From assembly GCF_902652985.1 (NCBI RefSeq), contig NC_047025.1:10726001-10790000 (forward strand): a stretch of 64,000 nt of DNA. The letters run 5' to 3'. Shown here piece by piece: positions 1-64,000 of the stretch (within the stretch, counting starts at the first letter, position 1; each line of letters begins with the position of its first letter). The notes beneath the pieces were generated by a model, which saw only the letters and a list, made by a program, of their open reading frames with translations, was not told the DNA's origin and searched no databases. The translations under genes were made by a program, and so were the position numbers. Origin of the DNA: Pecten maximus. Its lineage: Eukaryota.

Positions 1-294
1 CATGTCTCAAGACTGAGAAAGGCTTTCTTCCTGTGAGACTTGAAAGTCAAGGTCTTGTTCTCCGCCTGTCTGCTCTTTTGTCAATACCACTTCGTTTAGA
101 GGGGAGAGGATGATCTTGGAGTCTTCCTCCGTTCCCTGCACCTACCTTTTTTGCTAGCCTACGTTAGATTTGCTTTCGTTATTTGGAAGAACATGTTATT
201 CGGTCACCAGCAGAAACTGTTGTTGCAGAACCAAGAAAATCTTCGACCTTTTTATATACCCGTTTTATATGTCACGTGACCGGTAAAAATACCT

Positions 295-666
295 CCGCTG
301 TGAGGGAGGCTTTGGGTTCTGTCCCCTGGCCGAGACATACCAGAGTCTTTAAAAATGGTAGTTGCTGCTCCTGCTTAGCGCTCAGCATACAAGGAGTGGG
401 ACGACTGGTTCGCCCGTTGTCAGTATAATGTGACCGGGAGGGGTGTCCTGCTAGGTGTCTTCGGCAGTATGCTTCAATGAGGTAGCACTATAAATCGGCA
501 GATGTCCCGGCCTATCACAAGGAGACTTAACACGAACATACCGCAGCCTCCCAAAACACACATACGCACTCAACACAAGCGTGCATGTCGCACGCACGGG
601 AGGCCGTCCTTAAATTACCTTAGCTGTTAATAGGACTTTAAACAAAATACACCAAACCAACCAAAC
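295..666 (+). mobile_element. SINE (Meta-domain-like, bivalve type), 5' truncated
   Basis: Core CATACCAGAGTCTTTAAAAATGGTAGTTGCTGCTCCTGCTTAGCGCTCAGC; (CCAAA)n tail; flanking AAATACCT direct repeat; second copy at 18590-18945. Confidence 0.75.
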
Positions 667-1718
667 AAATACCTTGTCGTCCGTTCCCCATACTGATTAT
701 GCGTTGCAAGTCCGTTACTAATACGATGTATGATGTCCGTTAATTGGACGTTTTACATCCTTTATATATGCATTGATCGTGCATTCATTGTACGTTTGTG
801 TGTTTGTCGTGCGTTCAGGCATGTTTGTCCGTTTTTCAGTCTCGTACATCGATCGCGAGAGCACCTTTCATTAGCGTAAAACCTTTGGCTGCACTTATTT
901 TACACGTTTGAAGTCCGTTAGCGCTATAAGGTGTAGTGTGACTGATCCTTTACTATACTAGAACTTGCAGGCAAAATTTCTACGTCGGATTACAGATACT
1001 TTCTGACTGACAAACTTCTACAAAAAAATATTTGCTAAAAACTATTGTATTTAGTCAAAAGAATTAAAAGTAAATATGTGAATATTTTGGCCACGATGAA
1101 TGAATAATGTCCCCAGTAGAACCGACTAGTTAGTAATGAACATCCAACTTTTCTTCTTTTTTGTAAGCATCAGAAAAAAAGAGCATCCTGCTACTGTAAA
1201 ATGGAATGAACTTGCTCCGAAAAGTGTAACGTTGCGTCGTCAGCCCCAATGCTCTCCATTACTTCCTTGTAATAAAACGGAATATTAATATAGTTATAAT
1301 GTGATTAAGATAAATGTATACGTGTTGTTGTTTGTTGAGTTCAAATGCACCTACCTGATATAGCATAATGATAGATACATGATAGATACATAAAAAATAT
1401 TATAATTCACGCGAATTCCCGCGTCTTTTCCTATCTTTGTAGCCATATCACTCTTCATCTGTTGATAGAGTTCGGAAAGTTAAAACGAAAGAAAAATTAT
1501 ATAAAAGCTTCATTTGAATTAAAAATTTATGGAAACCGAGGACAGCGTGTACAAAGGAAGAAAACGGTAAACAAAATATAAAGTAATAAAGCCTGTCACC
1601 TGGAAGGCTAAACGCTTACGACACTCCATTGAGTTCATATAGTAGTATATTGGTGACACAACCAACATTTTTATATAAACAAAATAGGTCTACTTTTCTT
1701 ACTTTAAACAAAAACACA

Positions 1719-2373
1719 TATAGTCCGACCAGAATGACCTGTCGTGTGGAACTTTGATTAGCATATTGATTACAGACGAGTCTATAGTCATTTAGGGGAA
1801 ATAGGTGCTTTGTATATATACATGTATATACTGTAAACGTACATATTTTAGCGGTAATTTTATTTTAGCGCTTTTCGCGCTGGAAGCCTTGCGCTAAATT
1901 ATGATTGCGCTAATTACTTTTTTGTACGTTCCATTTCTATAGAAAGTTCTGTGGATGCGCTAATTCATCATTGCGCTAACTGGCTGAAATCTGCAAATGC
2001 GCTAAAATTTGATTGCGCTAAAATAAGTACGTTTACAGTATGTTGTTGTTTATAATGTAACAAACCTTATCATCAGCTGCATCATTTGTATTTATACTGG
2101 TCTAGATTTAGCGACATAACTGTTAACATATGAACAAGTGATCACATATTTACTTAAATATGTGTAAACCATGCATCAAAAATAAATGATACAATCCCTG
2201 TGTTGTCAATATAAAATTGTAACAAAAACGAATGGTCCAAAACAGCACCTTGCTGGACACAGTAGTATTCCTAATCAATATGCTTTGTTATAACACATGT
2301 GCACAAATGGAACTACCTACTTTGAATATTCCACGAAAAGGTCAACGCGACAGGTCATTTTGGTTTGACTATA
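1719..2373. mobile_element. Non-autonomous TIR element carrying a nested MITE
   Basis: TATAGTCCGACCAGAATGACCTGTCG (1719) is inverted to CGACAGGTCATTTTGGTTTGACTATA (ends 2373). Confidence 0.6.
1831..2038. mobile_element. MITE with CTGTAAA..TTTACAG termini, TA target duplication
   Basis: TIR CTGTAAACGTAC.TATTTTAGCG / CGCTAAAATAAGTACGTTTACAG; internal TGCGCTAA repeats; decayed copy at about 2680-2810. Confidence 0.8.
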
Positions 2374-2867
2374 TACCAAATGATATCATAATAGAACGTT
2401 AGCAATACATACATAGCAAAAAAATGACAAAGGAAGACAATTTTATGACTCGTGCCCAGACCGGACTTCGGACTCACGATCTATGGCACCTAATCGCCCG
2501 GCCAGAAGCGCCCGCAGCTTATACCACGACTCCACTTCCACGTTCTATACAAACAAAAATTAATCTAAACCCTTGTTGCTATAAGAATAAGAAAAGAATA
2601 TGACATGTTATTTCACTTTTTTAGTTTAGTTTGGGTGTGAGGACGAATACCATGAATATCATCTTATTCAATGCCTAACATAAAATATTTTAGCGGTGAT
2701 CTTATTTCAGCGCTTTTCGCGTTGAAAACCTTCAGTTAAATTATAATTGCGCTAACGGCAGTTTCTGTATGTTAAAAAAATCGATTAAGCTAAAATAAGC
2801 ACGTCTGTAGTGCAATCACACATATGACAGCTTGAACATGGTGGTATTTATTTTTGTTCGTATTTTC

Positions 2868-3006
2868 CACAGGCGCTTGCATAGAATATGTGTGATTTTC
2901 ATTTTTTTTTTATTTGACAGTGGTATGTGTAATCTGTTAAGCTAACATACCACTGATATAATTTTTTTTTTTTTTTTAATTCTAATTTTCTATGCAAGCG
3001 CCTGTG
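2868..3006. mobile_element. Foldback MITE, CACAGG termini, 8-bp TSD GTATTTTC
   Basis: CACAGGCGCTTGCATAGAA / TTCTATGCAAGCGCCTGTG; TSD at 2860-2867 and 3007-3014. Confidence 0.8.
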
Positions 3007-3777
3007 GTATTTTCCACTGTTTTGTAGATTTTCAGTTAGAAATTCGTTTTAGTAGCGATTTTGTTTTGCCACTTGCGTATCCATAAACAGCTACTATTTT
3101 TACGAACTAAACAGTGAACATGTGGTGTAATGAGTAATACAATATTCAATCCACCCTAGGGAACTAAATCTACATCAATAGGTATATATTTATCATAAGA
3201 TCTACAGTTTTCCGAATGCAATTAAATATTGATGACGTGATAACGGCAGATGCATTCGATATGCACACGCCTTACCTACTCGGCAACTGTTGGCACATTC
3301 TGTAACGAACGAAGCAATGTTTCTTTATTGTTTACCTTCGGCTAAAATGATGCATTGTTGTCGTTTACTGACGATACTTGCGGTAACTCTGACAATTGTC
3401 TTCTCGTTTATCTTCGGCTCTTCTCGTAAACGGAGCATTTTTCTCGTTTACTCGCGACACTTTCCATAAATGAGACTATTTTCTTTTTTTCCATTAATGA
3501 GGCTTTATCTTGTTTACTGACGACGTTTTCGGTAAACGGGACAATTTTCTTCTTGTGTACCGACAGCACTTTCCGTAAGCGAGGCAATTTTCTTCACGTA
3601 TACCGGTGGTTTTTGGTAAGTATAACGCAGTAGAACACACATGGTACCTTCCAGTAGAACATCTTTGTTGATCTTTTATGCATGCATGATAACACATGTA
3701 CTCTGTACAATATCCAAACGCAATATAGTCCATGTCAGCTCATCAACTGAAATAGCTTCTATAGGTGGCGTTTCGTT

Positions 3778-3778
<1 letters not shown>

Positions 3779-3815
<37 letters not shown>
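3779..3815. repeat. (CT)n microsatellite
   Basis: Direct observation. Confidence 0.9.
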
Positions 3816-3817
<2 letters not shown>

Positions 3818-5424
3818 GTAAATTTCCTGTCGTCATAGGTTTCGGCGTCTTTCTGGTGTTCACAAAAAAAGAGGGGAAAAAGGGAGGGCCCTCATCTCTC
3901 GGTCTATCTTACAGATACATGTACGATGCGTCGCAACTCTTGCCTCTCGATTTATATACACATTCTGCGACTTCCTCTTTTTGACGTTTTTTTCATAGAA
4001 GGGTTTCGTAGGCGGAGTTTGAGGTTCAAACGAACAATTAATAAGACACCAAGATTGTAATAAATACAGACATTGCAGCTTTGGATGACAATAGTCGCTA
4101 AAAAGGTTAAAAAGGTTAAATGAATTAAACTACACCATACTTATGTTTGCAGAGGTGCTTGTAGCCTAAAATATTGATACCTAGGAGGAAACACAAAATT
4201 CGTCAAAATCTGCAGATGTAAAAAAAAAAAACAAAAAACACACAATTAAAAAAAAAATTGTCACAATGTTCAATATTGGTTTTCAAAAGTACTTAAAATA
4301 CATTTGTATATTCTGAACGATAAATCTATCTATGTGAATTTTTACCATAAAGGTTATGGCAAACTCGGGGAGTAAAGTTTAACAGCAATGTCTTCCATCT
4401 GCAATATCATAGGTTTGCACAAAAGACACAAAATATATTGGCACCATTCAACGCAAAATTAAAACTTAATAAACAAAAAGAAAGAAGAAAAATTATTTAT
4501 CGTGTCTTTTTCGTTAAAAGCATGTCCCTCTCGCATAAGATGGGCTAATACATGTATTCAGAATACTACTGTAAGTCAAAGTGTTCAGTTAATTGATTTG
4601 TGTTTTTTTTTTATTTTTTTTATCATTATTTTCTAAGGATTCTTTTGACATTACATAAAGATCAGAACACATCCTCTCGTTCACACACAAAATAATGTAT
4701 AGCATCATCACAGTGGTCGTGGTCGTGGTCGTGGTCGTCATTAGATTAAATATCGATGAAATATTTGAGCAGTTTTAAATTAAGATCGCCTAGTGAAGTT
4801 ATATATTACTTCTATACAGGCTCTGTGGTTTGTGCCTTGTCTTTTTGGTCCCAGTCAGCTCCTGTCCTTATGAGATATCTCATCAGTTTGGTTTCTAATT
4901 CTCTAGCGCCCCTAGAGAATACGCAAACAAAACATCTGAATACAGAAGTATAATCAATTAGTTCGAAGTAAATTAAATGAATTGTATGCATGAGCAATCT
5001 CTGAAAACCTGTATAATTATATGATGTGTACCATTGAAGTACGACTAATAAATCACCCACTCGAACTATCTTGATGTCCTTATGAGCCCCTTTATCATTT
5101 TTTTTTGCGCGCGCGAGAATATGATTTCAAGCTGTTTCAATAATAGAACACCCGGACACCCAAAGAAAAGTGGATGGTTTTGGTTTTATACCAGTGTCAT
5201 AAATAAGCATTGTTATTAATATATATATATGGTTCTTCAAAAAGAATATCCAATTCTTCTCCATTAGCTACAGAACAGGTAATCGGTGGGGTCCGATGTT
5301 TCAACTACGCATATGAGATTGATGAAATTATAAGTGTCCACTGATCACGAGGCCGTGTTTGCTTGTAGCATAGATGTAATGGAGATGTGACGCGTGACAG
5401 ATTTATTTTTAATGAATTAGTTGG

Positions 5425-5575
5425 CTTGTTTGTTTGGTTTCATCGCCCCGTGCACATGTACAGCCAGTGTCCTTTGAGGCGGAGTCTCCTTGTAGTAGCT
5501 GGTGGCTACCTCACTGAACAACATACGGGAGGTCCGTCCAATGCCACCCAGAGCGCAAAGGGTAATTATTAAAGT
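5425..5575 (-). mobile_element. SINE fragment (CORE-like family)
   Basis: Shares CTTGTAGTAG..CTACCTC.CTGAACA..GCCA.CCAGAG with 45605-45860 and 53485-53755. Confidence 0.55.
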
Positions 5576-7012
5576 GTTTGACTAAAAGCATATCTGTAAC
5601 AACGACAGCACAGACTGGTCCGTTTCTCAGAGGTAAAAAGCGTCGACCGTGCATCTATTCGTAGGCTGACTTTGCTATGGCAGCCGGGACTCGAACTAAC
5701 GACCTCTCATCCTATTACTAGGCTAAATTGAAATTCCAACTAGAGCTAGTAATTAGCTATAGGTGACTATCCACATTTACAAGGATTCCTCCTTCACATT
5801 TTCTTCGCCCTCGAAGACAACCAAGGGTCATTAGCTCAAAACTGAGCAGCTTCTCAATCTCCCGTACAATAATGTAGCTTCGACATCGACACGTGGTCAA
5901 CGGCACCAAATCTGTGATATGAAGGAGTAATAACAAGAAATATCTTTAAAAAAGATAAACGGCATAGTTTTAATGCTGGTGGTAATAATGTAAAACTGCC
6001 GGTGAAAAAAATTAACGAACTAATGCGTTTCAGCACGGATAACAAAATTATATCGGTTTGAATCATTTTTGTTTATAATAAGGCAGAATTTGAATCAGGA
6101 ATATAATTTTATTAATTCAGCTTGCATTCAATCTTAACTTTGTTTTGTTTTTAACTGCATATCTGCATTTTGCATTTACCGCTACATTGACCAATCATAT
6201 ACATTTGTACTTCATCTTGACCAGTAACGCCACCTGTTGCGTCATACCGGGACCAAAAGTATATTATACGGCTATGCCAAAAAATACTCTTCCCACGCTT
6301 GGGTTCGAACTACATGTAGGGACCTCTCGCTCTCGAGGCAAACATCCTACCGCCAACTTTGCTATAACACTGCTTGAAAATTGAGATCACCGACAGCACG
6401 AACTATAAATGTAGTATGCTATAATCAAGGCTAGGTGATCTTATACTCTCCACATTAACATTCAACAATATAACAAAATCCCTCGCACGCGTCCGTCCAG
6501 ACCAACGAAAACAAAGTTGATATATTGTATAAGGGACTATATGAAGTGTCCTTTTACGTCCCCGACTGTATTCTTGTATGCGACTTGAATTTCAATTGCT
6601 GTACAATAAATTTATAAGCGATAGTTTATATCAGCATATCTAATGAGATTTAAAGTCCCTGTTTTATTCATGATCCAGAATTATCAACAGTTGTACATTT
6701 TATATTGATAACTAACATGTTAGATGATATATAAGTCGGTAAAAATATTTTAAAAACCATTTAGAGATCAATACTAATTTTGACTCCTATTAATTAAAAT
6801 GGTCTCGACCTAATCTTTTGAAGTATCAAAATTGGGAATTGGCTGCGGCATTATTGATATGATAAGGGCTAATATACAAAAGACTTCCAGGAGAGTTTCA
6901 AAAGTGATACATGTGTAAAATATTATAATTGTATTAATTAATTTATTTTCACCCACACACATGATTTTAGTCGGCAAATTTTGTGGTGTGCTACCTCGTG
7001 TTTGTACTCTCG

Positions 7013-7120
7013 ACCGGAAGTGGATTATTATGGTATAGTGTACGCACTTGAAACCATCATTATCTACAGTGACGAATGATAGCGTTGGAGTTTAGGTTAT
7101 ACACAGCATCCAACATGGCG
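7013..7120 (+). promoter_or_regulatory. VIRMA core promoter: ETS/GABP site (CCGGAAGT 7014-7021) and YY1-like AACATGGCG at the start codon
   Basis: Motifs typical of TATA-less housekeeping promoters, about 100 bp upstream of the ATG. Confidence 0.55.
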
Positions 7121-7186
7121 GAGACCGGGCCCGAACTAGAATTATTGTTTTTCGACACATTTTCACATGAAGGGCAGGGAGCCGAG
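7115..7186 (+). CDS. VIRMA: VIRMA exon 1 (MAETGPELELLFFDTFSHEGQGAE)
   Basis: caacATGg start context; GAG|gtgagg donor; LLF.DTF.H N-terminal virilizer motif. Confidence 0.92.
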
Positions 7187-7660
7187 GTGAGGCACCGCGA
7201 TTAAATGTATAGCATACACATGCAAAAACTTGCAATAGGCTGGATGCTTCTCGACCTAAAACAAAATGGAAATTCTACGGTTGGGTTCTGGCACATCTGC
7301 ACATGACATGTTTCCTGCTACCATATCCTGCAACTTGCTCCATGACAAACTGACAAATGACTCCGCAAATAAAATTTATTTTCACAGTCTAAATTTTGCT
7401 TTGAAAGGCTAATACCAGTTGAGTTCTGGCGAATGGCAAGCCAGCGTTAAATGGTCAATAGTTATGGATATCCATAGATAGTTCAAATATTCATAATTCG
7501 ATTTCCAATATTTGTGAATAGTCGATTTCTGATACTGGAACATTGATCTATAGTATTGTATACAATATCCTGATTACTCCAGAATGTATCTATTCTAATT
7601 TTAAATATATTGGTATCATGAAAGGTGTCTCTTGTTGCGGGTGGTGGACAGGGTGCAGCC

Positions 7661-7692
<32 letters not shown>

Positions 7693-8941
7693 GAACACAC
7701 CCTCAGCTTACTTAAGCTACAAAAAATAATTAATAACCGAATAATTATATTTTTTAAGCAATTAAATCTTGACCTGGTCCAGTTCCCTCGACCAGTCATC
7801 ATCCATGAAGTACGAGTGATCCCCCTGCAAACCAGAGTCCAGGCAGATGTCCCTGGAGGTGTCAGACTCGGGTAGGTCCCAACATTATACATATCTTTAA
7901 ATGGGAATTATTATTGTTGCATGATTCATGTGATTTATCTCGATCTACATTTAATTTTCTTGAGTCAGCAAGTTAGTAAATAGGTTTTGTTACAGCAGTT
8001 TTATGACATATTTAAAGCCTCCCTGTTTTCGTAACATATAAATTTTGACAAAATCACAAAAATATGTTGAACTATAGAAGATATACCCTAATAATGATAT
8101 ATTATGAGAATCAGTACCATGAAAGTTTATCATAATTGCAGTTAAAACCGAAAAACTACCCACTGATTATGGGGAATCTCAAATGTGGTTCTCCACTATG
8201 GGGCGCCGTTTTACTATTTATTCCCATTTGGTGATATCACCTATTCGAATAGGTGATATCACTTATGAAATTTTATAAGTGATATCACCTATTCGAATGA
8301 GTGATATCACTATGGACCGCCGTTTTACTATTTATTCCCATTTGGTGATATCACCTATTCAATCCGTGATATCACCTATTCGAATAGGTGATATCACTCA
8401 TTCATTTTTCAAATAAGTGATATCACCTATTCGAATTGGTGATATCACCTATTCGTTTCATTAAGTGATATCACCTATTCGAATTGGTGATATCACCTAT
8501 TCGTTTCATTAAGTGATATCACCTATTCGAATGAGTGATATTACCTATTCGAATTGATGATATCACCTATTCGTTTCAATAAGTGATATCACCTATTCGA
8601 ATGAGTGATATCACCTATTCAAATGGGTGATATCACTTAATGAAACGAATAGGTGATATCACCTATTCGAATAGGTGATATCACTCATTCGAATAGGTGA
8701 TATCACTCATTTGAATAGGTGATATCACCAAATGGGAATAAATAGTAAAACGGCGCCCCATACTCCACTCTCTATATGTAAATAAGCCACAGAAAATATG
8801 TCACGCACGCATGCCCAAACTGGTTTGTTTTGAAGAAAGGCAGACTGGCAATTGAAGACGGGCTCAAACGCATCAGAAGCTCAAAGTCAATCAGACATAT
8901 TGTTGCTGCTGCAAAGACAAAGAAAAGGAATGGATTGAGCA

Positions 8942-8978
<37 letters not shown>

Positions 8979-11900
8979 GCTTACGACTTACATAGTCAAT
9001 GTGAATCTGTTAGACAAAAAATAAAGAAAGGTTAAACGTGAAATGCCAGCATCAATTGGTAGCGAATCTTTAATTCTTGGCCTTTGATAAACAAACCCAT
9101 GATTTTCTGTTGATCATCAGGGTTTGTTAACTGGCGTGCACATTTTATTTTTAGATGTTTATTACATAGTCATACTTTACATACCATGTATATGAATTGT
9201 TGACATAACTGACCAGATTTGACAGAAATTAAATGAAGTTGAATCTGTAAGGGATTATGAGGTTTAACTTGATAAAATATTTTCATTTATAAGCAAAAGC
9301 ATAGAGAGGCTTTAAAGTGAAAATTTAAAACATTTTTTAAAGTTATAAGATTAACGAATTCATAATTATCAGGGAATCCAGTAGACCAATGAAAGTAGGT
9401 ATGTTTTGGACTCCCTCCAAAGTCATATTTGACTCTTGAGTTTGAAGGGAGATGTCTTTTTAAGATATGTTTTGACCCTTCAGATTTCTGAGAAATGGTG
9501 ATTTGACTTTTGAAATTGCTAAAAGTTGAGTGTCAACTGGATGCCCTGATTATATTAATGTTTTTTTTTTCATTTTTGCAGTGCCACAAATCCTTCCAGT
9601 TTTAAACTTGAATTATTTGTCAACAATTTGAGCAAGCCGAATGCTGCAACATTTGAAAGACTTGGAGTGTAAGACCAAAAAATTTTTATAGTGATTAAGA
9701 AACAACAAAAATAGGTTGTTGTGTATATGCAATTATTATTTGAAATACCTGTGGACTGTACAAGGCAACACAAATTAGATTGATGTAATTGTGGTGTCTG
9801 TCACAGAGAACAAAATCTGTAATCAGGTTCTAGCTATAGTGCTATTTATTATGGATAGAAATGTTTTTTTTACAAAAGACAAAACAAACATTCATACAAC
9901 ATGTTCAAACTCATATCATAACATTCTGTATTTAAAAATTACACAACTGATATTGTAGAAGTCTAGAAGTCCATGGTTGAATACCATTTTCATCCTTGTT
10001 GTGACCACATACAGTAGATATTTATGTGTAACACAAATATCTGCATAATTCATCCAATCCAAAAATAGGACAGCTCAGTATTATTAGTGTCCCAGTCTAA
10101 ATGATATTGTGGGTTCCGATATGATTTCAAAATAGTTCTGACAAAAAAATGAATGAATATTTGATATTTTAAAAAAGTATACTGTTTCTTACTGTAAGCG
10201 TGGTAATTTTTGTGTGGAATGAATTTCGCGATTTCGATATGCAAAGTTTACTTAACTATATGCGGCGGGGTAATTTTCGCAATCAATTCATATTCGTTTG
10301 AAGTAAGATTTTACGGAAATTGATATCAAAAGTATATGTGGGGGGGAAATTATACGTGTGGGGGAAATTCTTGCGATCAAAAGGACTCTACGTAATTAGC
10401 GTAAATTTCCCCCTCGCATACATTTCCATGTTTACAGTATTTCGAAGTCATTTGATAAACCTAAATTATTGTACTGTACCAACAAAATAAGAAGAAAAAT
10501 AAGGAAAAGAAAGATGAGGTGGTCTGTACAAGAATGTTTAAAGTTTGTACTTGTGTTTTATATGTTTGTCAGGTGAATGGCTACCCCAGTATGCAAATGT
10601 TAAACCAGTTGTTTGGTTTTCAGATTAGATTACAAACAGAATGTGGATATCAAGCTACGAGCAGAAGGAGCAGAGGTGAGTGTGCTTTGATGAACTATTT
10701 AATGCTCTGTATAAATATGTATTTATGAACATGCATTGTAACTCACTATAACTCTTTGGTTTGTTTGTTTGTTTTTGTTTAACGTCCTATTAACAGCCAG
10801 GGTCATTTAAGGACGTGCCAGGTTTGGAGGTGGAGGAAAGCCGGAGTACCCGGAGAAAAAAACACCGGCCTACAGTCAGTACCTGGCAACTGCCCCACGT
10901 AGGTTTTGAACCCCTATAACTCACTCACCAGAATGATAAAGACTTTCTATATGTGATCCACACCAAAGCCGTCCTAAAATGACTACAGCTGTTGATAGGA
11001 CATTAAACAATACTAAACCAAGCCACACTGAAGTTACCAGTAATACATCAGTTGTCTGTTTGACCTTTATTCAATAGTTTGTATTTTCATTATTTGTACA
11101 TGAACTGTTGTGTTTGGCTACAGATTCCGACAGATGGACTGATACTGAAGGGATGGTACACCACCATCACCATTGCTATCTATGGGACGTTGACCGTGGT
11201 GAAGCCAGATCACTCCTCGCCACCACCCCCACCACCTCCACAAGTCAGACAAAAGAACCGTAAGCTATGTACACAGTGTGCAGTAAATCCTATCATACAT
11301 TTAATTTATCAATATACCCAATATTTCGGTCCGACTACCATACCAGGTATGCTGTTTTTCTGTATTTGTATTGCAAGATTAACTTGATATTTCTTAAAGA
11401 TGCTACATGTCTGACAAAGAGTAATGATGATCAATTGAAAACAAGAATAAGCTGTTATAATTTTTTTATACAATACCAAAAGCTACATGCTCTCTGCTAA
11501 TACCAACTTCAATTTCTATTGCATCTAATAAAAAGTTAATCATGCACTGCCTCTATATTTCAAGCTTTTTTAAATCAGTGGTGTATCATCTTCATTTTTT
11601 AAGTTGGAATTATTTCATGTTATTTATCAGCTATTGAAACAAGAAGTGCTGGGTCCACAGAGATGGCACGTCCAGATTGGGAGCAAACACCAGCAAGACC
11701 TGTGTCAACAACAGCCGATATTCCGCGGTCTGAGTGGGAGCCTCCGCCCCCTCGGGCGGCGCAGTCAAAACCTCCACAACAACACCCCTTAGACTATATA
11801 CAGCAACAGGTTCAACTTCAGCAGAAACAGCAGCAAGCTGCACACTCCCAGCCTCAGCCTCTCCCCAACATGTCTCATCCCCCTCCAAATCTCACACATC

Positions 11901-14900
11901 CACCCCCTCAACCAGTGCCACCCCCACAGACTAATATCCCCCCACCACAAATCCCCGGACAACCCCCATCTGACATGTACAGAGGTGTGGAAGCTCCATT
12001 TGACAGAGCTCTTCACCCAACATCCCAACATAGAGACATAATGCAAGAATTCATTCAGAGTCCTAAGCTCGGACTCATTGACACTCGTGATGGAGGTCAC
12101 TTCGATGGACGTGAGCCTCCCAGGGATTTTTCATCAGAGAAACGTGAGAACTATGAGAGTAGAGATGTTTATGAGGAAAACAGGTCTCAGGGTTCATATG
12201 AAAAAGACTACAGGCCACATGGAGATTCCAATAGTCGAGAAAGGGAATATGACCAATCTAGAGAGAGTTCTAGGGATAGGGAATACAGAGGGAGGGAAAT
12301 GGGGGAAAAAGAACGAAGGGAGAAGGTTTGGGAAAAGTTTCGTGAACGAGAAAGGGAACGTGATACAGGGTTTAGAGATAAAACAAAAGACTATGGAGAT
12401 CGAAGTCCTAGGGACTGGCCAAGAAGTCCTTCAAAACGGAATTGGTCAAGATCACGTTCCCGATCACGATCAAGATCTAGGTCAGACTCCAGATCACGAT
12501 CAAGGTCTAGGTCAAGGTCTTATTCTAGATCAAGATCATACTCAAGATCTCCAAGACGATCTTCTAGATCTCCAAGGAGGTCATTTTCAAGATCTCCACG
12601 AAGGTCATATTCAAGATCCCCAAGAAGGTCATATTCAAGGTCACCAAGGAGGTCCAGGTCGCGTTCAAGAACTCCAAGAAGGTCTTATTCCCCAAGATCC
12701 CCAGGACCATTTAGATCTCCAGTTTCAAGGTCAAGGACACCTTCAGAAATGCATCCAAGGTCACCAATTCACCCAAGGTCACCTGTTCACCCAAAGTCAC
12801 CAGTGCACCAAAGGTCGCCTGCACCTATACAGACTCCGCTATCCCCTCCCCAGGAGCTGCCCCAGCCAGAGGAATCTCCGATCCCAATCATCAGACAACC
12901 TCGGGAGCCACGAGAGGCCCTTAGGGAACCTTCACAACCCCACGAAGAAATCATGGAAGCAGGTAACACAGAAATCTGACAAATAAATAAAAAAAAAAAT
13001 TTTTTTTTTTTAGAGGTCTTTTCAAAATATTTCTTCCGATATAAATCATACCATATTTATCTTTCCATAGGTCCTGGATGATTAGTAAACACATGATGCT
13101 GTGATGAACATCTCTGCGAAAATAACAGAAATGTAACAGGAAAAGGAATTTTAAGTGTCTATAAGAAGAAGTGGTAAGACTTATCTATAAATGTATGTTC
13201 ATAATTTCTCTGTTTTGCAGGGGAGATCATCGATGAGGTGGGCCAGCCCATCTTTGACCAGCTAACTCCTGATCAGTCACCGGGTCCCATGTTTTCTTCT
13301 GATGGAGAAATCCAGGTATAAACGTTTCTCTTCATCAAAACATCTATTTTTTTAATTTGTCAAGTCTGGGAAACCTGGACATTTTTTTTATTGACTTACA
13401 AAACATATACACTTCCTTCATTGTCACATACCATAAAATCAACATAATATAAGATATGAAGTAAAATTACAACTGCTGTATTTTTTGTTTTATATAATGT
13501 ATTATTCTGTAGGAGGTGGATGATACGTATGAAAATATCTCTTCTGATGATGAAATGGAAATCGATGGTGATGACATGATGTCGGTAAGTGTATCTATCT
13601 AATAATTCTGGTTCATGTTCAAACGTTTTAAAACACATTGTTATTATGTCCCTGTGTAAAGATAATAATTATAATAATAATGATTTTGAGTTTTATATTA
13701 ATAATAATTTGTAGTTTTATATTTAATGATAAAGATTTGGAGTTTTGTTTTTATTATAATTTGGAGTTTTATGTATCGCTACATCACAGCAGCATAGCAG
13801 TCTCAAAGCAGTTGACAGATTCTCAAGATCTCACTTTGTTTTTCCTTTTTGATTATGACCTGTTTTCAAGAACATACACTCAATATTATCCATTCTATTG
13901 AAAAGACTACTCTTTCTCCTTATGACCTTTTTTTTCAAGATCACACTTTGTCATATGAGTTTACAGGGACATCCACTTAATACAATATTCTTCGAACACT
14001 TTTTTTTCAAACAGGGCTAATTTTCCTGTTATATCAGTTAGTTAATATTTTTAACTCCACTTTACAATGTAATATCTGCATAGCAGAATTATCTAGATAA
14101 CTCTGTATTTCACGTGATATTATATTATTGTTTCCAGAATATGGACATGTACGAAATGGTGGACGACTATGCTACTATCTCCTTCAACCCGTTCCAGTTT
14201 GAAGTGACAAAACTTGTGGTATGTATAAGATGTACTTAAAAATTCAGAGTCCTGAATATTCATTTTTGTAAAAGTAAAAAAAAAATCTTGAATATAATTG
14301 TTCAGATGTAATTGAACTCATTGCAGTCTCGTTCTGCCTTAATAAGGGTGACCAATCTTCTCAGATTAATTCAGAGGGCACTTTCAGTTTTCAGTTTACA
14401 CATTGAAAGACCAATTTATTGTCTAGACAGAATAAAACAGATATCAAGTGTTTTATATGATATAAAAAAAATTGAAAATTGATGTAGATATTTTACTCTA
14501 AATAACACATCGACAATTGAAGGTAAGTGTTTCAGACTGTGGACTTTCAACTTCTGATATTGAGTCAGTCACTACCTTTGTTAATGAAGCTGAAGGAAAC
14601 TCACATACCCCATTTCCTTTTCAAATTCTAAATAAGAATGTTGATTGTTCTGCATATTGCGATAAATTAACAAATTTTACTAAAATTTTATTGCATTTGC
14701 TTTGCATATATAGGCACTGCCAGACGTCACACTGACCAAGTATGAGTTGGAGTTATCTGCCCTTCAACAGCAGACCGACAAGGCTACAGACAAACCTGCT
14801 ACAGAAAGACCGTCTGAGGCAACAACATTACTGGAACTTGTGGATGAGTTCTCCTCTTCTGACCATCATGGCAGGTCAGTCATATTTGTATTAAAAGTTT

Positions 14901-17900
14901 AACTGCTTTGAATATTAGCAATTCATTTCCTAACCTGTCCGAAACAAGTGAGTTTATCCAGTAGTACAGGATCCTTTGTCCGTTTTACATTAACTTTTCC
15001 TTTAAAATAATTGCTTCTCAATTACCGAGAGCACTATGATAACGATATTGGACCAGTAGCATACTTGGATGAAGGTTTGTTCAAATGAATGACCTTGATC
15101 TAATACAGTGTACATTTGTACTTTCAAAGTTGCATGATTCAAATATGTTAAAAATCTTTTTGAGTATTCAAAGACACAGTGTCATGATATTTTGCCCAAA
15201 GCCTGCTTAGACGAAGTCCTATTAAGTTTTTTTTATGAATGAATTTAATGACACAGAGGTCAATTGTAGCAGGAAGACTATCAAAATCCCCGTGATATTT
15301 GATGTGTGACATTTACTGAAAAGGAAGGCTTTTATTTAGGGGTGTAAGTCTGTACTTCACAAGCTGAAAAACATATGATAGGTACAGGACTACTGGGCCT
15401 TTTGTTGATAATTGTGGCTTTGTAAATTTGACAAAAAGGAAAGTAACAAGGTATCATTATTTGATATTACAGGTGGATTGAAGCACTAGAAAGTGTCCCC
15501 AGTCTCCTGGTGAAGGGCTTGTCTTATCTGCTACACAGAGAAAACAGAACAGGTTGGTATACTCTTCTATAGAGGATTAATGAGAAAATGTTTCATTTGG
15601 GTAATAAAATATCATATTAAATGCCATTGGCTGGTCCGGTTGCAATTGTGCAGTGCAACAAAACTGCCATTCACCAATGTAAGGGAGTTTGCTTTCTTGA
15701 TCAGATGGCAAAATGTATGGAGTTATTCGGGGCAGCCACATTTGTTTTTCCAAGGTACCTTTGCTTGTTTCCATCCAGGCCAAAAAGCCTTCTTTATTAT
15801 TGATAATTGTTGTACAACAAATAAAGATTGTTTCTACTACTAAAGTTGATGATTGAAATAGAATTTCTAATTTGAGGTTTATTTGTGTTTAGATGTACTT
15901 GACCAGTTACTAGATTGGACATTGGAGGGACTGGACTTGGTCAAGGCTATGGCACAGCCTGAGACTGCCCACAAGGTCCGCCACCTCAAGATGGGTATCA
16001 AACTGGCTGGGAGTATGTGTACCTGTAGTCGGGATATTGTCCTCAAGTGTCTGGTAAGTGGATTATCTCCCTTTGATTTTTGACTCAATTTGTTTTCAGG
16101 TTATTGTATTAGAGAGAACGGTGTGTTGCAGAAAAATGGTTATATGGACAAAGTAAAATGGACAGAAGGTAGATAAGATTCTGCCATATTTATCTGGCAA
16201 CAAGCCCTTGTCATGGCAAGAGCCCCACTTGATTTGCACTCTTCTCCTTCTAGAATATATCTTCCGGTCACTCGATTTGGAGCTCTTCTGCTTCTGGAAG
16301 ATCTTCTACCTCTTCCGTCTCGAAGCTGGAAGATTTCTCTTCCAAGATGGCGGCGAGTGATGAGTTTCACTACAGAAGGATATATGACACATACATGCAT
16401 GTGTTTGTATCATAGTATTTGAGAAAACTTAAAAACTTGTTAATTTTGGGTTATATTCTCCCGGTTTACTCGATTTACATCTAACGGAATGCAATCTTCT
16501 TAGAAGGCTTCTCTTCTGAGAAGAGTGCAAATCGAGTGGGGCTCTGGTAAGAAGCCTGTTATTAATGTCTTTTTAGGGCTATTCAATAGAAAATGGATGG
16601 ACTAAGATTTGTCCAACAGGGACGTCCCACAGGTGATTTAATTCAAACATTATCATAATAATAAGCTATGTGGTCCAGAGTTCCCACCATGCATAGACTT
16701 TCTTTTTTCTTTTTTTTCTGCAATCCTCCATTAGGATATATATTTTACTGAATAGCCTGTAAAAACTAACAAATGCTGCCTCACTTTCAATGCAGTAGGC
16801 CCTTAAGTAAATGTTTATGTGTGGGGCTTGTAACAGGATAAATATGGTGTATTTGACAAGTCTTGGGAAAATATTTAAATGGAAATATTCTGAATTCACA
16901 AATTTATAGTGATTGATTAATTTTCTCAAGTGTTAATTAAACAAAAATGAATAGAATTAAAAAAAAAAAAATGGACTGTGTGATTAGTAATAATAGTGTG
17001 GTATGATATTAAATTAAGAATCATGGAACTTGACAGGAATTTTCATGTCTTGAACATCGTTATTAATTTTAAAACATGAATAACCTTTCATGCCAAGACT
17101 TCTGTTCAGTTAAATATTAAGTTTCATCAATTGCCCTGAATGTCTTCGGGTATCCAGATGAGGAACCAAGTATCCATCACCAACACTAGTACTTTCCAAT
17201 TGAAATCATGATCTTTGCAAAGAATTTGCTGTTACATGGATGATTAATTCTTGTGTACACCTGCTGAAATGTCAGTAATTGTATAATAATGATATTGTTT
17301 CTACAGAGCATGGACATCCAACACAAGCTACTAGATCTGTTTGTGGCACCTTACATGTCCTTCTCACTCAAACTCCAAATTATACGTGCCATTGACCAGT
17401 CAACACGCTTTACCAGTGGCATGCAGTGGTTCCTAGGCAAACACCCACAGCAGAGTGCAAAGGCCAAGGTCGAAAGTGACGAAGGTCAAAAGGTCAAGGA
17501 AGAATCAAAAGATGCACAGGAGAGCTGTTATAAAAGACTTATTGAATGCATGATGAATAAACAGGTATGTTTGAATGTTATTCTTGAAACAAATATTTAT
17601 TTCATTTCTTTTATTTTAGATGACACTCTTTTGTATTTTTTTTCATTTAGGAATTTTGTTGCTTTCAAAAATTATTTTGTAGATGTTGCTTATAAATTAT
17701 TTTTAGACCCGATTTGACCTCACTATAAAGTAACAGAAAATGATACACTTTAGAAAGTTGAAGTACTCTTTCAACCATTTCTACTGTTACAGTAAAAGTT
17801 TCCAGTAACAGAACATACATTGTAGTACTTCTTTTCAGTCATTACATAACATTTGAATTTCCCATCACTGAATGGCTTTCATATTATTTCTGAAAATTTA

Positions 17901-20900
17901 CATATTTCACATTTTAACAATTATATGCTTGCAGGTTGCCAGAGTAACCATAGCAATGGCTGCCTTTTTGAAGAAAATTCATATTTATGAGTTGTTGTCT
18001 AGTCTAACAGGAAGTGTGAAAAGGTATGTAGCATATGTATGATTTTTAACTAGTTTTACCAGTAATTGCCAAGATAACCCAGAGGACCTTTGATGCTTTT
18101 CCATTGAATGTCATAATAAATCTTACAAATATAAACCTGGTACACAATATACCACCCGGCTAGAGAAAACTTCTCTTTAGCTCGATCCTTCAGTGTCCTG
18201 GGTTAGATCCTTAGCGGAGTCAGTGAATTAAATTTAACTGATTGTGTGCTCTGTTACATAGATATGGGTATGTTATGTCATATACTAGTACATGAAATTG
18301 CTTCTATTGCTTTCATTTTGTAAAAACAATATTGGAAATGTTTCTGTGTCAGAAATGTGAAAATCAGTTAGAATGTGATCTTTGACGCCAGGTTACATTC
18401 TTGTTGCTATATCAGACCTTCAATCCTACCATATTTTGCTGTTGTTATTTGATAATATTTGCTTACGAAACTGTTTACAAATGTATAAATAGATCAAAAA
18501 AGAGAAGAAAAAAACGGTGAACAACACGTCATTCACATCTGAGCATAAAAATTTGCAGACACAAGTGAAGTAAATAGAAAGCACTGTTCGCCCCTTGTAG
18601 GAAGACTTTGGATTTTGTCCCCTGGCCAAGACATACAAAAGTCTATAAAAATGCTACTCCTGCTTAGTGCTCAGCAGTTTTTAAAGTGGGAAAATGGTAT
18701 GTCTGATGTCAGTATAATGTGACCAGGTGGGGTGTCCTGCTGGGTGTCTTCAGCAATATGCTTCGGTAAGGTATCACTCTAAAGTCTGTATCAGCTCTGC
18801 GCTATCACAAGATGAACATGAACCTTCCACAGCCTCCCAAAACACACACTCACCACACACATGCATCGCGCACACAGCGTAAGCCGTCCTCAAATGACCT
18901 TATCTGTTGATAGGACGTTAAACAATGCAAGACCAAAACCAAACCAATTTGTCAATATGGAAATTATGCAGAGAACATAAAAGATCTTACTATTCCTTAC
19001 AGTATTGTTGAGCGTTTATCGTCGCTGGAAGAGGAGGCTGGTCAGAAGAAGGATGGAGACAATACTGACCTTGACCTTGAGAGCCTGATTATGACCAGTA
19101 CAGTGACCAACACAGAGATTGACACATTGGTCAGTGGTCTGGATGAGATCACCAAGGTCATCGCCATAGCACCCTACATGATTGTAAGTTCAGCCAATCA
19201 GATTCCAGATCACAATTATTTTGTTTTTGAGAATATTGCAGTGAAATGTTTACCTGGTCTTTGTGTTTGCAGGTACAACTTCTTCACCTGTGACCTTATC
19301 ACTTTCTGCATTCAGCTTATCACTACATATTTGAAAAGATGTTTATCTTCAGCACAAACGGACTGAAATTGTTTTCAGGCTTTTGAAAATGTCTGTTTCC
19401 TTAGTCAAGTAAATAGTACAATGCTGGAATGTTGACTATTGTTCACTATTTGATGATGGGTAGAAAAAGTAACGTTAGCTGTCTATATTTGTTTGAGACA
19501 CAATTTCATCCAACTTCAACAATGCAGACAGTCTCATGGACAGGTGATGTTTAACCCGTTCTATCCCTTTTATTAATGAGTCATCCGTATGATCATGTTT
19601 TTAAATCCAGAGGCAGAATGGATAAAACACTTATTGCCTTAACATGGCAAAAGCCGATTTCGAAAACTCAAAAACTAGCAAACACAGACTTTCAATGGCT
19701 TATGATAAGATAAACATCTTTTCAAATAATATTCAACAAAATTAATGAATCTCATCATGAACATTATGACTATAATCTTTGTTGTGTGTTTCACTACAGT
19801 TTAAAGTTAACAGAGAATTAAATCTGCTTTATGGGTTCCTTTAATGCTCAGCTTTCTATTTTCAATTTATACGGTTTTAGGGCCAGCCAGGACGTACCCT
19901 CCCTGGAAACACATTCGAAATAAAGACAAAACCATATGACCCGTATCCCAATCTGTATCACTTTGCCCAGACCAGGTAAGACTGATATGTCTTTTTCAAA
20001 CAGGATTTTAAAAAGAAATATTTCTAGTATATATATAATGTAAGAGAATCACATCACATCCTAGGGCATCCAACCAAATCGCGTTTTACATTCAGACTTG
20101 GTGTACCCCTAGTACAGAGCTACCTCGTTCACTATATATGTCATGGCATTTTACATAAATACATAAACTGGGGAAACATTCAGTGTTCAATCAATTGATA
20201 GAATTTAATGATCACATATCTCATCAAAATGACACAAGCCACCACGTGTATTTGTAGACGCTCGTTTTGATTGGTTGAAAATTTCATGCGTAAAAGGTGG
20301 TAATTTCGAATCTCCACTAGAGGGCCAGAACTGACGTCTATATATGCCAAAGATTCGTGGAATGTAAAGTAATCAGAAACCTTGGCTAGCAAAGATATGG
20401 TTTCTTGAGACATACAGCTAATAATATCATACTGTTAGAATGAAATAATGTCTTCGGTAGTCCCTGTGTGAAAAAAAACTGGAGTCCTCTTGTGGAGCAG
20501 ATGTTTGGTTGGAGTAGCCTTCAAATAATGGGCCACTTGATGCTCATAATTTCTCTGATGAATTACAGAGGATGTAAAACACATTATTCATCTATATATA
20601 GTTTAGATAACAGAAATGCAGGGTTAGCACGGGCCTTAAGAAAGTCTTGAATTTCACCTTGGGCCTTGAAAAGCCTTGAATTTCACCTTGGGCCTTAAAA
20701 AGCCTTGAAAATTGGTTTACAGCCTTGAAAAAGCCTTGAATATTAAGGTTTCATTAGGATAAGTGAAACCCTGGCCACTGATCATTTGGATTCAACTTTG
20801 TCCATGTCGCCTCCCCTACAGACGTTAATAATTTCCATTTCAAGTTGTATTTTGATCAAGTGGATAGTTATAAGTTGCTTTTTGTTCTCTTGTTCCCTCT

Positions 20901-23900
20901 CAAGATGACTTAGATGACAGGTAAAATGGGCCTTGAATGTTTAATTAAGACATTGAAAAAGCCTTGAAATTTGGTTTGACAAAATCCGTATGAACCCTGA
21001 AATGTGACGTTCTTGTTTGAAGTGGTCTGCTGGAGGCTGTGTTTGTGCTGGTGTCTGTACCCTCGACAGCTGGACATCACCAACTGTTCCCCGCCATAAA
21101 CAAGCTCATGAAAACATTGGTGAAAACACAACAGGGTCTTCTGTTCCTCTCAAGCCGGCCGGACGTCATCAATGGTACCATACGATCTGCAGCTACACAA
21201 GAAAATGTTAGTAATGATTCCACATTGGATTCCTCTTAATATCACTTTGGTTAATGTAACATTCTTAATATTATTGTATCATTTTGGTTAATATCATGTT
21301 CTGATTAAATCATGTTGTCCACTTCATATTGTCAACTGTTTAGGAGAAAAGGAAAAAAGGAAAAAAAAAATAGCAAAACCAAAAATAGTTAAAGGTATCA
21401 GTATTGAGCAGTGTCCAATGTCTCACCAGAGTGACTGATACTGGGTAGTTTGTAGAAATGTTTCAAGTTTTAGACATAGTTGTAAACTTAAGTTTTTTTA
21501 TGATGTTTTAAAGAAAAGAGAGGAACACAGCTCTTTCACAACTTTTTTAGATAAACGTGTATCATGGTTAACGTTATATGTAAATTTTCCTGTGTGATTG
21601 TATATGCCAGGAATACAGTCGGGATGAACCGGTGGACGATAACCCTCTACACAGACTAGGACTAGAGATCTTCCATGACTTGCTCGCTGTCCAGTTCATT
21701 GACCAGCTCCTTCAGTACCAGACTAAAGGTCAGTACAGATATCATTTGGTCACTGGTGTTAAGTTTGACCACTCTCAGTGACTAGACAGTAATTTTGACC
21801 TGTCCTGGTCACTGATGGTCAATTTGACCTGTCCTGGTCACTAGTGGTCAGTTTGACCTGTCCTGGTCACTATTGGTCAAATTGGCCTGTTCTGATCCCT
21901 TATGGTCAGACTGACCTGACCTGGATACTAGTGCTCAGTTTGGCCTGTACTGGTCACTTGTGGTCAGTTTGACCTGTCCATGGTCACTACTGGCTAGTTG
22001 AACAATAACAAATGGACACAAAAATCATAAAAAGCATTTAACATTTATGAGATAGTTTATCAGACATGAATCAAATATAGTGTAGTTATTATTATAATAA
22101 TAACGAATTGTTATCTGATACAGAGGAGAAGGAACTGGATGAAGTGGAGCCAATCGAAGCCCTCCATAATCTGTACACAATGACGTTCACCCCGGTGGGA
22201 CGGGAAGCAGTCGTTCATGTCCTCGGCCTGGATGACAATCTGACAGCCATTCTTCCTTTTGTAGAATATACAGGTAGGTCTTGTGTTTATAGTGTCATAA
22301 ACTTCTGATGTCATTTTAGATATCTTATTACAAAATATTGATACTCATATTGAACCATTTGGATTCATTGATTATAATTTACCAAATTGAATATTTTTGC
22401 AGGATAGTTGTCTATAAATAAAAAAGAAAAGAAAAGAAATTGGTAGTAAATATGCATTTTAGTTTTGCAGAAATACAAAGTAACAATTTTCAATATTAAT
22501 TTGTCTATACACATTATATGTGTAACTAGAATTATACAAAGTATCAAATCATGGAGAAGGCAGATTTTTGTTGGTGAAGAAATTCTGACACAAAAAAAGA
22601 GGCCCCTGCTACAAAGAGCCATGCAGTGCTATTCTTCCTTACTCTCAGAGTTTTTAATGATCAATAAGTCAAACTGTAGGTTTTGTTTTATTTCTGTCAT
22701 ACATGTTTTACTATTTGAAGGAAATAATGTATAGAAGGAGTGATCCAAACACTAATCCCAACATGGAGCTTCGTCCAAAAATTTATTCCTTCAGTTGTAC
22801 AATACAACTGAAGGAATACATTTCTGGACGAAACTCTGTGTTGGGATCACTCCTTCTATACGTTATTACCTGGAGTGAGACCTCCAGTATCTTTCAGGAT
22901 CCACGGCAGTTTCGTCAGGATTGACACTTAACTACACCTATAGGGACGTTATGTCTCCACCCCCCCGTAGTATTTGAAGGAAATTTTACTATTTCTGTTT
23001 TCAGGGGTGGAAGAAAGAGATGGACGTCTTAAGAAGTCTGTCTGTGCAGGATACACCCTTAACTTACTGTTGCTGCTGATTAGACAGTCCAATAATGTCC
23101 ATATTTACCAACAGTTTGGACAGCGCCTTGTGGAAATTGCAGAAAAGGGTAAATATAAAACTTAGGTCTATTTGGACACTATTTATAATAGTTTTATGGG
23201 TAATGATGCCCTTTAACCACTTTTTTGTGGATATCGTATTTTTCCTGTAATAAGCCCAGAGGACCAAGATATAAATTTTAATTAAAATAGGGGTTGGGCT
23301 TATTGCAGGACAATTAAATTTGTTAGCATTCAATCACATTGAACTTAGTTCAAGGTTAATTTTGGATTATTGCCGGATATATACAAATGTATGTAGTGAT
23401 AAATGTAACATTTATTTTTAATCATAAAAATAACATTCTACAAATGAAAACAAAAAATATCTATGCAAGTATAAGATTCAATATAATTTTGTGGCAAAAA
23501 TTACAAGATCAAATGACTTTTAACGTCTGAAATGATCAAATTTTAAAAATTCAGATTTAAAACTTTACTTTTGTTACAGACTTCAGCAGTAAGCTCCTTG
23601 ATCTGAATGAATGGTTGTCACCACTTAAGAGTATTACAAGCTACAACCATGAGGGAGTGGCTTCTGCCATTACCCAGCTCCGCTCCCACTCCGACAACCT
23701 CCAGAAAATTCCCCGTCCCTTAGTCACTGTAGTGAGGATACTCCGACACATGAGCATCGCCCCGGAGTGCAACTACCCAAATGGTAAGATATATTATGTT
23801 AAAAAGTACGGAATCTTACAAAGGATGGACTCGTAAGATTTTGGCATGGTGACATGAGTTATGAAATACGATTGGGCAAATCAAGTGTAAAATGTGGTGG

Positions 23901-26900
23901 GACACTTATAGTCCAGAGGTGTAAAAACATGGCAGGGCAAATCAAGTGTGAAATGTGGTGGGACACTTATAGTCTAGAGGTGTAAAAACATGGCAGGGCA
24001 AATCAAGTGTAAAATTATACAGAAGTTTTGTGTGAAAATATGTCTGAAAGTGTAAACATGTGGCTGGGAGCATAACGTAAACAATATGTGAAATGTGGCA
24101 TCGGAATGAAATTATAGAAGTTGTGGCCTGTAGAGATAGTATAAAAATGTGGCATAAAGCTGAAAAATCCTAACTGTGGCAAACTGATCATGACTGTGAA
24201 ATACAGTACAAAAAAGGAAATATAAATTGATAATAAATTAAAAGTAGATATTAATTATGATGTCCTCGTTTACTTCAGATGAACCTATTGAGATGAAATA
24301 CAAGTTCAATCTGTTAGAGATGTACAGTGGGGACTGCCTGCCAATATTTATCAACATCTTACAGGTAAATATTTATCATACACCAGGTAAATCTTTGTCA
24401 TACAGGTAAATATTTATCATACACCAGGTAAATCTTTATCATACAGGTAAATATTTATCATACACCAGGTTAATCTTTGTCATACAGGTAAATATTTATC
24501 ATACACCAGGTAAATCTTTGTCATACAGGTAAATATTTATCATACACCAGGTAAATCTTTGTCATACAGGTAAATATTTATCATACACCAGGTAAATCTT
24601 TGTCATACAGGTAAATATTTATCATACACCAGGTAAATCTTTGTCATACAGGTAAATATTTATCATACACCAGGTAAATAGTAGTTATTGTAGATAAATC
24701 TTTGTCAGACAGGTAAATATTTGTTATACCGGAAAATTAATACTTTAATCATACACTAGGTAGATAGTCTTGATACAGGTAAATTTTTGTCGGGTTAAAA
24801 GTCATCCTGCAGGTAAATCCTTGTCAGACAGGTAAATCATTTGACATACAGGTAAATAGTTGTCATGAAGGTAAATATTTATTATACAGGTAAATACTCA
24901 TCATACCGGTACATTTTTGTCAGTTAGGTAGCTGTTACAGGGAAATGAAAAATATATGAATGATGCCATGAATAAAATAATTTATTTGCAGCTGCATCAA
25001 AGTAATTTGATTTTGTATGTATATAAGGATAACACAGTTGATTTAGTTTGTACAAAATATGCAATCGAAATGTTGAAATGATATTCTTAAAGAAATATTT
25101 TGTTGTCCACCTTTTAAGAAAACCTGTGAGTTTCTGCTGCGACCATGGCAACAAGGGTTCGTGCCTAGCTCGGACCAAATCTGCTACCACATCTCGGTGA
25201 TAATACCGACAATGAACATGATCAGGGCCACGCTGGCTAATCTCATTCAGGCCAGAGGAGTAGAGGTAAGGATCCATTCATTTGATTTACACAAGATAGG
25301 TATAAAAAGTGCAGATTTCACATAAAGCATTTTCACTTTAGGAAATGTTAATTATAAATGTTTAGGTATGACTAAACTTTTACAGGCTTGTTATGTACAT
25401 GGAGTTGTTCTTACAACACATACAATATGAACAGGGTTTAGTTTGCACATTTTATAAGGAGAAAAAGGCAAAAGTGTTCAGCTGGCATAGAAATATTAAA
25501 AAGTGCAAATGACATTTTGATAACTGTTTTAATATTGAAGATTTATAAAAAATGAAGAAAAGGCTTATTTGTGGACAGGGGCTAATGTGCAGATAAATTC
25601 TGTCATATTGTTATGTGTATTAAAATCTTTAATAATTTTCCAATGTAGACTTAGTTACATCAATTGAATAAATATAGAGATATAAGGCAAGAAAGAAAGA
25701 AAATTCAATAACTTGGTTCTCATGCCAATTTTCTTTTAAAGAGATGCAGCAGGGAGACTTTTTTTCTTTCGCAATTTACATGAAAAAATGAGACATGAGA
25801 GAAATTTTTTTTTATTGTTTACTATGAAAGTTGTTATTTCCACACAAGATTTTGGTACTCTGTTATAAAATAAACATACATTTTGTTAATTAAGCACAAA
25901 CAGTTATTGGTTAATAAAAAAGAATGTGTTTTATTTATGTTTGGTGTCATCTGGCCTGAAATGAATGCTGTTTTCTGAGCAATTGTCTGTCATGAACATG
26001 ATTTAAATAAATCATAAACTATAAAATGCTTATCCCGGTACATATATTTGTCCTTTATTTAAATGTTTTTCGCAAGTTTTGTGACTAACCAGTAAAAATC
26101 AACATACAGGCTGATTTTCTGGATTTCTTTAAGGTAGCAGCTGAAGAATTCCCAATTTTATAAAAAAAAAACCCACATTTTTATGATAAAATTGCGATGC
26201 AGCACCCTTAAATGAGATGCCTTACCTTTGGACATCTCGGTGTTTGACAAACTTGAGAACAATTAGAAAACATCACAGTGAAGAAATTCTAACAATGAAT
26301 TGCTATTGTGCAAGGGGAAAAAGCCAGAGACAGACGTTCCAGTAATATACCCAGAGTTATACCTCAATCAGTGTGGTGAAAATATATCGGGTACCAAGCT
26401 GAAATGAAATGGTTCATATATGAGACACACACACACATATTAAGCAAAGTGAATTAATTTGGCTACAGCATGCACAGGTAATCAAAAATAGATTACAGTT
26501 TTGTTATCCAATTGCAATAATTTTCACACGTAAAAGAAATTTAACATTTGCACAGTATGCATCCATTTTTTCTGATATAATTATATTTTTCTCATTTTAA
26601 GTACACTCTTCTAAATAAATTCAATAGTTTCTTTCATACAAAAAAATAGGTTTATTTGCAGTGTTTTATACTTGAATCACAATCTTATAATTACTGGAAT
26701 AATGGAAAAAATTTGTTGAAGGAAATTAAGATATATCAAGTAGGTACTCCCACCAAACAAGCATGAATGAATTCTTTAACTGTTCAAAACTACAGTCGAG
26801 ACTGTCTGAGCGACCCCCTGTATTAACGACTCCCTGCGTTATTTACGACCGCCCAATAATATTTACTATATAATTGATCTGTATTAAGCGACCCCCTGTC

Positions 26901-29900
26901 TAACCTGACAAGCCACCGTGTTTTTACAGTCCCAGGTGATTAGAAAGTCTGTATTAAACGACTTTGACACCTTCATCAGTCGTCGTCACACATGAGCACG
27001 CAGCATTGTGAACAACAATACAATTCATTACAACTTTCACCTGGCAGTAGCCGCAGGCTTTTCAGCTGGTTATATGTTGTTAACAGAACAATTAAACTTA
27101 TACACAAACACATATTTGTAAATCTGAGGTGTTAAATGAGCTCACTTTTACGATCTGGTTGTGCTTAATGGGTTATTGAGAGTAGCAGTAAAAAGAGATT
27201 TACCTCCCACCTTGTGAGAGCTTATGATCAGAATTCTTTAAAATGTTCTCTACGAGTTCATCCAGAGTGTAGTATCTAAAGAGTTCAAGCTCCCATTTGC
27301 TTGGTGAGGGCTCATGATCAGAATTTTATAACTGTTCACGACTAGTTCATTCAGAGTAGTAATTAAAGAGTTTTACCTCCCACTTGCCTGGTGAGGGTTC
27401 ATGATCAGAATTTGTAACTGTTCACAACTAGCTCATTCAGAGAAGTATTTGAGGAGCTTTACCTCCCACTTGCCTGGTGAGGGCTCAGATGCTGTCCACA
27501 GTACTTGTCCATCCTCCAGCCCAATCACTCCCTGCCCCTGTGAGCCACTGCACAGGGTTTTGATATGCTGCCCTAATCCACTAACAAGCTCTACTGTATG
27601 CCTCTTCATGTCGGCCACGACCAAGTTTCCATTTCTGTCGTAAGCTATTGATCCTGGGCCAAATCTTTCTCCTGCAGATTTGATTCCTTCGCCTTTATAG
27701 TGGGATTTCACTTGCAACTTTCTGTCATAAATGATGATTTGTCCTATCCAGTTATCCTCACTGGAGTCGTCATTTTGTAGTATTTCTGCACTCAGTACTG
27801 CTATGTTGCCAGTCAAAGGGCATTGAGTTATCTCCCCTGCTGAAGTGATCCCCGATATGTGGCGTGAGCTTGAGTGAAGCATAACACCTTTATCCGTGTA
27901 AATGCTTACTTTTTTTTCAGAGCCCAGTACAATAAATTCGTCTTTGGTCACGCAAATACTATACAGAGGGTCATCCGTTCTGAATTTGATTACTGGCATT
28001 TTAGATGAAGATACTTCACACACACATTTTGCTTCTCTACAGCAAAACCAAAGGTTTCCTGTTTTCGCTGATCTGCTGATGTCACGAATTTTGTCTTGGT
28101 ACTTGATTTCCTTCCTCGTCTGCCCCTTGAAGTCTATAAGCTCAAGAATGTTGCTTTCAAAATCGCAGACCCAGGCTAGACTGTCCTGTGTGGGATAGAT
28201 GGTGGTGATATGGTGTCGAAATTTGAATTTTGATTGCACAACTGGTTCTCGAAGTAGTTTGATTTTGACCACTTTTTCCTTTTGGGCTTGGTCAGTGGAA
28301 ACGGTGCCGACGGCTTTTTTCAACTGGTCTAGCATGTCTTGACATGGATGAAACTGAGGCCATTGTTGTTTTGGCAAATTTGGGATCTTTGAGTCAAATT
28401 TTTGAATATCTGATACAACATCATGTGTAAGAATGGTTGATCCTGTTTGAATTGTTTGTTTACATTCATTCAGAAGACTCTCCAGTGATGTTATTCTTCG
28501 CTGCAGTTCAGTGATGTGGGTTTTAAGTAAATTCTGGTTCAGAACTTCCATCTTGTCACAGATTTTTTTATTTTCTGAGATCAAATTATCTATTTCTTTT
28601 TTACACTTTAGCCCCTGGTCAGTCACTTTTTCACGAATTCCACTGAAGTACAGACTGTTCTTTGTCAGTTCTTTATGGGTCAACTGAATCTCCATTTTCA
28701 GTTGAGGCAGGGCATGTTTTTCAGTGTTATTAATAAATACCTCCAGTTTACTGTTTTGCTGTGTTTTCACACTAGAGAGTTCCACAAGTTCGTGAGATTT
28801 GTGTGTTGTTACGCTACATGTGGCACAAATGAGCTCTTCATCACAGTCAATACATATAAAAATGATCTCCTTTTGTCGGTGATTTGGACAGTTAGAGCTG
28901 CCTTTGACCCTTATGGGTAGCTGTTCTCCTTTATGAGCAGACGGTCGTCCAGTTGCCATGGTGATTATTATAGTTGCTGCTTTAAATTATGTATGTTGTC
29001 TTTGATATTCTATAAATCTGTTGCACTCTTAATTCATGATTCCATTGGATTAGACGTCTTTTGTATTATTCTTGGGGCACAGATATTTAAAAATACATAG
29101 AACCAAATTATATATCTTGATGAGAGCAAGGCAAGGCATATCATTCAGTGATATTAAAAACAGCCAGTTTTGTCCATTTTGTAGAGTGAGTTAAATGTAA
29201 TCTTCTCTTGTTGACAATCACAACTAATACTCAAAAGTGAAGACACAGTCAGGAAAGAAACATGAATGATATTCACCAATATCTCTTATTCACTTCCTTG
29301 TTCATGTATCCGATCCTCTACCAATGTTGCAAAGCGAGCAGCCATTATGCAATTGGTAATCTCTATTTGCCTTCTGTCAGATTTGCTCCTTTAAAATCCT
29401 GAACTTGATTGCATTCTGACAGGTCAATGTTTCTCGTTTTCTACAAGCATCTCCATTGGTGTAAAAAATAGCCATTATGCTCCCTAGCTGTATATCTAAA
29501 TACTGTTGTGGTGACAGGCAAAATTCATTTTACACCATCAGTACTGTGGTGAATAAAATGCTATGAATAACAGCACAGCTCACGTAAAACAGGTTTTTTT
29601 TTTTGCTTGTTTCTTATCACAAAAATCAATTTTTAGATTTATTCTGTGCAGTGTTGTAGGTGATATGATTTTAACCAGGAAGTGCATACCTGTCAATATC
29701 TAGGTACACACTGGTATCATCATGTTACATTTTTAACAAATAAATGTATGGGATGACTCATGGAGAGAGAATTGAGATAATCTGTGGTAAAATGTATTGT
29801 CAGCATTCATGTAGGATTGTATGAAAAAAGTTGCACATAGTCAAGTTGTTGTGGGTTTTTTTTTTACAAGTAGAGTATTGCCAGGTATACATTTCAAAAT

Positions 29901-32900
29901 TATTTTACTTCAAAGAAAAAAAACCCAGAAAACTAAATGATCATAATTATGATGATGCACATGTACATTATGAGCTGACTATAAAATGTTTGTAATCTTG
30001 ATTATACTGCAACTAATTTGTCAATATTAACTAATTACTATCTGTGTATCTGTATAATCATTGGAAAGTTGAACTTGAAAAAAAAAACTTTTTAAATCAT
30101 TGCCCTTTAAATTACAGTTACTAATAAATCGTGCAAATAAATAAATAATAGTTTCAGTATTTGCTATGTAACAAGTGTCCTTATCCCTGAGTAAGCACCT
30201 GTTCTTTATGACAGTGTATACCTCTCTTGGCTGAGAACCAGTAAGAGCTCATATATCATGTAATTGTCAAGGTGTTGTCCTGAGACATATGTTGTGGGGC
30301 TGATTATTTGAACTAGTCAATCAAGGACCCTTGTGTTGTTAAACCTTTACTTTGTTAATGTGTTACAGTAAACATAGAAGTCAAGCTTTGCTATCTCAAA
30401 CTCTCGAATACTCTACTCAAGTAAAAATTCAGTTCCTACAGTAAAAATTCTATGTAAAATATACCCATTTACCTCAAATATTCGAGATATATCAAGGTTT
30501 TTTCATGACGCCACGAGGTTGACTGTATTTTAGCTTTAATCTTATTTTCATGTTTTTCATGGTGCATTAATTTAAGCTTCTATATACCATATATCTAAAG
30601 CAAAAAATGTGGATTGCATGAATTCATTAATTTATTGCTCTTAATTATCTGTTAAAATTTGTTAATGAGCAAACATTTAGATACACCTAAATAAGTACAT
30701 TCAGTTGATGTAGGAATTCATTTTGTTTAAAGCACAAAGCTTGTATAGAAGGATATCCCATGAACCCCAGATTGGATGCAGTTCATACTCTAACACATTA
30801 GTATCATACAACTTCTTCATCTCATTAGATTTAAGTGGTCGTTGATCAAAATTAAAGGGATCAATGGTCACACTTATGATCATTCATTGGAAATAATCAG
30901 ATTCACATACACCATTTACTGATAATGAAGATGAAGGGGCTGTATTTCTCAGCCAACATTTTACTTGCGATTTTAAAAAATATTTTATTCACATGTGGAT
31001 ATGGGTTTGGTTAATATCAACCCCATAGTGTGTTGCTGGTAGTTGGAAGATACAAAATTGTATAATAATTTGTGAACAGTATGGAGACAGCTGTTATGTA
31101 GCGATATATGTGGAGAACTTAAAATTTACATTATAATTATTTGAACATGCCATTATTTGTTACAGTACCGTGACCTGACATGTCTACCTGTATTGTTTGA
31201 GCTCCACACTGTACTATGTTCTGTACCGCTGTCGTCAATGTTCCTGGAGGAAGTACATATTGTAAGTCACTACAGTACACCTATCAGTGTTGGTTATAGG
31301 GGTAGATCTGGGAGGCTCAGTTAAACCATCTTTCTACCACAATACGGTGTGTTATTCAACTCTCAGACCATCAGTTAATCATTACAGCTGTTGATTAACA
31401 ATCTGTTTATACCACACGTGATGATTGGCTAACACGGTGAACTTTGACCCAAGCTGCATATGTTATTGACGTCATCAATAATCTAATGACGTCACATCAC
31501 CGGGTCCCGGACGTCACCGGTACACTTTATTTGCATACGCGAAATTATACTTGGCCACGTTTTCCTTTGATTCAAGCCGATATTATTGTGGTAGAAACAG
31601 GTCACACGACTGGAAATTGTTGGATATGGAATTTATTTCACTCTCGTAAGTTATTTTTTAAAAGTTGCAAAAAACACTCGCTAAAGCTCATGTCTTTTGT
31701 AACTTTAAAAAAATAACTTACTCGTGTGAAATAAATTCCTTATCCAACAATCACTCGTTGTGTAACCTCTATTTATGCAATTTACCATTTACCACCTTAA
31801 TAAGGAGACAAATTTAACCCCTACCGACAAATTACTGGATCGGCCCCTGTGTCAACATGATTTTATCTCCCATATTAGAAAAACTTCTGCTCACTCATTC
31901 TTGGTATTAGATTTCATTTTGAATCTAAAATCTATCATCTAAAGCAAGTTTCATTCAAAATCACAGACCTGGGCATGGCTGAAAATGGATAAATTTTGTT
32001 AATTGTTTTGTAACTATGATGAAAATGATTAATTTCTCATTTAAATTTATTCAAAGTTTTGACAGTCACCAATATTGATATGTTTACCAAGCAAAATGCA
32101 GTAGAGAATTTTATTCATAGCATATCATACAGTATTTGTTTAAAAAAAAGAAGCAGTAAGATTATAAAATTGTATGTGTGTACAATTACTCTTACATTTG
32201 TGTTTTTGCTTGAACAGATTCAAAAAGAAGTGGTCGATACACTGATGGCTTATACACAACCTGACATACAGCAGGCCGATAGTGAAGAAGGTAGGTAAAG
32301 GCCACACTCATGGTCAGAATATCATAGCAAAAAATGTAAGGCCATCTGATAGTCATAATGTCAGAGTGAAAAAGGTGTGTCAAGGTCACAATGTCAAGGT
32401 CACATTAATGGTCAGAATATCATAGCAAAAAATGTAAGGCCGACTGAAAGTCATAATGTCAAAGTGAAAAAGGTAGGTCAAGGTCATAATTTCAAAGGTC
32501 ACACAAATGGTCATGATATCATAGTGATGAAAGTAGATCAAGAACTTGATGTCAAAGGTCATAAAAATCATTGTCATACTATCATAGCGAAGAGGAAATG
32601 TAGTGAAGAGAAATTGTCAAGGTCACAATGTCAAAGGTCACATGCATCCATGGTCATAAGGTCATTGTGAAGAAAATAGGTTAAGGTCAAAATGTCAAAG
32701 GTCACATTTCTGTAGCTTTACCTTCACTCTTTATACATGTCAAACACAAGACTTGTCATATCTTTCCACATGAGTAAGTGGGTTGGTAGTCTGACGTGCT
32801 CTCTCCACTCAATATTTTGAGAAATTATTAATAGAAATTTATATTAAAAAGAAGCATAATTGAAATAAAAGCTCAGACAAATTCAATAACAACAACATCA

Positions 32901-35900
32901 GCATTGATTTTGGAGTTGTGGCCCTTTATGCATCTGGTCCTTACAGTGTCTGTTCAATATTTCAAGTACTGGTAATTGTTGACTAAGTAACTTAATTCAG
33001 ACTTAAAAGATCTGTTACAATGAAAGCTCAGAATGAGTTCAATAACCATTATGATATGTTTGTAATGAAATGGGTGCATATTCTTACACACTGCTCTAAG
33101 CTTGTAACATTTGTGAGAACTAATGGTTTGGACATGCTAATGACCTACATGGTACACAACTTCAGTATACATGTAATTGAAATAATTCACAGTAATAATT
33201 ATGGCATAAACAATTATGTTTATTGTTTCGTTGCAGCTCTAAGCCAAAGTCTGTGGACCAAGGTGATCAAGGAACTCCTCAAATATATTGTCAAAGCTCC
33301 TTACACCTACCTAAGTGGCCTGCTGATGCTGTCAGAGTTACTGCCCTTGCCACTCCCTCTTCAGACAAAGGAGGTAAATTTTTACTGAGAAGTTGCTGTC
33401 TGAATTGTTTTTGGAATGTTGATTCAGAAGTGTATGCATAGAATGTATTGAACTTTGTTCTGGAAATTCTACCACCAAGAGAATGACATGTAAAATTCAC
33501 AGAACTGTAAAACTTTATTAAGAGTGGATCCTTGATAATCTGTTATCTGGCCGCCTTCAATTCCCAGGCACACTGGCTACATGTACAATGTAGATTTAAA
33601 GATGAATGGATGATTGAGACAGTTGTATATAGAAATAACAGAACTTTGGGCATCTCAAATGAAAAAGGAATATTCTTAAGTTGGCAAATCCAAGACATTG
33701 TTCTGATGTGAGGAAACACAACTGGTATGATTGGAGAATCCCAACATCTCCATTCTGGGAAAAGAATAGTTATAGTGGTACAGCCACTCTATTTGAGAGT
33801 ATATTTTAAAGAATTTCAGCATTGCTGCTCCTATTTAGTTTCCTATTTGCGGGTCCCTTTGAAAATGTCAGCATTACTTCCCTTATTTAAGATTAAGGGG
33901 AAAATATAGTAGTTCCATACTGATGGTTACCTGATGCACTTATGTTGGATGAAGTTATTCCGCATGGGTGTGCTAGATAGGAATGTGTGTCTGTCATATT
34001 CAGAGGTGGTAAACATAGCAATTTTTCTTGCTCTGAAAAATGACAATGTACCTTTCCAATGTCAGAGAGAAAAGATTTCTCCTTATAAATATTGACTGGA
34101 GTTTGCCGTTTGATTAGTGGTGCCTGCATCTCAGAGAAACTAGACTCCAAGTAGCAAATGGTAAAAATCTACCAAAATTATCTTAAGTATGTCTGCCCTG
34201 AAGGAGTCAGAATCTTTTGTTAATTTGTAATATACTTTCTAAGTATTTTTTAACAATGATTTTTTTTCAGCCTCTGAGTACAGAGGAGTCTACAAAAACT
34301 ATCAACATGCGTAAGTTATGGAGCATGCATCTGTATGCTGCTACACCACAGCTACAGGAAGTTATCCAGCTACTGTCAACCTCCACATGCCAGCCACTAC
34401 AGCACGTCCTGCGCCGTGTCTGTTGGCAGTTGTCGGATTTGTCAGCCCACATTGCCCTTGTGGTCACAAGGTATGTAGTCACCTGGTGAATATCCAGGCC
34501 ACCTCCCCCACCAACAAACTTCCATTTACTGTACAATTGGTTGTTATCAAATAATCTATCTCTAGCAGTTTTTAAAGTATGGAATAAAATACTTGCAAAC
34601 AAAAAAATAGGACAAATTGAAAGCAAGTTGATAAAGAACACTATAATGATAGACTATTCCAAAGCTTCTGCAAAAACAATGCTTCCTTTGCCCTTGCAAA
34701 CTTTAAGTAAAATCTCAAAATGTTAACCATTTGGCAAAATTAGTTTTACAGAAGTCATACTTAACTTAAACCTACTCTTAAATTAAATTACCGACTGCAT
34801 TTATAAAAATGCATTAAATGAATTAAACAATTTTTGAAACATCTGTTTCAGAATTAATTTATTTGTGTTTAATTGTGAATGAAGCATGTAGCTCTCACTT
34901 TGATGTGTAATTGTCTCCCCTGGTTTAGGTGTGTGCTTGACATCGTGATAGAAAGTTTCCAGACAATGAAGGTGACTCGGTTAGAGGACAAGGGAGATGG
35001 GGAGGCTGTGGAGGAGCAGGAAGAGAGGGTTGCCTCCCCTTACGCCAGCAAGATGTTGAACCTTCTTGCTTATGTTCTCTCACAACCTTCTATCAAATGT
35101 GCCACCCTACAACTCACTAACAAATCAGGGTAAACAGATAAACACCTCACTTACAAATTAGTGTCAATTTACAGTTCACTAACAAATTAGGAAATATCAA
35201 CAGCTCACTAATAAATCAGGGTAAACAGATAAACAGCTCACTTACACATTTGTCAATTTACAGTTCACTAACAAATCAGGGTAAATAGATAAACAGCTCA
35301 CTAACAAATTAGTGTCAATTTACAGTTCACTAACAAATCAGGGTAAATAGATAAACAGATCACTTAAAAATTAGTGTCAATTTACAGTTCACTAGCAAAT
35401 TAGGAAATATCAACAGTTCACTAAAAAATCAGGAAAAATAATCAGCTCTCTAAAAAATCAGAAAAATAAACAGCTCACTAACAAATCAGGAAAAATGAAC
35501 AGCTCAGAAATTTTAGTCTGCTAGCATTCAATGAAAAGTCAGACAGCTTTGTAAGTTAGAATAAGCTGTCATAAAACGACATAGGGCATAGCTCAATCTC
35601 AATTCAGTGTAAGGATAAACTCACATTTTTAATTTGGATTGCGTGCTCCTAAGTCTGTAAACTTTAGTGTATATTAAGAATCAGTCAGTATACTACAGAT
35701 TATTTAGAAAAGTGTAAGCAATATTGAGTTACACTGCAGAAATTCATATGATGCATGTATGCTGTTACAGACCAGCTGGTGAAGAGAAATATGTGGAACT
35801 GTTCCCACAGCTTCTACAGATACTGAATACAGTGTGTGACCGGGTCCCCCATATACAGGCACAGGAATGTATTGTCGTAAGTTATATCTCTAATTTTTTT

Positions 35901-38900
35901 GTCACTTGCGATAAGCAGGCAACATAAAGGTATCACTATTTCGGCATCAGCATTGTCTGCTGAGGTTTTTGTGTGATAACTAAAGTTCCCTTTGGCTGAT
36001 CAAACTCAGACTTCATGTAGATCTTTCTTATCACAAGTGCTTGCTTGGGAATTACTTTTCAAGTCTGAAGGTCAAAGGTCAAGGTCACCGAATTCTTCTT
36101 ATTTCTATCCTTAGAAATAGCAAAAAATAGAACTGGTCATTTTAAAATGACATTAACAGTTCAGCATACCAAACCACACACACTGTACAGGGTTTTTGCC
36201 AGGCATATTTTGGGTCCGGTACACGGACCCATTCCCAATTGAAAATTGGCACATATTTTCCCAATTTCGGTCTATATATTCCCAATTCCGGTCTGTATTT
36301 TCCCAATCGCTGTTAACATAAGACAACCTAAAAATTTGGATTTATACGAGCTTCCAGTCATTATTTTGTCAAAGTTAAAATGTTAGGCCTACCGTGAGTC
36401 ATCGTGTTGTTGTTGGTTTTGCGATTCGCGCATGCGCTTGGATAGTCTTATTGAAGTCATATCATATCTGCGTTTGAATCGCCCGTTTAAAGGGGAGTTT
36501 AATGCAAAGCGTTTACGTACGTTGACTCGTTCTATTTACCGAGGTCAAATCAAGTACTGGACTCGGGACGATGTCACACAATTCCAAATATTACGCAAAG
36601 AAGATTTTGCTCAAAGATTCGAAAGATTTAATGAAAGTTACGAGCTTTTTCAAACGAAATACTGGTAATTCCCGATCTGAAAGTCGGGCAGCGGCTTCAA
36701 ACGATCTCCAACCTGACTGATTTCACTCTTGACAAGCTTGTTAATGAGTTTAAGCACACTAAAGACAGAAAATTAAACATTCTCTGATTGATTAAAACAA
36801 ATATCCTGAAAAGAGATGCTGACTTGTATTCATTTGTACAAATATTATGAAAAGAAACAGCTAAGCTTGTATAATTCATATATTTTTCCAATTTTATAAT
36901 ATACAGTATTCCCAAATTTGATGAAACACCGATGGTATTTTCCCAATTTGTGGAAAATGCCGATGATATTTTCCCAATTTTTGTTCAGGGACCCTTTCCC
37001 AAAATAGCTGGCAAAAACCCTGCTGTAAAACTGTAGATGGTTATTGATAGATTTCTCATTACTGCGATGGCTTCTTACGATATTGTATATTGGAATTCAA
37101 CTGATAATCTCTCCTTTCTTGTCTTACAGTCGATCATCCAGAGCATGTGTGATGTAGAGGTTGCCATAGTGATGGGCGAGGCATATACCATCCAAGACCA
37201 GGTCTGTGTCATAATCATTTCTTGTCATAATTTGATGTCTTTATTATTTTAAGAAACAAATTGTTCACTGTCAAGTCAATAACATTTTACACAGTTGGGA
37301 GCATAGCAGAAAATAATTATCCTTTTAGGTACATATAGCGGATGTAACTGTAGGCTTGCTTCGTTTGTCTCTCCATCTCCAATGGGTCTTTATCAGCATG
37401 TTTTAGAGCGGGTAGGTTTGTGTAGATGTGTGAAATATTTGTCATTCTAGCCATGGGCTCGTGACCGTGCTGACAAATATTGTTTAAAAATGTAGGAATT
37501 GATATTTATTTATTTATCATACTCAGAAATTCAATTGTCACCTTTTAAAAAATGAAATATGTTTTTCAAGTTGGGTGTCTTCCTTAGACTCACTAATATA
37601 TTTTCTGATATCTGGTGGTATCGATGTATAGCTGGTATCTACAGATGTCTGGTAACATTGGATGTTAATTATCAATTTCTCTTCATACATATACAATAAT
37701 CAGCATTGTCCATTCCAGATTGCCCAGGCCCTGCCCTAGTAAGGAGTACATGTACCAGATCACCAACTCATTACTAGACCATATGGGTAATCCTGACCAC
37801 AACTATGCTTCCATACTGCCCTGTGTCCGAACTCTTGTCATGTTCACAGACCATAACTATGGCTTTTTCCATCTCAAAAGGTTAGCATGCAAATCTTCTA
37901 AATGTGTATTATTTGACCTTCCATATTGTCTGAAAGTGTGCCAAAGTTTATAAACATGATTCCATTAAGACCATCTGGTATGTCCAGATTGTATATCTGT
38001 TGACTTCTAAAATTTGAAATGGGGAAGAAAATGTCAGATAAAAATAAACATTGTCTTCAAAACCCATCTATAATGCTCTATATGACAAAACAGTCATGCT
38101 GTATGCCTGTTTATGGATGTTCAAATTAACTGTAGTATGGATTCCAATAGAAGTTTAGAAAAAATACAGAGCTGTTGCAGATATGGTGTAAGGGAATTGT
38201 GAAATTTAAATTGATATAAGAAAGCAGTATCAAAATAGGACAAAGTTTATCGTAAGTCTTGTATATTTTGACAGCTTGTTGGAGCAGAAGACGACAGCAC
38301 TTGGTCGACTGATGGTCCGAATCAACACAACATTTAGCAAGGACAGTTCCGACTGTTTGTCCACACTTTCCACATTACTGGAGTTTCTGCGTCTACTGGT
38401 GGAGCTTCCACAGGACGGACCGGAGCTGACACGGACCTACACCCTGACACAAACAGAGCTACGCGCTGTACTGTCCTGGAACCCCAGTATGGAGAACCAT
38501 CCTCTTCTTGACCTTGAAAAACTCCTGGAGGTGGGTTGATTTGATTTCAAAATGTTATCACAGTTTTTCTCTGTTTTAAGCTCTGATTTGTCTATGTAAG
38601 AAGTTAGAATAATTTCATCAGGATTTGTGGTTTTAAAACCTTGATAGGTACATTACATGTAGGAAAAATGTGTGGATATTATGTATTATAAATTTTGGAA
38701 ATTAAAAGTAGCTAATTTGATTGAGGGGAAGTCTCTTGGCCATTTTGGTTAAGTGTCTGACTAGTAGACTGCTCCAGGGGAAGGTGTTTGTTCTGTAGCA
38801 GAGCCATTATAAATTGAACATGTGTACTGCACTATGACAAAAAACAACAACACACTTTATCACTAACTACATTCTTACACTTATGGCTTTAGATCAGTAG

Positions 38901-41900
38901 GTAAGGCTGGTCATTACTATCAATAATATCTTAAATAAAAATAGATCCAGTAATCCATTATCTATTATGCCGATTTGTTTCCATGGTTACAGGACAGTGC
39001 TAAGGAGGAGGAAAGCCTGGAAAGTTTACTGGACAATATGGTTAACCTGATGAAGATGCTGCGAGAACCTAGTTCTGACGCTCAGGACAAGATGGGTAAT
39101 TATCTGACCCTAATGGTGCTAATCTGTCAATTTATTTTCAGTGGTGATACCTTTTTTAAAAAGATTTCCCATAATGCATCCTTATATGATGTACTGACAA
39201 ATAATAGCCATCGTCAAGCTGGTGATATCTGAGAATACTCTGTATCTGTACCTATCACTTTTTGAGCCAATATACAAACTTTTCCTTATAGGAAATAAAT
39301 GTGTGTCACATTTATCTGGAAATAAGCCTATTCCGGCAATAAGCCAAAGCCCATTCTGGTAATAAGCCTACCCAATTCTATTGCAGTTCAGAAAATTAGC
39401 TTACAAATGATTTTTCATTTTCTTGCAATAAGCTCACTCCTTAGTTTGAGCCAAACTTGAAATGTTACTCACTGTGCTTGTTAGTCCCCCACCAGGATCC
39501 GAGGGACTAATAATACTTTTGCATTGTGTCGGTCTGTCCCTCTGCTTATTACCTTGTCTGGGCTCTTTCTCCTACATTATTTGACACTGTAACTTCATAC
39601 TTGGGGCATATATTCACCAAGGTGAGGCAATGTGTCATGTATCAAAAGTAGGTCACTCAGACCTACATTTTGACCTTTGACCTACATCAAAGAGAACATT
39701 TGTCCAGGCTCTACCTCCTACATTCCCTGTCACTGGAGCTTCATTCTTGGGGTGTGGGTTCGCCTCATTTATCATGGATCCATGCATTCTTGTAATTTCA
39801 CAACCAGTAGGGGAGTGTAATTCACCAAATTGTCTCATTTCATCATAAATATCAGAATGCTGTGCTTATCACAGAACTAATTAAAAGGTTTTCATCCAGT
39901 GACTTTGGTATAATTTGTTTTCTTTCTTAGCTGTGGTGGAGCCCATTCTCCCCCCAACCGAGTCACTCACTGCCATGTTCAACATGAGGGCAGTGTTTGT
40001 GGTAACAGACGGCGAAGATGAGCGTCTATCTCCTGCCTACTGGCTGGCTAATCCCGCGTTAGATGAGGCAGACATTGAGCCTGACATGATTCGATTTGAT
40101 GTGGAGAGTATGTGTGCCAAACATTGCCCCGAGTTCAACCTTGAGGAGGAACTCAAAAAGAATGTTATGTCCTCAACTGAGGAACTTACTCGACCTAGAA
40201 GACTCAAGCAGGGGTAAGTAAGCATAGGAAGGTCATAAGCTTACAGCTTAGCATAGGAACTTCCATAAGCTAGCAGCTTAGCATAGGCAGGTCCATAAGC
40301 TTACAGATTTGCATATGAAGGTCCATTAGCTAACAACTTAGCATAGGAAGATCCATAAGCTAACAGCTTAACGTAGGAAGATCCATAAGCTAACAGATTA
40401 GCATAGGAAGGTCCATAAGCTAACAGATTAGCATAGGAAGGTACATAAGCTAACAGATTAGCATAGGAAGATCCATAAGCTAACAGCTTAGCATAGGAAG
40501 GTACATAAGCTAACAGATTAGCATAGGAAGATCCATAAGCTAACAGATTAGCATAGGAAGGTACATAAGCTAACAGATTAGCATAGGACGGTGGAGTGGA
40601 CATGCAAGTGCTGGACTTTTATCAGTACACAAAAATTTTATTACATAAGTTCCATCTTATAATTGAAAATATTTATTATTTTCCTTCAGTGACAGGAGAA
40701 AGTCTCAAGAAATCAGCATTAACAGGGGCCGTGGTTTCAGACGACCTTTTGGTGAGTTAATCTCAAGTCAATCTCTCAGATTTACTGTAAAACATTCCAC
40801 TGGAAGAGGTTAATATGAAATTTCTTTTTAAATTGAGTTCAATGTAATTTCATTATAACGATGAATAAATCCTTGGTTTAAAGATGCTACATCTCTGGCA
40901 AAGAATGATATAATTGATCAGTTTTATATAATACTCAATGTTCCATACTTTATGCTATTTTTCACATTTTAACTTGCAAACATATAAAAAAAATAGAGTT
41001 TCACATGATATAGAAACTTTATTAAGAATAAGAAATTTTATGCAAAAGGAAAACTACCTTCAATTGTCATTCATATTATAATAATGATCTTATTCCAACA
41101 GTTGCTCCAATGAGAGGACGTGGTATAGCCAGAGGCATGATGAATAACAGTGGCCGTGTGGATTCCTTCCGCTCTCGGCCACCCAACACCAGCCGTCCTC
41201 CTTCAATGCACGTTGATGATTTCATGAAACTAGAGAAGGGCTCTCAGGGACAGCAGCCTCCAGCGCAGTCCCTCACCCCGATACCAGAGCGAAGAATGAT
41301 GGGCAAGGTAGGTCGTGAGGCAGTGTTCATATTTAAACCTTCTAACTTTCAAACAATACTATCTACAATAGTCGCCTTTTCTTTTAATAGAAAATCTGTT
41401 TCTGGTGAATTACTTGAGTTCCATTGAACATATTCTTTTGCCCGAATCACCGTTTATATGCAATAATGCAAGTGAAAAGGAAACAATAAAATTTGAATTT
41501 CACACACTCCTTTCATACCAGAGTTGCTTTCTCGTAGTTGTTTTTTCAAAATAAAAGGTTGAAGGTCATATGTCAATGTCGCCATTACTGAAAATGACGA
41601 AACAGTTTTGACCATTCAAAGGGATTTGTAGTATCGCTGATTCATTAATACTTGGTTTGAAATGGAAGTTATACTTGAGAAAATATGCACTAGATATTCT
41701 GAATAAGAAATAGCTCAGACATAAAAGCTAAACATGTTTTTTTTTTTGTCCTTCAGGAGATGAACCGAGGAGGAGGAAGAGGAGGACGAGGGTTTGATCG
41801 TGGTGGATTTGACCGTGGTGGCGGAGGACGTGGATACAGAGGCGGACGATTTTTCACGCCCCCCTCAAACTACAATCGTAACAATGACAGACCAACAGAC

Positions 41901-44614
41901 ACTACCTATGGTAATAATACCTGTAGTATTAACCCTTTCACCCCTACTGACCATATTAGACTTCTAATGATGAATGGATGGCGGAGTCCACTTAAGTTTC
42001 TTATGGTTGAAAGGGTTAATAATACTCTGTAATATTTATTTTATTTAATCGATTTAGTGATTGTGCATATCATTCTAAGACCAGACTTTCGGTAGGGTAA
42101 ACAAAATTATTGAAATATTTGTTCCAAATTTATTTTAATGGCTCTAAATTAAAATTGAATGGCATTTAATGTGGGGCCTTCCATACAAATTCTCATTGCA
42201 GCTCCGAATTAACCTTCAAAGAGTTTTCCAGTATATTACAAGATTGTATGGTCATTATATAATGGTGTCCAGTCATATGTCAAAGAAAACTAAGAATATT
42301 AAATGAATTTGTAATTAGAGCATTTTTAGCCATAAATTATATTACAACTTACAGGAGTGTGAAATAAACTAGACGTGAGAGTGAAAATTTGATTGAATGA
42401 AATATTAAATTTTTCAGTGTGGTAAACCTGTGTGATGAACACTCATTATGATCATTGAAAGGAAAAGGAAGAAAATCTTAATTTATTTTTTGTTCATTTA
42501 AAGGTGAAAGTAATCGAGGTGGGGGAGGAAGAGGTGGTTTCTATGGCAACAGACAAAAGTCCAACTTCAACAGCCCACGATCATTTGACAGAGAGTAAGT
42601 TTTTTTTGACACACCATGTATCATTAGAATTTTCTTCCACAATTGCACATTTGTGATTTGTGATGGAATATCTTGATGAATAGCTAGCTCATTGATTGAG
42701 AGAAGTTGCACACTTATCATTAAAAGCATTATTTCGCAAGATTGACACTCGTTTATCTCCGTATTCTCTTTTTAATATTGGTATACATAAAGGAATGTTA
42801 TGTAATCTTCCAATATGTTGGGAAGACATAATTTTCTATACAGCAGATGTATTTTTTCCCAGTTAATTCAATTTAAGAGAGATGAATTTTGACTGGATGG
42901 TATGACTTTCTCTACAGAAACAATCATATGATGTTGTATCTATTGTGATGTCATAACTTATCATAATAGTGTTTTTACGTGTGTTTTTTCTATATTTACG
43001 ACATAACCATATTACGTGTATGTAGTAGATTAGAACAGGCCTGTTAGTGATAAAAAAAGTTTCAATGAATTTATTTTTCACAACATGGAATCATGAACTA
43101 CAAGCCTAATTTTTTTTTTTTAGTGATGTTGGCGGCAGCGGAGGTCGAGTTGGCCAAGGTGAGAGAAGAGGTGGCAAGGACTTCCGTTTCTCCCCTCAAG
43201 GTCGTGGTGGCTACTGGAACAAGGACCAGGACAGCAGTGGTGGCAGGTAAGGTCATCAGGGTCAGAGTACTATACTAGGTCAAAGGTCACAGCCACTTCT
43301 ATTGTGTATTAGGTTTGCTACCTCTGTTATGCCTTGTTTCATGTAAAAATATGTAGTGTGCTGGAGTATCTAATAAGTCCTGACTTTGTGTTCAGTCTAG
43401 ATTTAATCAAGCTCCTTTCAGACTTTATAGGCATTTGTTAAACCAGTGTAAGTATGAAACATTCGGGGTGGTGAGTACACTGCCATCCATAAAAAAAACT
43501 ATACACAATCTTCTATAAATATCATGTCCATCACAAACTTTATCTTTGCAATTTATTGAAGACAAGTTCTTGAGGATGATTAATTTGTCAAGAGACAATA
43601 AGAATTTTCTAAGAAAAAAATCTGGATGAAGTTTCAGTGAGGTCCAAGGGATAGACACATTTGCAAGATATTCCAAAACTGCACAAAAAAAATCAGATTT
43701 TTTAAAGGTATACCATATACATTACACTCTATGTATTAAATTATTCCTTTTCAAAATGTTGTTATACTGTGAAAATATGCTCTGAAATTAACAAAATTTC
43801 TAAAGACATAATATTGCAAAAATGTTGCATTTTGGGGAATTTTTAGATCGTCAATAACTGTATCAATAATTGAGTCGCAGATGGATATAAATAAAAGCAT
43901 TATGATAAGAAGTTATAAAACAAAAAAAATTAAATACAAATAGTTATATTTAATTTTCCATTGTTTGTACGCAGAATGCAGCTTTCTGATTGGTTGAGAT
44001 TTTTTTTCATACCACTATGAAAAAAATTCCGTCACAATACGACAATTGACGTTGCGTATTGATTCAAGAAAAAGAATCCCATATAAAACCAGTAAAATTG
44101 TACATAAAACATGTTTTAGATTAGAAAATCATTTTCAAAAATTAATTATAAGCGTTGATGCCAATTATTTTTTAGTTTCATAGAGGTATGAAAAAACTTC
44201 TGTATGCAAACTTCTGTAAGAATCCACTACGTGGGTTCATACAGTTTGCAAACAAAATTTTTTTCATACCCCGATTAAACTAAATATTCATATTTACTGA
44301 ATTTCAATATATTGTCAGCAAAGTGTATGTGAACTTATGGATGGCAATGTATTTATGTGAAATGACATCAAGTATCGGAATTGTTTATGTGTGACAATTT
44401 GGTGACTACACTTGGTCACCTTCAAGATCACCGAGGTATGAAGTGTAGGAGTATAGTAAAATCATCATATAGCCAAATTGACTTCTATTTCTAATATATT
44501 CACATATAGTACAAAGCAGGTTTCAATTTCTTCTGTTGCAGGTTTGGCGGTCAGATGTTCCGTGGAGGGCGTAGAGAGTACCCAGGACACCATCAGCGAT
44601 CCTTCACCAAATAG
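7115..44614 (+). CDS. VIRMA: Protein virilizer homolog (VIRMA/KIAA1429), m6A methyltransferase complex scaffold; 40 coding exons
   Basis: Manually spliced GT-AG exons with consistent phases: 7115-7186, 7759-7871, 9582-9668, 10624-10675, 11124-11259, 11631-12962, 13221-13315, 13513-13584, 14138-14218, 14714-14874, 15473-15552, 15893-16053, 17307-17564, 17935-18023, 19003-19183, 19881-19975, 21023-21206, 21611-21728, 22124-22273, 23005-23148, 23580-23783, 24279-24364, 25119-25265, 31166-31261, 32218-32290, 33237-33373, 34271-34470, 34929-35129, 35771-35876, 37130-37201, 37719-37880 (one extra base), 38275-38530, 38993-39095, 39931-40213, 40690-40751, 41102-41307, 41757-41910, 42504-42594, 43124-43246, 44542-44614. 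Recognised virilizer motifs: ELLFFDTFSH, LDLVQFPRPVIIHEVRVIP, TDGLILKGWY..ITIAIYG, SGLLMLSELLPLPLP, DSFRSRPPNTSRPPSMHVDDF, C-terminal RSFTK. Confidence 0.95.
8197..8762. mobile_element. Non-autonomous DNA transposon (TATGG..CCATA termini, 6-bp TSD CTCCAC; IS3EU-like) filled with GTGATATCACCTATTCGAAT repeats
   Basis: About 45-bp perfect TIRs; TSD at 8191-8196 and 8763-8768. Confidence 0.85.
10190..10439. mobile_element. MITE (TACTGTAA..TTTACAGTA)
   Basis: Imperfect terminal inverted repeats. Confidence 0.55.
10757..10913 (-). mobile_element. SINE fragment sharing the same 3' tail but with a different core (GGAGTACCCGGAGAAAA)
   Basis: (TTTG)n tail followed by TTTAACGTCCTATTAACAGCCAGGGTCATTTAAGGACG; a + strand tail fragment follows at about 10968-11022. 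Confidence 0.65.
11631..12962 (+). CDS. VIRMA: VIRMA exon 6: large low-complexity exon (P/Q-rich, RE/RD-rich, RS repeats)
   Basis: tttatcag| acceptor and GCAG|gtaac donor, in phase with exons 5 and 7; corresponds to ORF 11663-12979. Confidence 0.9.
16217..16547. mobile_element. MITE
   Basis: TIR AGAGCCCCACT(T/C)GATTTGCACTCTTCTC at both ends. Confidence 0.75.
18590..18945 (+). mobile_element. SINE, same family as 295-666
   Basis: Colinear similarity over about 350 bp including the tail. Confidence 0.75.
20619..20999. mobile_element. MITE with CAGGGT..ACCCTG termini, 5-bp TSD AAATG
   Basis: Terminal inverted repeats; internal GCCTTGAA subterminal repeats. Confidence 0.75.
21729..21995. repeat. 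About 30-bp minisatellite (CTGGTCACTAGTGGTCAGTTTGACCTGTC) after VIRMA exon 18
   Basis: About 8 degenerate copies visible. Confidence 0.8.
22730..22860. mobile_element. Palindromic foldback element
   Basis: TATAGAAGGAGTGATCC...GGATCACTCCTTCTATA; arms pair nearly to the centre GTTGTACAATACAAC. Confidence 0.75.
23875..24012. repeat. 62-bp tandem duplication in VIRMA intron 21
   Basis: GGGCAAATCAAGTGT..ACATGGCA, just over 2 copies. Confidence 0.8.
24362..24910. repeat. 41-bp minisatellite made of duplicated splice donors (CAGGTAAAT) after VIRMA exon 22
   Basis: Unit CAGGTAAATATTTATCATACACCAGGTAAATCTTTGTCATA, about 8 clean copies then decaying. Confidence 0.92.
27190..27490. repeat. About 86-bp tandem repeat overlapping the C-terminus and stop of the nested B-box gene
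   Basis: CCTCCCACTTGCCTGGTGAGGG(C/T)TCA recurs about 4 times. Confidence 0.8.
27433..28959 (-). CDS. RING-less TRIM-like protein: B-box zinc finger, coiled coil, NHL-like beta-propeller (508 aa, intronless CDS), nested in VIRMA intron 23
   Basis: Uninterrupted ORF with gccATGg start; B-box CPNH..CIDC..LICATC...HKSH; heptad-rich central region; C-terminal NHL-like blades (e.g. PGSIAYDRNGNLVVAD). Confidence 0.88.
   Translation of the reverse strand: MATGRPSAHKGEQLPIRVKGSSNCPNHRQKEIIFICIDCDEELICATCSVTTHKSHELVELSSVKTQQNSKLEVFINNTEKHALPQLKMEIQLTHKELTKNSLYFSGIREKVTDQGLKCKKEIDNLISENKKICDKMEVLNQNLLKTHITELQRRITSLESLLNECKQTIQTGSTILTHDVVSDIQKFDSKIPNLPKQQWPQFHPCQDMLDQLKKAVGTVSTDQAQKEKVVKIKLLREPVVQSKFKFRHHITTIYPTQDSLAWVCDFESNILELIDFKGQTRKEIKYQDKIRDISRSAKTGNLWFCCREAKCVCEVSSSKMPVIKFRTDDPLYSICVTKDEFIVLGSEKKVSIYTDKGVMLHSSSRHISGITSAGEITQCPLTGNIAVLSAEILQNDDSSEDNWIGQIIIYDRKLQVKSHYKGEGIKSAGERFGPGSIAYDRNGNLVVADMKRHTVELVSGLGQHIKTLCSGSQGQGVIGLEDGQVLWTASEPSPGKWEVKLLKYFSE
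32291..32705. repeat. Degenerate tandem repeat (GGTCAAGGTCA/TCAAAGGTCAC-rich) after VIRMA exon 25
   Basis: ATGGTCAGAATATCATAGCAAAAAATGTAAGGCC duplicated, followed by decayed units. Confidence 0.65.
33237..33373 (+). CDS. VIRMA: VIRMA exon 26 (LWTKVIKELL...SGLLMLSELLPLPLPLQTKE)
   Basis: Conserved virilizer SELLPLPLP motif; ttgcag| acceptor and |gtaaat donor. Confidence 0.93.
35112..35507. repeat. Tandem repeat incorporating the end of VIRMA exon 28 and its donor
   Basis: CTCACTAACAAATCAGG|GTAAA(C/T)AGATAAACA repeated several times. Confidence 0.85.
36188..37022. mobile_element. Non-autonomous DNA element with CAGGGTTTTTGCCAG TIRs, 5-bp TSD CTGTA
   Basis: Inverted termini; TTCCCAAT subterminal repeats. 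Confidence 0.8.
37719..37880 (+). CDS. VIRMA: VIRMA exon 31 (IAQALPSKEYMYQ...DHNYGFFHLK), apparent 1-bp insertion
   Basis: Flanking exon phases require 161 nt but 162 are present; CTGCCCTAG gives an in-frame TAG at 37737-37739. Confidence 0.8.
40221..40587. repeat. 30-bp minisatellite immediately after VIRMA exon 34
   Basis: GCATAGGAAGGTCCATAAGCTAACAGATTA, about 12 copies. Confidence 0.92.
41102..41307 (+). CDS. VIRMA: VIRMA exon 36 with RPPNTSRPPSMHVDDF motif
   Basis: Highly conserved virilizer C-terminal motif; canonical splice sites. Confidence 0.95.
44542..44614 (+). CDS. VIRMA: VIRMA terminal coding exon (FGGQMFRGGRREYPGHHQRSFTK*)
   Basis: ttgcag| acceptor in phase; RSFT[K/R] C-terminus typical of VIRMA; TAG stop. 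Confidence 0.88.
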
Positions 44615-45383
44615 ACATTGCCAAAATCAACTGAACTTTTTTAAAATCAGACATTTTTGTTCCCCTTAAATATCTAGGAATAATAATTTCACAACAGTGT
44701 TGTGGAGAAGTTATGAATGAGCTTCAAATGTCTGAAAATACTGATGAAAAATTCAGTCTTTGAAAGTAATGTTGGGAAAAGTAATTTTCCTTGTCAACAA
44801 TATAATATTTTTATTTCTGTTCTCAAAATGAACAATTACAGATACAAGGTTTAATAGCTCTTTTTTTCAGAAAGGAAGTATTTCTGCGGTATTAAAGGTA
44901 TCAACTTCTGATAACACAGAATAAAATCAAAATTTAGATATTATGTGAAGAAATTTCAAATGAATTTTAATGACAACATGTTTTTTTAAAAGAATCATTG
45001 AGTTGAGTTCTTGAAACATTTAATGAATGGAATGATTTGACAAGGGAGGTAATCAAGTGCTCTACCATTGGATTAATGTGCAATTCCATGAAGTTATTTC
45101 ATTTACACAGCTCCTTTATATTGATATTCACCAGTAAGCATGATAATGTATGTGTTTAACATATGTATTTACACTGATATATAGTCGTGGTGATAAAGTT
45201 TCAAAATATCTTGAAATTAAAGCTGTTGATTAAATCACAATTTTTGACCACCACGATTCAACTGTTGTTGTTATAGGAAATACATTTTTGTATAAGACTG
45301 AATTTTTAATCAACTTGTGTTGGATTCATTATGTTGAAGTGGAATTATTGTTTTGATATGATGAATGCTATCTTTCCACAAAG

Positions 45384-45511
45384 AATAAAATACTACAGTC
45401 CTGACAAACCTTTTACATCCATGAAATTCAATACAGCATTCATGTTGAAAGATTTTATTGTGCTTTTACCATTATTCCTTACAGAATAAAATTGACCAAG
45501 AAATTAATAAA
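45384..45511 (+). terminator. Candidate VIRMA polyadenylation signal cluster
   Basis: AATAAA at 45384, 45485 and 45506 (an earlier one at about 44920) downstream of the stop. Confidence 0.4.
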
Positions 45512-45604
45512 ACATCACTACAAATTGTGTACAATTTTTATCATCTCCTTTTCTTAAGAACTATTGATACTAGTCATAATTACTTAACTGTGCAGAGTGA
45601 TGCC

Positions 45605-45860
45605 TCCAGTCTTGGGGGCCAGGGTCCTTGTAGTAGTTTGTGACTACCTCGCTGAACAGCATGCAAGAGGCCTGTTGTGTGCCATCCAGAGTAATAAGGG
45701 GAAAACAGCTTGCCCAAGACATGACCATACAGATTGGCCTGTTTCTCAGCTTCCTGAGACACAAACTGACATGGGTAATGACTCGCCTCAGATCTTCACC
45801 TGAGGGTACATGGCCGGCACTCGGCACTCCAACCAACTGAGCTATAGCAGCCCCTGGTGG
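45605..45860 (-). mobile_element. SINE (CORE-like family)
   Basis: CTTGCCCAAGACA core-like motif; tRNA-like end AACCAACTGAGCTA; similar to the 5425 and 53485 copies. Confidence 0.55.
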
Positions 45861-48027
45861 CCTGTATGATGCTGGAGTGATTGTGACTTCATTTCAGATA
45901 CTGCTTAGTTTGAAATATTAGCAGGGGATTTAATTTCACCATATAGAAAACTGGAGTACCTGGAGAAAACACACGTGATTGGGCATGTGACCCCATCCTT
46001 TTTTATGTCTGATCAAGTAATCACACCCCAGCCCCGAGGTGAAAGGCACTGTGCCACCTCACCACCCAACTATGCAGTACCTTGTTCACCTGTCAAATAT
46101 GCTCAAATAACTTACCATCATTTATGGAGGAAAACCAGTCTGCCAATTTTTAACTTGCAGGATGAAGTCCGGGGGAACTATTGCGGCGTCATCTGCAGAC
46201 AGCTAGGTTAAAGTTTTTCTAAAACAGTTTTGTGTTAATACAAAGAGGATGCAGCTTAGGTATTTGACATGTGTGTTCCTTGTGAGAAGACTTTCCATTA
46301 ACCTTGACCTTTGACCTACATTTAAAAAACTTTAACTTTGCATTGTGTGTTAACCATAATAGTGCTTTCATATGACATGTGTACCTTGTGACTTGTGTGA
46401 AATGCTACAAGGGTTGTTCAAGTGAATATCCTAGACCTTCATTCAAGATCACAGGTTCAAAAGAGTGCAAATCTTCAATTAGTTTCTAATACAATTACTG
46501 GTACCATAAAGTGTGGGGTAATAATATGACACTGGGGTCTAACACAATTTACTTATAAAACGTAATAGCCATACATGTTTTCTTCTACTGGGTATATAGC
46601 ATAGGGAAATAAATTGTGACAGGTCTCTGTGGTAATGATATATAACATGGATTACTGTTACAATCGTAAAAGTCTATTATTGTTGTTTGAAGATATCATA
46701 TGACCTAGACTCCCATTAAAAAGGTCACAGTGGTAAAGTGTCTCCTAAGAAACTTGCGGAAATAAAAGTAATATTACACCTTTAGGTTATTGATGCAAAG
46801 TCAGTCATCCGGCTGGCATCAACCCAAGTTTCTACCAACTTCTGTTTCCAATTTCCAGGTAAGCTGCAAACACTTGTAGGCCTCGTGTATCTTAAAATAT
46901 GGTTTCTACGTTTTTTGTTTTGTTTTTTTCAATTAAATGAAAACTAATTTGAGAATAAACAGGTAAATAATGTAAATGACAAAAACTATCCGGTATATCA
47001 GTCTATATATGTCTCTGGGTATATGTACTACATAGACAACATAAAAATCAGAAATTGTTTTTGAAGTTTTGAATTATTTCATTTATTTCTAATATGATTT
47101 TCAAATGTTGAGTCAAAGATAAACAACACACTGCATTTGAAATAAGAAATTGAAACATTCTGAAGTATTACTTCCTCACTGAAGTTATTTCAATTCTTTT
47201 CTTATGAGTATCAAAATAAAGATGTTCACTGCAAAAACTAAATGATACATTGTATATTAAAAATGCATCAAAAGATATCTAATGATAATCATTTTAAACA
47301 ATATCAAACAATGTTGGAAAGGAAGGGCACTTTTTTGGTCTTCAAATGATTTCAGTGTATGGATGGTCTCATTATGCATTTCAATCATATCAACATCTAT
47401 AGACGCGACATAGTTTCAAGTTAAAAAATATATAAAGGGAATAATTATTAAACTTTTTAGTTCTGACCAAAGTTTATCATTTGTCAGATTCATGGATTTG
47501 GCTGTTGTTACCAAAAAATAAAAACTGGATAAAATAAACATTACTCTGAATAAATATATGATTAAATAGAAAAATGATGATGTGATATATCGTACATTTA
47601 GATATGAAATATAGTATCAGATGCTTAGTATATTAATATCTATAATATGATTTGGAAATGCACTAAAATGATTTTAAATATTGCCCAGAATGTTAACACT
47701 TACCATATGGTCATCCTATATACACTGGAGTTTCGTTTTAAACATGTTTGATATAACAATGTGATGATACACAAGTCATTGTATTGAACCCATACAAGTA
47801 CATATCTAATATACAAACAATAGCTAGGTCACTAGAATTCATGGTACCAGTATATTTTGAAACATTTTAAAAATTATATAGATTTATATATCATGTATAT
47901 CTGTATTTGAGTAGGAAAATGAAAAAAACTTCATATGATAAAATATATTTCAGTTTTATGTATGAACCAATAGGAAAATATTGTTTATGCATCACATTTT
48001 GAAATGTGGTATCACCACAAATTATGT

Positions 48028-48375
48028 GGTTTGGACAGCAAGAGTTACGTCCCTTTATATAGTTTGGACAGCAAGAGTTACGTCCCTTTATATAGTTTGG
48101 ACAGCAAGAGTAACGTCCCTTTATATAGGTTGGAGAGCAAGAGTTACGTCCCTTTATATAGGTTGGACAGCAAGAGTTACGTCCCTTTATATCGGTTGGA
48201 CAGCAAGAGTTACGTCCCTTTATATAGTTTGGACAGCAAGAGCTACGTCCCTTTATATCGGTTTGACAGCAAGAGTTACGTCCCTTTATATAGGTTGGAC
48301 AGCAAGAGTAACGTCCCTTTATATAGTTTGGACAGCAAGAGTTACATCCCTGTATATAACGTGATCCTTGGTCTT
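48028..48375. repeat. 33-bp minisatellite
   Basis: TTGGACAGCAAGAGTTACGTCCCTTTATATAG(T/G), about 10 copies. Confidence 0.92.
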
Positions 48376-48483
48376 ATAACAAACTATGATATGATACAAC
48401 ATTTCAGTTTCAGATGACCTATATCATTCAGCCATCAACTTTTGAAACACCGCAAATTGTATGGATTGTACAGCAAGACTTAC

Positions 48484-48589
48484 GTCCTTCTACATAACGT
48501 GCTTCTTGGTCTTGACATCTGTCGCATTCTGTGATTCGTGAACCATTGTCATCTCTTCACCATCGTCAGAAATCGTTTGTTTTTGAAAC
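48484..48589 (-). other. Putative downstream exon of the RING E3 gene (3' UTR or readthrough-coding)
   Basis: Donor TG|gtgagt at 48980/48979; acceptor ttttctttaag| at 48590; next donor GAC|gtaagt at 48484/48483. Confidence 0.55.
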
Positions 48590-48993
48590 CTTAAAGAAAA
48601 TAATCGGTTTAATTGATATTAATGATTAAGTGGATAGATAAAATAATTGTAAGTGAATAAAGTTGTAAAAAGGTCACTAGTCAAACCCTAGAAATAATTA
48701 GACTTTGAATTACTGGATGTTTTTGTACAATGAAAAATAGAATATCTACGTGAAGAACAGCCATTTTACTTATCAAAGTGATAACTTCTGATTAGGCTTG
48801 TGACAAAATGGCTTAAACGGTATGGCTCTAGTTTTAACAGAAATTAAATAATTATGAAAGGATAAAGCATACTTTCAATTGTTCAAATATAAATGCGTTA
48901 CTACATAAAGGAAAAATAAATTCGACTTAGAGGATGGATGATTGAGAACATTTATACATTAAGAAAGTGATCAACTCACCAGCAGCCAGGGTC

Positions 48994-49839
48994 TCAAATG
49001 GTCGTGACTTTGCCAGTGAACGATGACGGAAGCTGTGTACGACTTGAACCAGCCGCTTGTCCTTTATCTGTTGCGCCCCCTCGGGCCTGGCCTTTCAATA
49101 GCTCCATGAGCTCTTTTTTCTCTAGCTCAAGTCTCTCTATGTCCTGTCGTCTTTGAATCTCCAAATCCATTAAAAGTTTCATCTTTTGCGACATCCGTGA
49201 TAGTTCAGATTTTAATTCGTCAACTTGGCATTGGATTATAGACTCTTTCTGAACCATGTGTTCACGCTGCATATTCAAACGAAGTTCCATCTCGTGCCGC
49301 TGTTCCTGAATTTTGCAAGCCATTTCCGACCGAAGAACATCATACGCGGTTCGAAGTTCAGCGATGCAATTGTGAGCTGCGTCTTCCGGTGAAATCATCA
49401 ACATACCACAACCATTAGAACATTCTTTCGCTCTGAATTCACAATTGTCCAAGTGCTCAACCAAATCTTTCCGCGAAACCATCAGTTTGCATTTCTCGTT
49501 TGGACATGGTACTGTTCCCAATGGACATTCAGATTCATGGGTATGCATAAATTCCAAATCGCCAATAAACGTACATCCCAAGAAATGGTTGCAACATTTT
49601 AGTTGCATTTTGTTGAGATCGTTTTTCATGTATCGAAAGAGGGGTTTAAGAGCAGAGAGCGATAGCTGTTTCCGGTCCTCTGGACAGCGCGTGTTTTGGA
49701 CAAGCCATCCTTCGATGCACGTGCGACAGAACGCATGCTCACAAGGAGCCTGGACCGGGTCTTCTAGCACGTCACGACAGATGCAGCACAGCAGACCTTC
49801 GTTGACGGTGACAACAAACCTGTCGACATCATATCCCAT
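48994..49839 (-). CDS. RING finger / TRAF-type zinc finger E3 ubiquitin ligase, RNF151/NRDP1(RNF41)-like (281 aa)
   Basis: MGYDVDRF N-terminus; C3HC4-type RING CCICRDVLEDP..CEHAFCRTC..CPEDR; TRAF/SINA-type zinc fingers; C-terminal coiled coil; no USP8-binding C-terminal domain; splice acceptor at 49862-49863 just upstream of the ATG. Confidence 0.9.
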   Translation of the reverse strand: MGYDVDRFVVTVNEGLLCCICRDVLEDPVQAPCEHAFCRTCIEGWLVQNTRCPEDRKQLSLSALKPLFRYMKNDLNKMQLKCCNHFLGCTFIGDLEFMHTHESECPLGTVPCPNEKCKLMVSRKDLVEHLDNCEFRAKECSNGCGMLMISPEDAAHNCIAELRTAYDVLRSEMACKIQEQRHEMELRLNMQREHMVQKESIIQCQVDELKSELSRMSQKMKLLMDLEIQRRQDIERLELEKKELMELLKGQARGGATDKGQAAGSSRTQLPSSFTGKVTTI

Positions 49840-52817
49840 TGCTGGTTGTTATCTTAAATTTCTGAAATCATGAAAAGAATTCAAAATAAATATAAAGTAT
49901 TGTGCTAATTTCAAAGACAATCGATTAATGATGGCCATATTTATATTTTTGCAAAACTTGTCAGGCAGTAAAATTAAGCTATCCCGCGCCTACGATCTTT
50001 CTGAACTGTTCCTTCCTTTTCCAGTGAACAGTATAAGAGACTTGCAACGGATGGAACAACATCCAAAATATTTCCCGGCAGTTGAGAAAAGTAAATGACA
50101 TATCCACCTTTTCAATTTAGAGAAATGTTTTTAAGTGTTCAATCTTCAGTAATTGGCGAAGTTCCTCTGCCACAAAGTGCATGCTACTGCAATAGTTGAT
50201 TTAGATATGATTCTATCAGAATCCAATGTCCTAACTGACTCCAGTGATTGATCTCAACTTGTTGACCTTGAGGGATTACAAAAATAATCTGTATAGAAAT
50301 CTCAAGATATGAGCATGTCAAAAAGTCACATTGTGACGTAAGTGTAACGCGTGCGCAGCGGCGAGATCGAGTTGACCAGCTAATCTGTATTAACGGGATC
50401 TAGATTCACGCGGACGCCGAGACCGATTGAAACGCGATTTGGCTATATGTTTATGAGAATTACTCAACCAGGCACACTTAATCTGTTAAAATATTACCCC
50501 TATTGAAGATTACTTCACAAACATATCGGTAAAAAAATGCATAATCATAATATTATTGTCTTAAACAGCATGTGACAACGTCTGATCTGATCTAAATCTA
50601 TAATCAAAGGTTGTTCCGTGTCCTGTACCAGTCAGTCTACCTAGCAATAAAAATAGGTACATGCATATCGGGGAAGTAATGAGGCGAAAAAATCCTGTTA
50701 TAGAAATACATGCGCAAACAACGTAATAATTTGGATTTAAAATAGGAATATCATCTGTACAGAGCAAAAACAAAATAAATCGTCCCACGAGGGCTACATA
50801 ATCATGAACTCAAGTGTTTCGAGATGGCGTGTCGCGTTTTAACATGACAACGAGACCGAATCAATAACAAAGTGATAATAAATGTGACATATAAATAAAC
50901 AATACTGTGCTTTCACAATGGCGACACTCCTTCGTGCTGACACAATTGTGCGTCGTCTAGAACGGCTTTTTACATGACATACTCCGCCAGTTTTGTGTTG
51001 TTGCTAATCGAACTTTATGTTACCACTGAGCGGTCAAATAAGTGCATTTCTGCTTGACAGGGGTTCTTACTGCCGTACATGCAGGGAAAACATATTATTT
51101 ATTTTCGACTTCTAAGCCGAATTGTAGCCTCTCCAACATCGGCTAAACTATGGACATTTGGATACGAGATTTGTTTTCCCCAATCAAAATGCAGAACGTC
51201 TGGTGTTGGGGTCAGAGGAAACCCGAGCTATATATCATTCAAACAAACAAGAATACGCATTTTATTTCATGTTATCTGAAAGAGTTTTTGTTTTTGTTTT
51301 TTTCGGGTTTTTTTGTTGTTTTTGTTTTTTATAATATTTTTTTTTCTTTGAAACGTCACATTCCACGATTTAATCGGATCCAGGAAATATTGAATTTTAT
51401 GTGCATATGTTTTCTCCAGTTACGAAACCTGCATGCATACATGCATTTGGACATGCAATAATAATCTTCATATTAAATTTATGTAGCACAGTCGATACCA
51501 AAGGAGTCGCCTTGCTTCACGTACTATGCCACTGAGCTTCGTTTACTATAGCTATATACATGTTGTATAGATATATTTGCACAACCTGCGTATTGTAATC
51601 GGCTCAGTGGACTTTAAAGGATATTGATGACAGATATCTCGGACATTAAACTAAGGCCGGAGAGATATTGAGTGCTGTAACTGTCTCGGCATCTCTGATC
51701 AATAATATCGATATATTATAGAACAAAGCGGCCATGTTTACAATGGCTCCATTGTTCGTTCACTACATCTAATGTGTTCCGTGTATTTGTTTCAAATTAC
51801 GGTATCAATTATGTATCATAACTATTTGAACACAAACTAAATCAGATTTTGATTATGGTAAAACGGCACATCCTGGCACGACTTTTGTATATGATACTTA
51901 ACTATCAGAATACAGGTGTATTTCGAGCGATGTTTGTAGAAAATCTCCAGAGTGACAAAATATGATACACGAGTTACTAACTTACAAACTTCTAAGCATG
52001 CTGATGTTGAATTCTTTAACTTTTATATTCTTCCCAATTTCTTGTTTTCTCCGATAGAATGGATGTAGTCCGTTCATGTACAATCCCCTCCCGCCAGTCT
52101 ACGTATTTCATTTTTTGTTTATTTATTATTATTGTTTTCATATTTTTAGTGCAAATTCCAGATTCACCATTGGGTTTCATTAAATTAGTATCAAACAGTC
52201 AATTTGAATGGGCATGCACGCCATATATATAAATTAGATAACATAGTGATTGCACTGACAAACTGAAACAGAGGAAAGCCAAATGTTAACTCCTACGATA
52301 AAAACCAAACATAAGCCTTGGACCGATCGGTACCTGTGATGGTTCCGAAAAATTAATATTGAAATACAGCACAAGCAACCATCAAATCATCTAATGATAA
52401 ACTTCTTTTCATTGTCCTGAAAACTTTGGATTAACTGAAGTTAAATTATTTTTTCTCGATTTGTCTTCGAGAAGAAATACAATATATTGACAGTTCAGAG
52501 TTTATTCTATATATATATATATATATATATTCTACTGTATCTAGTTACTGGAATAAATAAAAGTGTTGTAGAAAATAGCACACATCTTTGTAGACTCTGA
52601 TATTTAAACATGTCGCTGACCGAATTCCGAGGATCAATATTTCAGATTTTGTACTGAACACCGAGACTAATTATCTAGAAAATGTACCGTTATTTGTACT
52701 GTATTAGTTTAATGATCTCGGCAGCAGTCTGATGATGATGGCGCATTTCATGTCGCTTCCTTTCGATCGATATATCAATAGAGATATCGTTATATATAAG
52801 CTGAATATAATACTTAC

Positions 52818-53011
52818 CTTTGGTAGCCAAACACTGGAGTAGTATATTGTTTGTCCCGTTAAAGTTTCGCGACAATCTTCAGTTATAAACTCTATGAGGT
52901 CTGAACAAACAAATGTATCATATCTACAATATGTATAGGTATAACCTACTTATATAGGGTACTACCTCCCGCCAATATTGGTGCTGTATAATGTAAACAG
53001 CTGTGACGTCA
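52818..53011 (-). promoter_or_regulatory. Candidate 5' non-coding exon and promoter of the RING E3 gene
   Basis: Minus-strand AAAG|gtaagt donor at 52818/52817 (another at about 51986); CRE TGACGTCA at 53004-53011. Confidence 0.3.
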
Positions 53012-53484
53012 CATGTCCCGCCATTTTTCTACAACAATTGCCAATCAGCCTTTACCTAATTGTCAGGAATGTTGGCAGCGCGTTCAACAGATCAACATAA
53101 CTGTTCCACCGGGTATAATGAAGGGTTCTTGGTATGTGTCCAAGATTTATAATTTGGTATTAAATCTCGAGAGTCTTTTGGCATACGATCTAGGTAACAC
53201 AATGGAAAACATGTAAGTTATTGTTATAAGTGACCAGCGAAATGAAGATGTGGAAATGGATGTATGTAATTAAAATTATTGTCACTTTGGTGGCGAGGTC
53301 TGTTTTGAATTCTGAGCAAAACAATACTGACGTGCTCAGAAAATCATAATACATACTCAAAATGGGTCAAATCCGTGACAAAATATCGATTTACATGGAG
53401 ACCATTCACAAAGTTAAGTAGAATAGGACCATGTGTTCCGCAATCAGTAGCGTTTTGTTGGGTTTTTCTCTCCATGGGTAGTCA

Positions 53485-53755
53485 CGGTCATTTTGAGGCG
53501 GAGTTTCTTATAGTAATTGTTGACTACCTCATTGAACATACAGGGGGCTAATCGTATGCCATCCAGAGCAATTATGGAGTTTCTTATAAGTTTCTTGTCC
53601 AAAGACACAACCACGACAGCATCTCAGGTTCCCGAGAAACATAAACCGACTCGGGTAGGGAGCGTACGTCGTACTACGTACCTCGGACCTTCATCTGAGC
53701 TTAAATGTGACAGGTGCTCTAACTGATTCGCGACTGAGCTATCGCGGCCTGTGGC
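53485..53755 (-). mobile_element. SINE (CORE-like family)
   Basis: Similarity to the 45605-45860 and 5425-5575 copies. Confidence 0.55.
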
Positions 53756-54227
53756 GACAACCACCGTGTATTCTGGTCAAATTAAGGTAATTTATCACGT
53801 TCTCAAAATGAGAAGTGAGGTAGTGATCATTGGGTAAGTCCCTACAGTCACAATGAGTTTCTTAGGTGCTCTACTTTCTGTACGAACCATACAGGGGTAT
53901 TTCGAATTAATTCTAAACAGATTACAAGCTAACAAGTCTCTTTGAACAGGGGCAATCAACGAAGCCGATTATATTTTTCTGATGACGAAATATCATGCAA
54001 TGATAAAAAAAAAATAGCATTTTCCTGATGATTAAAAATCTCATTAGCCAAGTTCGGATACATGATTTTCAGTTAGGGGGGGGGGGGGGGGGTTGCCAAA
54101 TTACGGGGGGTGCGGGGGTACTCCACCGGGAAAAAAATTAGCAGGTAAATGCAAAATCCTGCATTCTGGTGTATTTCACGATAGATTCATACAAATACAA
54201 ATCCGCCAGTGTTACACAGGCAATATT

Positions 54228-54332
54228 CCTTCACGTGAATTTTTTTCATGTGAATATTTTTTTCACGTGAAATTCACATGAATTTCATGTGAATTTCACG
54301 TGAAAAATTTCATGTGAATTTCATGTGAATTT
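54228..54332. repeat. TTCACGTGAA/TTCATGTGAA palindromic short-repeat array (MITE remnant)
   Basis: Repeated 10-bp palindromic units. Confidence 0.6.
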
Positions 54333-56714
54333 TTGTTTCGAGATTTTTTCACATACAAAAATAAATCTAGCAAAATGTATTTAACGGCTCCTCCAACACG
54401 ACAAAAAGCGTTGAATACATTACCCAATGTTGTGAGCAAGCTAACACAAAATAATTCGGCTGATTCCTATTTTCAATGTAGATGGCCTATATATCCTTTA
54501 CAGGTTCGCGGGAAAAAAAGTTAAAAACTTAATTAACCTCACTATTACTTGTTATGCGTTATGTAGAGGATAAATTGCAGTTGAAAATTAGATGATTGGC
54601 CCTTTTATTCCATATAGGATCTGTAGCAAATGTTTGTGGTTTTTTTTGTTTTTGTTTTGTTTTTTGTTTGTTTTTTTTCAATAAATTATTGGACTACGAC
54701 CTCGGAAATAATGTAAACAACGCGCTGCTGCGTTGCGGGTATTTTAATGCACAGAAGAGGATTTTTCGTCAGTTGCAGCCGGACTATTTTATAATTGGTA
54801 GGTTTTCATGTAAATACACATGCTTGTTCATCCAAAATCTAGAATACAGTCTTTACTTTAGTAATATCGATGTTAGGCGAGTTGACAACTGGCCGGCCCG
54901 GCCCGAGATCTACAAAACCAGACGGGCAGACGACAGTCCTACCTGACACGTTTAAATTCCCAATGTTAGCCCTTTCGCAACCAAATGTGACAAATACTTC
55001 AAAAATACTACAAAACACGTCTTCATTCCAACTTAATCGTCTTCGCGTTGATAGTTTTCCTCAAATGTGATGAATTGGAATATTTTTGCAGACAAATCGC
55101 CTTGGTGGGCTTACTAAAGGCGAGATGGCTGAAGAGAATTGACCGGGATTGTTCAATAAGTACTCGGTGATTTAAACTTGATAGGATTGTTTTTTATCAA
55201 TTCTATCAATTCTTTATTAAGGCCCTGTGTAAGGATAAACAGGTTAAATAGAGAGGATATAGAACAGTATTTAGCTCTATATTATAACAACCAGAAACGG
55301 GTGTTTTTTTAAAAGCGCTTTATAATCGATTCCAATGTTGTATCGATGCATAAATACTTAGTAGACAAGAAATGATGTTACAAATTAAAATTAGACGATT
55401 CCATTATAACTTTAGTGCCTGACCCCAAGTACCTGTGGCAAGCTGTCTGTGTACATAGAAAATCTTTCTAGCGGTCTATAACCTTTCTGCACCCAATGAA
55501 TCATAAACGTGATTAATATCATCTAATTACACCTTGACTGTGCCATGATTTATATACAAACTAGTTCTGACCATGACACCATGGATGTCTGGTGTCAGGG
55601 CCAGAGGAAACTCGGGCTATATACAAACATGCTCTCGGGCAATGCTCTCGGGTCGCCGGTTGTCTCCTTTTGAATCGGAGGATTGGTCGTTTTTGATGTA
55701 AATAAAGACGTCTTTTTATGTGATACTGCATTATCAGAAACGAAATTTACGATAACAGATGATGTTATTAAGATTGGATACCACAGCCTATTTCCGTAAA
55801 AACAAAATGTGATCCGGACACACCACATTTTTTCATTTCAGTTTTCTAGAATCGAACTTGGAAAATGAAAACAACATTATCTCAGAACACGATAGTTTGA
55901 AAAAAATGTACATGATAATAAGTTATTTTTTCCGGATTTCCAATTAATGAAGTATACTGTCCCACAAACGGTATCCCAACCCAATGGTATTCTTTCTCCT
56001 CTTACGCTAGCGTTATGAATGTCCCAATATCTCCCTCTCTCGATCTCCATGTCATGTGCTGACATTCATTAAATCATGACTCCTATGGCCTGAATTATAT
56101 TTCCTAGTTCGTGACCGCCTGTGTTCCTACAGTAAAGAAATGGAGCTCCGATCGACACTCCTACATCACACCACCTATACTGTACGGGGAACATTAATTG
56201 TCACGTCATGTACTTCCGCCATCTATCCCAGAGAATGCTCATTTGGACATTCCGACGTTTTCAGAGGTGCAGGAATCCCGGGGCGACATGAATAGTTTTT
56301 TGTTTTTTGTTTTTTTTTTTTTTGCAACTCTTATTCTTTTTTCTTTCTTTTTTTAAAAGTTATTCTTATCTTGTCAAAATATTGTAAAATCATCTGGTCT
56401 CGTGATTAAGTTTGTGTTCACGAGATTATTTTTGTTACATTTGTTAATTTTCTTTAATGTCACAATGTGTATGTTTGACAATCAGTTAAATGAATTCCAA
56501 ACATACCTGATTTGTCGACTTGAGTCACACCTTGGTTTAAACCACACTGAATAAATGTGATCATACATGTATTTAAATTGAAACTTAATTTTAGCATGTA
56601 AGTAAACTTGTTTGGATGTTTTGGCAAATAATTGTAAGTTATGTTTGATGTATAATGAATTTTGTCATTGCATTGCATCGTAAGAATTTTATAAATACGA
56701 GCGTGGGGATTGTA

Positions 56715-57971
56715 CGAGTGCCGATTGATATGTTGTGAGCCTCATATTCAAGGATTTGATTTTAGCCGGACATATTGTATTATGTTTCAACATAATCCCC
56801 TTCAGTATCTATACACTTTTGCCAGCGGTGTTTAAGGGCCTCAATGCCACTTTTATAGAACTCCTTTTCTTGGCTGTTCAGAAAGTCATCCACTGCGTGC
56901 ATGACGTCATCATCGGACTGAAAGTGGGTGCCTGAAATAGCTGTTTCAGTTTTAGAAATAGATGAAAGTCTGATGAAGCGAGATCGGGTGAATAAGGCGG
57001 ATGTTCAATCAATTTAAAGCCACAATCGTGAATGACAGCCATGGCAATGACAGACTTGTGAACAGAATTGTCCTGAGGGAATAACACACCTTTAGTGATC
57101 TTTCCGCGGCGCTTAAGTTTAATATTTTCCCGTAACTGCCTCAGAAGTGAAGCATAGTAGGTGCCATTGATTGTTTGTCACAATCTATCAGCAGAATACC
57201 ATCTGCATCCCAGAAAACCGAGGCCATAACCTTCCCAGCTTATGGAACCGTCTTTGCCTTCTTTGGCGAGGGAGAGCGAGTGTGTTTCCATTGTTTCGAT
57301 TGTTGTTCAGCCTCTGGGGTAAAATGTTCGACCCATGTTTCATCCATAGTGACAAATATCTGAAGAAAGTTGGCAGGATCTTCCACAAAAAGGTTAAGAT
57401 TAGCACGCGATAATGGGCGCCTGGTGTGCTTCTGATCAACTGTCAGAAGTCTTGGTACCCATCGGGCCGAAAGCTTTCTTATTGCAAGATCCTCGGTCAG
57501 AATGGAATGTACTCTTTCCTGTGAAATGCCAACTCGATCTACTGGCTATATATCTGTCTGTGACTCGTCTGTCAGTCATAACAATATCATGTACTTTATT
57601 GACCATTTCTGAGGTTGCAACATTGACAGACCATCCAGGACGGGGTTATCAAGGCTCTGTCGGCCGCGCTTTGAATTCCGCCACCCACCTTTTCGCTGTA
57701 GCATATGAAGGGGGGCATCTTTCCCTAGTGTTGCTACCATATCATTATGGATGTCCTTAGGTGATGAACCTTTATTACACCGATTTTGTCCATTTTGCAA
57801 AAGCCGCTTGTCTTGTTTACATTCGAGTGCTACCTCGTCGATATAGACTAACCAAATGTGACCAGTCCTTGGGTACACGGTCACAGATAGTCAGAGAACA
57901 GAAGAACTTAAAAAGAACATCCTTGAGTACCTCCTTCAATACGAGGCTCACAACATATCAATAATCCCTCG
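56715..57971 (-). mobile_element. Mariner (DD34D) transposon, full length but decayed
   Basis: Inverted repeats CGAG..ATTGATATGTTGTGAGCCTC at both ends with TA duplication; frameshifted transposase fragments with SARWVPRLL, VTMDETW and HPPYSPDLASSDFHLF motifs. Confidence 0.92.
56880..57793 (-). pseudogene. Mariner transposase pseudogene
   Basis: Multiple frameshifts and stops; motifs split among several short ORFs. Confidence 0.85.
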
Positions 57972-60900
57972 TACAATAGCCAACATATGTTACTTTTGGT
58001 AAGGGCTACTTTATAATGCCTGTACTTGTATATTAAACGGGCGACCAAATGGCATACTGTCAAAATAAGATAAACCATATCAATCCCATTTGTCTTAAAA
58101 TACCGAACCAGATTTAATTGTTGATCACACATTAGTTCTGGTCGAATACCTGTACTGGTCCCATGTATATACAAATTGGTACAATAAAATGTGTCTATGT
58201 ATGTATCGTCCAAAATCAAATCCCGACATTCTTGGGGCAATATTCGAATTTTGATTTGATTACCTCCTTTTATCAGACATTATGTAAATAATTGTTTTGT
58301 ATGTTTTAATGAGTTTTTTTTTTTTTACTCTTTGATGTCAGATCTTTCCCAAGTACACAATAGTCCAAAATTAGTGATAGATTGTGTTTTATAGATATTG
58401 ATGAAATTTGCAGGTTTTGACATTTTTATTTTGTTATATATTTATTTATTTCATATACTTATAATTGTTGAACGTTTAGCAGAGAATACGTGAATTTACA
58501 CCTGTACAATTATACTGTACAAAAATCGCGAGCTCATTTCTTTCTTTTCGTCCAAGTGTGGATGGGTAAGTATGTGTCAAATTAAAATTCTTTTGTTACA
58601 TTCAGCTTTACAGCTCATCTGTATACAGATACGTGATAATACATAATAATGTGTCAGTCTGTACTCTCTCTTGATGGAAAAATAATCAAGATAACTGCAT
58701 TCAAAAATATAGTTGGTCACAAAAACATTTCGCGTCTGAGAAGGCTGGATCACCTTTTCAGCATTCCCTTTCACAATACCTGGATTGTTGGTGTTAATTT
58801 TACATTTCTGGAAACAATAGATAAGTTTATTGTTCAACTTGTCGATGTCCATCTCCCTCCAAATACACAGCGCGAGCTGGCCACAGTGACAGTGTCACCA
58901 CGCGTGTACGTATGAAATCCTACACCCAACAAATATGTAGGATCGGTGTTCATAATGAATATCAAACAAATAAAAATCCAGGCGTTGAAAACCAATAAAG
59001 GGTATTTAAAGGCCGCGGTCGATATATAAGTGGAGTTCGGGACTTGAGTGGTTCAATAACACCAATGGGTTAAGATAGTCGTTTTCACCTACCCAACTCA
59101 AAATTATTAGTGAGAGTGCCTACAGAATTTTCGTCAATGTTTTTGTTTTGTATTTCAGAGCACAGGGGCTTGGCCCCTGTGTTTCAGAGTGTGTATAGAT
59201 AAGAATGTTCCAATTTCACAAAGATATGATTTAATATCATACTAATATGTGAATATTATATAGATTTTAGAAAATATAAAACTATAATAGACGTAGCATG
59301 AAAACGGCGAATGAAAGATAGCCACAACAAAATTTATGAAATTGTGCTATAAGAAAGGAAATGAATGTGTTCAAACCCCTTCACGATGTGTTAGAATGCC
59401 AGTGTTGTATACAATGTATATAGAATGTTTAAACCGACGAACAGTAAGACTCAACTGAACCGAATAAGGGAAGTAAAATAAGATAGCCTTGTCTAATACG
59501 CTGTTTTATTATTTTATAGTAGTTTGGGGATGACCGTTCATCATATATTGATTACCGTGTGATTGCATCCGTAAATCAAAATGAGGAAATGACGTCACAC
59601 AATTGCACCTTAAGGTATGACGTCACGATAAAGACAATGGACAAAGAGTCTAACTGATTTTAAGAAAAGACACGGAAAGAGTTCAATGGGATCAAATGAT
59701 GAGCATGCCATTGAAGAAAATCAAATTCGCTTCCATTTCAAACAAGGTTTATGAAACTCGACACACAATATTTCTTCTTATAGAAAAATTATAACATATA
59801 TATTATCTTTTTAAAAATGTAAAAAAAAAACTTGTACGCCTTTTTTCGTGTGTTTTAAGATACAAACAGCGTGAAAGTGATATACTAGATGTACGTATGA
59901 ATTAATTATCGACCTTTCGTGTGGCCACATGTCGGTGCTGCTATTTGACTAAGCTTGTTACCTACATCTGATATCGAAATCCTCGGTTTAAGTAAATACA
60001 TTAGTATACTACATGTGTAATTCTAACCAGGAAGTCACAATGGACATAAGACTGTCACTTACGCAATAAAAAAAAACTAAATATAGTAATGCAATGTACA
60101 TGTATATATATACACGTATATGTATATACCATATGCACCGCTTCCTGTAAAATTCTATTACGCTCCCTAATAAGGAAAACAAAATATTGACATTTCCAAA
60201 AGATACGGAGATTTTTTTAGAAATAGTGTTACCTCTATTTTTCTTGTTCAGATGAATAAGTTTGGGCTTGCTACAGAATGTTGATATCTTCAATGAAAGT
60301 ATAATGCAAATCTTTAAATATAGAGTTCTGTACAGGGTGAACTCATGAATATATAAACAACTTACATGGATCGATGAAATAAAACACCAACAGTGGCCGT
60401 TGTTGGAATTTGAAACTTCACTGTGCAAGGCTTGAAGATTGACACACGCGTGGCAACGGATATTGATCGAGACTGATCTCGTGTTTTTACATAATATATT
60501 TGATGACAGGCATCAAATCGATTTCTCCCGATGTCAATTTCCCGGACTCAACTGACCTCGGAATGTTGTTGTGTTAAAGCAGGCTAAAATGTCTATAAAA
60601 CCACAATAGGTTTCTGTAAGTAGGCATTTTATCAGGGATAGGGGTATTTAAAGGTCCAGGTTTAGTAATTAGGTAGATTAAGGTACGTACTAACGATAAA
60701 GTGACATAAATACCATCTAGAAATACGAGACGGTCTTGATAAGAATTTCCACCTCATCACAAAATAAATTTACAATATTTACAATAACAGAAACCGGTTA
60801 CGAACGAAATATTTTGAACATTTTAAGCTCATCACATTTTGGCGATTCCTTATCATAGAGACGCAAGTCTTTGTATTTTTGTAAAAGAAAACAAAAGAAA

Positions 60901-61454
60901 AGAAAACCCAAACATTTATTTGCTTTAAATTCATGAAATAATAAAAAAAATAAATAAAAATATCATCATTCTGGCCTGACATTCATGTACATGTATATGC
61001 AAATGGTAAACTGTTCTTCACGGGAAACTACAGTACTGCTGAAATGCAACAAGTCACAGTGTAAGATATTAGCCTCTGTACGTTCTTCAGAAGTACATTG
61101 TGTATTGAAGGCCGAAGATATCTCGACTATTCATGTTTGAACCTTTATAGCTACAGCATATTGTTTACATAGTACCCATATTTCTTCTGGCCAAGGTCAA
61201 TGTGAATATTATATACACAAAAGGAAAGTGTCTTATCGTTTTATGTATACAATATGTTTACTCTTGAATATACAATGTAGACTTGAATAATGTATACGCT
61301 AAACATGTGTGTTTGTATATCTCTCAAAGTTATAGTGTATGTGAATATTCATGAGCACGTCCATTTAGACTTTAGATAAATATGTACACACCTCAGCAAA
61401 AATGTTAAAAATTGAGAAGCAAAAATCATCCTTCTATACGATGATTTCATTTCA

Positions 61455-61730
61455 AAGACCACCTATTACCGCCTATAACGAACACTTGTCTACCTGTCTT
61501 TACCGACCTTTTGAAGAGACAACTTGTCTATAAAGACCACCTGTCTATAACGACCACTACCTATCATTTGCATTTAAAGATCTCTGTATTACGACCACTC
61601 AATAGCGTTTACATATAAAGAGCACCTTCTAAAACTACCTCTTGTAAAGACTCCGTTCCTGTCTTCATCGACCCTATGTAAAGACTTTTCATCATATATT
61701 ACGACCACCTGTCTATAACGACACCTTACT
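61455..61730. repeat. Decayed GACCACCTGTCTATAA repeat array (MITE-derived)
   Basis: Recurring motif; a similar array lies at 26791-26960. Confidence 0.5.
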
Positions 61731-62459
61731 ATGAAACCTCATATCAACTTGAATGCAGAGGAATGTCCCTGTTTTTCTTCTTCTTGATAATCAGACTTGT
61801 GTAATGTTTTGTAAAAAAATCGCTTTGGTGTTTTTTTGTTTTGTTTTTTGTTTTTGTTCAAGTTCAACAATCTATACATATAATGTTGATATTAATGTGA
61901 TATACTTTTTTTTAATTACCAGCAGAGACATAAAAGTGTCATATACCATATATATATATATATTTGACAATACTCTTGATAAGAAGAAAAGAACATTCAT
62001 ATTATTTTTTTTTTAACCGTGATCTAGTTATAAGATTCATTTGAAATATGTGTTGTCCCAGAACCAAAATATGACTCCATAAGATTTAAGTACGGGACAT
62101 TTTTGTGGCGAAGGGACATTCATCAAAATTGCTTTCATTCACTCGAATGGTGGAGTTGATATGAAAAAAGCAACAAATTATATGTGAACTTGTTCTATTC
62201 AAACTAAGTCATGCAGTAAATATGCATATACAAATATGTAGCTTGTGATTACGCACTACCACGCGATTTGAAAAAAAAAAATAGTCTGACAACGTCTCCT
62301 CGATCTGCGCCTAAGTAAACGTAGTTCTATGTACAGATTAGAGACATATCTCTCTATTATTACTGTTTCAACCATACCTACTTATTATTGTACGTCTGTA
62401 GGTTTAGTATAGGTATTACACGGGCACCTGCTGTGCTCAACGAGAACTAGGCTACCTTA

Positions 62460-62629
62460 GTGACGTCACCACGCGAACAGGTCATAGGTCAGCGAGTGAA
62501 AATGGGAACGGATGAAGTTTGCTGAAGTTGTTGCTCCGGAGTATAAATACATTCCTCAGCCTCCATGTTCGCTGTAACCGACTTTACGATATGAGCGGAA
62601 CACATACAGCCGTCCACCATGCTAGAAAG
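62460..62629 (+). promoter_or_regulatory. Candidate promoter and first exon of a downstream gene
   Basis: CRE GTGACGTCAC 62460-62469; perfect DR1 AGGTCA-T-AGGTCA 62479-62491; TATAAA 62542-62547; ATGs at 62591 and 62619; AAG|gtgaga donor at 62629. Confidence 0.55.
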
Positions 62630-64000
62630 GTGAGAATTACGAAAACAACAACTTTGAACAATCTAGATTTGTGGAGATCCTCGACTTCGTGAATGTTACA
62701 CTCTCATTCTGGGCAATGCAACTGAAAGTTTTGCAAATATAAATCCGACTGATATTATATCCATGCGATTGACTGTTTAAATGTATTGTCTATGTCTAGA
62801 TTTTATTGTGTTTTATATCAGGATTGTCTGAGATTTTAAAATGAGTAGATTTGATCTAAAACACGGTGTCGACAGCCTTGTACGACAAGCTAAAGGGTGG
62901 TTGTTGAATTGAATGGGGTGTTGTCTTATCCATTGTAACCCGGTCTGATATACACAGTGGACTTTAAATATACCTAAGGGATAGGCCAGTCGATATATAT
63001 ATATATATATATTAACTTAACAGAAATATCTCAGTAATTTAATAGCCTTCCACGCATCAACACAATAAACTATGTCTATAACAATATTGATGTAATGGTC
63101 CAAAAATGTTGAAATACGTTGTTGTGTAATTATAGTCTACCTAGGTAAAGTATACAGTAGTTCTTCATTATATTCAAATTTACCTGTAAACCAATGAATG
63201 ATCGTCACAAGTGAATTCCTGGGAATTGGTTCCAGTCGACTGCATGAGAACATTTTTAACGCTGTATAAATATATTGAGGATGCTTAAAATCTAGTCGAT
63301 AGGAATTATGTTTCATGAATTACAAGTAAACTGCTCTACCTGTATTTTATGTATAAGACGTTACCATGATTACCTATTGAAATGCTAACAAGCATTTTTA
63401 AAACCTCTATTCAAATGTCTAGTCAGAATTCAGTCGACCATAGTATGTTTTTTCATTAAGTGTGGCTGGTATTTCAGACGTAAGATTATGTATACACACT
63501 GTAAATGATTAATGAAAGTCATGTATACATTAAAGTATGTCAACAATGTTGTCGTTTGGTAATGTATGTACTAGTCACAGCGACTTACACATTTACAACT
63601 TATCAGGAGTCCAGGCTAATCAAAATACGAGCTAATTCCATTTAAATCACCTTACTCTGTCAGCACTATTTACATAGGTTTGTACAGATAACAGATAGGT
63701 ATACATCTGTCATTATCTTATTGGGCATGTTAAATTGTTTACATAAACATGTAAATTGGGCAAATATATACTACTAGTGTCGCTTATTGCCACTTGTAAC
63801 AAAATACTGCTCTGTGTACAGGTAAATGTGGATTGGGACACTGTCTGTTTCATTATGACACATGTACCTTGACGAAATAGACATCAGTCATTACATGTAG
63901 TACAGTGTTTGTAATGAGGCACAATACATTTAATGCTAAACTTTTGCATCTAATTATTTTACTAACTAGTCAACTGCTAGGGCCATTTTGAGATGGGATC

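What the first reader, a model, noticed from the sequence alone, without database searches (positions are those of the whole stretch)
11631..12962. VIRMA carrying a large SR-protein-like RS domain
Seen: exon 6 inserts about 440 aa after the N-terminal virilizer domain. It has a P/Q-rich stretch, an RE/RD mixed-charge stretch, an (RS)n tract and tandem SRSPRRS[Y/F/S] octamers plus HPRSP repeats (about 12400-12820), and the protein also ends in RGG-rich exons. Known: as I recall it, vertebrate VIRMA has only a short Pro/acidic linker here, and RS/RE tracts drive nuclear-speckle targeting and SRPK/CLK phosphorylation. Inference: in this lineage the m6A-writer scaffold may itself carry a speckle-targeting, phospho-regulated splicing-factor module, coupling m6A deposition directly to splicing.
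Basis: partly seen in the sequence, partly recalled or inferred. Interest (0 to 1): 0.7.

Follow-up and report, generated by a model that had tools for sequence, protein, structure and literature searches.

The report
Bivalve VIRMA carries an RS domain
In scallops and related bivalves, the scaffold protein of the enzyme complex that methylates messenger RNA (VIRMA) has a long arginine/serine-rich segment that the fish and lamprey versions lack, which likely helps hold the complex in nuclear RNA-processing bodies under kinase control; this role is untested.

Summary
Real, but not peculiar to this genome. 11631-12962 is coding exon 6 of a pectinid scallop VIRMA gene. RNA contigs join it to exon 5 (4 of 4 runs) and exon 7 (8 of 8). 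It encodes, in order, a P/Q segment with a mollusc-wide HPLDY helix, an Arg/Glu/Asp mixed-charge stretch, a 100-aa RS domain (40% S, 37% R) and HPRSP repeats. It is an expanded version of the disordered linker between the SUN/VIR_N domain and the ARM core (536 aa, against 189 in catfish). Long RS blocks (55 aa or more) occur in all 7 full-linker pteriomorph and unionid bivalve proteins examined, and also in a nemertean and calanoid copepods. Shorter RS or mixed-charge linkers are widespread in invertebrates; catfish and lamprey have neither. The exon is an in-frame cassette, and an Ostrea edulis RefSeq isoform skips it exactly. Seven literature searches found no description. Likely role: phospho-tunable speckle and condensate targeting of the m6A writer (inferred by analogy). 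Direct coupling to splicing is unshown, and the human writer already reaches speckles without such a domain. New variant of a known protein, moderate interest. Side lead: a pan-animal SPOC-docking-like motif in exon 8.

The parts
7115..11259 (+). VIRMA coding exons 1-5 (7115-7186, 7759-7871, 9582-9668, 10624-10675, 11124-11259): SUN/VIR_N beta-domain (Hakai-binding in human and fly) and poly-Pro start of the linker
   Evidence: RNA joints; Pfam PF15912; PDB 7vf2_A; Hakai binding to residues 1-130 from PMC8213727 passages
11631..12962 (+). Exon 6, 1332 nt, phase 1-1 in-frame cassette encoding most of the disordered SUN-to-ARM linker
11633..11971 (+). P/Q-rich segment (27% P, 17% Q) with the HPLDYIQQQ motif at 11783-11809, found in 18 of 206 linkers, 17 of them named or window molluscs and one unnamed cephalopod-like sequence; predicted isolated helix in the Pinctada orthologue
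12110..12445 (+). Arg-enriched mixed-charge stretch (net +2; best 60-aa charged fraction 0.67), with pteriomorph KVWEKFRERERE motif at 12323-12358, predicted single helix in the orthologue
12446..12745 (+). RS domain, 100 aa (40 S, 37 R, 11 P, net +36): (RS)n tract, five SRSPRRS units, then an RTP site
12749..12820 (+). Four H[PQ][RK]SP hexamer repeats (Ser-Pro sites)
13513..13584 (+). Exon 8, carrying the acidic YENISSDDE motif; this motif class is in 161 of 206 animal VIRMA linkers and resembles SPOC-binding LSD motifs
14138..40213 (+). Exons encoding the ARM-like core
   Evidence: RNA joints to 25119; model (49-50% identity to Mytilus and Pinctada VIRMA)
41102..44615 (+). C-terminal exons: SRPPSMHVDDF motif and RG/RGG-rich tail ending RSFTK-stop (general to animal VIRMA)
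   Evidence: exon ends from sequence only, not from RNA

Best explanation
Exon 6 encodes an expanded linker of the single scallop VIRMA gene, predicted to be disordered, with a mixed-charge stretch followed by an RS domain, that likely acts as a phosphorylation-tuned targeting module drawing the m6A writer into nuclear speckles and RS-protein condensates. Shown: the exon is spliced in, the module order is kept across bivalves, and it sits between the Hakai-binding SUN domain and the ARM core, outside the folded parts. Inferred: SRPK would phosphorylate the (RS)n tract and CLK or other proline-directed kinases the Ser-Pro repeats. This would shift the region from net +36 towards a balanced mixed-charge state and set its residence among SR proteins and nascent RNA. 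Skipping of the in-frame exon, seen as one oyster isoform, would give a writer without the module.
For: Splicing. One VIR_N locus in the genome. RS criterion met, 97 aa (own implementation of 20-aa window, S and R each >=20%, sum >=70%; thresholds from PMC9479744 passages; result). Charged fraction rises from 0.67 to 0.87 if RS/SP serines count as negative. Greig et al. (10.1101/771592 passages) show Arg-rich mixed-charge domains drive speckle incorporation and RS domains act as phospho-tunable ones. Protein-level constraint: 5 of 6 listed variants in exon 6 are synonymous (variants, where one search's table was cut). The five identical SRSPRRS units differ at 34 of 70 codon pairs, so they are old at DNA level (synonymous by the way units were picked). 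The same module order holds in Mytilus, Pinctada, Crassostrea, Tegillarca and Potamilus. The AlphaFold model of Pinctada 1-828 has the RS part at pLDDT mostly <50, with SUN and ARM folded. Human VIRMA 1-333 is unresolved in cryo-EM (PMC9652331). The writer is a known speckle resident (PMC12453181).
Against: No localisation, phosphoproteomic or functional data. The unphosphorylated mixed-charge stretch falls just short of the published 0.7 threshold (0.67). Greig et al. report that an RRM synergises with RS domains for speckle entry and that RS20 alone is diffuse; VIRMA has no RRM. Catfish, lamprey and hymenopteran VIRMA lack both modules, and human WTAP and ZC3H13 already bring the complex to speckles, so the module is dispensable elsewhere. 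In Drosophila the CLK kinase DOA acts on the writer through Fl(2)d, not Vir (10.1101/2024.11.25.625202). No exon-6 skipping joint was seen in the 4 scallop runs whose joint table was complete.
Confidence: 0.55

Rival explanations
1. The RS/mixed-charge linker mainly binds RNA or the 3'-end machinery (CFIm, CPSF5/6) and serves nuclear import, biasing m6A to 3' UTRs or influencing polyadenylation, with no special link to splicing.
For: Human VIRMA is reported to act through CPSF5/CPSF6 near stop codons and 3' UTRs (PMC8213727 passage; PMC11877144). New SR-related proteins are often tied to 3'-end processing rather than splicing, and RS domains can be import signals (PMC9479744 passages). CPSF6 has its own mixed-charge domain (PMC11472059, search listing only).
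Against: Vertebrate VIRMA does this without the module. This overlaps with speckle residence and is not exclusive of it.
Confidence: 0.22
2. The linker is a tolerant spacer between the SUN domain and the ARM core in which Arg/Ser/acid repeats expand and shrink by slippage, with selection only against disruptive changes.
For: Linker length runs from 78 to 1060 aa across 206 sequences. Long RS blocks need 5 changes on a 37-taxon quick tree, one due to the skip isoform. Lineus and Tubulanus, and Mya and Potamilus, differ sharply.
Against: Fixed module order and short motifs are shared across molluscs. Repeat units are diverged at silent sites, and most variants are synonymous. Repeated convergence on Arg-rich chemistry at one position.
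Confidence: 0.18
3. The exon belongs to another gene or is a prediction or assembly artefact.
For: Low-complexity sequence; no Pfam match for the exon.
Against: GT-AG joints on both sides in RNA contigs of several studies. Orthologous segment present in annotated proteins of 6 other bivalve genera.
Confidence: 0.01

Closest known systems
VIRMA/KIAA1429 and Drosophila Virilizer (MACOM scaffold of the m6A writer)
   Same: SUN/VIR_N domain, disordered linker with acidic YExISS[DE] motif, ARM-like core, SRPPSMHVDDF motif and RG-rich tail; single locus; falls within bivalve VIRMA on the tree.
   Different: Linker is 536 aa against 189 (catfish), 253 (lamprey) and 274 (D. mojavensis); 97-aa RS domain against 0 in those three. 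Human sequence was not in hand; its unresolved 1-333 region comes from PMC9652331.
SR-related proteins (RS domain without the canonical RRM layout, e.g. SRRM2)
   Same: Meets the 70% S+R in 20 aa criterion; has (RS)n and Ser-Pro repeats.
   Different: The RS domain is internal to a methyltransferase scaffold; function not tested.
Canonical SR proteins (SRSF1-12)
   Same: RS domain over 50 aa with RS/SR dipeptides; a pure-RS part followed by an SP-rich part as in SRSF1 (recalled, from no call).
   Different: No N-terminal RRM; not a member.
Arg-enriched mixed-charge domains of speckle proteins (Greig et al.)
   Same: R/E/D-rich, near-neutral stretch next to the RS segment.
   Different: Charged fraction 0.67 in the scallop, under the 0.7 cut; 31 of 206 linkers pass it, including Pinctada, Lottia and amphioxus.

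Membership tests
VIRMA/Virilizer | N-terminal VIR_N (SUN) domain | tested here: met
   PF15912 E 1e-16; three exons over the cut-off; 7vf2_A
VIRMA/Virilizer | ARM-like core orthologous to other VIRMA | tested here: met
   49-50% identity to Mytilus and Pinctada, 89-95% to other scallops; tree
VIRMA/Virilizer | Binds WTAP, ZC3H13 and Hakai and supports m6A deposition | not testable with these tools
   Known for human and fly
SR-related proteins (Cascarina and Ross definition) | 20-aa window with S>=20%, R>=20%, S+R>=70% | tested here: met
   97 residues covered (own script without LCD-Composer's dispersion filter)
SR-related proteins (Cascarina and Ross definition) | RS phosphorylation and speckle localisation | not testable with these tools
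   Needs phosphoproteomics and imaging
Canonical SR proteins | One or two N-terminal RRMs (definition recalled) | tested here: not met
   The N-terminus is VIR_N; no Pfam family in exon 6; no RRM-like fold in orthologue residues 1-828
Arg-enriched mixed-charge domain (Greig et al.) | 60 aa, charged fraction >=0.7, charge ratio 1:0.7-1.3 | tested here: inconclusive
   0.67 unphosphorylated; 0.87 counting RS/SP serines as phosphorylated
SPOC-binding LSD-type motif (exon 8, side lead) | Tyr-x-x-hydrophobic-pSer with adjacent acids, bound by a SPOC domain | tested here: inconclusive
   Resembles SMRT YETLpSDpSL (PMC11877144 legend); co-folding gives only weak support; phosphorylation not modelled

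The most novel reading that the evidence does not exclude
The VIRMA linker is a switchable regulatory hub. In bivalves, one in-frame cassette exon adds or removes a whole SR-like speckle-targeting domain from the m6A writer, giving splicing-controlled writer isoforms. A pan-animal acidic phospho-motif just downstream is an unrecognised docking site for the RBM15/Spenito SPOC domain, which would apply to human VIRMA too.
Probability: 0.2. Interest if true: 0.68.

Novelty: new variant of a known kind. Interest (0 to 1): 0.4.

Why it matters
Why the m6A writer sits in nuclear speckles, and whether that matters for methylation, is stated as open (PMC12453181). Bivalves offer a natural variant in which the scaffold itself carries an RS domain on one skippable exon, so with-and-without comparison is straightforward, and the oyster is already an m6A model. 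The comparison also suggests that an Arg-rich linker is old and that the bare vertebrate linker may be the derived state. The SPOC-type motif, if real, would add a direct RBM15-VIRMA contact in all animals.

Tried and rejected
A homologue search with an ARM exon found nothing (limited to 2000 aa or less). I first read the species as Mizuhopecten yessoensis from a 100% match of one 68-aa exon, then dropped that: the core is 89-91% to it and 95% to Argopecten irradians, so only 'pectinid scallop' is claimed. Exon-6 skipping in this scallop was not seen (4 runs, full joint table) or among the joints shown (12 rows not shown); contigs drop rare forms, so this is no proof of absence. A second VIRMA copy was not found. 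The RGG tail as a special feature was rejected. A swap of RS content from RBM15 to VIRMA finds no support: the scallop RBM15-like ORF has ordinary RRM and SPOC content; scallop ZC3H13 and WTAP were not examined. A first regex linker definition failed on 16 of 71 proteins and was replaced by HMM boundaries, which placed 206 of 247 sequences of 600 aa or more; the 206 include isoforms and near-duplicates and were collected. The careful tree did not finish, so the quick tree is cited. Supplements of PMC9479744: 3 files searched with no hit for virilizer or VIRMA, one file not searchable, so its species tables were not seen. The original virilizer paper (PMC1461513) is not held. No earlier scan findings.
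Full report
OBSERVATION. The window holds a multi-exon VIRMA (virilizer) gene on the + strand, from ATG 7115 to a stop near 44615. It comes from a pectinid scallop: the core is 89-91% identical to Mizuhopecten and 95% to Argopecten proteins. Exons 2, 3 and 5 match Pfam VIR_N, the only such locus found in the genome, and exon 5 matches human VIRMA. 11631-12962 is coding exon 6: 1332 nt, AG/GT-bounded, phase 1 at both ends. Public RNA contigs join 11259 to 11631 in 4 of 4 runs and 12962 to 13221 in 8 of 8 runs. Two contigs carry the whole exon together with downstream exons. Two of the eight runs are on record as RNA, five are guessed RNA and one is of unknown kind; the GT-AG joints show spliced molecules.

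ANATOMY. The exon encodes, in order: a P/Q segment (11633-11971) with an HPLDYIQQQ motif; a mixed-charge stretch (12110-12445; 21% R, 17% E, 10% D; net +2); an RS domain (12446-12745; 100 aa, 40 Ser, 37 Arg, net +36) made of an (RS)n tract and five SRSPRRS units; and four H[PQ][RK]SP hexamers (12749-12820). RS/SR dipeptides number 64, against 24.3 on average and at most 39 in 5000 shuffles. Five of the six listed variants in the exon are synonymous. The five identical repeat units differ at 34 of 70 codon pairs, so the protein repeat is older than a recent slippage. An AlphaFold model of the Pinctada orthologue (residues 1-828, 40-row alignment) folds the SUN domain (9-128) and the ARM core (from about 580) with high confidence. 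The linker is unstructured apart from two lone helices, at the HPLDY motif and the Glu/Arg stretch. This fits the human cryo-EM map, which starts at residue 334 (PMC9652331, passages). So the exon is an enlarged version of the normal SUN-to-ARM linker, not a new folded domain.

DISTRIBUTION. Orthologues came, named through. HMM-defined linkers were placed in 206 of 247 sequences (isoforms included); 48 pass a published RS-domain composition test, in my implementation. Blocks of 55 aa or more occur in the window (97), Crassostrea virginica (93), Sinanodonta (79), Tegillarca (75), Pinctada (74), Potamilus (72), Mytilus (62), the nemertean Tubulanus (161) and three sequences of a Calanus cluster (55). 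Of the 18 proteins with the molluscan HPLD motif, 13 pass; Dreissena, Pomacea, Batillaria, Octopus and an unnamed cephalopod-like protein do not. Many flies pass only marginally (20-26 aa); D. mojavensis and the hymenopterans examined do not. None of the deuterostome sequences passes (amphioxus, Saccoglossus, Acanthaster, Antedon, Styela, lamprey, catfish), though amphioxus, Lottia, Limulus, a millipede and a cricket pass the mixed-charge test (31 of 206). Linker length is 536 aa here, 189 in catfish and 253 in lamprey. On a 37-taxon quick tree of the folded parts, the window sits among pteriomorph bivalves and long RS blocks need 5 changes, one of them the skip isoform. The simplest reading is an old Arg-rich linker, extended into a full RS domain in bivalves and separately in a nemertean and copepods, and reduced in vertebrates and Hymenoptera; ancestral states were not formally tested. 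The RG-rich tail is general.

CASSETTE EXON. Ostrea edulis RefSeq isoform X5 (P0005) has a 91-aa linker with no RS/SR dipeptide. Its junction matches what skipping exon 6 would give in the scallop, a single Arg between the exon-5 and exon-7 residues. This is one annotated model in one species. The named C. virginica, M. gigas and Mytilus isoforms whose linkers I printed keep the exon (one M. gigas UniRef model lacks most of the RS part), and I saw no skip joint in scallop contigs. Regulated skipping is possible, not shown.

MECHANISM. Arg-rich mixed-charge domains drive speckle incorporation, and RS domains behave as phospho-tunable versions of them (10.1101/771592, passages). The scallop stretch scores 0.67 against a 0.7 cut, and 0.87 if RS/SP serines are counted as phosphorylated. 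The writer complex is already known in speckles through WTAP and ZC3H13, with the role of that location open (PMC12453181, passages; PMC10915109, passages). I therefore favour (0.55) a phospho-tuned speckle/condensate-targeting module that reinforces an existing localisation. Every functional step is inferred. Against it: VIRMA has no RRM, short RS repeats alone stay diffuse, other lineages do without the module, and in flies the CLK kinase DOA regulates the writer through Fl(2)d rather than Vir (10.1101/2024.11.25.625202, passages). Rivals are a 3'-end/CFIm or import role (0.22) and a near-neutral spacer (0.18). Nothing here shows direct coupling to splicing.

SIDE LEAD. Exon 8 encodes YENISSDDE, of a motif class found in 161 of 206 linkers including lamprey and catfish. 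It resembles the SMRT motif YETLpSDpSL bound by SPOC domains (PMC11877144, passages). RBM15 SPOC pulls down VIRMA, but only a WTAP motif was mapped in the passages I saw (PMC9834408). Co-folding the scallop RBM15-like SPOC (L001) with the Pinctada peptide gave weak support: 0.37 against a best control of 0.02, runs agreeing in at least 64% of contacts, partner pLDDT 50. The mark was reached by 51 of 78 solved complexes and 2 of 108 mismatched pairs, but scores of 0.60 or under by only 5 of those 78 and by all 4 mismatches that passed. Peptides are untested in that calibration, phosphate was not modelled, and a like complex is solved, so the pass may be from memory.

NOVELTY. Searches listed no paper describing an RS domain in VIRMA or virilizer. 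A 2026 comparison that includes Mytilus, Ostrea and Magallana lists only VIR_N for VIRMA (PMC13629450, passages). Subscription papers on oyster m6A machinery (recalled) and the species tables of PMC9479744 were not seen and could mention it. The sequences themselves are already in RefSeq. Verdict: a real, apparently undescribed variant of a known protein, shared by many bivalves; it has an SR-related RS domain but is not a canonical SR protein. Interest 0.4.

Noticed in passing
window 13513-13584 (+): Pan-animal acidic YExISS[DE][DE]E motif in the VIRMA linker resembles SPOC-binding LSD phospho-motifs; weak co-folding support with RBM15 SPOC.
   Followed up: partly
window 11783-11809 (+): HPLDYI-Q helix motif kept in bivalves, gastropods, chiton and cephalopods and absent from the other linkers examined; partner unknown.
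   Followed up: partly
window 37719-37745 (+): Apparent one-base frameshift at the start of a VIRMA core exon relative to the Argopecten protein; probably an assembly error in a C run, not checked with reads.
   Followed up: partly
window 27433-28986 (-): Intronless B-box/coiled-coil/NHL (TRIM-like) ORF of 517 aa nested antisense in a VIRMA intron.
   Followed up: partly
window 48994-49848 (-): Intronless RING plus TRAF-type zinc-finger-like ORF of 284 aa downstream of VIRMA (label from reading the sequence, no family search).
   Followed up: no
window 8200-8770: Intronic foldback element made of many short inverted 'gtgatatcacctattcgaat'-type repeats, also present elsewhere in the runs.
   Followed up: no
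window 10750-10910: Very high-copy short interspersed element in intron 4 (contig depth in the thousands or more).
   Followed up: no
window 56780-57890 (-): Fragmented mariner-like transposase reading frames (label recalled, no family search).
   Followed up: no
P0195 (Tubulanus polymorphus VIRMA): Linker of 1060 aa with 91 Ser-Pro sites in RSP repeats, far larger than the bivalve RS domain.
   Followed up: partly
VIRMA linkers of P0232, P0233, P0115, P0234, insects, gastropods: An R-T-P-P type proline-directed kinase motif recurs in 117 of 206 linkers (loose pattern); in the scallop it appears as RTP inside the RS domain at about 12662-12682.
   Followed up: partly
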